A DNA stretch of 64,000 nt from NCBI GenBank assembly GCA_964016885.1, contig OZ024742.1, positions 154,256,001-154,320,000 on the forward strand, given 5' to 3'. Origin of the DNA: Eledone cirrhosa (taxonomy: Eukaryota). Of the stretch, positions 1 to 64,000 are shown one piece after another. The notes beneath the pieces are model-generated. The model made no database searches. It had not been told where the DNA came from and saw only the letters and a program-made list of their open reading frames with translations. The stretch's first letter is position 1. Each line of letters starts with the position of its first letter. The position numbers and the translations under genes are program-made.

Positions 1-79
1 ATTTAAATCATGTTCACTTAAAAATAATTAAAATATATACGGACAAGTATATAATGTTAAATGAAACTGCCCCCCCCCC

Positions 80-119
<40 letters not shown>

Positions 120-186
120 CAAGGTTTAACAAATAAGAAAAAGTTTCAAAATAAATTTCAAAAAAATCACTGTACTTACTATTGTT

Positions 187-273
187 ACCTTTACTGAATC
201 GGTTTCGAGCCTCAAAAATAAATGGACAATCATTGCGGCCTTCCATTGAAAAGATAAACTCTCGTCAGAAGGT
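187..273 (-). ncRNA. Hammerhead ribozyme (type I), copy 1, stem III partly decayed
   Basis: Minus strand: ACCUU CUGACGA GAG...CUC GAAA CCGAUUCAG UA AAGGU. Confidence 0.7.
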
Positions 274-670
274 TCTTTTCACTTGGAGAATATAAAATTC
301 CCGAGTTAAAATTACGAACTGGCGCTATTCAAAATTGTTCCCGATTTGAGAATGAATGATGTGGAAGCAATTCTGTCCAGTGCCGGGTGTAAAGATGGAA
401 GCAGAGCCAGGGAGGTCAGTCTACTACCTCTATAAATAGCAGTAGTCAAAACGACCAAATTTTATCTCGACCAAAAGACGAATAATAATAATAAAGTATA
501 TATCCTACACGCAAAAAGCGTATAGGGTCACATGTATTGTCCAAACATATGCCAATGTGGTCCAATGGCAGGTTAATAAATTAACGAGCCACAACATATA
601 TAATCAAGGTTTAGCAAATAAGAAAAAGTTTCAAAATAAATTTCAAAAATTCACTGTACTTACTATTATT

Positions 671-757
671 ACCTTTACCGAAACGGTTTCGAGTCTCCAA
701 AATAAATGGACACTCCTTGCGGCCTTCCATTGAACAGATAAACTCTCGTCAGAAGGT
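671..757 (-). ncRNA. Hammerhead ribozyme (type I), canonical core
   Basis: Minus strand: ACCUU CUGACGA GAGU...ACUC GAAA CCG-UUU-CGG UA AAGGU. All three stems pair and the cleavage triplet is GUA. Confidence 0.85.
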
Positions 758-1029
758 TCTTTTCACTCGGAGAATATAACATTCCCGAGTTCAAATTACG
801 AACTGGCGCTATTCAAAATTGTTCCGGAGATGAGAATGAATGATGTGGAAGCAAATTTGTCCTGTGCCGTGTGTAAAGATAGAAGCAGAAGCAGGGAGTT
901 CAGTCTACTACCACTATAAATAGCAGCAGTCAAAACGACCAAATTTTATCTCGAGCAAGAGGAGGTTAATAATAATAAAGTTATATATATCCCTACACGC
1001 AAAAAGCGTATATATATATATATATAAAT

Positions 1030-1260
1030 ATTCGTTCACGATTTCACCGAATTTAAATTCATAGAAATCTGGGACTTGTCTCTTTCTTCCTCACTTTCTG
1101 TTGCTTCACCATTTTGTTTGTTTACCCTCGCGTCCCCTTTATTTACGTGTCCCAACGTCTTTTTTTAGCCGTTGCTCGCACCAACCGGAGGTATATGTTC
1201 TTTAAAGTGATGAAATGCCTATGATGGTTGGAAGATCACTGATGAAGGACAAACCTTTTT

Positions 1261-1265
<5 letters not shown>
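1030..1265 (+). mobile_element. Dispersed repeat fragment, homologous to 22545-22775 on the opposite strand
   Basis: ttcgttcacgatttcaccgaattt...cactgatgaaggacaaaccttttt matches the reverse complement of 22545-22775. Flanked by (TA)n. Confidence 0.6.
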
Positions 1266-1325
<60 letters not shown>

Positions 1326-1850
1326 TATATGTAAGGCTGCATCACTGCTAACCAACTATTCATTTCACAGACTCATGCTTGCAAACTCTCTTGATCTGCC
1401 TGTACATCCTCTTTTTGCTGCTTGTGCTTTGATGCATATATGCTTTGCTTTGTCTTATATTTTAGGGGGTTTTCCGGGCCTTTTGTTCCTATATTGTTTT
1501 CTATTTTTTAATTTATCTCTTTTCTTATCTCTGTATTTTTGTACATTCTTATTATTTTTTTTATTATTGTTTATTGTTTCTGATCATGCTGAGTAATACC
1601 CTCACTCATCCTTTGCTACCCTCTCCCAACCTCTTTATCAACTATTGCACCATTTAAGTGATACATTTTTGGTGTAATTTTTAATTTATTTTTTTTTTAT
1701 TTTTAAGATATTTGATGACATTATGTGCATCATTTATTCTGTCTTTTTCCATATAGCGCTGGCCTCGGGACGCCCCTGCTGGTCCTTTAACCTTGTTCTG
1801 GTAACGCAGCTCGATGGATCATGCAACTACTGATATACTCATGTTTATAG

Positions 1851-1895
1851 GCTCTGATTATTCCTGCCATAGTGTATGGATGAAACAGAGTTAGC
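1851..1895 (+). ncRNA. Degenerate hammerhead motif (G8 changed to U) in a (TA)n-flanked pLTR-like segment
   Basis: GCU CUGAUUA UUCC...GGAU GAAA CAGAG UU AGC, followed by AATAAA. Confidence 0.45.
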
Positions 1896-1944
1896 TAATA
1901 AAACAATGTATTTCTAAGCACTCTTAGGTTATTCCTATAACTAC

Positions 1945-1990
<46 letters not shown>

Positions 1991-1991
<1 letters not shown>

Positions 1992-2140
1992 ATTGCTGGC
2001 ATTGTGCCAAAACAGTTTCTAGTTTTGGCACAATGGCAGCAATTCTAGGGGTCGAGAAAATCGACTCGTGCATTATTTTCTCGACACCAGAATTGTAAAA
2101 GGCAAGGTTAAGCTCGCCAAGTTCTGCATTCAGGCCTTAA
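1991..2140 (-). mobile_element. Degenerate SINE with an inverted SINE tail fragment
   Basis: ttttggcacaa...aaaaggcaaggtt matches the SINE body. aattgctggcattgtgccaaaac/gttttggcacaatggcagcaatt forms a short palindrome. Confidence 0.5.
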
Positions 2141-3881
2141 ATAAACAGGGCATACAGATTTATCTCACTTACTATTGATTCAGGCAATCCATCTCCCTTA
2201 GAAATAAATAAAATTTAACAATAAAAACAATATTACAACGTAACTGTTGTAATTAAATGAATTGTTTCTGATATTAGTTATTGAATCAGCCAACCATTTT
2301 TTTTTTTTTTTTTTTTCCTTTCTTACAAATCTGTTCTTTCTTTCTGCACAATACAATACCCCGTATTAATGTGAGTGTTTATATTCAGGTGTGTATACAC
2401 CTATCTATCGATTTCATCGACCCCATAATAAAGAAACGCAAAGATCATCTCGGTAGGATTTTCGCTGCAAAGAGCAGAAATAAATGTTACAAATCATTTT
2501 GTTGAACTCCTTAACAAATCTGCCAATCCAATCACTCTACTTAGATATTAAAATCAATAGAAATCAATGTGTGAGTTTCTCTGCAGACATCGAACTGTTA
2601 GAAATAAGAATTTCCAGCATTAGTAAAATAAAGAATCGCTACACGTTGACTTGTTTAGCTAGATACAGCAGGAAATTCTTCCTCAATCGGATCCGGTTAT
2701 CTTTAAAATGGACGAATAATGTAATGGCAGACATCCCCATGAAAGGGCGGGCCGATCAGAACCAGAATATTTTCATGATAGGTCTTCTCTAACACTACTG
2801 GTTATGAGCAAAGCAAATTCAGAAATACAAAATAAATATTTCATTAATACGAGTGATGACCACTGATAAAATAGTAAAAACTCCAATACTTGTTTGATAT
2901 CCTAGAAACACTACCTAAAGCACCATCAATTCTCACCGAATCTGTTTCGGAAATGGAATGTCATATTGTCTAATTCAAATCAACATATCTGTGAAGCCAA
3001 AACGGCTGGTAACGGAGGAAATGGCTTTGTTCATATGTAACTCGAATTTTGGCGCAACTGAAGCTAAATAAATTCAACGATAATCCAATGTACCCTTTTG
3101 TTCCGAATCTAATTTAAGGAGTACCGCGGTAAATTTGACGTCTGTTCTTTAAAAAAAAATATCAGTCTGAAACTGGGATCTTTTCTAGCACTATATCTCT
3201 TTCTTACTTCCTCTTTCTCTCTATCCTTCTCCCTATGTCTTTCTCACTTCCTCTTTCTCTCTCACCTTGACTCTATTTCTCTCTCTCGCTCTCTACACGC
3301 CCCTCTCTCTCTCTTTCTCTCACTATCGCTCTCTCTAAGTCTCTGTATTTCTCTGGAAGAAGCCAGATCTGTTCAGACCAAAAGTGGAATAAGTTCCCCA
3401 GAATTAAATGCCCTAGACATGGGGCATAAAGTAACTCACTACTGCTCACTATATCTCCATAGGGATTCACGGATTCATACATTAAGAAAAAAAGCCTTTA
3501 TTATAAGCGGTTGAACAGAAAGAGAGGAACAATATTTATTACTTGTAGAATATATCATAAACACTAAACATATCTATTGCCTCCAAAATCTGAGCAACTA
3601 TTATAAAATGCTTTTAATGAAATTGCAATTTGCAATTATATATTGCAATTATTTTCATAATTCATCCTTTAAAATTCGAATTTCAATAAAGCATTCTTCA
3701 AATTACTCAAAATGCTTGAGAAAGTACTTCTTATGAATGTCATTTACATTCCTGTTTAAATAACATATTTGATACTGTGAAAATTACTTCGAAACATTTT
3801 ATTAAGTATTTCCGATTCTACGATTCATGTTACCCAATATAATATAATATAACCTAATATAATATGAAATATTATTATATA

Positions 3882-3964
<83 letters not shown>

Positions 3965-4070
3965 TGCGTGTGTATTATATTAATATCATTTTACAGCTTT
4001 CAGTTATTGGACTGCGGCCAAAGGAGAGCACCGGTTACCGATATATGTATGTGTGTATATATGTATATAT

Positions 4071-4181
<111 letters not shown>

Positions 4182-4574
4182 CACACACCCATACACACAC
4201 CCACACACATATATATATACAGAGAACGAAGGATAATTTCCGACAGAAACATGAACTTTAAATATGTATATAAAAACTAATAATTCTTCTTCCCCATTTT
4301 ATTATTATTCGTATAAATATGCAACTTAACTGCACTTTGCACATCCGACGTTGAAAAAGCATATAATGCTGAAATCGGTACCACTATTAAAGGATTTTGT
4401 TCACATATACACACAGACACATATACGCCCACACTCACATACATATATATATATACATATAACAACACCAGCTGTTTCTCTCTTCTCTTTTCCACTCTCC
4501 TCTCTGTCTCCACTCCCTCTCTCTATGTGTCACTTTCAATCTACTCTCTCAAAACATCTATCTCTTTCACTCTA

Positions 4575-4675
<101 letters not shown>

Positions 4676-4961
4676 ATGTAGGTACCAAGGAAGCCCTATA
4701 GCTCGGGAAAACGTGCTTCAATTTACGCCAAACTTTTTTCTATTTCATTTATATTCCCATTTCAGGAACAACTTCCTTACAAAGTATTTTCCCATTATGC
4801 GCTCTTTGGGCTGTATTACATTACAGACAAGCAAGCATGAAAGTAATCACTACACCACAGGTTCATTTTAAAAATAAATGTTAAATCATGTTCACTTAAA
4901 AATAATGTTTAAATAATTAAAATATATATGGATATGTATATAATGTTAAATGAAACTGGCC

Positions 4962-5006
<45 letters not shown>

Positions 5007-5044
5007 GTGTGTGTATGTATATTTAAATAAATGTATGTTTATAT

Positions 5045-5076
<32 letters not shown>

Positions 5077-5154
5077 TTTGTGTGTGTGCCTGTGATTTGT
5101 ATGTATATATATATATACACACACGCACTCACATATATACACAACAGCACCATC

Positions 5155-5189
<35 letters not shown>

Positions 5190-5544
5190 ATTCTCTTCTG
5201 TCTCCTCTCCCACTCTATATGTCTCTCTTTTTTTTCTCTCTCTCTCTCTGTTTATGAAGGTATTCGGATAACCCCTTATCTCGGGAACCCGTGGTCCGAT
5301 GTATGCGACACTTGTATTATTCCATTTGTATTCCCATTTCAGGGTCAACTTCCTGGCAAATTATTTTCTCATTATGCGCCCTTTTGGCTGTATTACATTA
5401 TAGACAAGCAAGGAAGCAAGCAATCAAAGAATGTTAGTAATATACATATAGGGAGAGATAGAAAGATATACATGTCATGTGTGTGTGGGGGGGGGGGGTG
5501 TATGTCCGTTTATATATTTTTAGAAGTGAACGACAGATGAATGT

Positions 5545-5680
5545 TTGCCGAGGTTAACTTTGCCTTTCATCCTTTCGGGGTCGATAAAATAAAGTACTAG
5601 TCATGCACTGGGGTCGATTTAATCGACTTCCTCTGCCACCACAATTGGTGGCCTTGTGCCTATATAAGAAACCATTATTA
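5545..5680 (+). mobile_element. SINE, 5'-truncated
   Basis: gccgaggttaactttgcctttcatcctttcggggtcgataaaataaagtac...ggccttgtgcc, shared with ~10 other copies. Confidence 0.8.
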
Positions 5681-6229
5681 TATATACTAGCAGAAGAACC
5701 GAAGAACCGTCAATCGGGCGGTTTTCTGCTAGCCTATGTAGTGTGCATTTTGATATACGCAAATATTTATGCACATAGATATGATACATAAATTGACAAT
5801 ATGCACATAAACTGAACAGAGACTGTGTTACACTTACTTCTGTAATCAGTAAAGTAATCCATGATAAATTTAAAAAAAAGCAATAACGGAGATGGAAAAG
5901 CGATGAAACCGTTGACGGAAAATATTCATGAATCTTCACTTGAGAATATCCATGGGAATCTTCAAGCAGTGAATTTGAAAATAGGTGCTGCTGGTATGAA
6001 TGAATGAATTACATTTACCAATATGAAGAGTTGACCTTCGGTATATGTTGTTTTACTATATTCACATATGGACTTCCTAAGTTTTTGTAGTTTCCCTTTT
6101 CTAGCAGTTAAAAAGAAACTGAAATGCATTTCAACTAAAAGAGAGTGATAGCTGTTTCACATCACTAGAATTTCTTTGTAGGCACAGTTTTCAGAAAACA
6201 GACCCCTTTCATTTAATATTTTTATATTT

Positions 6230-9200
6230 TCTTTTTTTGTAACTCGTGATAATGCAACATACATTTGACTATGTGAAAAGAATTGTGTTTGTAGATATGC
6301 ACCTATCTTTTCAAATGTCTGCCCTTGTGCCTTGTTGCATGTAAGGGCAAAGGCTGGTTTGGCAGGAAATTGCTTGCGAGTACGTGTGGTATCCTTGGGA
6401 TTAGCAACCTTGTTCCAGCATTGGGACCCAATGCCACTTCAGCTTCAATTACATGATTATGTAAACTGATGATGATGTAGCGTGTACCATTGCAATGCCC
6501 GTAGAGGATCCATATTTCTCAGAAGCATGATGCAACTGCCTTTCTTCAGTTTAAGTATGTGTGTTGGGAAGCCTGATGGGGTAAGTTTGTTTATGAACTC
6601 AATTGAATATTGCAGTTCATTATCTACTGTGGTGGATTGGCAGTATCGGTAGAGGGTCGGACGCCATGCTTTCCAGCATAGTTACGTCCCTTTAGGGTCT
6701 GAGTTCAAATCCCGCCGAGATTAACTTTGTCTTTCATGCTTACGGGGTTGATAACATAAAGTACCAGTAATGTATTGTGTAATTGATGGCCTTGTGCCAA
6801 AAGTGGAAACAATTATCTAGTGTATCAGAGCTTCTGTAGATTATTTCATTTCCAGGAAACTTGTTGACGATGAACTCATTCACTAATCTTGCTCCATCAT
6901 TTATTGGAGTGATAATGGCTCTATATGCAAGCCATAGTGGGTTTTTGTAGTTTCCTGGAAGATTTGTATACACAAAATCACACAGTCCAGACACATTACC
7001 ATATTCCAGACGAAGTTCATTTGGCAGAAGAATTGTGAATGCACCTGCAGTTGGAACGAACAGTTGGAATGTTACAATTTCCAACATCAAGAAGGTAGTT
7101 TGCAAACTGTCTTTCATCAGAATCCCCTGCATAATTAACCGTTGATTGGTTGTCATCTCCATGGTTTCCACATAGTCCCAGAGATAGGATACTGTGATGG
7201 TTGCCTCAACTATTTGTGGTCTAGCACCATGACGTACAACAGGAAGAATGTGCTTCCAGTCACCAGATAGTAATACTGTTAACCACCAAATGTTTTTTTG
7301 CAATCTCGAACATCTTTAAAGCTCCTGTCAAGGCAGTCAAAGATATGCTTATGTCCCATACCTATGTGATCAATGATTAGCAGGTCAGCTTCCTGCATAA
7401 GTTTACCTGTGTCATCCCTCTTTGTGAAGAAGCAAGTTGATTCAGCAGTCCGATTGAGAGGAATCTTGCACTTGGAATGAAGAGTTCTACCTTGATGAAG
7501 CAGTATGGCAGTGGCAAGTGCAATTCCTTTTTTAGATCGGAGGCAATCCAATAGGATGTTTATGACATAGGTCTTTCCTGTACCGCACTTGCATTCGAGC
7601 AGAACATTCTACATTCATTTTCATTTACAGAGGTGATTTACTTTGTGAAAAATAAACAGTTGCTCAGGATTCAATGTTGGCAGAAGTTCATTTATATTTG
7701 CTTGCAGTTGGTGTGTATTGAAATCAGTTTCTGAGTCCTGTTGATTTCTGGTATGGCAACAATAGTTGGATCTGGCCGAAGAAGTAAATAGTTGGCATGT
7801 ATGTCCAAACCATCATGTTGACGTCTTTGTTGGATCTTCTGTAGAACAATCTGCAAGGTTTGCAAGGGCATGACTTGCTCACGGCATTTATGCATGATAG
7901 CCTCTGCTAGAGAAAGCTTCCATTTCTCCCAGAACTGTAGAGGGTCATTTGGCATGCAGTACAATAAAATGGTGCAGAAGATATTTCGCAGCTGAAGACC
8001 AATCGTAATGGATGAAACCTCTTCCATAGTTTTGTCTTTTTCCCTATCTTCATCTAACAGACCAAGTTTCCTGCATGCTTCTTGGAATGTTGGAAATTCA
8101 ACTACTTCAATTGTCCTCAATTCTTTGTATGAAGTTGACCCAGCCTTGAGATGTAGAATCATTCTGAGGTAATATAATTCAGATTTATGTCTACTGAGAG
8201 ATACTGTTGGAATGCGTCCAAGAGATTGACTCATAAATTGTTGATCACCATCCAAATGCCTCTTTTTTCTTCTTTGCCACTTTTTATTTGTCTAAGTGAA
8301 ATATTTAGGAATATCAATATACAATATGTTTTGTGCCAGTGGATCTCTAATATTCTGTTGAAAATATTCCGTCAACTTAGTCATTAGCTGTCCCCTAGAA
8401 ACAACACTTTCTTCCTGCCTTCGCTCATACACGACCATTTGTTCCCCAGGTAAATGGCAAAGCAACCTTTCAACTGGCGGTTTTCGATGATGTAATGGAA
8501 ATTTATAGATTCTCCAGAATGTTTCACTGGCTGAGATGTACCGTGCATTGATATAGGTCTCAATCTCATTTTGGGCATGGACACAATTTCCTTCATCATT
8601 CTTAATAGTGAAAGTGATCTTGTTTGATCCTTTTGTGATGTACTTATATAAGAATTAACAGACATGACACTGTGGACAACCTCACAATTGATGTGGCACT
8701 GATATCTCAATGAGAGGAAAGTGTTGTATGGAACAACCCAACGATTATCAACAGTAAATTCTTGACCTGTAATTTGGATTATATGGGTGTGACCACCATG
8801 ATGTATACCCCTTCTTCTATACTCTGGAAAGGAATTTTCGGCAAGAAATATGGTTTGTTTGAATGACTTGGTGTATCTTTTTGAGCAATTGCGTTGTTGT
8901 GCTAGCCCTTCCATACATGGGCACATCATGTTAACTAGTCCACATGGGCCATGAATGTTGCAGGATGTGATGATCTTATGTAGAATTGTATTGGTCTCTT
9001 TATCAGGAATCTCACACTACACTACCTGATCAATGGCATCAGCAGTTTTGGGTTTGCTATCTTCAGCCTTTATCAGCAGAATATGTGCATGCGTGAGGCC
9101 TCGTTTCTGCCACTCTTTGTAGCAGAATGAGCCACAACATTTTCTAGGACATTTTCTTTTTAGTATGTCATCCATGAGGCTCTCATACTTGATCTTGAAG

Positions 9201-10623
9201 ACGCTTGCACAAATATCAGGAGGGTCTCTAGGTTCTTCAGCAGGGTGCAAACTATTTTTTTATTTCATCCCAATTAGGGTTAGTAGTTACCGTGATGAAA
9301 TAAGATGGCTTTCCCATGTCTCGAAGCACAGTCATCGAATTCTTAAACCACTCACTGTTGAAGCGAGGTGAACCATAGATTGAAGGAGGAAGAACAATTC
9401 TCCGGCCTGCATTTACTGAATCTCCTTCAGCCGCAGCATCATACATACCCCCATTCTCTTCAGCTCGTATCATGGTTTGATTGTTGTGGGCCCATTTGAT
9501 GCGCCCAATGTTCTATTTTTGCCTGGGCAACTAAAGCATATTGCTGCATCAGCCGCCTAATCTTTATGATAATGTTACAGTCACGTTGCCTAACCTGAAA
9601 CCGATAACTATAGAAATCAATGGGTGTGAGTGTGTGGTTGTTGTCAATCCTTTTCAAACCAACCTGAAACCCATCATTCCCCCAAGGAAACAGTATCACA
9701 TAATGCAGAGAATCATAACAACGTTGAAACTGATGAATCCTCTGAAGAACACCATCTCTTTTATGAATGATGACATCCAAAAGACCTAATGCTGTATCAG
9801 GTTAAATAACAGCAATCTCACATGCCATATGAAGATTATATGTGCGACAAAGAAAATCAGTGGGTTTTACTTTGTCAGCATGTAGGACAATATTCACATT
9901 TTCAGAGACTGGCATTTCAATGCCTGACTTGAAACTTCTTATATACGTGTTGCAGTAGTGCAAGTCTTCTTGCAAGTCCTGCAGGACAGCAGCCTCTAAA
10001 TTACCATAATGCAAGCGATTCTTAAGCTCATGATCTGTATCATAGAAGTAAAGCTGCGCAAACTTGGGTGAAGCATCACTTGGAAGTAGTGATCCAATAA
10101 TATGACATATCTTACCTTGGATCTTAAATGTGAGACTAAATACTGGTGCTTTAATCTCTTTGCAGCCAATTGAAGCTAAAGCAAGCACATTGTTATATGC
10201 CAGTATCTTATGGAGAAAAGAATTTCCTGCTTGACTGATATCGAAATATTTCATTATATTTGGTGGAGGAGGAGGACGTTGAGGGAGTTTCACTTTTACC
10301 TGGAAGAAGCACAGAGATTTGGGTTCATGCGGCCAGCGATAAGCTTTGCAGTGCGGACAAACAGAGGCAAAGAGACTCCCTGCATTATGTTGTGGCATTA
10401 TGGAAAGAACAGTTTGCTCTTGGAAATGTTCATCTGTAGGATTATTTGCCAGACCTACAATTGACATGTTCCTTCCTCTCTGAACGTTTGGTGTATTTGT
10501 TGCAAGATGTTGTTGGTGTGTTAACTGAATTACATTCGTAGAAATGTGTTGGGCTGTTGTAGAGCGATTATTGTTTGATTGGTTTCCCCTTTTCTCTGTT
10601 TGTCGTTGTACATCTGCTACCAT
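6230..10623 (-). pseudogene. Helitron Rep (HUH, Y2) / PIF1 helicase, with frameshifts and stops
   Basis: Rep motifs YFITVTTNPNWDEI, EWQKRGLTHAHILL and YKYITKG. PIF1 motifs GTGKT, GRTLHSKCKIPL, GDWKHILPVV, QFPAKPAFALTCNKAQGQT and YVALSRVT. N-terminal CPHCKA and PKFAQLYFYD. Confidence 0.92.
6631..6811 (+). mobile_element. Full-length tRNA-derived SINE inserted in the Helitron helicase, with 12-bp TSD
   Basis: A box tggcagtatcgg and B box gagttcaaatccc. TSD attatctactgt (6619-6630) / attatctagtgt (6812-6823). It interrupts YRSSDT(V/L)DN-ELQYSIEF. Confidence 0.9.
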
Positions 10624-10862
10624 GCGTTGGGATCTAGATCATAAATGTTTTCTGCCATGTATGTATAAATATATGTTATCTCTACGGTGAAATCTTAGAA
10701 ATAAATATATGTTAAAAGAAAAGAATTCTTTGAAATAAATGTATGTTTGAAATATGTATTATCGTCTGCTATTCGAACACCAGAGAGAGATAGGGAGGGG
10801 GTAGAGAGAGAGTAGTAGGAGGTAGTCATAACAACTGTGGTAGCAGCAAAACGCGTATCAGG

Positions 10863-10894
<32 letters not shown>

Positions 10895-10899
<5 letters not shown>

Positions 10900-11460
10900 T
10901 TAATATAGATGAGATTCTACAGGACTAGAACTATTTCATTCTTTAGAAATCATCAGGAATCTGGCTTTCCAAGAATAAATGTAGTAGTATTTATATGTTT
11001 TCAGGTGGTAGGAGATGGTGGGGAGTGGGATGGGCGGATGTCATTGGTTGAAATAAAAGGGAATTCATTAAAAGCTAATTCTTTAAAGCTATAATTTATA
11101 TTTAGAGTGAAAAAAGGCAGAAATAATTCTATATACAAGTTCAGAATGTGGTGCCACTCCTATTTTTAAGTTTGTCTTAAGCTAACAATGCCTATATTTC
11201 ACGTGTCTATAAGATGGTTGGGTGTCGGTGATGCTTGATGGATTTAAAGAAAAGGGAAATTCTTTCAAAGCTAATTCTTTAAAGCTCTACTTAGAGTGAC
11301 CAAGGCCAAGATAATTCTATGAACCAGTTCAAAATATCGGGTGCCTATCGTATCATTATTGTCATATTTCTCTTAAGCTATATTCCAGGTGTCAACAGAC
11401 ACAATCACATACACACACCGACACACACACACACTCAATATTTCTCTTAAGCTATATTTC
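10895..11460 (-). mobile_element. HHR-bearing pLTR-like element, same family as 30400-30905
   Basis: Reverse complement of 30400-30905, with an internal duplication (aaagggaattcattaaaagctaattctttaaagct twice). Flanked by (TA)n. Confidence 0.7.
10912..10962 (-). ncRNA. Hammerhead ribozyme (minimal type I)
   Basis: AGAUUC CUGAUGA U-UUC-UAAA-GAA-U GAAA UAG..CUG UA GAAUCU. Confidence 0.7.
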
Positions 11461-11509
11461 AGGTGTCAACAGACACACTCACATACACACACCGACACAC
11501 ACACACACT

Positions 11510-12228
<719 letters not shown>

Positions 12229-12417
12229 TACATATATATTTATATATATACACACATATATATATATACATATATACGTATATATATTTATATATGTATA
12301 TATATATATACACATAAATATAGACATATATATAAACATATATATATAAATATATATATATATATACATACATATATATATATATATACATATATAGACA
12401 CACATACACACACACAC

Positions 12418-12472
<55 letters not shown>

Positions 12473-12489
12473 TATATATAATATATATT

Positions 12490-12520
<31 letters not shown>

Positions 12521-12546
12521 TCACACAAGCACACACACATACATAT

Positions 12547-12609
<63 letters not shown>

Positions 12610-13125
12610 ATTATTTAATATAGTTAATTAGTTAATAGTTAATATAGTTAATTAGTTAATATATTTAATTTGTTAATATAGTTAATATAGTAAATATAAT
12701 TAATATAGTTAATTTTTATAATTTTCTTATTTTACGTCTTGCATCCCCTTGCATTGAACCACAAAGTTACTAAGACAAAACCTATATATTTGCTAGCGTA
12801 GGTATGCATCTCTGTATATATATGTTGGCAGATATACTAATTCTTCATATTTATCTCCAAATTATTTTGTTGAGCAAAAATTTGCCAATATTACAAATAC
12901 GGTTCATAGTAATAGTCAGGCCACTGTCTTATTAGCACCACACTCATCACTGATTAACCTCGATGTCACGTGATTGATTCTTTTGAATTTGCTACCGACT
13001 AGGTAGGCAGTGATTTTTTCAATGTCCTGGAATTTAGTCCACACTTGCTTTTTTACATCCACCGAATTATTTTTGTATAAGTTCCCTGTGTCCACGCATT
13101 GCCTGGGAACTTAGCTGAGAATAGA

Positions 13126-13208
13126 CGCCCTGATGACGAAAGAATGTTTTCCATGTAGTTCCATTCGGAAACCATGTTTATTCCCTTTCAGAAACTAATT
13201 AGTTGCAC
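13126..13208 (+). ncRNA. Degenerate hammerhead motif (stem I lost)
   Basis: CUGAUGA CGAAAG...CUUUCA GAAA CUAAUUAG UU; stem III is palindromic. Confidence 0.45.
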
Positions 13209-13258
13209 TGAAATTTTAGTATGATAATTTTTATAATTTTCTTATTTTACGTCTTTCA

Positions 13259-13343
<85 letters not shown>

Positions 13344-13353
13344 ATATATATAT

Positions 13354-13468
<115 letters not shown>

Positions 13469-13842
13469 TATTAAGGTTACTATTTATGGTTATGTATATA
13501 ATAAAACTTATATAGTTATATATATTTTAAACTCTAAATAGAGAAAGACAGTAATTCATTACTATCTTATTACAAGTAAGATAAATAGCTCCATGTAATA
13601 ACATCAGTTGTTTTACAGAGCAGTTATATAGAAATTACATGAATCAAAGTTCAGTTTAAATCATTTATTTTCTTACAATTATTTCCTCCACATATATACA
13701 TATATACATAAATAAATATTTGCTCTACGGTTCTTATATATTTGATATATATTTATCCTTATCGAGCCCTCCTTGGATTTTAGTTCTGAAATTTCTTATT
13801 ATCACTATATATATATATATAAATATATGCACATACACACAC

Positions 13843-13873
<31 letters not shown>

Positions 13874-13886
13874 CATACATATTCAT

Positions 13887-13950
<64 letters not shown>

Positions 13951-14036
13951 GTGTGTGTATGAATATGTATGTATATATATATATACATATACATATACAT
14001 ACATATACACACACATACATATACACATATATACAT

Positions 14037-14070
<34 letters not shown>

Positions 14071-14122
14071 GTATATGTATGTGTGTGTATATGTATGCAT
14101 TTGTATATGTATATATATATAT

Positions 14123-14179
<57 letters not shown>

Positions 14180-14180
<1 letters not shown>

Positions 14181-14982
14181 CATAATCTATAAAGCTCAGT
14201 GTGGTCATGCTCCTTCGTTATAGAAATCTACGATATAGAATTTCTTCAATTGAAATTTACAATTCAGTATTTGAAATAGTTTAGATTGCGTCTTGACCCA
14301 GATTATTTTTTCAATTTCACCCAGAATTACGCCAAAAATAGATAAAAGTCAATATTTTACGATTTTTCTCTCTCATTTAAACTGCTGAACTCTTTCTACT
14401 ACCACTCAAAATATATACAACTTCATACTTTCTGCAACTTTCTCTTTCCAAGCTTGATGGTGATACTGTCCGTTCACACCACTCCCTACTGTCTTAAATT
14501 TAGGAAACACATATCCTCTATGAGGTTACTAAACCTGCTAGAAACAGCAGCTAACTCTCCCCCATATCACACCACTCCATACTGTCTTAAATTTAGAAAA
14601 CACATATCCTCTATGAGGTCACTAAACCTGCTAGAAACAACAGCTAACTCTCCCTCATATCACAACCCTCCCTACTGTCTTAAATTTAGAAAACACACAG
14701 ACAACCATGCAGAACAACTCCATCGCAGCACTGTGGTTCGGCTGGCATCATCTACGCGTGTGTTGCGCAAGTACTGTGAAACAATAAATGTCAACACTTT
14801 TTTGCACAGAGATAATATCCATAAGCGAAACTACAATTGTCAATGCTGGCGCAGCTTATGCTTCCAGGTCTGCAATTCATTCACCCAGTGCCTGGCAGAC
14901 AAAAAGTGCTGCCATAAAATGGGTGGTGCAACCTAACTTTAGTAACATAATGACCCCGAGCAACGCCGGGCTTTAATGCTAG
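14180..14982 (+). mobile_element. Non-autonomous Helitron in (TA)n
   Basis: 5' A|TC(ataatctataaagctc). 3' hairpin cccgagcaacgccggg then CTAG|T at 14979-14982. Internal ~93-bp tandem repeat at 14475-14698. Confidence 0.8.
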
Positions 14983-15334
14983 TATATATATATACATATT
15001 CATACATATATATATACATTCATCTCTGTATATCTACCCCCTCTCTCTCTCCCTCTCTATCCTCCCCTCCCACTATGATCAATTTAATTCTCTTTAACTC
15101 ACTACATTCCACGACATGAAGTCTGCTATCAAAACTGACCAATGAATCCTTCCACCTCCACCCTCCCTCCATCTCAGTTTGTCACTCTACTTCCTACCTC
15201 TTCCCCCTTACTCTCTCTCTATACTATTCCGTTTGTCCCCTCACCTTCTGATTCCTCTCTCTCTATACTAGAGAATACAATTCCAAATAAATATTTTTGT
15301 CTATATATTAAGAATTATTTCAAGAGTAACTTAC

Positions 15335-15436
15335 TATTTTGAAAATTTGGACTGTAAACAATAATTATAATTGAGTGGCTGCTATTTGCAGTATAGCAAT
15401 ATAAGGGAGCACTTACCAATGAAACGGTCGTAAATA
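15335..15436 (+). ncRNA. Hammerhead ribozyme, U3-A8 core variant
   Basis: UAUU UUGAAAA U-UUGG...CCAA-U GAAA CG-GU-CG UA AAUA. Confidence 0.55.
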
Positions 15437-15569
15437 TATGGATAAAATCCTTCTCTTAATGCGGAATTCTTAGAAACTTGTGGAGTTACCCTAACCGTAC
15501 GTTGAAACCATCCATGAAACTAGCTTTCTTAACCAAGAACTGGTTCCCAATAAGCAATTTTTGGCTTCT

Positions 15570-15612
<43 letters not shown>

Positions 15613-15738
15613 TGAGTGTGTGTGTATGTGTATATATTTATTTATATATATATATATATATGTATATATATGAGCGTATATATCTATATCTATATATATA
15701 TTTATATATATATATACATACATATACATACATACATG

Positions 15739-15870
<132 letters not shown>

Positions 15871-15899
15871 CAAACATATGTATATATATATATATATAT

Positions 15900-16325
15900 A
15901 TTGTTATACTTTGGGAGGGTCATGTTGCCAATAAGAAACACACGCACCAGTTGCTTTCACTTCAATTTATTATATATTTATAAATTTATAAATTTACAAA
16001 TCTCCACACTTATACATTTCTGGTTGGTTGGTTGGTTCCACAACCAGATAGTTGTTTATATATAGTCATAGTCCTTTCGTCACACACTCTGTGACCTCTT
16101 CAGTGACTGTCCTACGCCATTTTGAGAAACAAAATGGCGTAGGATAGAAGAAAGGAAAGGTACAGAAACAAAGAAGGAATCCCCAGTCACTGAAGAGGTC
16201 ACAGAGTGTGTGACGAAAGGACTATGACTATATATAAACAACTATCTGGTTGTGGAACCAACCAACCAACCAGAAATTTATAAGTTTGTAGATTTGTAAA
16301 TTTATAAATTTATAAATATATATAA
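15900..16325. repeat. Head-to-head pLTR palindrome with two outward-facing HHRs (16064-16108 minus, 16185-16229 plus)
   Basis: Arms are reverse complements. HHR: AGUCA CUGAAGA G GUCACA-GAGUG-UGUGAC GAAA GGAC UA UGACU. 15-bp apical hairpin at 16110-16144. Confidence 0.85.
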
Positions 16326-17200
16326 ATTAAAGTAAAAATAGTTAATATATTAATTTCTAAGGTGAATACTACTTAGGTTTATAATATTTAAAGCGGAATT
16401 TTGAAGTTAAAAAGTAGTAGAGTATTAATTATACCATAACTAAATTAAAAATATTAACATGATGGTATCAATTTTAGGAAATGAATTTTGTAATAGGGAA
16501 AGCCAAATCAAGTATTTCATCGGTGGTAGAATATTAATTATAGGTTAACTAAATTAAAAATTATATATTAATTTCTATAGTATATGTTAATTAGGTTTAT
16601 AATAATTAAAGCAAAATTTTGTATTTAATCTATAATAGAATATAATTATAGGTTAACTAAATTAAAATTAATCTATATATTTATTTGTAAAGAATATATT
16701 AATTAGGTATATATTTAAAAGTTTTTCTCAGTTTATGATTACATGATATTCTGCAATCCATCTGTATTAGAATTTTAATTTTAAGCTAACTAAATTAAAA
16801 TTATAGGTTAACTAAATTAAAATTAATTTATAAATTAATCTCTAAATTGTATATTAATTAGGTTTATAATATTAAAAAGTATTTCTCTGTTATTGATTAC
16901 ACGATATTTTGTTATATTTCATCTGTAAAGGAATTTTAATAAAAGGTTAAATAAACTAAAATGAATCTATATATTAATTTCCAAAGTATATATTAATTAT
17001 GTTAATAATATTTAAAAGTTTTTCACAATTTATGATTACACGATATTTTTTAATTTCATCTGTAGTAGAATTTTAATTAAATTAAAATTATAGGTTAACT
17101 ACATTTAAATTAATTTATATATTAATTTCTAAAATATATATTATTAATTAGGTTTATAATATCTAAATGTTTTTCTCAGTTTATGATTACACGATATAAT
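16325..17200. repeat. Degenerate AT-rich minisatellite (~110-150-bp unit), mirrored at 18975-19860
   Basis: Recurring ttataggttaactaaattaaaatt...taattaggtttataat...tttatgattacacgatat. Confidence 0.75.
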
Positions 17201-19850
17201 TAATTCCTGTCGCTTATTTAATAGGATATCCTTAGATTTCATTATTTCAAATATTTATTGGGACAACAATCTACATTCATTTCTATTATTTTGATAAGGG
17301 GTGGCTCTTTTGTATATTTTGTCTGTGGATTATAAACATACAGAGACATTAGCCCTAAATTTTTATATTTACATACACTTTTCGACATGCGTATGCATGT
17401 GAACATACATTTTTATGCATATCTGTGAACGAAGTTACTTACGTATATACACACACCTAACTGTATTTTCTTGATGAATTTTTATGTATTTCATTGGTCT
17501 ATTTAAAATCTGTTCCCAAACAGACCTGTAATTTTGAATTGTTGCTATTATCAATAAATATACTTCATTATTTCTGAAGACAGCATATATATGTGATGGT
17601 ATGTATATTCTCTTTGATAGTTTGTATAATTTTGTACATAGATCTTTTGAATATGCATGCCAATTCCAACACATATATGTCCTAGAAACGATCGTTAAAT
17701 AATGAACTTTTTTTGTTTAATATAAGGAACTGTTTCATTGTTTTATTCATTATTTTTTTTATATTTTATATATATATATATATTTCGCTACTGAATTTGT
17801 TTAGCAAGATTCTTTATCTGAAATCGTGTGTTGAAACCGATATTGTTATACTTTCGGAGGGTCATATTGCCAATAAGAAACACACGCACCAGTTGCTTTC
17901 ACTTCAATTTATTATATATTTATAAATTTATAAATTTACAAATCTACAAACTTATAAATTTCTGGTTGGTTGGTTGGTTCCACAACCAGATAGTTGTTTA
18001 TATATAGTCATAGTCCTTTCGTCACACACTCTGTGACCTCTTCAGTGACTGGGGATTCCTTTCTTTGTTTCTGTGCCTTTCCTTTCTTATATCCTACGCC
18101 ATTTTGTTTCTCAAAATGGCGTAGTACAGTCACTGAAGAGGTCACAGAGTGTGTGACGAAAGGACTATGACTATATATAAACAACTATCTGGTTGTGGAA
18201 CCAACCAACCAACCAGAAATTTATAAGTTTGTAGATTTGTAAATTTATAAATTTATAAATATATAATAAATTGAAGTGAAAGCAACTGGTGCGTGTGTTT
18301 CTTATTGGCAATATGACCCTCCTAAAGTATAACAATATCGGTTTCAACACAAGATTTCAGATAAAGAATCGTGCTAAACAAATTCAGAAGCGAAATATAT
18401 ATATATATATAAAATATAAAAAAAATAATGAATAAAACAATGAAACAGTTCCTTATATTAAACAAAAAAAGTTCATTATTTAACGATCGTTTCTAGGACG
18501 ATGTGTTGGAATTGGCATGCATATTCAAAAGATCTATGTACAAAATTATACAAACTATCAAAGAGAATATACATACCATCACATATATATGCTGTCTTCA
18601 GAAATAATGAAGTATATTTATTGATAATAGCAACAATTCAAAATTACAGGTCTGTTTGGGAACAGATTTTAAATAGACCAATGAAATACATAAAAATTCA
18701 TCAAGAAAATACAGTTAGTTGTGTGTATATATGTAAGTAACTTCGTTCACAGATATGCATAAAAATGTATGTTCACATGCATACGCATGTCGAAAAGTGT
18801 ATGTAAATATAAAAAATTAGGGCTAATGTCTCTGTATGTTTATAATCCACAGACAAAATATACAAAAGAGCCACCCCTTATCAAAATAATAGAAATGAAT
18901 GTAGATTGTGGTCCCAATAAATATTTGAAATAATGAAATCTAAGGATATCCTATTAAATAAGCGACAGGAATTAATTATATCGTGTAATCATAAACTGAG
19001 AAAAACATTTAGATATTATAAACCTAATTAATAATATATATTTTAGAAATTAATATATAAATTAATTTAAATGTAGTTAACCTATAATGTTAATTTAATT
19101 AAAATTCTACTACAGATGAAATTAAAAAATATCGTGTAATCATAAATTGTGAAAAACTTTTAAATATTATTAACATAATTAATATATACTTTGGAAATTA
19201 ATATATAGATTCATTTTAGTTTATTTAACCTTTTATTAAAATTCCTTTACAGATGAAATATAACAAAATATCGTGTAATCAATAACAGAGAAATACTTTT
19301 TAATATTATAAACCTAATTAATATACAATTTAGAGATTAATTTATAAATTAATTTTAATTTAGTTAACCTATAATTTTAATTTAGTTAGCTTAAAATTAA
19401 AATTCTAATACAGATGGATTGCAGAATATCATGTAATCATAAACTGAGAAAAACTTTTAAATATATACCTAATTAATATATTCTTTACAAATAAATATAT
19501 AGATTAATTTTAATTTAGTTAACCTATAATTATATTCTATTATAGATTAAATACAACATTTTGCTTTAATTATTATAAACCTAATTAACATATACTATAG
19601 AAATTAATATATAATTTTTAATTTAGTTAACCTATAATTAATATTCTACTACCGATGAAATACTTGATTTGGCTTTCCCTATTACAAAATTCATTTCCTA
19701 AAATTGATACCATCATGTTAATATTTTTAATTTAGTTATGCTATAATTAATACTCTACTACTTTTTAACTTCAAAATTCCGCTTTAAATATTATAAACCT
19801 AAGTAGTATTCACCTTAGAAATTAATATATTAACTATTTTTACTTTAATT
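16325..19850. repeat. ~3.5-kb palindrome (arms ~1.72 kb) centred on head-to-head HHR elements (18006-18050 minus, 18128-18172 plus)
   Basis: 16325-18051 is the reverse complement of 18127-19850 with only scattered substitutions. The ORF track shows mirrored 79-aa ORFs at 17435-17674 and 18501-18740. Confidence 0.95.
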
Positions 19851-20161
19851 AACCTATAATTAATAGTCTACTTATATTAAAATGTATAATTTAGCCTTCT
19901 TCCTTACAAATACCATTTCCTAATACTGACACTACTATGTAAACACATATTATGATTTAAATGCAGATTAATATTCTATGTTCCTTGAAACCTATATTTA
20001 CTATTTCCCACTAATAATTGTAATCCCACTTCCCCACCCCCATAATCATTCGTATTTGTAAGCGTGGATGTATGTATGTGTATGTAAGTATGTATGTATG
20101 TTTGTGTGTTTGTATGTGAGTATAAAAATACATATGTGCGCATGTAAATAAGTGTGTATGA

Positions 20162-20244
<83 letters not shown>

Positions 20245-20344
20245 TATGTATATATATGTGTATGTATGTATGTGTATGTATATGTATTTTTAGAGATGTG
20301 TGTATGTATGTGTATATATGTGCATAATTGTCTGACTGTGTGTA

Positions 20345-20471
<127 letters not shown>

Positions 20472-20687
20472 ATGTATGTCTGAGTGTGGTTGTGTGTATA
20501 TATATATGGGTATGTGTGTGTATGTATATATACGTATATGTATGTGTCTGTGTGTAGATATATGTGTGTATATATATGTGTGTATATATATATGTATATA
20601 TATATAAATATGTGTGTATGTATGTGTGTATGTGTGTGTACATATATGTATATATGTGTGTTGTGTGTATGTGTATATATATATATG

Positions 20688-20741
<54 letters not shown>

Positions 20742-21259
20742 TGTATTTATATGTATGAGTATATGTTTTACTTGGTTTTATCTATATGCATACAAACAGG
20801 TTAATATGCGTGAGGTTAAGTATGTGTGTGTGTGTGTGTACGTATGTATCGAACGGATAGATGTGTAAATGTGCGTATTTATATAAGCATGTATATTTTA
20901 TGTCTCTCTTTTATGTTTTTTTATGTTTTTATTATATTTCTTTTATTATATTTCTTTTTATTTCTAAAGTTATTGATACATTTTTATAAATATGCTGAGT
21001 CTGACACCCTCCTTTAACTACTTACTCCCTTACCTTCTTTTAATTCTGCATCTAGATGTAAGTGTGTGTGGCCGTGTTTATGTGTGCGCCTCAATATCCA
21101 TATAGTTATAATAATAATATATACGTATGAGTGTGTGTGTGTGTGTATATATGTGTGTGTGTCCGTAGGTATGTGTGTGTTTATGTATATATGCGTGTGT
21201 GTGTGTATGAATGTATGTATATGTGTGTATATATGTGTGTATATATATATGTATATGTA

Positions 21260-21718
21260 TGTATATTTTGTCTGTGGATTATAAACATACAGAGACATTA
21301 GCCCTAAATTTTTATATTTACATACACTTTTTCGACATGCGTATGCATGTGAACATACATTTTTATGCATATCTGTGAACGAAGTTACTTACATATATAC
21401 ACACACCTAACTGTATTTTCTTGATGAATTTTTATGTATTTCATTGGTCTATTTAAAATCTGTTCCCAAACAGACCTGTAATTTTGAATTGTTGTTATTA
21501 TCAATAAATAAACTTCATTATTTCTGAAGACAGCATATATATGTGATGGTATGTATATTCTCTTTGATAGTTTGTATAATTTTGTACATAGATCTTTTGA
21601 ATATGCATGCCAATTCTAACACATATATGTCCTAGAAACGATCGTTAAATAATGAACTTTTTTGTTTAATATAAGGAACTGTTTCATTGTTTTATTCATT
21701 ATTTTTTTAATATTTTAT
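21260..21718 (+). repeat. Third copy of a ~455-bp segment also present in both arms of the large palindrome
   Basis: Near-identical to 17311-17769 (direct) and 18409-18867 (inverted). Confidence 0.9.
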
Positions 21719-21966
21719 CTTGACTCTGTATTCCGTTTATCTTTCACCGAAACTGATTTTTGAATGCATCTCTTCTTTCCATGATATCTGGATTACATTG
21801 AGTTCTTCATTCGGATTGGACACTACCGTAAACTTTTGGTAGAGTTATCTACATATATATATATATATATGTATAAATATATATACATATACATATACAT
21901 ATATATATATACATATACACACACATATATATATATATAAATACATACATACACATATACATACGT

Positions 21967-22057
<91 letters not shown>

Positions 22058-22167
22058 TATATACATATACATATATATATATACATATACACACACACAT
22101 ATATATATATATATATAAATACATACATACACATATACATACGTACACACACACATATATATATATA

Positions 22168-22365
<198 letters not shown>

Positions 22366-22471
22366 ATTAAATATACTCCAAGTATTTGTCGAGTGCTTTT
22401 ATATCAGTTATAAATATTTACTAGTTGTAACCCAACAATTTTAAATATAACTTTACATGTATATATATATA

Positions 22472-22504
<33 letters not shown>

Positions 22505-22510
<6 letters not shown>

Positions 22511-23193
22511 AATAATGGAGCTGCGGCGCTGCAAATGGGTTACATATGAAAAAGTTTGTCCTCATCAGTGGCCATCCAACCGTCGTAGGCATTTCGTCGC
22601 ATTAAAGGCCATATACCTCAGGTTGGTGCGAGCAACGGCTAAAAAAAGTCGTTGGGACACGTAAATAAAGGGGACGCTAGGGTAAAGAAACAAAATGGTT
22701 TAAGCAGCAGAAAGTGAGGAAGAAGGAAACAATTCCCAGATTTCTATGAATATAAATTCGGTGGAATCGTGAACGAGGGAATAAAGACCATCAAACCTGG
22801 TTGAAATGTGAGCAAGGAAGGAATTTCGCACAGGTCTAACGGGGGGAAGAAGGGGTCTGGTCTGCGAATTCGGTAAACATAAGTTCTGTGAAGTCGCAGA
22901 CGAGGGAGAGGGAGAAACAAAATTCATACCGGCTTGGCCAGGTGTCCGCGAGAAAAGGATTGTGGACAGGTCAAACGGGAAGAAAGGGGAGGAGGAGAGG
23001 TAGTGACAGAGAGTGAGTGAGTGAAATGTGTTGAAGAGGCTAACAGAGAGAGACTGCTAGAAAGGGTAAAGACACAAAGAACGAAACAGACTGGTTGCAG
23101 CGGAGGAAAAAATATGTGTAAATATGATAATAATGGAGCTGCGGCGCTGCAAATGGGTTACATATGAAAATGTTTGTCCTCATCAGTGGCCAT
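22505..23193 (-). mobile_element. Element bounded by ~70-bp direct repeats (partial-tandem, PLE-like geometry)
   Basis: atgataataatggagctgcggcgctgc...ctcatcagtggccatc at 22505-22577 and 23122-23193. Flanked by (TA)n. Confidence 0.55.
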
Positions 23194-23594
23194 CATATAT
23201 ATATATATATAACACTTTGCAAATTTCAAATACTTTAACCAGTGTTAATGCCCGATGCCCATAAACGACTTCCATTTCTCTTTTTTTTTAGACGGCAGCC
23301 GACAAAAGAGCCCCTCTATCTCATTACCAACCCACCCCTACCTCTCCTCAGCCTGAAACACGGCACTATGGTTATTTAACTACCTCTACCTATCCGCATT
23401 TCCTGCTTGTAGAGGTGTTTTTATATGCCTGTGTATATTCGTATATTTATGAGTACATGTTTGTATGTATTTGTATGAGTGTCAGTTCGTTCACATGTAC
23501 CTGCATATGGGCATGTTAGTGTATGTTTGTGGGTATATATATGTATATATGTGTGTGTCTGTGTATATGTAACTTTATATGCATGTATATGTCT

Positions 23595-23646
<52 letters not shown>

Positions 23647-23684
23647 ATATGTGTATATATATGTGTATATATATATATATGTAT

Positions 23685-23734
<50 letters not shown>

Positions 23735-23828
23735 ATACATATATACATGTCCATACACATATATATATACATATACCTATATATATAAGCATATACATAT
23801 ATATACATATACACACCCATACATAAAC

Positions 23829-23859
<31 letters not shown>

Positions 23860-23865
23860 TACATA

Positions 23866-23941
<76 letters not shown>

Positions 23942-24124
23942 TACACACATACATATACAAATATATATATAAATATACATATACACACACATACACACAT
24001 ATTTTCATAAATATTTGCTCTAAGGTTCTTATATATTTGATATATATTTATCCTTATCGAGCCCTCTTTGGATTTCTTCACATTTATTTTTATTGCGATA
24101 TATACATAAAAATATATATATATT

Positions 24125-24270
<146 letters not shown>

Positions 24271-24492
24271 ATAGAATAATATCTACGAGATCTGATTATT
24301 CAACTAGTCTCCTGCATTAGCTGTGTTTTCTGTCGCATGTATTTTAATTTTGATTTTAATTTGAGTTACTATACAAATATTATATAGTATAATATATGTC
24401 GCTCCACACTCTACATCAATATATATATATGTATATATCTGTATGTCTCTTGCGTTGAGTAGGGGGTCAATTGTATGTACAAACATAAAAAA

Positions 24493-24541
24493 TTGCTCAG
24501 ATGAATCCAAGCCTAGGTTTGGAAGAAACAATTGTTAGTGA
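24493..24541 (+). ncRNA. Hammerhead-like motif, U4A variant
   Basis: UUGCU CAGAUGA A-UCCAAGC-CUAG-GUUUGGA-A GAAA CAAUUG UU AGUGA; stem III is palindromic. Confidence 0.55.
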
Positions 24542-24723
24542 ATAAATGTTTTGGCCATATCTTTGATTCTTGTGAATTCTATATAACTGCTCTGCAGAAC
24601 AACTGATGATCTTATATTGAGCTACATATCTTACTGGTAATAAGATAGTAATAAATTACTGACCTTCCCTGTTTATAGTTTAAAATATACATAACTATAA
24701 ATAGTATCCTTAATATTATACAC

Positions 24724-24839
<116 letters not shown>

Positions 24840-25073
24840 GACACATATATCTGTGACTTTATGTATATGTAAATTTGATATTTAATAATCTCCCGTTGGG
24901 TTGAGATGCAATTGGGGGATATTGGGCTGCGCTTTCTAGCAACCAGCCTAGTCGCCGTAAACAAGTAATCACATTCATTCTAACTAGAATACTGCCACTA
25001 CACGACTCTTAGCCACTTTTTAAATCTATTTCTGGCGGGGTAGCTTTGGAAAATTATCTGTCCTATTGAGTTT

Positions 25074-25150
25074 GTCTCCTGATGAGTTCGACACTCGAGA
25101 TTTATCCTTAATAGGATATCTCAAAATACGAACGAAACCATGGTACTGAT
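25074..25150 (+). ncRNA. Hammerhead motif with intact core and long stem II; stem I does not pair
   Basis: CUGAUGA GUUCG...GAGAU..AUCCU-UAAU-AGGAU..UCUC...CGAAC GAAA CCAUGG UA. Confidence 0.6.
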
Positions 25151-25848
25151 ATCATTACGGTATGTACACGTTTCTTCTTACATTAAATTTATACCTAATT
25201 GTGTATTGTTGACGGTATATTTAGTCAGTTTCTAAATACTGTTGAAATGTTGGGTAAATACTCTACTGTGGTCAACCGCGAAGAGGCTGCTTTCAGTTAT
25301 TTATCAAATATTTCTTCATAGGAGCCTTCATTCTTATAACCTGGTCTAATTGATTTTTTATATGATTAATTATGCTAATTGGGAGAGGAAATTGTAAATA
25401 TTTTATCTAATAATTTTAAGGACATGATTTATGATATATATATATATATATACAAAACTTTGCAGCTTTCAAATACCTTAACCAGTGTTAATGCCGGATG
25501 GCTAAAAGCCACTTCCCTTTTCTTTTTAAACGCCAGCCGACAAAATAGCCCCTCTACCTCATTCCCACGCCACCTCTACCCATCCTCAGCCTGAAACACG
25601 GCACTATGGTTATTTAACCTCCTCTTACCTATCCGCATTTTCTTCTTGTACAGGTGTTTTTATATGCCTGTTTATATGCGTATATTTATGAGAACATGTT
25701 TGTATGTATTTGTATGAGTATCCCTTCGTCTGTATGTATATCGCTGTGTGTACGTGCGGTCGCATGTACCTGCATATGGGCATGTTAGCGTATGTTTGTG
25801 TGTGTATATATAAGTGTGTGTGTGTGTGGGTGTGTATGTATATGTATA

Positions 25849-25923
<75 letters not shown>

Positions 25924-25980
25924 ATATGTGTATATTTATGTGTATATATATATATGTGTATATATATATGTATGTATATG

Positions 25981-26066
<86 letters not shown>

Positions 26067-26074
26067 CATATACA

Positions 26075-26314
<240 letters not shown>

Positions 26315-26664
26315 AAAGAATAGAGGTGTAACACACAAGTTATTATATATTGGTAAACGGAATAGAAAATGCTAACAAATTGTTCACAGTTGAAAAATAG
26401 TTTAATTAGGAATAAAAGAGTATTAGTAATTGTATTGTTTAGTATTCAGTTGTGGTTTTAAGTTTTTAAGTTTTTACCGGTTGCGCATTTCTAAATGCTT
26501 TTCAAAAATATTTTTGAGATAGAGTGTCCGTGTTGTTTGCTCTGATCTGATTAGTTTTGGGAATTCTACCTGTTTTTATGCTAAAAAAGTGGCTCCAGGG
26601 CTACTTTGGTGTTGCAAAAATTCTTGTGGTCAAAACAATTTTGAAAAAATGGTGAAAATATTGT

Positions 26665-28150
26665 CTTGAAAAAAACTTAATCTACGAATGTAAAGTTATA
26701 ACTGACACCAATTCCTTTACCTATTTTGGCTCCACTTCCACCTCCTTGAAAGCTCGTCGTTATAATCATCATTCGTATTTTAAATACCAACTTAAAAGAA
26801 CCAACACGGCACTCTCAGAACTCATATGATCCTTGAAAGGCAAAGATATTAACTATAACATCTCTTGGAGGAAGGTTTCTTATGCTTCTCCATACTTGAA
26901 TGGTTCTCTATCCAAGACATGTAATCTCTGTTTATGTGAGAAATTTATCATTATATCTAATTTAGATTGTATAATAAATAGACGCACTGACTTGTTTTCT
27001 TTCTGCGAGCATAAATTCCACAGAATATTCCATAAATTATACGCTAATATATAATACTTTACCATTTTAAAATCCTTTTCTCAAAGGCACATATATATAT
27101 ATACATATATATTTCTTTAAAAATATACCCATCTTTCTACCTTATTTCAATGTTATTTATTATACATTACATAATACTAGTTACTCATTCTATATCACTC
27201 CTAGTTATAACTTCCCTTTCTATCTTTTTTTCCTTTTTTCTTTTTTCTTTTTCTTTTAATTTCTAACCTCTAATCTGTACCTTTGCTTGCTAGATATTGC
27301 TCAATTCTCACTATTAATCACCACAATATATCATTACCCTTTTAATTACTTTATAATATCACCTTGAAAATCCTTCGTAAACATAAACATTTTTTTGACG
27401 TTAGATTATTCATCCTCAATTCATTATTTTTCCTCCTTTTCATGCTCATCTAACTAATACATATTAGACTTATTCAGCCACTCTTCTACTTCTTTTCACA
27501 ATATATCCTTAATTACATTACTATTGTTACATTTTTATATTTTTTTAATAACTGTTATCAACAATTTCTTTTCATCGCACATATTATTAAACCCTTCAAT
27601 ATACAAATCTTAATTTAACATTATTCTAAAATTTTTGTCTTCGTTAATTTTCAAATTCTTTTAATTTATATATTATCTACCAACGGTTTTTTAACCTCTC
27701 TATGTAAAACAATATATTTTTCTCAGTTATAAAAGTTATCTCTCTCTCTCTATCACCCATCTCTCCTCCTATCTCATCCTTCCTTATTATACTCCTCTCC
27801 CTCCATTATTTACTCTCATCTCCTCCTCTTTTTCATACTCCCCCCCCCCTTCAATTTTGTTCCCAATATCACACATCAATCTAAAACTACTTTTCATATG
27901 TTGATTTAAAACTGCACTATTCACAAGTGTTTTTTAACCTTCATATCATGTCTCCCTATTTTATCTGACGAAAACGCAAATGTCATCGCATGATGATATT
28001 TGTTTTTGAAATGCGCATAATAAAATACATGGAACTCTTTTAAACATCTTTTGATCTTATATATTATTCATACTCCAGTCCTACAAACTGTAGAGTTCTA
28101 CTTATCCCATATCTGCATTGCTTTATTGTACTACAATAAAACTCACCCCC
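26665..28150 (+). mobile_element. 5'-truncated Penelope-like element: GIY-YIG relic, 3' region and HHR
   Basis: KNLIYECKV...YFGSTSTSLKARRYNH...TALSELI*SLK...W...CNLCLCEK...INRRTDLFSFCEH at 26670-27054; HHR downstream. Confidence 0.85.
27957..28027 (+). ncRNA. Hammerhead ribozyme, minimal type I with palindromic stem III
   Basis: UAUUUUAU CUGACGA AAACGCAAAUGUCAUC-GCAU-GAUGAUAUUUGUUUUU GAAA UGCGCA UA AUAAAAUA. Confidence 0.88.
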
Positions 28151-28170
28151 TACATATATATATATATATA

Positions 28171-28508
28171 TATACGATATTAATAAATCGAAACTATATT
28201 TATAAAACCATATTTATTTCATTATACATATTTCAGGGATTAAATTAAATTATGGTATGCCTTCATCAGACAAAATACAATATATAACAGTTTTACAAAT
28301 AAGCTTTGACGTACCCTTTTAAAATGCAACCATTGTTTTTGGAAGCCATCCATGTTAAAAGGGTACGTCAAAGCTTATTTGTAAAACTGTTATATATTGT
28401 ATTTTGTCTGATGAAGGCATACCATAATTTAATTTGGTATCCCTGAAATATGTATAATGAAATAAATATGGTTTTATAAATATAGTTTCCATTTATTAGT
28501 ATCGTATA
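28171..28508. repeat. Fold-back palindrome (~156-bp arms, 24-nt spacer) with HHRs at 28215-28277 (minus) and 28400-28464 (plus)
   Basis: Arms are reverse complements. HHR: UAUUUUGU CUGAUGA AGGCAUACCA..UGGUAUCCCU GAAA UAUGUA UA AUGAAAUA. Confidence 0.88.
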
Positions 28509-28590
28509 TCTACTCCAAATACTTGTCGAGTGCTTTATATCAGTTATAAAAACATTTACTTGTTGTATCCCAACAATTTTAAGTAGAACT

Positions 28591-28745
<155 letters not shown>

Positions 28746-28912
28746 GGATTAATAAATAATAGTTAAATGCAGTCCACTTAGGTGAAGTCCAGTTATGGTA
28801 TTCCAGGTAGTGGATGATATTAACGCTTGGCTTGGTTTGACTCAACAAGGCGTTTTCATAGTGATGCTGAGGGTATGCTGTAATTCCTATGTTGTAAACA
28901 CTTGGAGTAATA

Positions 28913-29473
28913 ATAAATCAGGAAAGAAGGTTTACATGGTTTGCTATACAAAAAAGTTTTTAATCACATAGCTTACATTTGTTTCATTGAACTGGTATGT
29001 CTAGAGATTGCTATCCGCTTAATTTTGCGTTACTCGATCGCCAATACAGAATTATAACCAGTCAGATCTTCGGAGCATGCGAGAATGAAGAAAATACACA
29101 GGCAAGAAAAGAAAAGAAAATACAGGCTACTATATGGAGTAGTATGACATTCAATTAGAACAATAACAACAACAATTATTACAACAATGCTATCAATAAA
29201 CTATTTAAGGAGACCCTGACATTACTTAGGTGGGGGTATATAATGTATCTAATGTTACGGCGTGAAAACCAGCTGTCATAAGGCAAAAAGTATCGTAGTG
29301 TGTATCAATTTTAAATTATAAAGATAAGCTGGTTTTTACAGTCTTTCTCTTCATCTTCTACAGTATACATGAGTGGGACCACTGTCAAAGCTCAATAGTT
29401 GTAGAGTTAATACAGAGGTTAACGAATTAATATACGCATATATCTACGCACACACACACACACATATACACAT

Positions 29474-29508
<35 letters not shown>

Positions 29509-29760
29509 AATATATATACACATATATACACATGCATGTGTACATAGACACACACATACACGTCAATATGCACTCGTACAAAAATATACATACATGCAAA
29601 GAGAAAAGCGTGCTAATTGTAATTATGTCAAAATTTTTTGCCATAATTACAATTAGCACGCTTTTCTCTTTGCATGTATGTATATTTTTGTACGAGTGTA
29701 TATTGATGTGTATGTGTGTGTCTATGTACACATTCATGTGTATATATGTGTATATATATT

Positions 29761-29791
<31 letters not shown>

Positions 29792-30349
29792 ATGTGTATA
29801 TGTGTGTGTGTGTGTGTGCGTAGATATATGCGTATATTAATTCGTTAACCTCTGTATTACCTCTACAACTATTGAGCTTTGACAGTGGTCCCACTCATGT
29901 ATACTGTAGAAGATGAAGAGAAAGACTGTAAAAACTAGCTTATCTTTATAATTCAAAATTGATACACACTACGATACTTTTTGCCTTATGACAGCTGGTT
30001 TTCACGCCGTAACATTAGATACATTATATACCCCCCACCTAAGTAATGTCAGGGTCTCCTTAAATAGTTTATTGATAGCATTGTTGTAATTGTTGTTATT
30101 GTTCTAATTGAATGCCATACTACTCCATATAGTAGCCTGTATTTTCTTTTCTTGTCTTGCCTGTGTATTTTCTTCATTCTCGCATGCTCCGAAGATCTGA
30201 CTGGTTATAATTCTGTATTGGCGATCGAGTAACGTAAAATTAAGCGGATAGCGATCTCTAGACATACCAGTTCAGTGAAACAAATGTAAGCTATGTGATT
30301 AAACACTTTTTTGTATAGCAAACCATGTAAACCTTCTTTCCTGATTTAT
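28913..30349. repeat. ~1.44-kb essentially spacer-less palindrome with U4C HHR-like motifs (28965-29081 minus, 30181-30297 plus)
   Basis: Apex ...aattatgtcaaaa-tt-ttttgccataatt at 29634-29635. Motif: GCU CCGAAGA U-CUGACUGGU...ACCAGUUCAG-U GAAA CAAAUG UA AGC. Confidence 0.9.
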
Positions 30350-30399
30350 ATCTATATATATATATATATATACATTTGTGTGTGTATGTATGAGAATGT

Positions 30400-30960
30400 G
30401 TCTGTTGACACCTGGGATATAGCTTAAAAGAAATATGACAATAATGATATGATAGGCACCGAATATTTTGAACTGGCTTAAGAATTTTCCTGGCCTTTGT
30501 CACTCTAAGTAGAGCTTTAAAGAATTAGCTTTTAAAGAATTTCCCTTTTCTTTAAATCCATCAACCATTACCGACCACCAACCATCTTATAGACACCTGA
30601 AATATAGGCATTGTTAGCTGAAGACAAACTTAAAAATAAGGAGTGGCATCTCATTCTGAAATTGTTTATAGAATTCTTTCTGCTTCTGTCACTCTAAATA
30701 TAAATTATAGCCTTAAAGAATTAGCTTTTAATGAATTCCCTTTTCTTTCAACCAATGACCTCCACCCATCCCACTCCCCACCCTCTCCTACGACCTGAAA
30801 ATATATAAATACCACAACATTTACTTTTGGAAAGCCAGATTCCTGATGATTTCTAAAGTATGAAATAGTTCTAGTCCAGTAGAATCTCATCTATATTAAA
30901 ACTATTATACTCTGCTATGTATTGAGTACATTAGTTACTGTGTTAACCTACGATTCAACC
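30400..30960 (+). mobile_element. HHR-bearing pLTR-like element (HHR 30837-30887)
   Basis: Homologue of 10895-11460. AGAUUC CUGAUGA...GAAA...UA GAAUCU. Confidence 0.7.
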
Positions 30961-30999
30961 CGGAATAACTTACCTATATATATATATATATAAATGTAT

Positions 31000-31420
31000 A
31001 TATAGTGTATTTTGAAATAGACTGTATGCTTCATTAAAAGCATTTTGCAGACCACACGCTATTGTTTTAATCTAGCGACATTGTCGCTTACTTTAATTTT
31101 CGGCAGACAGGGGGAGATAAGTTGACAGCGCTGTTTCGTACTATTTGTTACTTGTCAAAACTCACTACTCTCCCCATCTCCCGAAAATTATGTTTGTTGG
31201 ATTCTTATAGAATCTCAGTAACAATCAGGAACTGATTTTACAGATCGGTTGCCGGCACAGCAGAAATTGAAAATTAAGAATTAGTGCTCTGAAATAGCGA
31301 TATATAAATGAATCTCCACGAAAACTTAAGTAAGCGACAATGTCGCTACTTTAAAACAATAGCGTAAGGTCTTCAACATGCTTTTAATTAAGCAGTGTAT
31401 TGCGAAATACACTATATATA
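31000..31420. repeat. Diverged inverted repeat (~100-bp arms, ~215-bp spacer): MITE or old fold-back PLE
   Basis: tatagtgtattt...tagcgacattgtcgcttac...ttttcg versus cgaaaa...gtaagcgacaatgtcgcta...aaatacactata. Confidence 0.65.
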
Positions 31421-31460
31421 CATTCATATATATATTGGTATTTCAGAGCACAAATTCTAA

Positions 31461-31539
<79 letters not shown>

Positions 31540-32060
31540 AGTCATTCCTCTCTCTATATAATCACACATACGATCTCTGTTTCTCGCTCTAGCAACTTTA
31601 TGAAATCAAAGAACAACAACATACACACATACACACACATACACATCAGCGTGTTGAAAACAATCCAAATCGCTTCATCTTTCTCTTTCACTCTCTCTAT
31701 AGTATACATATACCGGAAGTATTGAAATTTATGTTTAATGATGTGTTACGAATTTTAGTAGATAACTTATGTAATATTCATTCATCATATATTCAAAGTA
31801 ATGCAACTTATTTTACAAACGGGATAAAAATGATATTCTGGATGCAGTCCCGCGCTCCTTGCTTTATTATAGTTTAGACTAGCAGATTGGCCCGGTGTTG
31901 CTCGAGATTTGTTCTAGGGTTGTTATATATTTGTTATATAGTTATCTTTATCGAGCCTCGTGAAATAAATACGTTTGTTTATATTTTGTTATTGTGTATG
32001 GAAAAATATCTGTACACGAATATATATATCTATATCTCTATATATATATTTTGTTATTGC

Positions 32061-32112
<52 letters not shown>

Positions 32113-32117
<5 letters not shown>

Positions 32118-32202
32118 TAGCTAGCTTATCGATAGTTTATCCTTATCGAGCCTCGTGAAATAAATACGTTTATTTATATTTTGTTATTGCGTATATATAT
32201 AT

Positions 32203-32235
<33 letters not shown>

Positions 32236-32312
32236 CGCAATAACAAAATATAAATAAACGTATTTATTTCACGAGGCTCGATAAGGATAAACTATCGATA
32301 AGCTAGCTATGC
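32113..32312. repeat. Tail-to-tail palindrome (~80-bp arms) around a (TA)n core
   Basis: gcatagctagcttatcgatag...ttattgcg-(TA)n-cgcaataa...ctatcgataagctagctatgc. A partial direct copy lies at 31935-31995. Confidence 0.85.
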
Positions 32313-33127
32313 AATTTTTTTGCATGATATACCATACTTAATTAATTTGCCAAAATCTGGGGTTTATTCCCTTGTAAATTACGCATGTGCTTTTACAAAG
32401 TTGGTGCAGAGCAAAATACCTGTTGATAACGTGATATTATTGTTCGATCAGTATATTAAAAGCTTATCGTTTGAAGCAGACAGTATTATTGATTTAGATG
32501 TCATAGAAAATCTGCATTTGGATTTTACCATCAATTCCATTGGGTCCAGGTCTGTTTTTATCATTTATTTTGTTTGACCTCTTTAGCTTGAAATGTTTTT
32601 TAGCTTAGGTGGTTAATGCCTTCTATCCACTTTTTCACTTTGTATGGCGTTTTAACATATTGTTTAGCTCTATTTTTGTTTTAACTATTGGTGTGCTTGC
32701 CAGCATAACTAACATTTTGCGTTTCGTTTCGCGTTTTCTACCCGCCGAAATACGATTCTCGCTGAATTTATATTTGTATTATCTCACGAGTCTTACAATT
32801 AACATATTAATAATTCTATTGATACATTAATTGCATAAGTATATTTTAATAACTACTCGGTTGAGTGTTTATTGGATTTGTGCTATCTATGCAATTTTCT
32901 GCATGATATACACATACTGATTTCATTTCCAAAAATGTAAATATTACGAAAAACATTGCAACCGAAGGAAAACAGGTAGACGATACTTTGGTTCGTGAAG
33001 ATGTTCGCTGGCATAAGAATATATATATACATATACACACACACTATATATACATATACACACACGCACACTGATCGCGTCGTAATGACGTAATGCAGAC
33101 AGACAGGCATACGGACACATATTATAA

Positions 33128-33262
33128 GGGTGGCTGGATTATGGTCTGATTACAAATCCCGCCAAGGTTAACTTCGCCTTTCATCCTTACTGGGTCGATA
33201 AAATAAAGTACCAGTAATGTACTGGTAATTACTGGCCTTGTGCCAAAAGTAGAAAGAATTAT
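33128..33262 (+). mobile_element. SINE with internal deletion
   Basis: aaatcccgccaaggttaacttcgcctttcatcc...ggccttgtgccaaaagtagaaag. Confidence 0.8.
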
Positions 33263-33942
33263 AATGGCGCGACTTTAAATCCATGTATCTATCTAAAAAG
33301 AGAAAGACTAAGAATTATTGAAAGAGATCGCTAAATCGCCTAATGCATTGCGTAGAGCATTGAAAATTTGAAATATTTTTTGCTCAAAGCACGCGCTGGA
33401 CCATAAGTTTTACATGTGTAAAGTTTGAAAAAACTCGGTTAGGTGGTTCTTGAGTTTTAGTGATTGGACGGACAGACACTCATACTTTCTCTGTTTTAGT
33501 AATATAGATTATATTTGTTAGTGTTTTCGTTTAAAAAAAAGGAGTTAATAAATAAATAAAACGTATACTTGTTTTACCTTCCCATTTCCAAATAAACCGA
33601 CCGCTATCATGAAAGTATGTGTGTGTTTGTGTAAATGTATGTGTGAATGTATGTATGTTTGTGTGAAAATATGTGAATCAATGAATGTTTGTGTGAATGT
33701 ATGTATATCTGTGGTAAAGTATCTATGTTTGTGTGCATGTAGGTATATTTATGTGAAAGTGTGTGTATTTGTGTGAATTATGTCCGTGAGAGTGTATTTT
33801 TATAAGTTTGTGTTAGCGCGATTATAGTTATATACTCATAATAGCTATACACTCATACATATTGATGTATGTATGTGCACAATCATACACGTCAGGTGCA
33901 GAAAATCATAATCTCTCTATCTCTCTCATTAGAACCTCTCTC

Positions 33943-34044
<102 letters not shown>

Positions 34045-34671
34045 ATAAATTTAATTAGACAATTATATTGCTTCAATAATTGTTTATGTTTGTTTGATAA
34101 CTTCTAGTTGAGTGCTTAATTCGGTTTGTGTAAGGGAGTTTTACTCCTTTGTACCAAATTTTGAATTGACTGCCAAAACCGGGGGTTACCTCCCTTTGGG
34201 AAAACCATGTGTCTTATAGCGGTGCTTACTGCTAGAACGCACACCCGCGAGGACAAGAACGAAAAATTTGTTGACGAAGGAAACTCCTTTGTTCTGTCGT
34301 CAAAAACCATTAACTTGCAGACCCTTGCAAGTGGATTTTATCGATTTCGAATTTACAGAAAACTAGCGGAGATGTTATATATTATATGTGATGTATATTG
34401 TATGGTATATATTATGTGTTGTGTATGATATTAACGCGATGGTCCAGGTCAGTCAAACACTTTGCCTGAGTTCGGTTTCTTCGTCGCTATGGTCACTGCG
34501 GCCCGTCTATCGGTCGCTGTATTGGATTTGAAAAGCTGTCTAAACGTAATGTTATAACACTAGGGTAATATTCTCTATTGAGTGCTTAGATGCACACCGA
34601 AACTGCATTTGTTAGCTTGGCTGCAGCCAAAAGCTTCGTTGATGGTGTGCTAAAATGTGTATGTATATATA

Positions 34672-36009
34672 GTAATAATAATAAATTTGAAGACTAAAAT
34701 CCAAAGAGGGCTGGATAAGGATAAATATATATCAAATATATAAGAACCGTAGAGCAAATATTTATTAAAATAACAGATTAGAGATTAAGCAGAGAATCGC
34801 TGCTTTCACCCTTAACGGGATCTTCTGAAACTAACAAGGTCAATCTGTGAACGCAGGAGAGAATACTTCAAAAAACGTTCCTCGGAATGGATAAGGTAGC
34901 ATATACAGAGTACGAGAATAGACCTTGAAGAAATAGATTCCGACACATTATATGGTATAACCCATCATATAATATGGAGGTGGCCACACCATTACCTAAT
35001 CTCTTTCTCTCCATTATTATGAAGCATTTCCCCCTACACATAAATATAGTAACATTTTTAATAGAAATACTATTAAAATTTCTCACTCTACGACTCCTAA
35101 CCTTGCACATAACATCACAGCTTCACATTTAGCTAAACTACCTAGCCGTGGGAATACGTGCAACCATGTAGTTAGTACTAACTGTAATTGTAGGAATAGG
35201 GTTGACTGCCCCCTATCCGGGAAATGTCTCTCTAGTAACATTGTCTACAAATGTAAGGTTGAAACACCCACGTCCCGTAGGGCCTACATAGAGTTTACCG
35301 TCAATAGATTCAAGTAGCGTATTTTCATGCATACACATTCTTTTCGTTAGGCTTTAAGAAGTAATATGACGTCACTTTCAGCTTATATCTGGAGTCTAAA
35401 AGACAACCACACCCAATATATGTTACACTGGGAGATCCTAGCTAGGGCTAGATCGTATAACGAAATAAAAGACCTTGTGACCTCTGCGCCGCTGAGGCCC
35501 TGGAAATACTCTACGACAAAGTCCACATCTTAAACAAAAAATCTTAGGCAAGTTCGGCTTGTAAACGTAAATTGCACAAAACTTTCCTGTATTACAGCCC
35601 CACATTATAGCCTAACGGATAGTACGACCTATACGCGGATATTTTACGTCTTGATGTGGTAGCTAGGTATATGTTATGTTTATACCATTACTTATTTGTA
35701 TAGGTAAGTATATATTACCTGTATATTTTCTGAAGGTACGTATAATTTCTCGTATGTATATTTGCTTGTATATGTTATGGTGTATATATTATATATTCTG
35801 GTACATATGCTTTTGGTTATGTGTGTACGTGAGTTCTGCGTTTGTGTGAGCATGCGAGGTCGTACGTATGTAGGGGTGTGTAAATGTGTAATTTGTGTTT
35901 TGGTTGACGTATGTCTCCGAATATATGTGTATTTACATGTAGGTATGTGTGTGCGCTTGTTATATGCGTATTTATTTATTTATATACGTTTATTTAATTA
36001 TATGTATAT

Positions 36010-36099
<90 letters not shown>

Positions 36100-36800
36100 A
36101 TATACATTTTTTTAATATGCATTTTAAAGTGTACTTGGTGTATACATTCGTATGCGTGCGGGTACAGGCGTTGCGTGGGTTTGGTAAGTGCGTGAGGGTT
36201 TTTCTTTTGTGTACGTGCGTGTATTTTTTTACCTATGGCGAGTGTTTTCGCGTATGCTTGTGTATGTACGTTTATGGATGCGTGTATGTATTTATTTAAT
36301 TTCAATTACTTCTGTATTTTATTTACTTTATTCTTAACTCTGAAGCCGAGAATCCTTCGGTTTCCTAGTTAGAATTCTTGTCTACGAGTTCAGTTATACC
36401 ATTTATGTGGTTTTGTATTTGCGTGCAATTGTTCTCCCCGCTCCACATATGACGCATTTTCTCCGTTTTTGTCCGTTCATTGCCAGAGAACGTCTCCATG
36501 AACCACCCAATAGAATATTAGTCTACGACTTCTTTTATACCATAAACGTGGTTTTGTGTTGGTGTGTAATTGCTTTTCAACGCTCCAAATAATGACGTAT
36601 TATATTCGTGTTTTCCCGTTCTTTGCCAGGGAACGTTTCCACGAACCAAAAGATCGTCTTGCTGTCTTCCTCTGGTTGCAACGTTTTTTGAAATATTCAC
36701 TTCTGCGTTCACAGATTGACTTTGTTAGTTTCAGAAGATCCCGTTAAGGGTGAAAACAGCGATTATTTGCTTAAACTTTAACTTGTTATTTTTATAAATA
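34672..36800 (+). mobile_element. Naiad-type PLE: inverted 5' pLTR (34672-34880), linker/GIY-YIG relic (34880-35620), 3' pLTR (~36400-36800)
   Basis: Homologous to 49360-50160 (WYNPSY, CNCRNRVDCPLSGKC, YI..T). pLTR copies in opposite orientation, with HHR-like motifs at 34782-34832 (minus) and 36727-36777 (plus). Confidence 0.85.
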
Positions 36801-36801
36801 A

Positions 36802-36833
<32 letters not shown>

Positions 36834-37264
36834 ATAAATAAATAAATATATATATATATATTGAAACGTTAATCCGTTTTAAAACATAAAAGACAATTAA
36901 TGTAGAAATGTCCATATATCAATTAGTGAAAGTTCTCTCTTACAGGATTAGTTTCGTTTCGTGTTGGGCATGAGGCAACCGTCATCCGGTGACTCATGAT
37001 GAAATATGAAATGAGACGTTTAGAAGACATTTTAGTCGATCGGGATAAATGAGGAGAATGGATGTGGGATAAATATATTATTGAATTGTTTGGATGTTAG
37101 GAAAATATGTTGTGAAATTATGTAGAAGATTCATAGGAATAAAGTACATTTTCTATTCCGCGTTTACACAATTATCTGCCTAGAAACCCGAGAGAACTTG
37201 AACTCAAGTGTCATCTATCTGATACATTTACTACAGGGCTATTTCAAATACAGACGCACACTCA

Positions 37265-37338
<74 letters not shown>

Positions 37339-37347
37339 CGCATATAT

Positions 37348-37452
<105 letters not shown>

Positions 37453-37620
37453 CATAAATATATAATTGCATACATACTTACACTTTTCCAATTCCATTTC
37501 CTTATATAAATGTATATATATATATGTTTGCGTATGTGTGTGCGTATGTGTGCTTATGTAGGTGTGACGGTGTTCGTGTGTGTATGTGTGTTCGTGTGTG
37601 TGTGTGTGTGTGTGCGTGTG

Positions 37621-37694
<74 letters not shown>

Positions 37695-38954
37695 TGCGTT
37701 ATTCTGTTTGTGTATGTGAAGAAAGTAGTTAGGTACGTTAGATGAAAGGCTATTCTACACAGGAAAACAAAGCTGGCACGTCTACACGATTGAAAAGCAA
37801 GTTGCTGAAATTTGTTGAAGTTGACATTAAGCCTTTGCTCTAAATTGAGAAATGACACCCGAATTACAGAGTGTTTCGTGTTTTAATGAGATTTCTCAAA
37901 AGAAAATAAACGGTGCTGACGTTCATTGTATCACTGCGAACTTTGAGCGGATTTCACTTCACGATTGAGTGAATTACCACCATAAAAACATCAATTCTGA
38001 AATGAAGTCTACTATTTAAGGAAATTACTTATCATTGCTAAGTATAAAACTAAATACAAGTAGAAAAGTTAAAAGTTTATGGTTAGTGACTACAAGGATT
38101 GCTTGCTTAGTTGCTATATGCGATTTGAGTGCTTCTTGACGCATCGGTCATCAGTGTGTGATGATGTCTGCTCCAAGAATTTGTACTTAAAATTGAGAAT
38201 GAAAGAGTTGAAAAACATGACACAAAGTGTCAATGACTTCGCTAATGGAGTTCCATTATTTTATTGGCATTCCTCAAGCAGTGAACCATTCACATTTTCC
38301 CCGAAGCTGCAAATAATCGATAGAAATAGTTGAGAAGAATATATAATAAACGCATCTCGGTAAATGGTAAAACTAATTTTGATGTTTATTTTTATATAAT
38401 AATCAATGGTGTATAAGTTGGTACTTTTACATATTTTAATATCTTCAAAAAATAAACTGATATATACCTATAATCTTCTTCAATGATATTTCTTAATAAT
38501 AGTTGTATCTCACATTTTGAGAAAGACGTCTGATTTCTGGTCACAATACATAGTGAGTTCAATTTCTGTCAAGGTCTACTTTGCCTTCCACCCTTTCTTG
38601 GTCGATAAACGATCAACCAGTTCAGTACCGGCGACGGTTGTTTCTCTCGAACAAATTCTCTAAAGTTGGACCAGGATTAAAATACCAGACTCGTTGTGTG
38701 ACGGGTGATTTGTCTTACGACTACACCAGGGTTTAAATGGGCCCTTTCCAACAACGTCCCTCATATGTTCGGGCAACACAGGACCATGATATCGTTTCAA
38801 TTCTAGCTGAAGCGAGATATATTTAGATTCCCCAATGATTCTTTTTATATATCTTCATATAAAGCACTACTGTAACCAAACCTTAAATACAGCAACACAT
38901 ACATGCATGTATTGTTGTATGTATACAAACACACATGCGCGTCGCACACGCACG

Positions 38955-39067
<113 letters not shown>

Positions 39068-40514
39068 GTTTCTACTTTAGGCACAAGGCCAGCAATTACC
39101 CAGTGCATTACTGGTACTTTATATTAATATATAATATTAATTAATTAGCACCCTCGTATTTATATTTAATGTATGAGTTGGTTTATTTTTGTTTGTGTAT
39201 AGAAATGCGAATGATAACAATCAAATTTTTGAAGCTAATTTAAGACGATTTGGCAGTGTAATAACATTTCACATCTTATAAATATGAGTTCAGGTGAGGT
39301 AAGCAAATACATGAGCTATACACCTACAATGGCGTATAGCCACGTTTTCTTTGGCCAAATCCGATTTCAAATCAGACTAAGCAGTACCAGAAATAGTAAG
39401 TTTCGGCAATAACATTGATAATTGCAATTTCATACATTCAAATCAAATATATGTATATGTATATATATGAAGGGGAAGGGGTGGTGTAAGGAGAACATAT
39501 ATAATCATATGCTTAAATAAGCTTGTTTTGCAAATACCTAGTTCCGTGTTCGACCCCTCTGCTAAGCAGAACCTACTGTGGTTGACCGATACCTTATGAG
39601 TGGAATTTGTTTGAAGTAAAATGTGCTGAAAACTGTTCTATATATACTTATATTTAGCCAAAATAAAAAGCTTTAATTCATATAATTACGATTGTTTCTA
39701 ACAGGCACAGAAATGGGAATAAATAATTCTAAATCATAGTATCAAACCTCAAACGACTGTGTAAAATCATTGCATCTACAATAATTGCATGTACAATTAT
39801 ATCCACCAGAAACAGAAACGTTTGGCAAAATTATTAAAATTCTAAAAGGAAATAATTATAGTACACATCTATTCATAATATTATTCTTCAGATTCAGATT
39901 TATATCCACAAGTAGCACACTAATCATAAAAAAAATGAATATGATCTTCAACGACAATAAAATGGCCAATTGAATATTTCTACCAACTAAATACACCTCA
40001 ACATATTTTGACAATGTTCACTGCAATACTTATTACTGAATATTACCTTTAGATATAACACAAACATCCAAGGATCACACCAACAACTCAGAACATCAAA
40101 AACAATATACTGTCACACATAACAGAATGAGAATTCCACACAAACACATACACAAATCTGAATACTAGGATTTGTAATCTGACGCTACTCACCACTAAGA
40201 GTCGACATAAAAGACACAGCAAATCCTCCCATATGGTGCACTAACAAATTTAGAGCGTCTGAGATACAATATTTTATGAATAGAATGAAACAACAATGGC
40301 ATAAATGCTATAAAGTAGTCTCATTATTATAAAGTACAAAAATAAAAAATATACGAGTTAAATCAAATGAACTAACTGTTGTGTAACCACTTTTACCAAA
40401 CTCGTCCCATGGACTGAGTGCTCTACCACTACGGATATTACCTTCCAGTGTTCTACCTCTCTCGCTCTGTACACACACACACACATATATATATATAAAA
40501 ACATCTACCAATAA

Positions 40515-40690
40515 TAGTTTCTACTATAGGCACATGGCTAGCATATTTAGTGCATTACTGGTGCTTTATTGTATCGACCGCGTAAGTATGAAAGGCAAAG
40601 CTAACCTCGGTGGTATTTAAACTCAGAACGTAATGGGCCGTAAAACTATGCAGTAAAGCATGGTGTCCGACGCGCCAACGATGATGCCAA
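40515..40690 (-). mobile_element. SINE (further fragments at 38550-38630, 39066-39125, 40710-40850, 46500-46700)
   Basis: gtttctactataggcac...atgaaaggcaaag...aaactcaga...gcatggtgtccgac. Confidence 0.7.
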
Positions 40691-41221
40691 ACGCTAAGCG
40701 TGGCCCCAATTCAACAGCCTGGACGGCTACGCTATTCGATCAACGCTGAATGAATGAAAGTCAATGTTAGCCTCTATGAGATATAAAATCAGAACCCCGA
40801 ATGCCAGATCAAATAAAAAAAAAGTACTTTTTTTTACGCTCTAACAATTATGTCATTTTGAGGAAACCTATTGTAAATTCTAAGATCCAATGGCTATCTG
40901 CAATGACTGAAAGTTGTAACGAATGAAGGATTCTACATAACACGGAAAGAAAAATATTTCCATGCGTACGAATGAAATAAAATTAAAAAATTTCATTAAT
41001 AAACCCAGTATATTTATAAGTTAAATTTGATTAGCTAATTATATCCACCTCGTTCCAAATCTTAAATAACATTACACCACTTATAACAATAAAACTGAAA
41101 TAAATTTCACACGCTCAAACAGACACAAAGTACACACAGATGCAGAGTTACATACACACAAACAGACACACATAAACAGACTCAAACACTTACAAATATA
41201 TCCATATTCTATCTATCTAGT

Positions 41222-41254
<33 letters not shown>

Positions 41255-41399
41255 TTCTCTCTTTCTCTCTCTGTCTCTCTGTCTCTCTCTCGTTCTCTCT
41301 CTCTATATATATATATATGTACATATGTGGGTGTGTGTTAGTGTGTTTTATAAAAGTGTACACTTAAAATATTTTACTCTCTGCCCATATATGGATTGT

Positions 41400-41495
41400 A
41401 CCCCTTGATAAGTTCAGCTAGATTGCCACCGTTCGAATACTGGCGCTTTAGTTCGGATCTAGCTGTCGAAACGGCCGGAGCTCAGCCATCGGGGT
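41400..41495 (+). ncRNA. Hammerhead ribozyme, U3-A8 variant, in a solo pLTR
   Basis: ACCCC UUGAUAA GUUCAGCUAGAU...AUCUAGCUGUC GAAA CGGC..GCCA UC GGGGU. Same family as 58154-58249. Confidence 0.7.
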
Positions 41496-41669
41496 CCTGA
41501 ATCTGTTCATATTACCCTCTCTACTAGCCCAAGTATCGAGTAATCTGGTGGCTTATGATCGACCAGGTATTTTACCACACTCTAACTTATATATATATAA
41601 ATAATATTTTCAAGCAAACAATGCAGTGAAGCTGCAAATAATATACACAGAAGTAACATACTCTTCAAG

Positions 41670-43450
41670 ACATGCCTTTAAGTCTTTACGCCGGGATCAT
41701 CTTCTCCAGGCCTGCCTCAGCCGAGGCCCCTCTGATACCCGCTGGCCAACCTGTCATGTGTAGCCCCGAGCATGCTCCTAGCTGCTGATACGATCATACC
41801 CTCGACCCTTTGGGACCCCTCCTGTTCGTCCTTAGTATTGACCACATCGCCCGGAGTATCACGGCCCCTCTCAACGTTTGGTATCTGGATGATGATACGT
41901 CGGGCGGGCCCGTACGGACGGTCAGCCAAGACCTTCAATCGGTGATTCTGCCCTGGCGGGAATCGACCTCCAGGTCAACTCGGCCAAGTAGGAGGTGGTG
42001 AACGTCAACCTCGGTAGTGCGAGCTTTGCAGCCTCAGTCTTGGACGCGCGGTCCTTTCTCCGCCAGGTTCAGTTGACCCCAAAGAGGATGTCCTCATCCT
42101 CGGGTCACCGATCCACCCGCCGGCCATCCGCTCCATCATTAGGTCCAGGCTTCAAAAGATCCAGACTCTCACGAGCCGACTGGGCTTGATTGACGGCCAC
42201 CCATCTCTCTTTCTGCTGAGGAACTGCTTCGCCATGCCGAATCTCCTCTATACACTCCGCAGCGCTCCATGCTACACACAGCCATCTCTCCTCGCTGACC
42301 TCGATACTTGTATCCGAACAGCAGCCGAGGGGATATGCAACATCAAGTTTGACGACATAGTGTGGCAACAGGCCACTTTACCGGTCAGGTATGGCGGCCT
42401 AGGCTTCCGGTCCCCGATCTCACTAGCTTTGCCGGCGTATCTTTCGTCGGTAACCTCGTGCCTCCTCTTCGTCAGCAGGGTTCTTCAAAAAACAACAGAA
42501 CCCTCTGTGTTCAGAGAACGTGAGGCCGCCTGTGAAACGTGGGACCGGCTGGGACTTAGCCCAGTAGACGTCCCTCCTCCTTCTTCCCCTGTTGACGTCA
42601 AGTCCCCCAAACGCACTTGCGATGCCATCCAGTGCAGCTTGGCCTCAGGCAGGCTCACGCGTCAGCTCGAGCAGCACCGCCTTGCTTGTTTTCGTCCGGC
42701 CTCCAAACCCCACAGTGGTGCATGGCTCCATGTTCTGCCCTCCTTCTCCACTGGCACGCAGCTAGACAAGCATAACCTGCGAATCGGCGTTTCTCTGAGG
42801 CTCGGCCTCCGGATCTGCCAGCCACACCAATGTCGCGGCGGTTCCACCGTGGACTCATTCGGCTTCCACGCGCTTTCCTGTCGCCACAGTGCCGGCCGCA
42901 TTCCACGCCATACTGCCCTCAACGAGGTCATTAAGCATAGCTTGGACGCTGCATGCTTCCCTTCCCAGCTCGAGCCGGTGGGGCTGGATCGAGGGGACGG
43001 CAAAAGGCCAGATGGCATGACCATCTTCCCGTTCCGCGGTGGCAAACCCCTCGTCTGGGATGCCACTTGCACCGACACTTTCTGCAGCCGCAACCTGGTG
43101 CAGTCTGCGACTGATCCAGGTTCTGCTGCACGTCGGGCTGAGGGTGCCAAACCCCTCAAATACCGGTCGCTCTCCGACAGGTTTGCGGTCGTTCCCCTGG
43201 CAGTGGAAACTTCTGGTGTCCTCGGCTCCAGGGCTACCTCCTTACTCACCACCATAGGCGCTGAGCTGGCCAGCCGCAGGTGTGAGCCCCGCGAGTTGGA
43301 GTGGCTTTTCCAGCGCGTCTCCATTGCCGTCTTCCGTGGAAACGCCTTCTCCATTCTGTCCGCCGGGGCTGTGAGTGGGCACCCATCGCGTACCAATACA
43401 TTAGTTAAATACCATTCTTTCATCGTTATATAGTAGTTATAGTATTTAAC
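41670..43450 (+). mobile_element. CRE-like non-LTR retrotransposon (RT + Zn knuckle + restriction-like endonuclease), 5'-truncated
   Basis: RT motifs AFKSLRRD, DPLGPLLF and WYLDD. Also GGLG, GAWL, C..G.HALSC, RH..LN, DGKRPDG, WDAT and KY...PLAVETSG in the 415-aa ORF. Confidence 0.88.
42186..43433 (+). pseudogene. C-terminal RT thumb / RLE open frame of the CRE-like element
   Basis: 415 uninterrupted codons with the PD..D RLE motif. The upstream RT core is frameshifted and deleted. Confidence 0.85.
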
Positions 43451-43787
43451 TGGAAAGATAAAATTCATTTATGAAAGAAATAATATTCGCAAATATCTGT
43501 TCACGATTTACCTATTAGAATATTAGTCTACGACTTCATTTATGACGTAGATGTCTTTATATATACACCACCGTCCCCTATTTAAGAAATCTATCTGTCA
43601 GCTGCAAGGTGTACGTTTTGTAAGTATTATTATGTACCTTTGCTTTTGTTTGTTTTACGTATGCGTGAATACAAGTGTATGTGTTTCATCAGTGTTTCTT
43701 TGTATAATTGTGTAAGTACATTGTTTTGTGCAAAAATGCGTATGTGCATGCATTTCTGTGTGCGTCTGTATATATACTTGTCTACGT

Positions 43788-43853
<66 letters not shown>

Positions 43854-44429
43854 GTGTGTGTGTGTCTGTGTGTATGTGTTTGTATGTGTGTGTTGTGTGT
43901 GTGTGTGTTTGTGTGTATGTGTGTGTACGTGTGTGTCTGTGGGTATGTCTGCCTGTCTGTATGTATGTATGTGTGTGAATGTGTGCGTCTGTAACCATGT
44001 GTATGTGTGATTATGTGTATGTGTCTGTGTGTTTTGCAAATGGAAACCATAGAAACTTCCAGACTAACTAATCCTAAGATAATTCACGCGTCTAGAAATC
44101 CAATTTTCTCGTGGCTTCATTAAGATTTACTACTATGCAAGATATTATGTTCTCCTAATAAACATCATATTGTTACCATTTCATTCGTTTGCTTCGTGTG
44201 TGTGTCGTATTTCCTAGAAGTATTTAAAATATATGAGTAATATATAGAGAGAGTTGCTCTAATTGAATTTGTCCTACTAACTATTTTAACTACTTCAATG
44301 TGTTCATCTATCTATTTGATTTGGTGCGCTAAATTGGCGTCTCTAAACCACAAACGAAAATGTTTTCCACAATTTACTTTTTTCCCTTGATATAGATTTT
44401 GTTCATTTTCCGACGATATCTATCCTTCT

Positions 44430-45240
44430 TTGCATCTTCCCTTGCTGTATAAGTAGAATATTCATCTACCTGGGAAAAGATTCAATAAGCTTCCAGCTTC
44501 TCTCTTCTTTCCTGCTTTATACGAACCTAAAGTTGGTGTTTGTTTACACCTTCCATCCAGTGAGATTCTGCCCTATTTATTTCTTATTATCATTAATTTA
44601 GCTGTGAGTATACATCATACCGATAATCTTCTACAGACTACTTCAACTGGCGATAACCATAACTCTCCTCAATTCTCCCAGCATAAGGGTTTGGTATTTA
44701 CCCCTTTCAAAGTCTCCAGACTATGAATTTATTCAGGACAATACTCATCCATTTTGTCCACATGACCACATCTCCCCTTAGTTTTTCTGTGCGAATTTTT
44801 TTCTAGATCAAACCTACTTTTATCACGATTTAGCCATATAAAGTGGGTTGTATGGTGTTCTGAATATGGAACACGGTGTTTCTCCTCTCAGAACTCTTAT
44901 TTGTTTCCATGCTCTCCTTTGTGTTTGGAATTTCTTGCGTCTACCTTTATACATGCTAAAAGCAAGCATCGTAAACACATTGCCCCGGACGTCATTTGTA
45001 TCTCCTTTTTGATGAGTGCAATTTTACATTCTAACATAGCATATGTTACAATGTTTAAGCAGTTATTCCTCTTTCTTGTACATACCTGCAAGCGCAGTAC
45101 CTCTCTTGCAACAAAAAGTAGATTCGGAAATATTCAAACCTCCGTAGATCAGGACGAATAACATATCTCACAGGAGGCCTTTCACGGAACAAATTTTACA
45201 CTCATACGTTGTTTTTCTTCCTTCCTTTCCCCGGTGTCGA
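44430..45240 (-). mobile_element. Old RTE-like LINE 3' relic
   Basis: Degenerate VTYA...MCLRCLL...RN and KIRTEKLR..GHVDKMDE motifs. Confidence 0.5.
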
Positions 45241-45764
45241 ACTTCCACATGAATCATGACTCTCCTTTTCTGTATGTCAAAATTACTCATAGATAGAACG
45301 AGCAGTTTCTTAACACTCATCCCGTTCATGTTAATCCAATGATGTCACGTACCTTTAGAATTCTTTGAAATTGTGCGACACATTTGTTGGCTGTTCATAT
45401 ACCTCCAGATCTCCAGATGTAGTGATGGCTTCCCCTTTGACGTGAACGATTTACAACTACCGCTGGCTACTGACAATACTGAAGCTTTCTTGATCTTAGG
45501 GAGGGTCATCATTTCGTGAAGCTGGGATTACCTTGTTCATATTTTTTTCAATCACTCCTCCCATCTCAGAGGAATATGATATGTTGTCAAAACCCAGTAG
45601 CCATAAGATATTCAAGCTTTCTAAATCGTGTCTTTATTTTAATGCATATTGCATGTTGTATCATTACGTTTGAAAACTGAAAGGTTGTAATAAATGGTAA
45701 ATTTCTGGCAAGTTAAACGAGAAGGTAAAGTCTTCCTCCATCGTTGGCTTGATGGTACACATTT

Positions 45765-45950
45765 AATTGTTTATACATTTGGCACAAGGCCAGCAATTAT
45801 CCCAGTGCATTACTAGGACTTTATTTTATCGACAGCATCGACACCATAAGGATGAAAGGCAAATGTAACCACGGCAGGACTTGAACTAAGGCCATAAAAG
45901 GCCGTAACTCTGTGCTGCAATGCATGGCGTCCGACACTACCAACGTTGAC
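45765..45950 (-). mobile_element. SINE
   Basis: ggcacaaggccagcaatt...gatgaaaggcaaa...ttgaact...gcatggcgtccgac. Confidence 0.8.
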
Positions 45951-47562
45951 ACTTGCCCTGTACGTTTCTAATTCTGATTTAATCTGTTTAATTTATCTAC
46001 AATTGGTGCTTGAAACATATTCAGGCCTTATGCTTATGTAGGTCTACACTATAAATCTTTCTACTAGTGCTAGATTTCCGAGATTTTCGTAGACATGAGA
46101 CCTAATATATTAAGCCAAACTTTCCGGAAACTAAAATATATTTGACGAAATATTTTATACACATTCAACATGAGGCATTAACATAACATTACATAAATAT
46201 ACTTTAGTTATTTTTATTTACTTTGAGGATTAGATAGCTAAAAATTATTTTTAAAATGACTAGTCATTCAGAAAATGAGTTTTACAATGAACATTTATTG
46301 ACTAAAAACAAACAATTACGCCTATTCAAAAAAATAAGCATTATACACAAATTGATTATTTAATTATGAGGTTTGAAAACCTTAACTGCATTTTTCATAC
46401 TTCAAGTTGCCGAAAGCATATATACTTAACAGTGAGGGTGTTAGTACACATGTTGTTACTGATTACAATGAAATGATTATTTCACATAATATATTAATGG
46501 CTATTTCTAACATTACCAGCAAGCCGGAAATTTGTGAGAAAGCAAACTATAGACTATATTGACGCCAATACTTGATCGTTAGATTATTTTATCGAACTCA
46601 GAATTAGGAAAGGCAAAGTTAACCTCGGAAGGATTTGAACTCAGTACAAAGAATGCGGTAAGTAAACACTGCAAACAGCTTGATCGATGTTCTGCCTATA
46701 CTGACAATTCACTAATTCCTTGTTTCATTAATAAGGAAATCTAACATATCTTATTTCCACTTGTTGGGTTTGGGATTTTAGAGTGAAAATCTATCAAAAA
46801 GTGTATTTGCTCTTCATTATAATCACCCGAAATTTTAATTTAAAATTTATAAGTTTACAAATGGCTTTCGAACCAAAGATTCTTCTTTTTCAGACTAAAA
46901 ATATGCTATTGTTGCTATACGTATTTAGGAATAATCTAGCAGCATGAAATACATTCTATCTTGAAATAGTCAATACTTTTTATTGTTAATAAAACACTTT
47001 CAAGAGCTTTAAAATGTTGACATCATCCTTAGTTACATACTCACTGCATAGTTTTATGTAATAATTACATGCATGTTGTACGAGTAAACTTCATTGCAGA
47101 AATTGAAGACGAATATCTAAAAAAAAGATATACCTTTTATTTCAACCAATACAGATATTTTCGAATAAATGTGCCGATATTTAATGGCATGAGGATCACA
47201 TAACCTCATCTCCAAGTAACACAGCTGCTGCCGTCTACACATATTTTCATATATGTCTAGGATTTATTCATTTAGTAAGTTTTAAAACATTGGCTAGATT
47301 TACATCCTTATAACAAAGTAAATTCAGACTGGAGGACTGGCGGATTGATACACCTTCATTCTTGTTTCCTTTATTGTTTCACCAAGTGTACGTGATATTT
47401 ACATTCTTTTACCAGTCGGAAACCTATGCAATATGAACAAGTAAGATATATCTGTTTTGCAAAAATGATGAACTTTTCGCTTTCATTTGTTTCAATTCTA
47501 AACAATTGATTTTCAAATATCTGTATTTTGCTATTTGTCACTGAGTTAGCTAGATATGAAAC

Positions 47563-47750
47563 ATGGATTGGCAGTATCGGTAGAGGGTCGGACGCCATGC
47601 TTTGACGCGTAGTGTTACGACCCTTGCCATTCTGAGTTCAGATCCCGCCGAGGTTAACTTTGCCTTTCATCCTTACGAGGTCGATAAAATAAAGTACCAG
47701 TAATACACTGAGTAATTGCTGGCCTTGTGCCAAAAGTAGAAACAATTATT
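47563..47750 (+). mobile_element. Full-length SINE
   Basis: A box tggcagtatcgg, B box gagttcagatccc, conserved body and agtagaaacaatt tail. Confidence 0.88.
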
Positions 47751-48469
47751 AAAAAACAAAGAAATTCTGTACTCAACACACATATTCAGATGTATCTCCA
47801 ATCCAACTGTAGCTGTAGCCTAAAGCAATACACGTTTCATCATATTCACTATTCTCATGGACTTGTAGTTGACTACTAAAGCTTATCAACACCTATTTCG
47901 TTTCCGATGTTTGCTTTCTGACTTATTGTTGATATGTAACAATTTATTCATTGAGGATATAAATAGAGTGCAGCGTATCGATTGTAGAATATTATAATTG
48001 CCAAAATCATATTTTGTCACTTTGCGTTTATTAAAAAATCACTAAGCTATTTAACACCAATACTCAGCACTGGCCATAACAACATTCATCGCTGCCTAAA
48101 CTAAAGGTATTTGAGTATTATTAGCTTCAAATGCCAAATTTGATCAGCAGAATATATTCTAGAATTCTTATTCGCACATCAAATCTAAATGATGATTTCT
48201 CAGCAAAAATTCCTAAATATTTGTGAAATACATGAATTTCCCCGGAATGACTGTGCTACTGCATTACATACTTCAACCTACACACACACACATAGAACCT
48301 CACACAAATACACAATCACACGAACACACTTTTACAAAAACGATATGTGTGTCTATGTACATGTGTTTATGTGTGCGTATGCGTGTGTGCGTGTCGCGTG
48401 TGCACCATGAGCCCTCAATGTAAATGTGGCATGAACATGCCACAAATCAGAGCGCACTTATAACAAATA

Positions 48470-48660
48470 ATTGTTTCTACTAATTATTTAATAATTGTTT
48501 CTTATAACAAAAAATTGTTTCTACTATAGGCACGAGACCAGCAATTACCCAGTACATTACTGGTACTTTATTTTATCGACCCCGTAAGGATGAAAGGCAA
48601 AGTTAACCTCGGCGGGATTTGAACTCAGACTTAAAGGGACGTAACTATACTAGAAAACAT
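48470..48660 (-). mobile_element. SINE with reiterated tail
   Basis: aattgtttct three times, then the SINE body through tttgaactcag. Confidence 0.8.
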
Positions 48661-48780
48661 AATGTTAGTGAAACAAATAAATGACATCGAAACAATCAGA
48701 ATATGTAAAATATTACTTACATTACATTAGCAATATTTTGGTCAAATAGAAACTCTCTCTTTCTCTCTCCCTCCTTCCCA

Positions 48781-48867
<87 letters not shown>

Positions 48868-48871
<4 letters not shown>

Positions 48872-50334
48872 ATAATAATAAATTTGAAAACTAAAATCCA
48901 AAGAGGGCTCGATAAGGATAAATATATATCAAATATATAAGAACCTATTCCTTCTTTTCTCTATCAAGGACGAATTCCCCAACGCGGGTGGTGGTTTGTA
49001 CCGTGACGATAGTCTTTTTACCATGACTAAGTGCGGACCTCGTGCTTGCGACAGGTTCAGAAAAGAACTCACAGCCTTCTTTAAAGGATTCAACCTCTCT
49101 ATACAGGTTGAGGCCAATCTCTCGGTCGTTAATTACCTCGACGTTACTCTCAATTTATTAAATGGGTTGTATTACCCTTATAGAAAGCCGAATGATACGC
49201 TTAATTACGTAAGTAAGCATTCCAACAATCCTGCCAGCATAACCAAGAACCTGGTAAGAAACGTTTCGTTGAGGCTTTCCCGTCTTTCCACCAACGAGCG
49301 TATTTTCAACGACCATTCCACTTATTACAATGAAGCTCTTCTCGAAGTGGATTTGTCGATAAGGTAGCATACACAGAGTACGAAAATAGACATAGAAGAA
49401 ATAGATCTCGTCGCATTGTTTGGTATAACCCACCATATAATATGGAGGTGGCCACACCATTAGCTAATATCTTTCTTTCCCTTATTACGAAGCATTTTCC
49501 ACCTACACATAAAATAGTAAAATTGTTAATAGAAATACTATTAATTTCTTACTCTACATCTCCTAACCTTGCACATAACATCACAGCTTCAAATTTAGCT
49601 AAACTACCTAGCCGTAGGAACACGTGCAACTCTGTAGTTAGTACTAACTGTAATTGTAGGAATCGGGTTGATTGCCCCCTATCTGGGAAATGCCTTCTTA
49701 GTAACCTTGTCTACAAATGTAAGGTTGTAACACCCACGTCCCGTAGGGCCTACATAGGGTTAACCGCCAATAGATTCAAGCAGCGTCTTTACATGAACAC
49801 CCATCCTTTTGCTTACCCTCTAAGAAGGAATATGACGTCACTTTCAGCTTATATCTGGAGTCTAAAAGACAACCACACCCAATATAAGTTACACTGGTAG
49901 ACCCTAGCTAGGGCTAGATCGTATAACGGAAATAAAAGACCATGTGACCTCTGCGCCGCTGAGGGCCTGGAAATACTCTACGCCACAGACCAAGTCTTAA
50001 ACAAAAAATCTGAGGCAATTTCGGCTTGCAAACATAAATTTCACAAAACTTTCCTGTATTACAGCCCCACGTTATACCCTAACGGATAGTACGATCTATA
50101 CGTGAGATATGTTACGTCTTGATGTGGGAGCTAAGTATATGTTTTGTTTATACCATTACTTATTTGCATAGCGAACGTTCCACGAACCAAAGTTTCGTCT
50201 TCCTGTCTTCCTCCGGTTGTAACGTTTTTTGAAATATCCATTACTGCGTTTACATATTGACTTTGTTAGTTTCAGAAGATCCCGTTAAGGGTGAAAGCAG
50301 CGATTATTTGCTTAAACTTTAATCTGTTATTTTA

Positions 50335-50340
<6 letters not shown>
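48868..50340 (+). mobile_element. Naiad-type PLE: short inverted tail, RT C-terminal half, GIY-YIG, pLTR with HHR-like motif (50268-50318)
   Basis: GLYRDD, VNYLDVTLNL, PYRKPN, YVSKHSNNP, RLSRLS, WYNPPY, CNCRNRVDCPLSGKC (CxCx5Cx5C), VYKC..YIGLT..FKQR, CDLC, LNKKSE...CKH. Confidence 0.92.
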
Positions 50341-50425
<85 letters not shown>

Positions 50426-50597
50426 GAAACCAAGTCGTCAGAAGAACCGGTATACCTCCGATCGTTCTGTCACTCACTCCCGCTTTAATTAAGCCAGCAT
50501 CATTAGGATATTAATATATATACAAAGTTTACGAAAATGGTTGAAATTAATTCATGAATCTCTGGCCACAACTCACACACTGAATGAATCTATCAGA

Positions 50598-51198
50598 TTA
50601 GCAAGGGTGCCCCGAGGCCATAGTATCTAGAATAAGGATGGGTTGGAAGAAGTTAAGGGAGCTGCTTCCTCTGTTCTCAAAGAAGGGTTTCTCCCTACGA
50701 GCGAAAGACCAGTTACATGATGCCTGTGTTAAATGTGCGATGCCGTATGGTAGTGAGACATGGCCAGTAACTACAGAGGATATGCGACGGCTGGAGAGAG
50801 ATGAAGCAAGCATACTTCGTTGGATATGCAATGTCAATGTGCGTGAACGACCAAGCATAGACGAGTTAAGATAGGAAGTGTGTGTAAGTGTGATAAGTTT
50901 TGGCGTGTGGGAGAGACGACTGCGTTGGTATGGAAATGTGATGAGCATGGACGATGATCGCTGGGTTAAGAAGTGCCAAGAAATCCCAGTGGAAGGGAGA
51001 CGCAGTCGAGAAAGACCACGAAAATGATGGGCGGAAGTGGTGAGAGGTGACCTCAGATCGCTGCAGCTCACGGAGGAAATCACGAAGGACCGCAACGAAT
51101 GGGTAGATGCTGTGCTGAACAAGACCCGTCCCATCCTTGCAAGCAGAGAAAAGCGGACGGAAAATGATGACGATGATGATGATTATGATTATGATGAT
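50598..51198 (+). mobile_element. RTE-clade LINE 3' fragment with (GAT)n tail
   Basis: RIRMGWKKLRELLPL...YGSETW...LER...LRW...RRLRWYGNV...G.R.R.RPRK, then gatgacgatgatgatgat. Confidence 0.88.
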
Positions 51199-51364
51199 AT
51201 ATATATATAACAAAGAAATTGTGGTAAGGAACCAGGTGGAGCATAACGCATCAGAGTAATCAATATGTAGGGTAGTAGAGTGGGTAATATGATCTAGCTG
51301 TCGAAACAGCTCAGCATAACCCTCTCAAAGTATAACATTATATATATATATATATATATATAAT

Positions 51365-51639
51365 ATATCCAAATAATGACGCATGATATTCGTTTTTTCC
51401 CGTTCTTTGCCAGGGAACGTTTCCAAGAACTAAAGTATCATCTTCCTGTCTTCCTCCGGTTGCAATGTTTTTGGAAATATACACTTCTGCGTTTACAGAT
51501 TGACTTTGTTAGTTTCAGAAGATCCCGTTAAGGGTGAAAGCAGTGATTATTTGCTTAAACTTTAATCTGTTATTTTAATAAATATTTGCTCTACGGTTCT
51601 TATATATTTGATATATATTTACCCTTATCGAGCTCTCTT
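51365..51639 (+). mobile_element. Solo pLTR of the 48868-50340 family (HHR-like motif 51511-51561)
   Basis: Matches 36590-36795 and 50170-50340. Its tail also occurs at 13715-13805 and 24010-24090. Confidence 0.8.
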
Positions 51640-51839
51640 NNNNNNNNNNNNNNNNNNNNNNNNNNNNNNNNNNNNNNNNNNNNNNNNNNNNNNNNNNNNN
51701 NNNNNNNNNNNNNNNNNNNNNNNNNNNNNNNNNNNNNNNNNNNNNNNNNNNNNNNNNNNNNNNNNNNNNNNNNNNNNNNNNNNNNNNNNNNNNNNNNNNN
51801 NNNNNNNNNNNNNNNNNNNNNNNNNNNNNNNNNNNNNNN
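51640..51839. other. Assembly gap (200 N)
   Basis: Run of n. Confidence 1.
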
Positions 51840-51887
51840 CATATATATATATAAACGCATAAGTAAGCACACAATCAAACATACATG

Positions 51888-51963
<76 letters not shown>

Positions 51964-51969
51964 TACATA

Positions 51970-52037
<68 letters not shown>

Positions 52038-52644
52038 TACATATAACACAATTAATGCGACATCATTCCTATACCAATTTTGAGGATGAGAATAAAATTT
52101 TGGAAAACATTTGTGAAGAATAAATGTCGTTTGGTCTTTTCTTTCAGTTCTATAGCCATGTATTTTGTTTGTTTTTAACGCGTATAAAGTAAAAAGGTCC
52201 AAATAATATAATTTTATTAATACAAAAGTGAACAATATTTGTACAATAATAGAGCCTATTATACCGAGTACAATTAAGTTATATTCTTTTTCTATTTCCG
52301 TATAGTTTTAACATCAAATACATTCGTTTGTAGTCGATGCATGTGTTACTGTAATTTACATTCATAAATATCTTCAAAGCCTTTCGTTTCGTTTTGATAT
52401 CATTACGATTTCCTTTTTATTTTCACTCAGTTCAAGAGAACAATGCTAGATTTTAATAGACATATGTGTAAAAAAGAAAAGAACGAATAAAAATTATTTC
52501 CAATGATGATTTATTATACTCAACATTTATGTATATCTATCTATCTATTTATCTACACATACTGACATATTTACACACACATACCCCCCCCCCCCCCCGG
52601 CATATATATATATATATATATATAAATATATATACATATATATG

Positions 52645-52760
<116 letters not shown>

Positions 52761-53050
52761 AGTGCGTGTGTGTGTGTATGCGTGTATAAATGAAGAAAAG
52801 AATAGAAAATCTGCAATGACATCACATTGCATATCTGGGGAAACATAAACAAATATATTTCAGAAGAGGCCAACAGTCGAATACAATCTAGACAAATGGT
52901 AGTTTGTTATTGCTGTTATATGTGTCCATATTTATCATTAACCATATAAAATGGGACAAATGGTAATTAAAATAAAGCCGTTCACCTTCCGATAAATTTA
53001 CTTTTTTCTATGGATATTGTAGCAGTGATATATATATACATACAAATTAT

Positions 53051-53081
<31 letters not shown>

Positions 53082-53114
53082 CATAAATACACACACACAC
53101 ACACGCGCGCACAG

Positions 53115-53171
<57 letters not shown>

Positions 53172-53200
53172 CATATATACATATAAACATATACACATAT

Positions 53201-53259
<59 letters not shown>

Positions 53260-53367
53260 CATCTCTCTGTGCGCGCGTGTGTGTGTGTGTGTTTATGTAT
53301 ATATATATATATATATATGTATGTATTTGTATATGTATGTATTTATATGTGTATGTATATGTATATG

Positions 53368-53409
<42 letters not shown>

Positions 53410-54215
53410 GGTATATATGCATATATATATTTTGTATTTATGTGCATTTTCGATGTATGTTTCTACGTGCGTTTCTATGTGCGTATGTATGTGTTCAATT
53501 TTATTTTTACATCAGTAAATATGTTTGAAGTTTGTATCTACCTACATACGGATTTATAATAGACTGATCCATTGAACCTGTGACAAGTTGTAGTTTACTG
53601 AATAAAATAATTTTCAGGAAAAAACAATCATAACGGTTAATGTTTTATTATACTACTTAAATGAAGGAGATCTAGAAAAATCTGTAGATTGGTAGATAAA
53701 ATGCTATGTGGCATATACTTATGTTCGAATCACACAGGGGAAATATTTGCCTTGTATAATTCCATGTACGTTAAATAAACATTGATACATTACTAGCGTC
53801 TTTATATTTCAACAATACATACTTCTAAAAGAAACTACATATTGAGATGTTTTGTATACGTTAGAAATAATAATGATATAACTAAAAGAATATTAATTTT
53901 CATCTTTGCGAATTGATTAGCTATGTGCTGCTATGTATTCCACTGTATTAAAATTGAATGGATTCATTCAATATTGTTTTGCGTGTCAAGCGCTTATATT
54001 TATTTGAACTATGAAATTAATACCCAACATATATTTAGAAAATACGTACTCGTTCACTTGTATTACTACTTTTACGAAATTTACTATGTTCTATCTCAAA
54101 ATGCCTAATTATAATTAATTTTACTGCGGTTTTAATCATTCATTTAGGAATAGAAATATGTTTAAATGAAAGTTAGGCGAATGAACAATTTGCATTGTTG
54201 AAATATATTCATTAC

Positions 54216-54350
54216 CTACAGATCCATCCTGACTGAACAGATCTATTATCAATGACGCTGCAAATGCGATCTCCCCGGCTTTGTATTCAGAAGGAGGCCA
54301 CATGGGATAATGTTCGCAGATGTATTTCAATACCACGTAAAATACAATTT
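54216..54350 (-). CDS. Candidate internal host exon (135 bp, phase 1-1); product uncertain
   Basis: Acceptor ttttacAG and donor AG|GTaatg. One open frame: IVFYVVLKYICEHYPMWPPSEYKAGEIAFAASLIIDLFSQDGSV. Confidence 0.45.
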
Positions 54351-55009
54351 CTGTAAAATTTAGTATTGCTGTTGAGGTTCCCCTGTTGCCAAAAGATATC
54401 ACTACACTTATGAGAAATATGACGTCATATCTCAGTCATTTCCTGCGTTGGTTTATGAGTGAATAATCATAAAAGAATATGTCTGAGAATTTTGCTCTAA
54501 GCCGAGATTTACTGGCAAAATGGTATTTACAATGCATATTATAAATGTAATCTCAAATAAATTGCATTGGGAACATTACGTATATTGCAGTAGTTGTTTT
54601 GTAGACGGTATCTTCGAATAGATATTATTTTAATGTTTGATAATATTATATTTGTAAGATGCATTAAAAATATATTGAGTTCATATATCTTGAATATATC
54701 ACAAACAGACAAGGGTAAAGCAATTGTGTTATATAAGGCTCTGTAAATGTAAAAAACAGAAACAAAAACGCCAACCATACTATAAATAGAATACATCTCA
54801 AACAAACACATGCTTTTTTTAATAATAAAACATATTGAGTGTACAAAACGTATATGGAAAACAACAAAATAGTTGTGGCTTGAAAGTTATACCCACCTTC
54901 CGGACGATATGTTATGAATGAAATATGCAAACAACATGAATTTACAGCATGGTTTTCAAACTACAAAACCAAACCGATTCTAAGAATCAAACGACATATA
55001 TGTAATCAT

Positions 55010-55290
55010 GGTTGACTTTGCCTTTCATCCTTACGGGGTCGATAAAATAAAGTACCAGTAATGCACTGGGTAATTGCTGGCCTTGTGCCAAAAGTAGAAA
55101 CAATTATTTCTACTTTCGTTGGCACAAGGCCAGCAATTATCCCAGTGCATTAGTGGTACTTTACTTTATAGACCCCTTAAGGATGAAAGGCAAATTTAAC
55201 CTTTTCAGGATTTGAACTCAGACCATAAAGGGCCGTAACACTTTGCTGTAAAGCATGGCGTCTGACCCTCTACTGATACTGCCAATCAAT
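55010..55290. mobile_element. Two SINEs joined tail-to-tail
   Basis: Plus copy 55010-55106 ends agtagaaacaatta; the minus copy starts immediately at tttctacttt. Confidence 0.85.
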
Positions 55291-56064
55291 GTCTAAAAGC
55301 CTTACTTCATCTATTTTGATTCTAAATCCTGTCCTATTAAACCTGGTTTGATTCTTTTTTCTTCTTGTGAAATACATATAGCTTTTAGGTTGGTTGTTGA
55401 TTAGATATAAATACTTTTACCTAACCACGCCACACTGTTCAGCTATGTGAACTATGTTAATCAAAATATTTAATTACAGGAAATCGAATTGAACAAGGTC
55501 GACATGTATAATAACAAACTAAGTAGTAGTGCTATGATGTGAAAATATTTACATCATTAGAAAGAATCAAACCTATACACCAGGTCCGAAAACAAGGAAC
55601 CAAACTCCCACTGTCACTGCCACCATCTCTCCTGCTCTCCACATCTCTCACTAATATCAGCAAATGGGGGATCATGCACTGTAACACAAGCGTAGTTCAT
55701 AATAGTGCATCTAATAATTAACCTTAGCAGGTCAAGGTCACACTATATGCAAATCAGCATCTCCCGACGATATTTCATACACAAAAGTACATAGAAGTTG
55801 AAGCATATTATTGTTACCTCCATCGGGGCTGGCTATGAATTAGGTGTGACAGATAATGATACAGAAACAGGTATTATCACAAGGGTACTGGGATGACTGT
55901 GATTTGAGCACGACGTAAACTATACTTGCATGTTCATTACACATAAACTTATCACATACCTTCATATACAAATCTGTTTCGACAAGAGTAAATTTGTATT
56001 TTCTGGCATGATTATATATAAAAAGAAACTGTATATAGATAAACGCTTCGAAGCGTTAATGAGT

Positions 56065-56099
<35 letters not shown>

Positions 56100-56137
56100 A
56101 TGCCAGAAAATACACACACACACACACACACACACAG

Positions 56138-56214
<77 letters not shown>

Positions 56215-56219
<5 letters not shown>

Positions 56220-56269
56220 ACATACATACATATATATATATACAGACGTACAGCAGTATGTATATACAT

Positions 56270-56303
<34 letters not shown>

Positions 56304-56983
56304 GTAGGTATTGGTTTGCCGAACATTTATTATAATGTTCGGTTTGCTTGTAAACAAACAACCCGAATTAAGCCGTACAGTGTTCGGCAACCATCGTTGA
56401 CATGTTGTTCAACACTGACAAAGGAACGATGAACTAGTTTCGAGCTTCTTAGCTGTCATCAGCGCCGTTAACCTTCCTGTCAGATGATTGAACGTTTGAA
56501 ATTAAATACTTTCCTCATGCATATTAACGGCTGGGCAGTCTAATTTGCATATCGAGTGAGTTAGTCGGTCGGGGGCACCGAAAACGATAAATGGAAAAAA
56601 TGATATTGAAATTTCATTTCTCACTCTTCGTACGGCTGATACTTAAATGTAATATGTATACGTACATACATGTATGTATACGGTGTGATGACAGCTAAGA
56701 AGCTCGAAACTAGTTCATCGTTCCTTTGTCAGTGTTGAACAAAGTGGCAACGATGGTTGCCGAACACAGTGCGGCTTAATTCGGGGTGTTTGTTTACAAA
56801 CAAACCGAACATTATAATAAATGTTCGGTAAACCCATACGTACATATGTGTATATATGTTCATGTATGTATATATATACATACTGCTGTACGTCCGTATA
56901 GATATATGTACGTACGTATACATACTTACGTTTAAGTATCACCCGTAATAAGAATGAGAAATGAAATTTCAATTTCATTTTTT

Positions 56984-56990
<7 letters not shown>
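56215..56990. repeat. Nested inverted repeats of an HHR element (HHR 56425-56469 minus; C3-less copy 56680-56722 plus)
   Basis: 56237-56468 versus 56680-56900, and 56590-56675 versus 56905-56987. HHR: AACGGCG CUGAUGA C-AGCU-AAGA-AGCU-C GAAA CUAG UU CAUCGUU. Confidence 0.8.
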
Positions 56991-57030
<40 letters not shown>

Positions 57031-57031
<1 letters not shown>

Positions 57032-57470
57032 TAGCAGGGGAACCCGGCGTTGATCGGATATTACATAGCAGTTGTGTATACCATGCATTTATGTCAATAA
57101 TTCAGTACTGCTTTGAAATCTATACTTTGACAAAATCAGTGGCTTTTTCCAAAAGGGGGTTCCTACACCCAGTGGTCCCATACTCAATATGCGACAATTC
57201 TGAGAGTTCACATTCATATGCAGGACAAACGTAGCAAATGTGTCAAGTTTTGTGAAAATCGGTTGCGAACTCCAGATGTTATGACGTTTTGTTGTATTGC
57301 ATTGCAGTGCTTCAGTCGACTCCAAGAAAGTGGTTGAAGGAGGTTATCTGCCGGGAGGCCCTATCATCACTATCTGGAAAAATGAAAGTGCCCATCACCA
57401 TCCGGAGTACATAAGTAACCTATGTCTTAAGTTTGGTGAAAATACTGTAGAAATGCATAATGTTTATACA
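57031..57470 (-). mobile_element. Non-autonomous Helitron 3' portion
   Basis: (TA)n-CTAGcaggggaacccggcgttgatcgg is a minus-strand hairpin plus CTAG|T, like 14953-14982 and 31879-31905. Confidence 0.7.
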
Positions 57471-57689
57471 TACGCGCGCCTGCGTGCGTGCGTGTGTGTG
57501 TATGTGGGTGGGTATGTGGGTGTGTGTATATTTATGTGTGCGTGCGTATGTATGTGTATGTCCGTCGGGGCATTCGTATGTACTGGCCTAAATCTTCACT
57601 ATTTACTTTTACTATTTTAATAACCTCTGTCATTTTCGTTTTCAATTTTATTTACATCATTCTTAAACTCCACTGGAAATCATTCTGTT

Positions 57690-57980
57690 ATTTTAAATAG
57701 AATATTAGTCTAACGACTCCTTTTATACCATAAACTTGGTCTTGTCTTTGCATGAAATTGTTCTTCTCAGTCCACATAACGACGTATTAGCCTCGCTTTT
57801 TTTCCGTTCATTACCAGGGAAACGTCTTCACGAATCAAAATATCGTCTTCCTGTTTTCCTTCGGTTGCAACGTTTCTCAAAATATTTATTTCTGCGTTCA
57901 CAGATTATTTTTTTTAGTTTCAGAAGTTAATGTTGAAAGCAGCGAATCTTTGTTTAAACTTTAACCTGTTCTTATAACAT
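57690..57980 (+). mobile_element. Diverged solo pLTR of the 48868-50340 family (HHR stem II deleted)
   Basis: Matches 36510-36790. Confidence 0.7.
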
Positions 57981-57982
57981 AT

Positions 57983-58060
<78 letters not shown>

Positions 58061-58062
<2 letters not shown>

Positions 58063-61000
58063 CGGAGGAAATGTGGTAGGGAACCAGGTTGACCATAAAG
58101 CACCACAGTACTTAATACTTAGGGTAGTAGGATGGGTAATAGGAACGAGTAGGACCCCGACGGCTGAGCTCAAGCCGTTTCGACGGCTAATTCTGGACTA
58201 AATGAACATTTTTATCCTGGTATTTGAATAGCCGAGCTTCTCAAGGGGTAATTCGATATATGGTCAAAGTGATTGTCACAAGGATTGGTCAAAAGTTTGT
58301 TGTTGAGACATAATAATTCTATGATGGCAATTCGTGGAGGGAAGGGGTAGCTTAACCTGCCAGTAGGAGAAAGAGGGAGAGTGGTGGAGGAGACCCATTC
58401 ATGCGTTGATAGTGCCGACTACAGCTGGGCATGAGGTCAAAGAAGATACTAGGGAGGGAGAGGGGGAGGAAGTCGAAACAGTAAGTAGAACAATAAGGGG
58501 TAAATATATAGAAAAATACTGAGAGTGTTAAAAGGCAATTAAATGTAAAAAAATAAACAATTTCTGCTTACTACGACCTAAGTCTCTCACTGGTACTGCT
58601 AGGCTAAAAAAATATACTAGGTGGGACGGAATTATAATGAGACCCTTTTAAGAGGTATAAGTAATAAATCGAGGATAGCTTACGGTGACGGGTCAACAAG
58701 TGAGGGGCCAAAATACTAAAGAAACTACCACAAAATAATAAATAAAGGTTTCTACCCCAGGCACAAGGCCAACAAGCACCCAGTGCAAAAAAGTAAACTA
58801 ATACGAAATAATAATTCAGAGTCCCGAAAAAGAATACTAATAATATCTCTAAGGGTGCCGCCACGATACAAAAGTTCTAGTGCCAGCTACATAAAAGCTC
58901 GTACGAAGTAAAAGTAAAATTTGATACGGAAGATTAATTCAGACCCCACCCCCCCAAAAAAAAATAAATAGAAATAAATAAATACTGATAAACGAGAAAT
59001 TAAAGCAAAGATACCACTAAGAAATATAGAAAGCACGGAAAAGGGGCAGCGGTCCGATAAGAGGGCAAGTATCCGGGGTCTAACACATCTGCTATAAAAG
59101 GCGGAGTCGGCCAAATCAATCATAGAATAGAGGAAGGGTGTGGGGGTACTGAGGCTACGAAGGACAGAGGGGCTGCCTCGGGTGGGCGAGAAAAAGACGA
59201 CGACAAAGAAAGAGAACTGGGATGGAAGGACTAGGGAGGGATGGGGGGTAAGAAGGATATATAGACGAAGCGATAATAAGATAAGAAAGATCATACGTCT
59301 AGTTACCCATTACAAAATCGGCAAGTGGGGTGTTATATCCTTAGTCTACCCCCCCCCCCGGGTCATTATGGGGTTTGAGGGCGATGTAATCCTACGCAAT
59401 CTGTGTTTACATACAGTAGCCAGTTCATCTTTCTTGTTTAGGAGTTGGTCCGTCGAAAACAGAAATTCTAAAGTTTCCTCCGAGCATAAATTGCACGGAC
59501 GGCGTCCTCCCGTGTAGGAGTTGGCTCTGGGCAGTAATCTCCAAGTGAGATCATAGGTAATGTTGTTATCCTTGAGGTCCCATATGTGGCCCGAAAGTGT
59601 AGTGGCGTGAAGCCGGGCCGGGTATCGGAAGGTATGTCTGTGTTGGTATAGCCGGGTCTTGAAGTCACATGCGGTTAATCCTATATAAGCTTTGTTGGAG
59701 GTGTCCGTCCTCACGTTGCACTGGTAGATCACATTACGATCTCTGCATCTGTTGTCGAAGGGGCAAATGGATCCATCAGGACAGTTGCACCTCCTGGTCG
59801 GCTCTCCGCTGCTCTTTAACTTATTTCTTCCATAGGGGTTGAGTTTTTTGTTGTTGGAGGAAACGATGTTTTATGCAAAGTTTGGTGTAGTGCTGTAAGA
59901 GAGTTTGATGGTATTTTTGTTAATTATGTTGTGGTAGCGGTGTTGTAGTGGGAAGTATTTTTCAATGAGCCTAAAGAATATTTTCCCGATAGGGGTTGTC
60001 ACCTTGGCGTTGTGGGGAGGATTGAAGCTTGTTACATTGCGTGAGCGGAGGTGTCGCCTGCTGGTTCCGCTAATGGGAGCTGGACAGTAGGATATTTCCT
60101 CCCGGACACCTCCAACGAAGCTTATATAGGATTAACCGCATGTGACTTCAAGACCCGGCTATACCCACACAGACATACCTTCCGATACCCGGCACTGCGT
60201 TACGCCACTACACTTTCGGGCCACATATCGGACCTCAAGGATAACAACATTACCTATGATCTCACTTGGAGATTAATGTCCAGAGCCAACTCTTACACGG
60301 GAGGACGCCGTCAGTGCAATTTATGCTCGGAGGAAACTTTAGAAATGCTGTTTTCGACGGACCAACTCATAAACAAGAAATATGAACTGGTTACTGCATG
60401 TAAACACAGATTACGTAGGACTTACCTCGCCATCAAACCCCATAATGACCCAGGGGGGTAGACTAGGGCTATAACACCCCACTTGCCGATTTTGTAATGG
60501 GTAACCCCTGTTTGCTAAGGTAGACGTAAGATGTTCTTTTATATGTTATTATCGCTTCCTCTATATTTCCTTCTTACCACCCATCCCTCCCTAGTCCTTC
60601 CACCCCAGTTCTCTTTCTTTGTCGTCGTCTTTTTCTCGCCCACCCGAGGCATCCCCTCTGTCCCTCGTAGCATCAGTACCCCCACCCCCTTCCCCTATTC
60701 TATGATTGATTTGGCCGACTCCGCTTTTTATAGCAGATGTGTTAGACCCCATATACTTGCCCTCTTATCCGACCGCTACATCTTTTCCGTGCTTTCTATA
60801 TTTCTTAGTGGTATCTTTGCTTTAATTTCTCGTTTATCAGTATTTATTTTTTTATTTGGGGAGGGGGGAGGGGTCGGGATTCTGAATTAATCTTCCGTAT
60901 CAAATTTTACTTTTACTTCGTACGAGCTTTTATGTAGTTGGCACAAGAACTTTTGTATCGTGGCGGCACCCTTAGAGATAGTATTAGTATTCTTTTTCGG

Positions 61001-61625
61001 TACTCTGAATTATTATTTCGTATTAGTTTACTTTTTTGCACTGGGTGGTTGCTGGCCTTGTGCCTGGGTAGAAACCTTTATTTATTATTTTGTGGTAGTT
61101 TCTTTAGTATTATGGCCCCTCACTTGTTGACTCGTCACCGTAAGTTATAATCGGTTTATTACTTATACCTCTTAAAAGGGTCTCATTATAATTCCGTCCC
61201 ACCTAGTATATTTTTTTTAGCCTAGCAGTACCAGTGAGAGACTTAGGTCGTAGTAACCAGAAATTGTTTTTTTTTTTTTTATATTTAATTGCCTTTTAAC
61301 ACTCAGTATTTTTCTATATATTTACCCCTTATTTTCTACTTACTGTTTCGCCTTTCTCCCCCTCTCCCTCACTAGTATCTTCTTTGACCTCATGCCCACC
61401 TGTAGGCGGCACTATCAACGCATGAATGGGTCTCCTCCACCCCCTATCCCTCTTTCTGTCTCAACAACAAACTTTTGACCAATCCCTGTGACAATCACTT
61501 TGACCATATATGGAATTACCCCTTGAGAAGCTCGGCTATTCAAATACCAGGATAAAAATGTTCATTTAGTCCAGAATTAGCCGTCGAAACGGCTTGAGCT
61601 CAGCCGTGGGGGGTCCTACTCGTTC

Positions 61626-61627
<2 letters not shown>
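58061..61627. mobile_element. Head-to-head Naiad-type PLE palindrome (arms 58141-59707 and 60103-61627; 395-bp spacer is upstream ORF)
   Basis: Mirrored GIY-YIG ORFs (YIGLTACDFKTRLY...CNLCSEE...NKK.EL...CKH). Spacer reads FNPPHN...KLSYSTTPN...CNCPDGSICPFDNRC on the minus strand. Confidence 0.93.
58154..58249 (-). ncRNA. Hammerhead ribozyme, U3-A8 variant, GUC site (mirror copy 61518-61614 has GUG)
   Basis: ACCCC UUGAGAA GCUCGGCUA...UAGCCGUC GAAA CGGCU-UGAGCUC-AGCCG UC GGGGU. Confidence 0.8.
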
Positions 61628-61693
<66 letters not shown>

Positions 61694-61779
61694 TGAGAGA
61701 GAGAGAGAGAGAGATGTATTGTACGGCTTTTGGGGGAAGGATTGACCAGCAGTACGTTGTTCGGTTTTATTACGAAAAA

Positions 61780-61972
61780 GTGGCGGTGAATTGGCAGTAT
61801 CAGTAGAGGGTTGTACGCCATGCTTTCTAGCATAGTTACGCCCCTTTACGGTTTGAGTTCAAATCCCGTCGAGGTTAACTTTGCCTTTCATCGTTACGGG
61901 GTCGATAAAATAAAGTACCTGTAATGTATTGGGTAATTGATAGCCTTGTGACAAAAGTAGAAACAATTATTA
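61780..61972 (+). mobile_element. Full-length SINE
   Basis: ggcggtgaattggcagtatc...gagttcaaatccc...agtagaaacaatt. Confidence 0.88.
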
Positions 61973-62189
61973 CGAAAATGTGTAGCAGAAAATCCCGCGT
62001 GATCTAACAGCTGGGTAGGAAGCTGCTTACCTCGAAGATTCATTCGCCATCGTTCTTGTCAACGCTCCGATTACTTGCCATTTGCTGGTCTACAGTTAGA
62101 AAAATGGCGCATAAAGGGTTATCGTTTATTGGCAAGAGGTTTTTTTTAATAATAAAAGACGGGTTAAAGCGACCCATAATGTATCTGTC

Positions 62190-62232
<43 letters not shown>

Positions 62233-62839
62233 ATTTAAATGGATACAGTTCAGTAAAAGGAATTTATTGACACGTGTTTCAATAACAGTTATATAACCTG
62301 AAAACAGCTGCTATCTACAAAGTCTTAATTATGCAGACACTCAATATTTCAATGTTATTTTCAACTACCATTTCATCAGAATAATATCATTGAGAACTTG
62401 TTTGGTTTTTATAGAGAATATTAAGAGGGAGGAGTGAAATTGTTAGAAGAATAGTTAAGGGAGTGGATAGACATTTTTGATAGCAGTGGGTAATTAGATT
62501 CCCATCTGTTATTTTGTTAGTTGAGTTTGACATTTTTATAGAATATTCATTATTTGGCGTTGGTTGTATTTGTTATGTTTCTAAATCTATAGAAGGATTA
62601 GAGATAGTAAAGATATGCATGGTTGGTTTTGTGTTTGCACTTAATTCACATACATACTTAAATTTTTCTTTCAAGTGTACGTGTCTGTTCGCCCACACAT
62701 AAATATATGCGTATATATACTTATTTAAAAAAAACAACATACACATTCACACACATACATATATGTACACCTCTACAAATACATACACTCGCATACACAT
62801 ACTTACATGCTCATACCTACATACATATATACCTGCACA

Positions 62840-62872
<33 letters not shown>

Positions 62873-63045
62873 GTACATACATACGCATTCATGTATATAC
62901 ACTTTCATACTCTACTGATCTTCATATACACACATATAGACACACACATATATACATACATACTCTTGTCCATGTGTATATATATATATATATATATATA
63001 AATACACGTATACATGAATACACATACATTTAAGTATACACATCA

Positions 63046-63104
<59 letters not shown>

Positions 63105-63336
63105 GCTCACCCACTTATTTACTTATTTATATACATTTTCACATATATACATACATATGGTCGCTTTTTGACACATTCATTATAGCATATTCGCACCTAT
63201 TCTCACCACCATATTTATCCATTATTAGTGTGATAATTTAATGTTATTAATAGTACATGTATATGTTGAGAAGAGATTGTGTTTATATTTTTCTAACTAG
63301 ATTGAGGATTTGTCTAGTTGGGAGGATGTCCCTCGT

Positions 63337-64000
63337 TTATGTAATATTCAGCTTGTAGTGGGAAAAAAGGGTTTTAGTTCGGTGACGGCAGAATAACGTT
63401 CGTTCAATTCTGTTATTAAGAAATTTCTTCTTGTGTGTGATTATGTAATAAATCTCAAGATTACATAATTTGCAGAAATTTTGGCTCCTGGAAAAGCTTT
63501 GGGTTTTAGCTAATTTCTCCCATTTTAGGGTAAACTTCTGATCGCTATCCCTGAGCATCCAAGCTTTTTCTGCTAAAGTTGTTACATTTCTTTGGCTCTG
63601 GTGTTTTATTGAGTAAGAATGCCTATATAATCGAGATTTAAACGATGTTGCCGTTGATCCCACGTAATACCACTCGTTGCCTCCGGATTCAATGGTACAT
63701 TTATAGATGATATTTTTTTCAAGGCAGTTATTGCCGAGGGGGCAATTGTCAGGATAGTTGCAGTTACAGTTGTGTACGTTGGTTTTGTAGTTAGGTTCAC
63801 TCTGGAGTAGTATTGCGTACGAACTTAGGTGTGGTTTATTTATGTTCTGTAGTGTATTGTCTACTGTTTTTTTTGTGCTCTTTGTACTTAAGTTTTTAGT
63901 GTTTTCGTTTAACCTTCTAGTATTGATCTTTTTTATGTGTTGTTCAAGGTTTAACGCTGTAGAGTATGACAGTCTTATAGTGGTAGGGTTAGGATTCTAT
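63337..64000 (-). mobile_element. Naiad-type PLE GIY-YIG relic (runs off the window)
   Basis: CNCNYPDNCPLGNNCLEKNIIYKC...GSTATSFKSRLYRH...TTLAEKAW...CKLCNLE...LNNRIE...CRH. Confidence 0.88.

Follow-up and report, generated by a model that had tools for sequence, protein, structure and literature searches.

A 3.5-kb palindrome in the Eledone cirrhosa genome assembly is composed of pieces of two Penelope-like elements

Layout of the palindrome

The window analysed is a 64,000-nt stretch of the Eledone cirrhosa assembly GCA_964016885.1 (contig OZ024742.1, positions 154,256,001–154,320,000, forward strand), and the palindrome lies in positions 15,900–19,850 of it. The 3.5-kb structure is made of pieces of two common Penelope-like elements (PLEs), here called families X and Y, which are arranged as follows.

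15575–15899, no strand: microsatellite rich in (AT)n, the target on the left side of the family X insertion (from sequence)
15900–16108, minus: x1', full 209-bp family X pLTR arm without tail; candidate hammerhead core at 16103 (minus)
16109–16184, plus: apex c1, head-to-head join of the two 5′-truncated arms, with a hairpin (about 16107–16147) and the native purine tract
16185–16325, plus: x1, first ~140 bp of the pLTR, with a candidate hammerhead core at 16190; ended by junction 2
16322–16337, no strand: junction 2, where x meets family Y's 3′ UTR, inverted, at a stretch of microhomology (sequence comparison)
16326–17783, minus: y', second copy, in inverted orientation, of the left portion of the Y insertion (self-BLAST, family comparison); it contains repeats of the 3′ UTR, the C-terminus of the endonuclease, the short inverted arm and (AT)n
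17784–18050, minus: e' and x2', inverted 58-bp tail and pLTR; candidate hammerhead core at 18045 (minus)
18051–18127, plus: apex c2, reverse complement of c1 (73/77) and centre of the 3.5-kb palindrome
18128–18336, plus: x2, pLTR with a minimal type I hammerhead motif whose core is at 18133; presumed place of junction 1, a switch by homology
18337–18394, plus: e, 58-bp tail of family X, ordinarily on a single arm
18411–18864, minus: short arm of the Y insertion in inverted orientation, a copy of 21261–21716
18858–19028, plus: C-terminal 57 codons of the GIY-YIG endonuclease encoded by Hydra-like family Y (tblastn, 89% identity to a long copy)
18979–21716, plus: 3′ part of family Y, comprising diverged AT-rich repeats, microsatellites and the terminal 456 bp; the duplication reaches into it only as far as 19849
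21717–21850, plus: 134-bp tail of family Y, then (AT)n

The initial annotation had read this layout as x'-c'-x / y'-x'-c-x-y, where x is a hammerhead pLTR, c an asymmetric apex and y about 1.45 kb of flank. Self-BLAST and a base-by-base comparison of the arms confirm that order in the assembly. The main inverted match pairs 16313–18051 with 19862–18127 (98.85%), a second pairs 15914–16337 with 18322–17897 (97.4%) and a small one pairs 15955–16109 with 16337–16184 (96.1%). As had been claimed, the two apices (16109–16184 and 18051–18127) are reverse complements, matching at 73 of 77 columns; each copy has two private changes. Between the large arms, 16326–18051 and 18127–19849, there are 13 substitutions and a single 3-bp indel, a divergence of 13/1,726 bp or 0.75%; the count leaves out four mismatches at the junction end. 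As for the labels, x is indeed a pLTR, the x to the right of the first apex (x1) retains only ~140 of its 209 bp, and y is not a flank in the sense intended (see below). The anomaly at this locus is that the central unit bears two tails. The complete structure covers just 4 kb.

Two families of Penelope-like elements

Relatives of x extend upstream into an ORF that includes YSRYVDD, a CX4CXXC linker (CIDKKCITC) and a GIY-YIG domain with CCHH-type residues, i.e., two Cys between the equivalents of GIY and YIG and His residues downstream. ORF pieces of 378 and 175 amino acids were found in loci L065 and L051, and RT and C-terminal GIY-YIG form a single ORF upstream of the pLTR; no X ORF was found within the 64-kb window. 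The pLTR x belongs to an abundant Neptune-like PLE; three exact motifs occur at 6,923, 5,798 and 5,189 places in the genome. The CX2-5CXXC linker and the CCHH-type endonuclease residues are those given for Neptune-type PLEs in PMC8557442. The labels Neptune (X) and Hydra (Y) are suggested by motifs rather than by a tree, and X may instead belong to Nematis. Pfam is nearly blind to the proteins of both families: the X ORF yields only a weak RVT_1 match (E = 0.008, below the RVT_1 cut-off) and the Y protein none. In the Atlas, look-alikes of the X protein stand at 0.92–0.96, with some clusters carrying GIY-YIG or RVT_1 on 13–21% of their members, and those of the Y protein at 0.96–0.98.

The putative hammerhead of family X reads CUGAAGA, stem II, GAAA, a 4-nt loop replacing stem III, UA and stem I. 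This minimal type I motif is matched at four places within positions 15,900–19,850 and at one in an older copy, with 0 matches in 50 shuffled windows; across 30 loci (L109–L138) we found 32 matches, nearly all to the same predicted minimal motif. Rfam gave no match over the window at the gathering threshold and, up to E = 10 over 18040–18400, just unrelated families at chance level.

PLE insertions are described (PMC8557442, PMC2377424 and PMC11167929) as a pLTR with an adjacent inverted 5′-truncated copy and a tail on one end, the tail being defined by two RT start sites (PMC11167929). The insertions at our locus resemble those of endonuclease-positive PLEs in the inverted 5′-truncated partner, the one-end tail and the (TA)n target, and likewise in the predicted minimal hammerhead of the pLTR and in long relatives with RT followed by C-terminal GIY-YIG. 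Their tails, 58 bp (X) and 134 bp (Y), exceed the 30–40 bp stated for PLEs. Insertion of X into (TA)n was seen at the ends in the window and at the other loci inspected. Among 100 X arms taken in genome order, 47 have a tail and 53 do not, and all 20 sampled head-to-head pairs within 5 kb carry exactly one; x'-c-x is therefore an ordinary head-to-head insertion of X.

What had been taken for neighbouring flank, y, turned out to be the 3′ end of a second, Hydra-like PLE. Identity to long Y copies is 95–98% along most of y and 91% in the middle, which is rich in microsatellites; y also encodes the C-terminus of their endonuclease, and so it is not unique flank. A long copy in L105 encodes an 834-aa ORF with DKT, an RWK-like motif (RVRWR), a CxCX5C linker and a C-terminal endonuclease lacking CCHH, the second cysteine between GIY and YIG being absent. 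These motifs and the (TA)n target agree with Hydra-type PLEs as characterised in PMC8557442. Canonical hammerheads are reported there for the Hydra type, whereas none was found in the four Y copies scanned: three core-like strings were met in these loci, none of them assigned to the terminal part of Y itself. The Y insertion has the same anatomy as that of X and abuts the X tail within one (AT)n tract. We also asked whether the 454-bp part of y could be a DNA transposon's terminal inverted repeat and rejected this, given the variable arm lengths, the single tail and the lead into a PLE ORF.

Apex, mirrored neighbour and junctions

The apex hairpin is very stable by predicted fold (−29.4 kcal/mol, z = −11.7; 0/200 shuffles equally stable). 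The native upstream sequence differs from the left half of the hairpin, so the hairpin is non-native; it is the join of two 5′-truncated arms. The native 40-nt purine tract is kept on the right arm only at c1. The exact join occurs at three places in 3.0 Gb. Whether palindrome apices coincide with this hairpin genome-wide had been raised as a test, and they are not tied to it: 29 of 30 arms with its right half read on into native upstream sequence. We thus discarded the hairpin as a native or general apex. Just upstream of it end 10–11 of 100 arms. At the other two loci with the identical join, lacking the purine tract, the tail sits on the shortened arm, as it does in the second unit here; in other short palindromes the shorter arm occurs both with and without tail. 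Loss of the purine tract by splicing was dismissed, there being no GT-AG on either strand. A halt of arms at the 5′ edge of the hammerhead was also considered and set aside: only 4/100 ends fall at positions 2–8, a weak and post hoc signal. Some 5′ ends of X arms cluster just upstream of the CAAAATGGCG motif.

Two-tailed centres, counted among short-centre palindromes of the 31-bp class and one smaller class, are rare: seven loci versus 523 loci of the same 31-bp size, and two additional loci in the smaller class. A contiguous mirrored flank is present in 0/8 of the other two-tailed palindromes, so the unusual feature of our locus is the mirrored 1.45 kb; in ordinary PLE insertions, unlike here, neither the tail nor sequence beyond it is mirrored. 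No second example of flank mirroring appeared among the eight two-tailed and 15 size-matched loci. One two-tailed locus (L229/L250), scored as not mirrored, has an offset inverted flank match of 198–235 bp beside a tandem array. In the largely open-access literature searched, we found no account of PLE palindromes seeding the duplication of their flanks.

The microhomology noticed earlier at the 16325 junction (junction 2) consists of 4 bp exact inside a 13-mer that matches at 11/13. Such a match arises in 89 of 301,056 random x/y' position pairs, or ~0.4% when 13 shifts are allowed, and the microhomology, judged on the aligned bases, exceeds chance expectation. Junction 2 lies at an ATT motif within the pLTR. 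Junction 1 is scarless; the layout requires it, and no diagnostic base locates its position. Three changes private to x1' (pLTR 95–106) are absent from x2.

The two arms share six changes that are absent or rare among 13–32 family alignments, and nine more where 3–4 family copies align; three of these lie in the 454-bp arm, and the Y insertion's own partner arm does not have them. Of the 13 differences between the arms, five are derived on the left, six on the right, one on both, and one is unpolarised. These shared and arm-specific derived changes make it likely that time elapsed between the Y insertion and the duplication, and again since; the duplication thus likely postdates both insertions. 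Transversions make up 14/19 post-duplication changes versus 14/26 in the local background (P = 0.22), a non-significant excess that we rejected as a sign of sequencing error.

Origin of the inverted duplication

We consider it likely that the hairpin-shaped X insertion triggered a single later mirror duplication of its neighbour. In detail, the head-to-head insertion of X beside Y was probably followed by a DNA-level event with two template switches, by which the apex, the tail and 1.45 kb of the neighbour were copied in inverted orientation. X would first have entered (AT)n as a head-to-head pair of 5′-truncated arms, of which one begins at pLTR position 209 and the other at the tail end; this anatomy is observed, and its mechanism follows the PLE literature. 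The join creates the hairpin, and the 40-nt purine tract is missing from one arm. The Y insertion, observed to share an (AT)n tract with the X tail that it adjoins, would complete an earlier state L x' c' x e Y. During leftward copying of Y, e and x, the growing strand may then have switched by homology from x to its inverted partner x', run backwards through the apex, x, e and ~1.45 kb of Y, and gone back to its first template near x position 140 via the microhomology. The predicted product, L x' c' x(1-140) / y' e' x' c x e Y, equals the observed layout. Template switching at a fork, followed by deletion at one junction, would give the identical sequence. On a miniature scale, the two junctions follow the pattern of inverted duplications or triplications mediated by inverted repeats.

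Homology at the first junction, within inverted repeats, and microhomology at the second are the published signature of DUP-TRP/INV-DUP (PMC11293582, PMC10766186). Our locus shares with these and ODIRA-type variants a microhomology junction (4 bp exact, 11/13), an inverted middle and local confinement, and under the two-switch model it would also share a junction inside inverted repeats. The variants presented there measure tens of kb to Mb and ours ~1.9 kb; unlike in those cases, the inverted repeats here are pLTR arms of 209 bp separated by 77 bp, and any triplicated core would be at most 140 bp (pLTR positions 1–140).

Several observations sit less easily with two switches. The first unit must be the original, yet it is the second whose orientation matches both other loci with the same join; starting from the order of the second unit would require three switches. 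The starting state is a reconstruction, no pre-duplication allele having been seen, the 0.75% arm divergence could be allelic, and the position of junction 2 at the pLTR ATT fits an enzymatic alternative as well.

According to that alternative, which we regard as unlikely, the Penelope enzyme nicked its own pLTR at the ATT (~140) and copied read-through RNA or the opposite DNA strand from inside Y back into tail, pLTR and apex, and the product was joined by homology. In vitro, a purified PLE protein cleaves both strands of AT-rich DNA at ATT, and cutting within the own pLTR is proposed by the authors (PMC11167929); junction 2 coincides with such a preferred cut in a pLTR. PLE insertions are often complex, with tandem and inverted forms (PMC8557442), and two-tailed centres without flank copy arise at eight loci. 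The copy begins, however, inside the Y 3′ UTR, at neither of the two family-end start sites, and crosses the apex into the second arm, for which an RNA template would need to span the hairpin; the shared derived changes place the event well after the insertions, and the eight two-tailed and 15 size-matched loci offer no further example. We also doubt the broader proposals that PLEs directly make local inverted duplications, with the thousands of pLTR palindromes in this genome as active seeds, and that, after re-nicking of the own pLTR at ATT, the neighbour is copied back through the fold-back apex; it is similarly improbable that the 5′ ends upstream of CAAAATGGCG mark an internal pLTR promoter whose short transcripts would yield the 0.5-kb palindromes. 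Were duplications tied to PLE cut sites genome-wide, this would bear on how the inverted structures of PLEs form (PMC8557442).

There is a slim chance that the palindrome is an assembly or library artefact, either a fold-back chimera or two haplotypes of the locus joined through the palindrome. The 0.75% divergence with derived changes on both arms also fits two alleles, and the genome is rich in palindromes and microsatellites. Of the 23 public read runs listed, none contained as much as half of the sequence words; the highest fractions, 0.45–0.46, came from three runs of a single sample. In contigs of four runs over 16085–16280, depth steps from at most ~200 to >30,000 at 16120–16127 in three runs, and loose ends carry the native upstream sequence. 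To the left of the apex join, depth is 3–11 in two of the four runs, which is no proof of the join, since none of the contig pieces listed bridges it; junction 2 is taken from the assembly. Against an artefact, a single-molecule fold-back should give identical arms or mostly indel errors, whereas the 13 substitutions outnumber the one indel, are evenly divided between the arms and are accompanied by private changes in both apices, much as the initial annotation had argued from scattered differences. In addition, the transversion excess is non-significant, a mis-join of haplotypes would not produce a new microhomology junction, and the entire structure spans only 4 kb.

It is very improbable that the apex was flipped first by x/x' recombination and that the duplication then combined flipped and unflipped copies from sister or homologue. 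Part of the arm divergence would then be allelic, both apices carry private changes, and the second unit is oriented as at the two other same-join loci; this scheme takes one event more than the two-switch model, and the orientation does not demand it, given that tails accompany the shorter arm or not in other short palindromes.

Parvovirus-type rolling-hairpin termini are asymmetric hairpins in flip and flop orientations. The apex, highly stable and present in both orientations, resembles them; it is chromosomal, in two copies and foreign to the element, with no sign of repeated transfer. Iterative rolling-hairpin-like copying with hairpin transfer, as the initial annotation had it, deserves hardly any credence, since two template switches suffice for the entire layout, and the single inversion of an asymmetric apex that they entail gives both orientations, in the only two copies present. 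The hairpin is a by-product and not a native primer, its left half being replaced by native upstream sequence, in line with the three exact joins in 3.0 Gb and the 29/30 half-hairpin arms; besides the PLE enzyme no nicking protein was found nearby, and the literature searched contained no paper joining flip-flop, rolling hairpin and retrotransposon. Of the related suggestion that repeated template switching inside a ribozyme element duplicated neighbouring DNA, the duplication stands and the switching is likely, while the repetition is not supported.

As read here, the locus is a clean and compact case in which a palindrome created by a transposon probably seeded a further inverted duplication; each of these processes is already known. 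PLE-rich genomes hold very many ready-made palindromes, as the 523 loci of one 31-bp class illustrate, and most of these leave their flanks unrearranged.

Arrangement of the inverted units

The window is AT-rich and packed with dinucleotide microsatellites (assembly size, 3.0 Gb), and its self-BLAST was run with simple repeats masked. Three inverted pairs were found: a large one, 16313-18051 / 19862-18127, with 98.85% identity; a second, 15914-16337 / 18322-17897, with 97.4%; and a short one, 15955-16109 / 16337-16184. At the level of the assembly, they bear out the layout proposed in the initial annotation, x'-c'-x | y'-x'-c-x-y, where x is a 209-bp hammerhead-bearing pLTR of family X, c is the apex between facing x arms, y is ~1.45 kb of mirrored neighbouring sequence from family Y, and the prime denotes an inverted copy. 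The apices are mutual reverse complements: c1 (16109-16184) and the reverse complement of c2 (18051-18127) are identical in 73 of 77 columns. The microhomology described for the join near 16325 (junction 2), where x meets inverted y, is likewise present, with four identical bases within an 11/13 match, a level attained by 89 of 301,056 random pairs. Base by base, 13 substitutions and one 3-bp indel separate the large arms over 1,726 bp, a count that excludes four mismatches situated past junction 2.

Three A-to-C changes within 12 bp (16004-16015), private to the copy x1' when compared with 53-61 family alignments, are possibly a single clustered mutation event. Upstream of the feature, a 93-bp tandem repeat of ~2.4 copies occupies 14474-14697.

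Penelope-like origin of the arms and the apex

The x sequence is the pLTR of a Neptune-like Penelope-like element (PLE), since longer copies lead into an ORF for a reverse transcriptase and GIY-YIG endonuclease and a hammerhead motif lies at the start of x; the clade label follows motifs defined in PMC8557442. In these copies, the ORF upstream of x encodes YSRYVDD, a linker of the form CX4CXXC, and CCHH-type residues within a GIY-YIG domain. Pfam returned only a weak RVT_1 match for the X protein, and its Atlas look-alikes include clusters in which a minority of the proteins carry GIY-YIG and RVT_1. The minimal type I hammerhead motif occurs four times in the feature and in none of 50 shuffled windows. 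An Rfam search did not detect it; minimal hammerheads without helix III are known from PLEs (PMC6155905). Searching the animal's own genome with x'-c-x yielded 1,762 candidates (many of the 40 scored are palindromic themselves), and exact X motifs occur at 5,189 to 6,923 places genome-wide.

An older family X copy at 11790-12112, 76-90% identical, has a short tailed arm inverted with respect to a full pLTR, the latter with a hammerhead motif at 11949. In three genomic comparison loci (L105:3944-6445, minus strand; L095:2573-4975; L100:6884-10000), long ORFs belong to family Y, at 834 and 801 aa, and to an X-related family, which suggests recent activity.

The arm sample follows genome order along contig C1 and consists of the first 100 exact hits to an x motif (104 rows minus four duplicates from overlapping loci). 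The 58-bp X tail (e) is present on 47 and absent from 53, and each of the 20 head-to-head X pairs within 5 kb in this sample combines one tailed and one untailed arm. The x'-c-x anatomy is the known PLE insertion unit, in which the 5′ end bears an inverted 5′-truncated copy and only one end has a tail (PMC8557442; PMC2377424). In vitro, a PLE protein cleaves and extends both strands, reverse transcription beginning at two sites that delimit the tail (PMC11167929).

The initial annotation had likened the locus to products of rolling-hairpin-like copying or repeated template switching; it does not belong with rolling-hairpin replicons, whose mode of working is different. Upstream of x, the native sequence contains the purine tract but just one half of the hairpin, the right. 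Contigs from public runs agree with this native sequence, with loose ends and a sharp depth step at 16120-16127. The hairpin forms where two arms with nearly coincident truncation points are joined head to head. Symmetric apices, in which each side keeps the purine tract, are common (L003, L005, L007, L009, L011 and L012); at this locus, the tract is missing from one arm. The exact apex join occurs at three places genome-wide, the other two in more diverged subfamilies.

Palindrome apices are not generally tied to the hairpin: 29 of 30 arms with the right half continue upstream, though 10 of 100 arms do end 60-75 nt upstream of x, the hammerhead start (11 counting one apparent internal deletion), compared with 13 arm ends across the surrounding 122 nt. 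For 11 ends, the Poisson P is 1.5e-5, the interval having been picked after inspection. The clustered 5′ ends sit 5-18 nt before CAAAATGGCG, which we take to be a YY1-type motif; the string is present in two papers on YY1. A transcription start or internal promoter may lie here, a fair inference because Penelope has an internal promoter (PMC2377424); alternatively, a CA-rich run could favour stalling.

The y segment comprises the final 57 codons of a Y-family (Hydra-like) GIY-YIG endonuclease and its 3′ region, so that 15900-21850 is wholly PLE-derived, with one insertion each of X and Y meeting in a single (AT)n tract. A search with the 454-bp part of y adjoining the tail found 2,585 candidates, and X-Y adjacency occurs independently at another locus (L069), the X copy there being 89% identical.

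Origin and age of the mirrored flank

With the whole centre as query, 2,903 candidates were found; of the 40 that were scored, this locus alone matched end to end. Searched as a gapped pattern, tails on both arms occur at seven loci versus 523 in that size class, some of which are sister family members; a smaller size class adds two two-tailed loci. A contiguous mirrored flank was found at none of the eight other two-tailed loci (a short inverted match, offset, occurs at one of them) and at none of 15 size-matched loci, except for one 123-bp offset match at 81%. The mirrored 1.45 kb is therefore an event separate from the insertion.

From a presumed starting allele L x' c' x e Y (L, left flank), a strand copied by a putative host pathway would switch from x to x' through homology (junction 1), run backwards over the apex, x and e and on through 1.45 kb of Y, and return by microhomology at x position ~140. 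This two-switch path yields the observed order exactly, with a single apex inversion; against it, the two other loci with this join carry the apex orientation of the second unit. DUP-TRP/INV-DUP rearrangements have the same junction pattern, homology within inverted repeats and then microhomology, which measured 1-9 bp at the second junction in 14 of 24 samples (PMC11293582). ODIRA with a secondary deletion would leave the same pattern as this locus (PMC10766186). That the element's own PLE enzyme made the duplication is a live rival, because junction 2 lies at an ATT within a pLTR.

Each of the parts belongs to a known kind: inverted insertions of PLEs on the one hand, an inverted-repeat-mediated local duplication on the other. 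No report of PLE palindromes seeding flank duplications was found in the literature searched, most subscription journals being outside its scope; bioRxiv 10.64898/2026.07.22.740005 concerns tandem retrozymes and has no bearing on this locus.

Relative to family copies, both arms have six changes in common at sites with 13-32 alignments, and nine more at sites covered by just 3-4. The Y insertion's own partner arm is without three of these common changes (454-bp part). Of the 13 arm differences, five are derived on the left, six on the right, one on both and one is unpolarised, and each apex has two private changes. The simplest reading of these changes is insertion, a lag, duplication and further drift. 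Two haplotypes that had diverged as alleles could give the same appearance as the drift after duplication.

Other elements in the window

PLE debris is abundant across the window. Fragments related to the Y protein (30-47% identity) lie at 26662-27030, 34947-35604, 48945-50068 and 63346-63990. A 324-bp palindrome (91%) at 28178-28501, each strand of which has a hammerhead-like core (CTGATGA...GAAA), probably represents the pLTR of a third family of PLEs, since a closely similar string occurs at a comparison locus (L107) near another Hydra-like ORF. At 58141-61627, inverted arms of ~1.58 kb (89%) form another head-to-head PLE insertion, with a Hydra-like GIY-YIG C-terminus in each:

59346-59870, minus strand, Hydra-like GIY-YIG ORF
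60045-60461, plus strand, Hydra-like GIY-YIG ORF

Other inverted repeats or palindromes (88-97%) are located at 28925-30337, 55010-55201, 56213-56991 and 10910-11406 versus 30394-30889. Broken ORFs at 6740-10638 (minus strand), with a PIF1 helicase match at 6743-7315 (E = 2e-12), look like a decayed Helitron. A GC-rich ORF of 471 aa at 42018-43433 (plus strand), without a match in a Pfam search, resembles the C-terminal portion of a non-LTR retrotransposon that encodes a restriction-like nuclease. A scaffold gap of 200 N spans 51640-51839.
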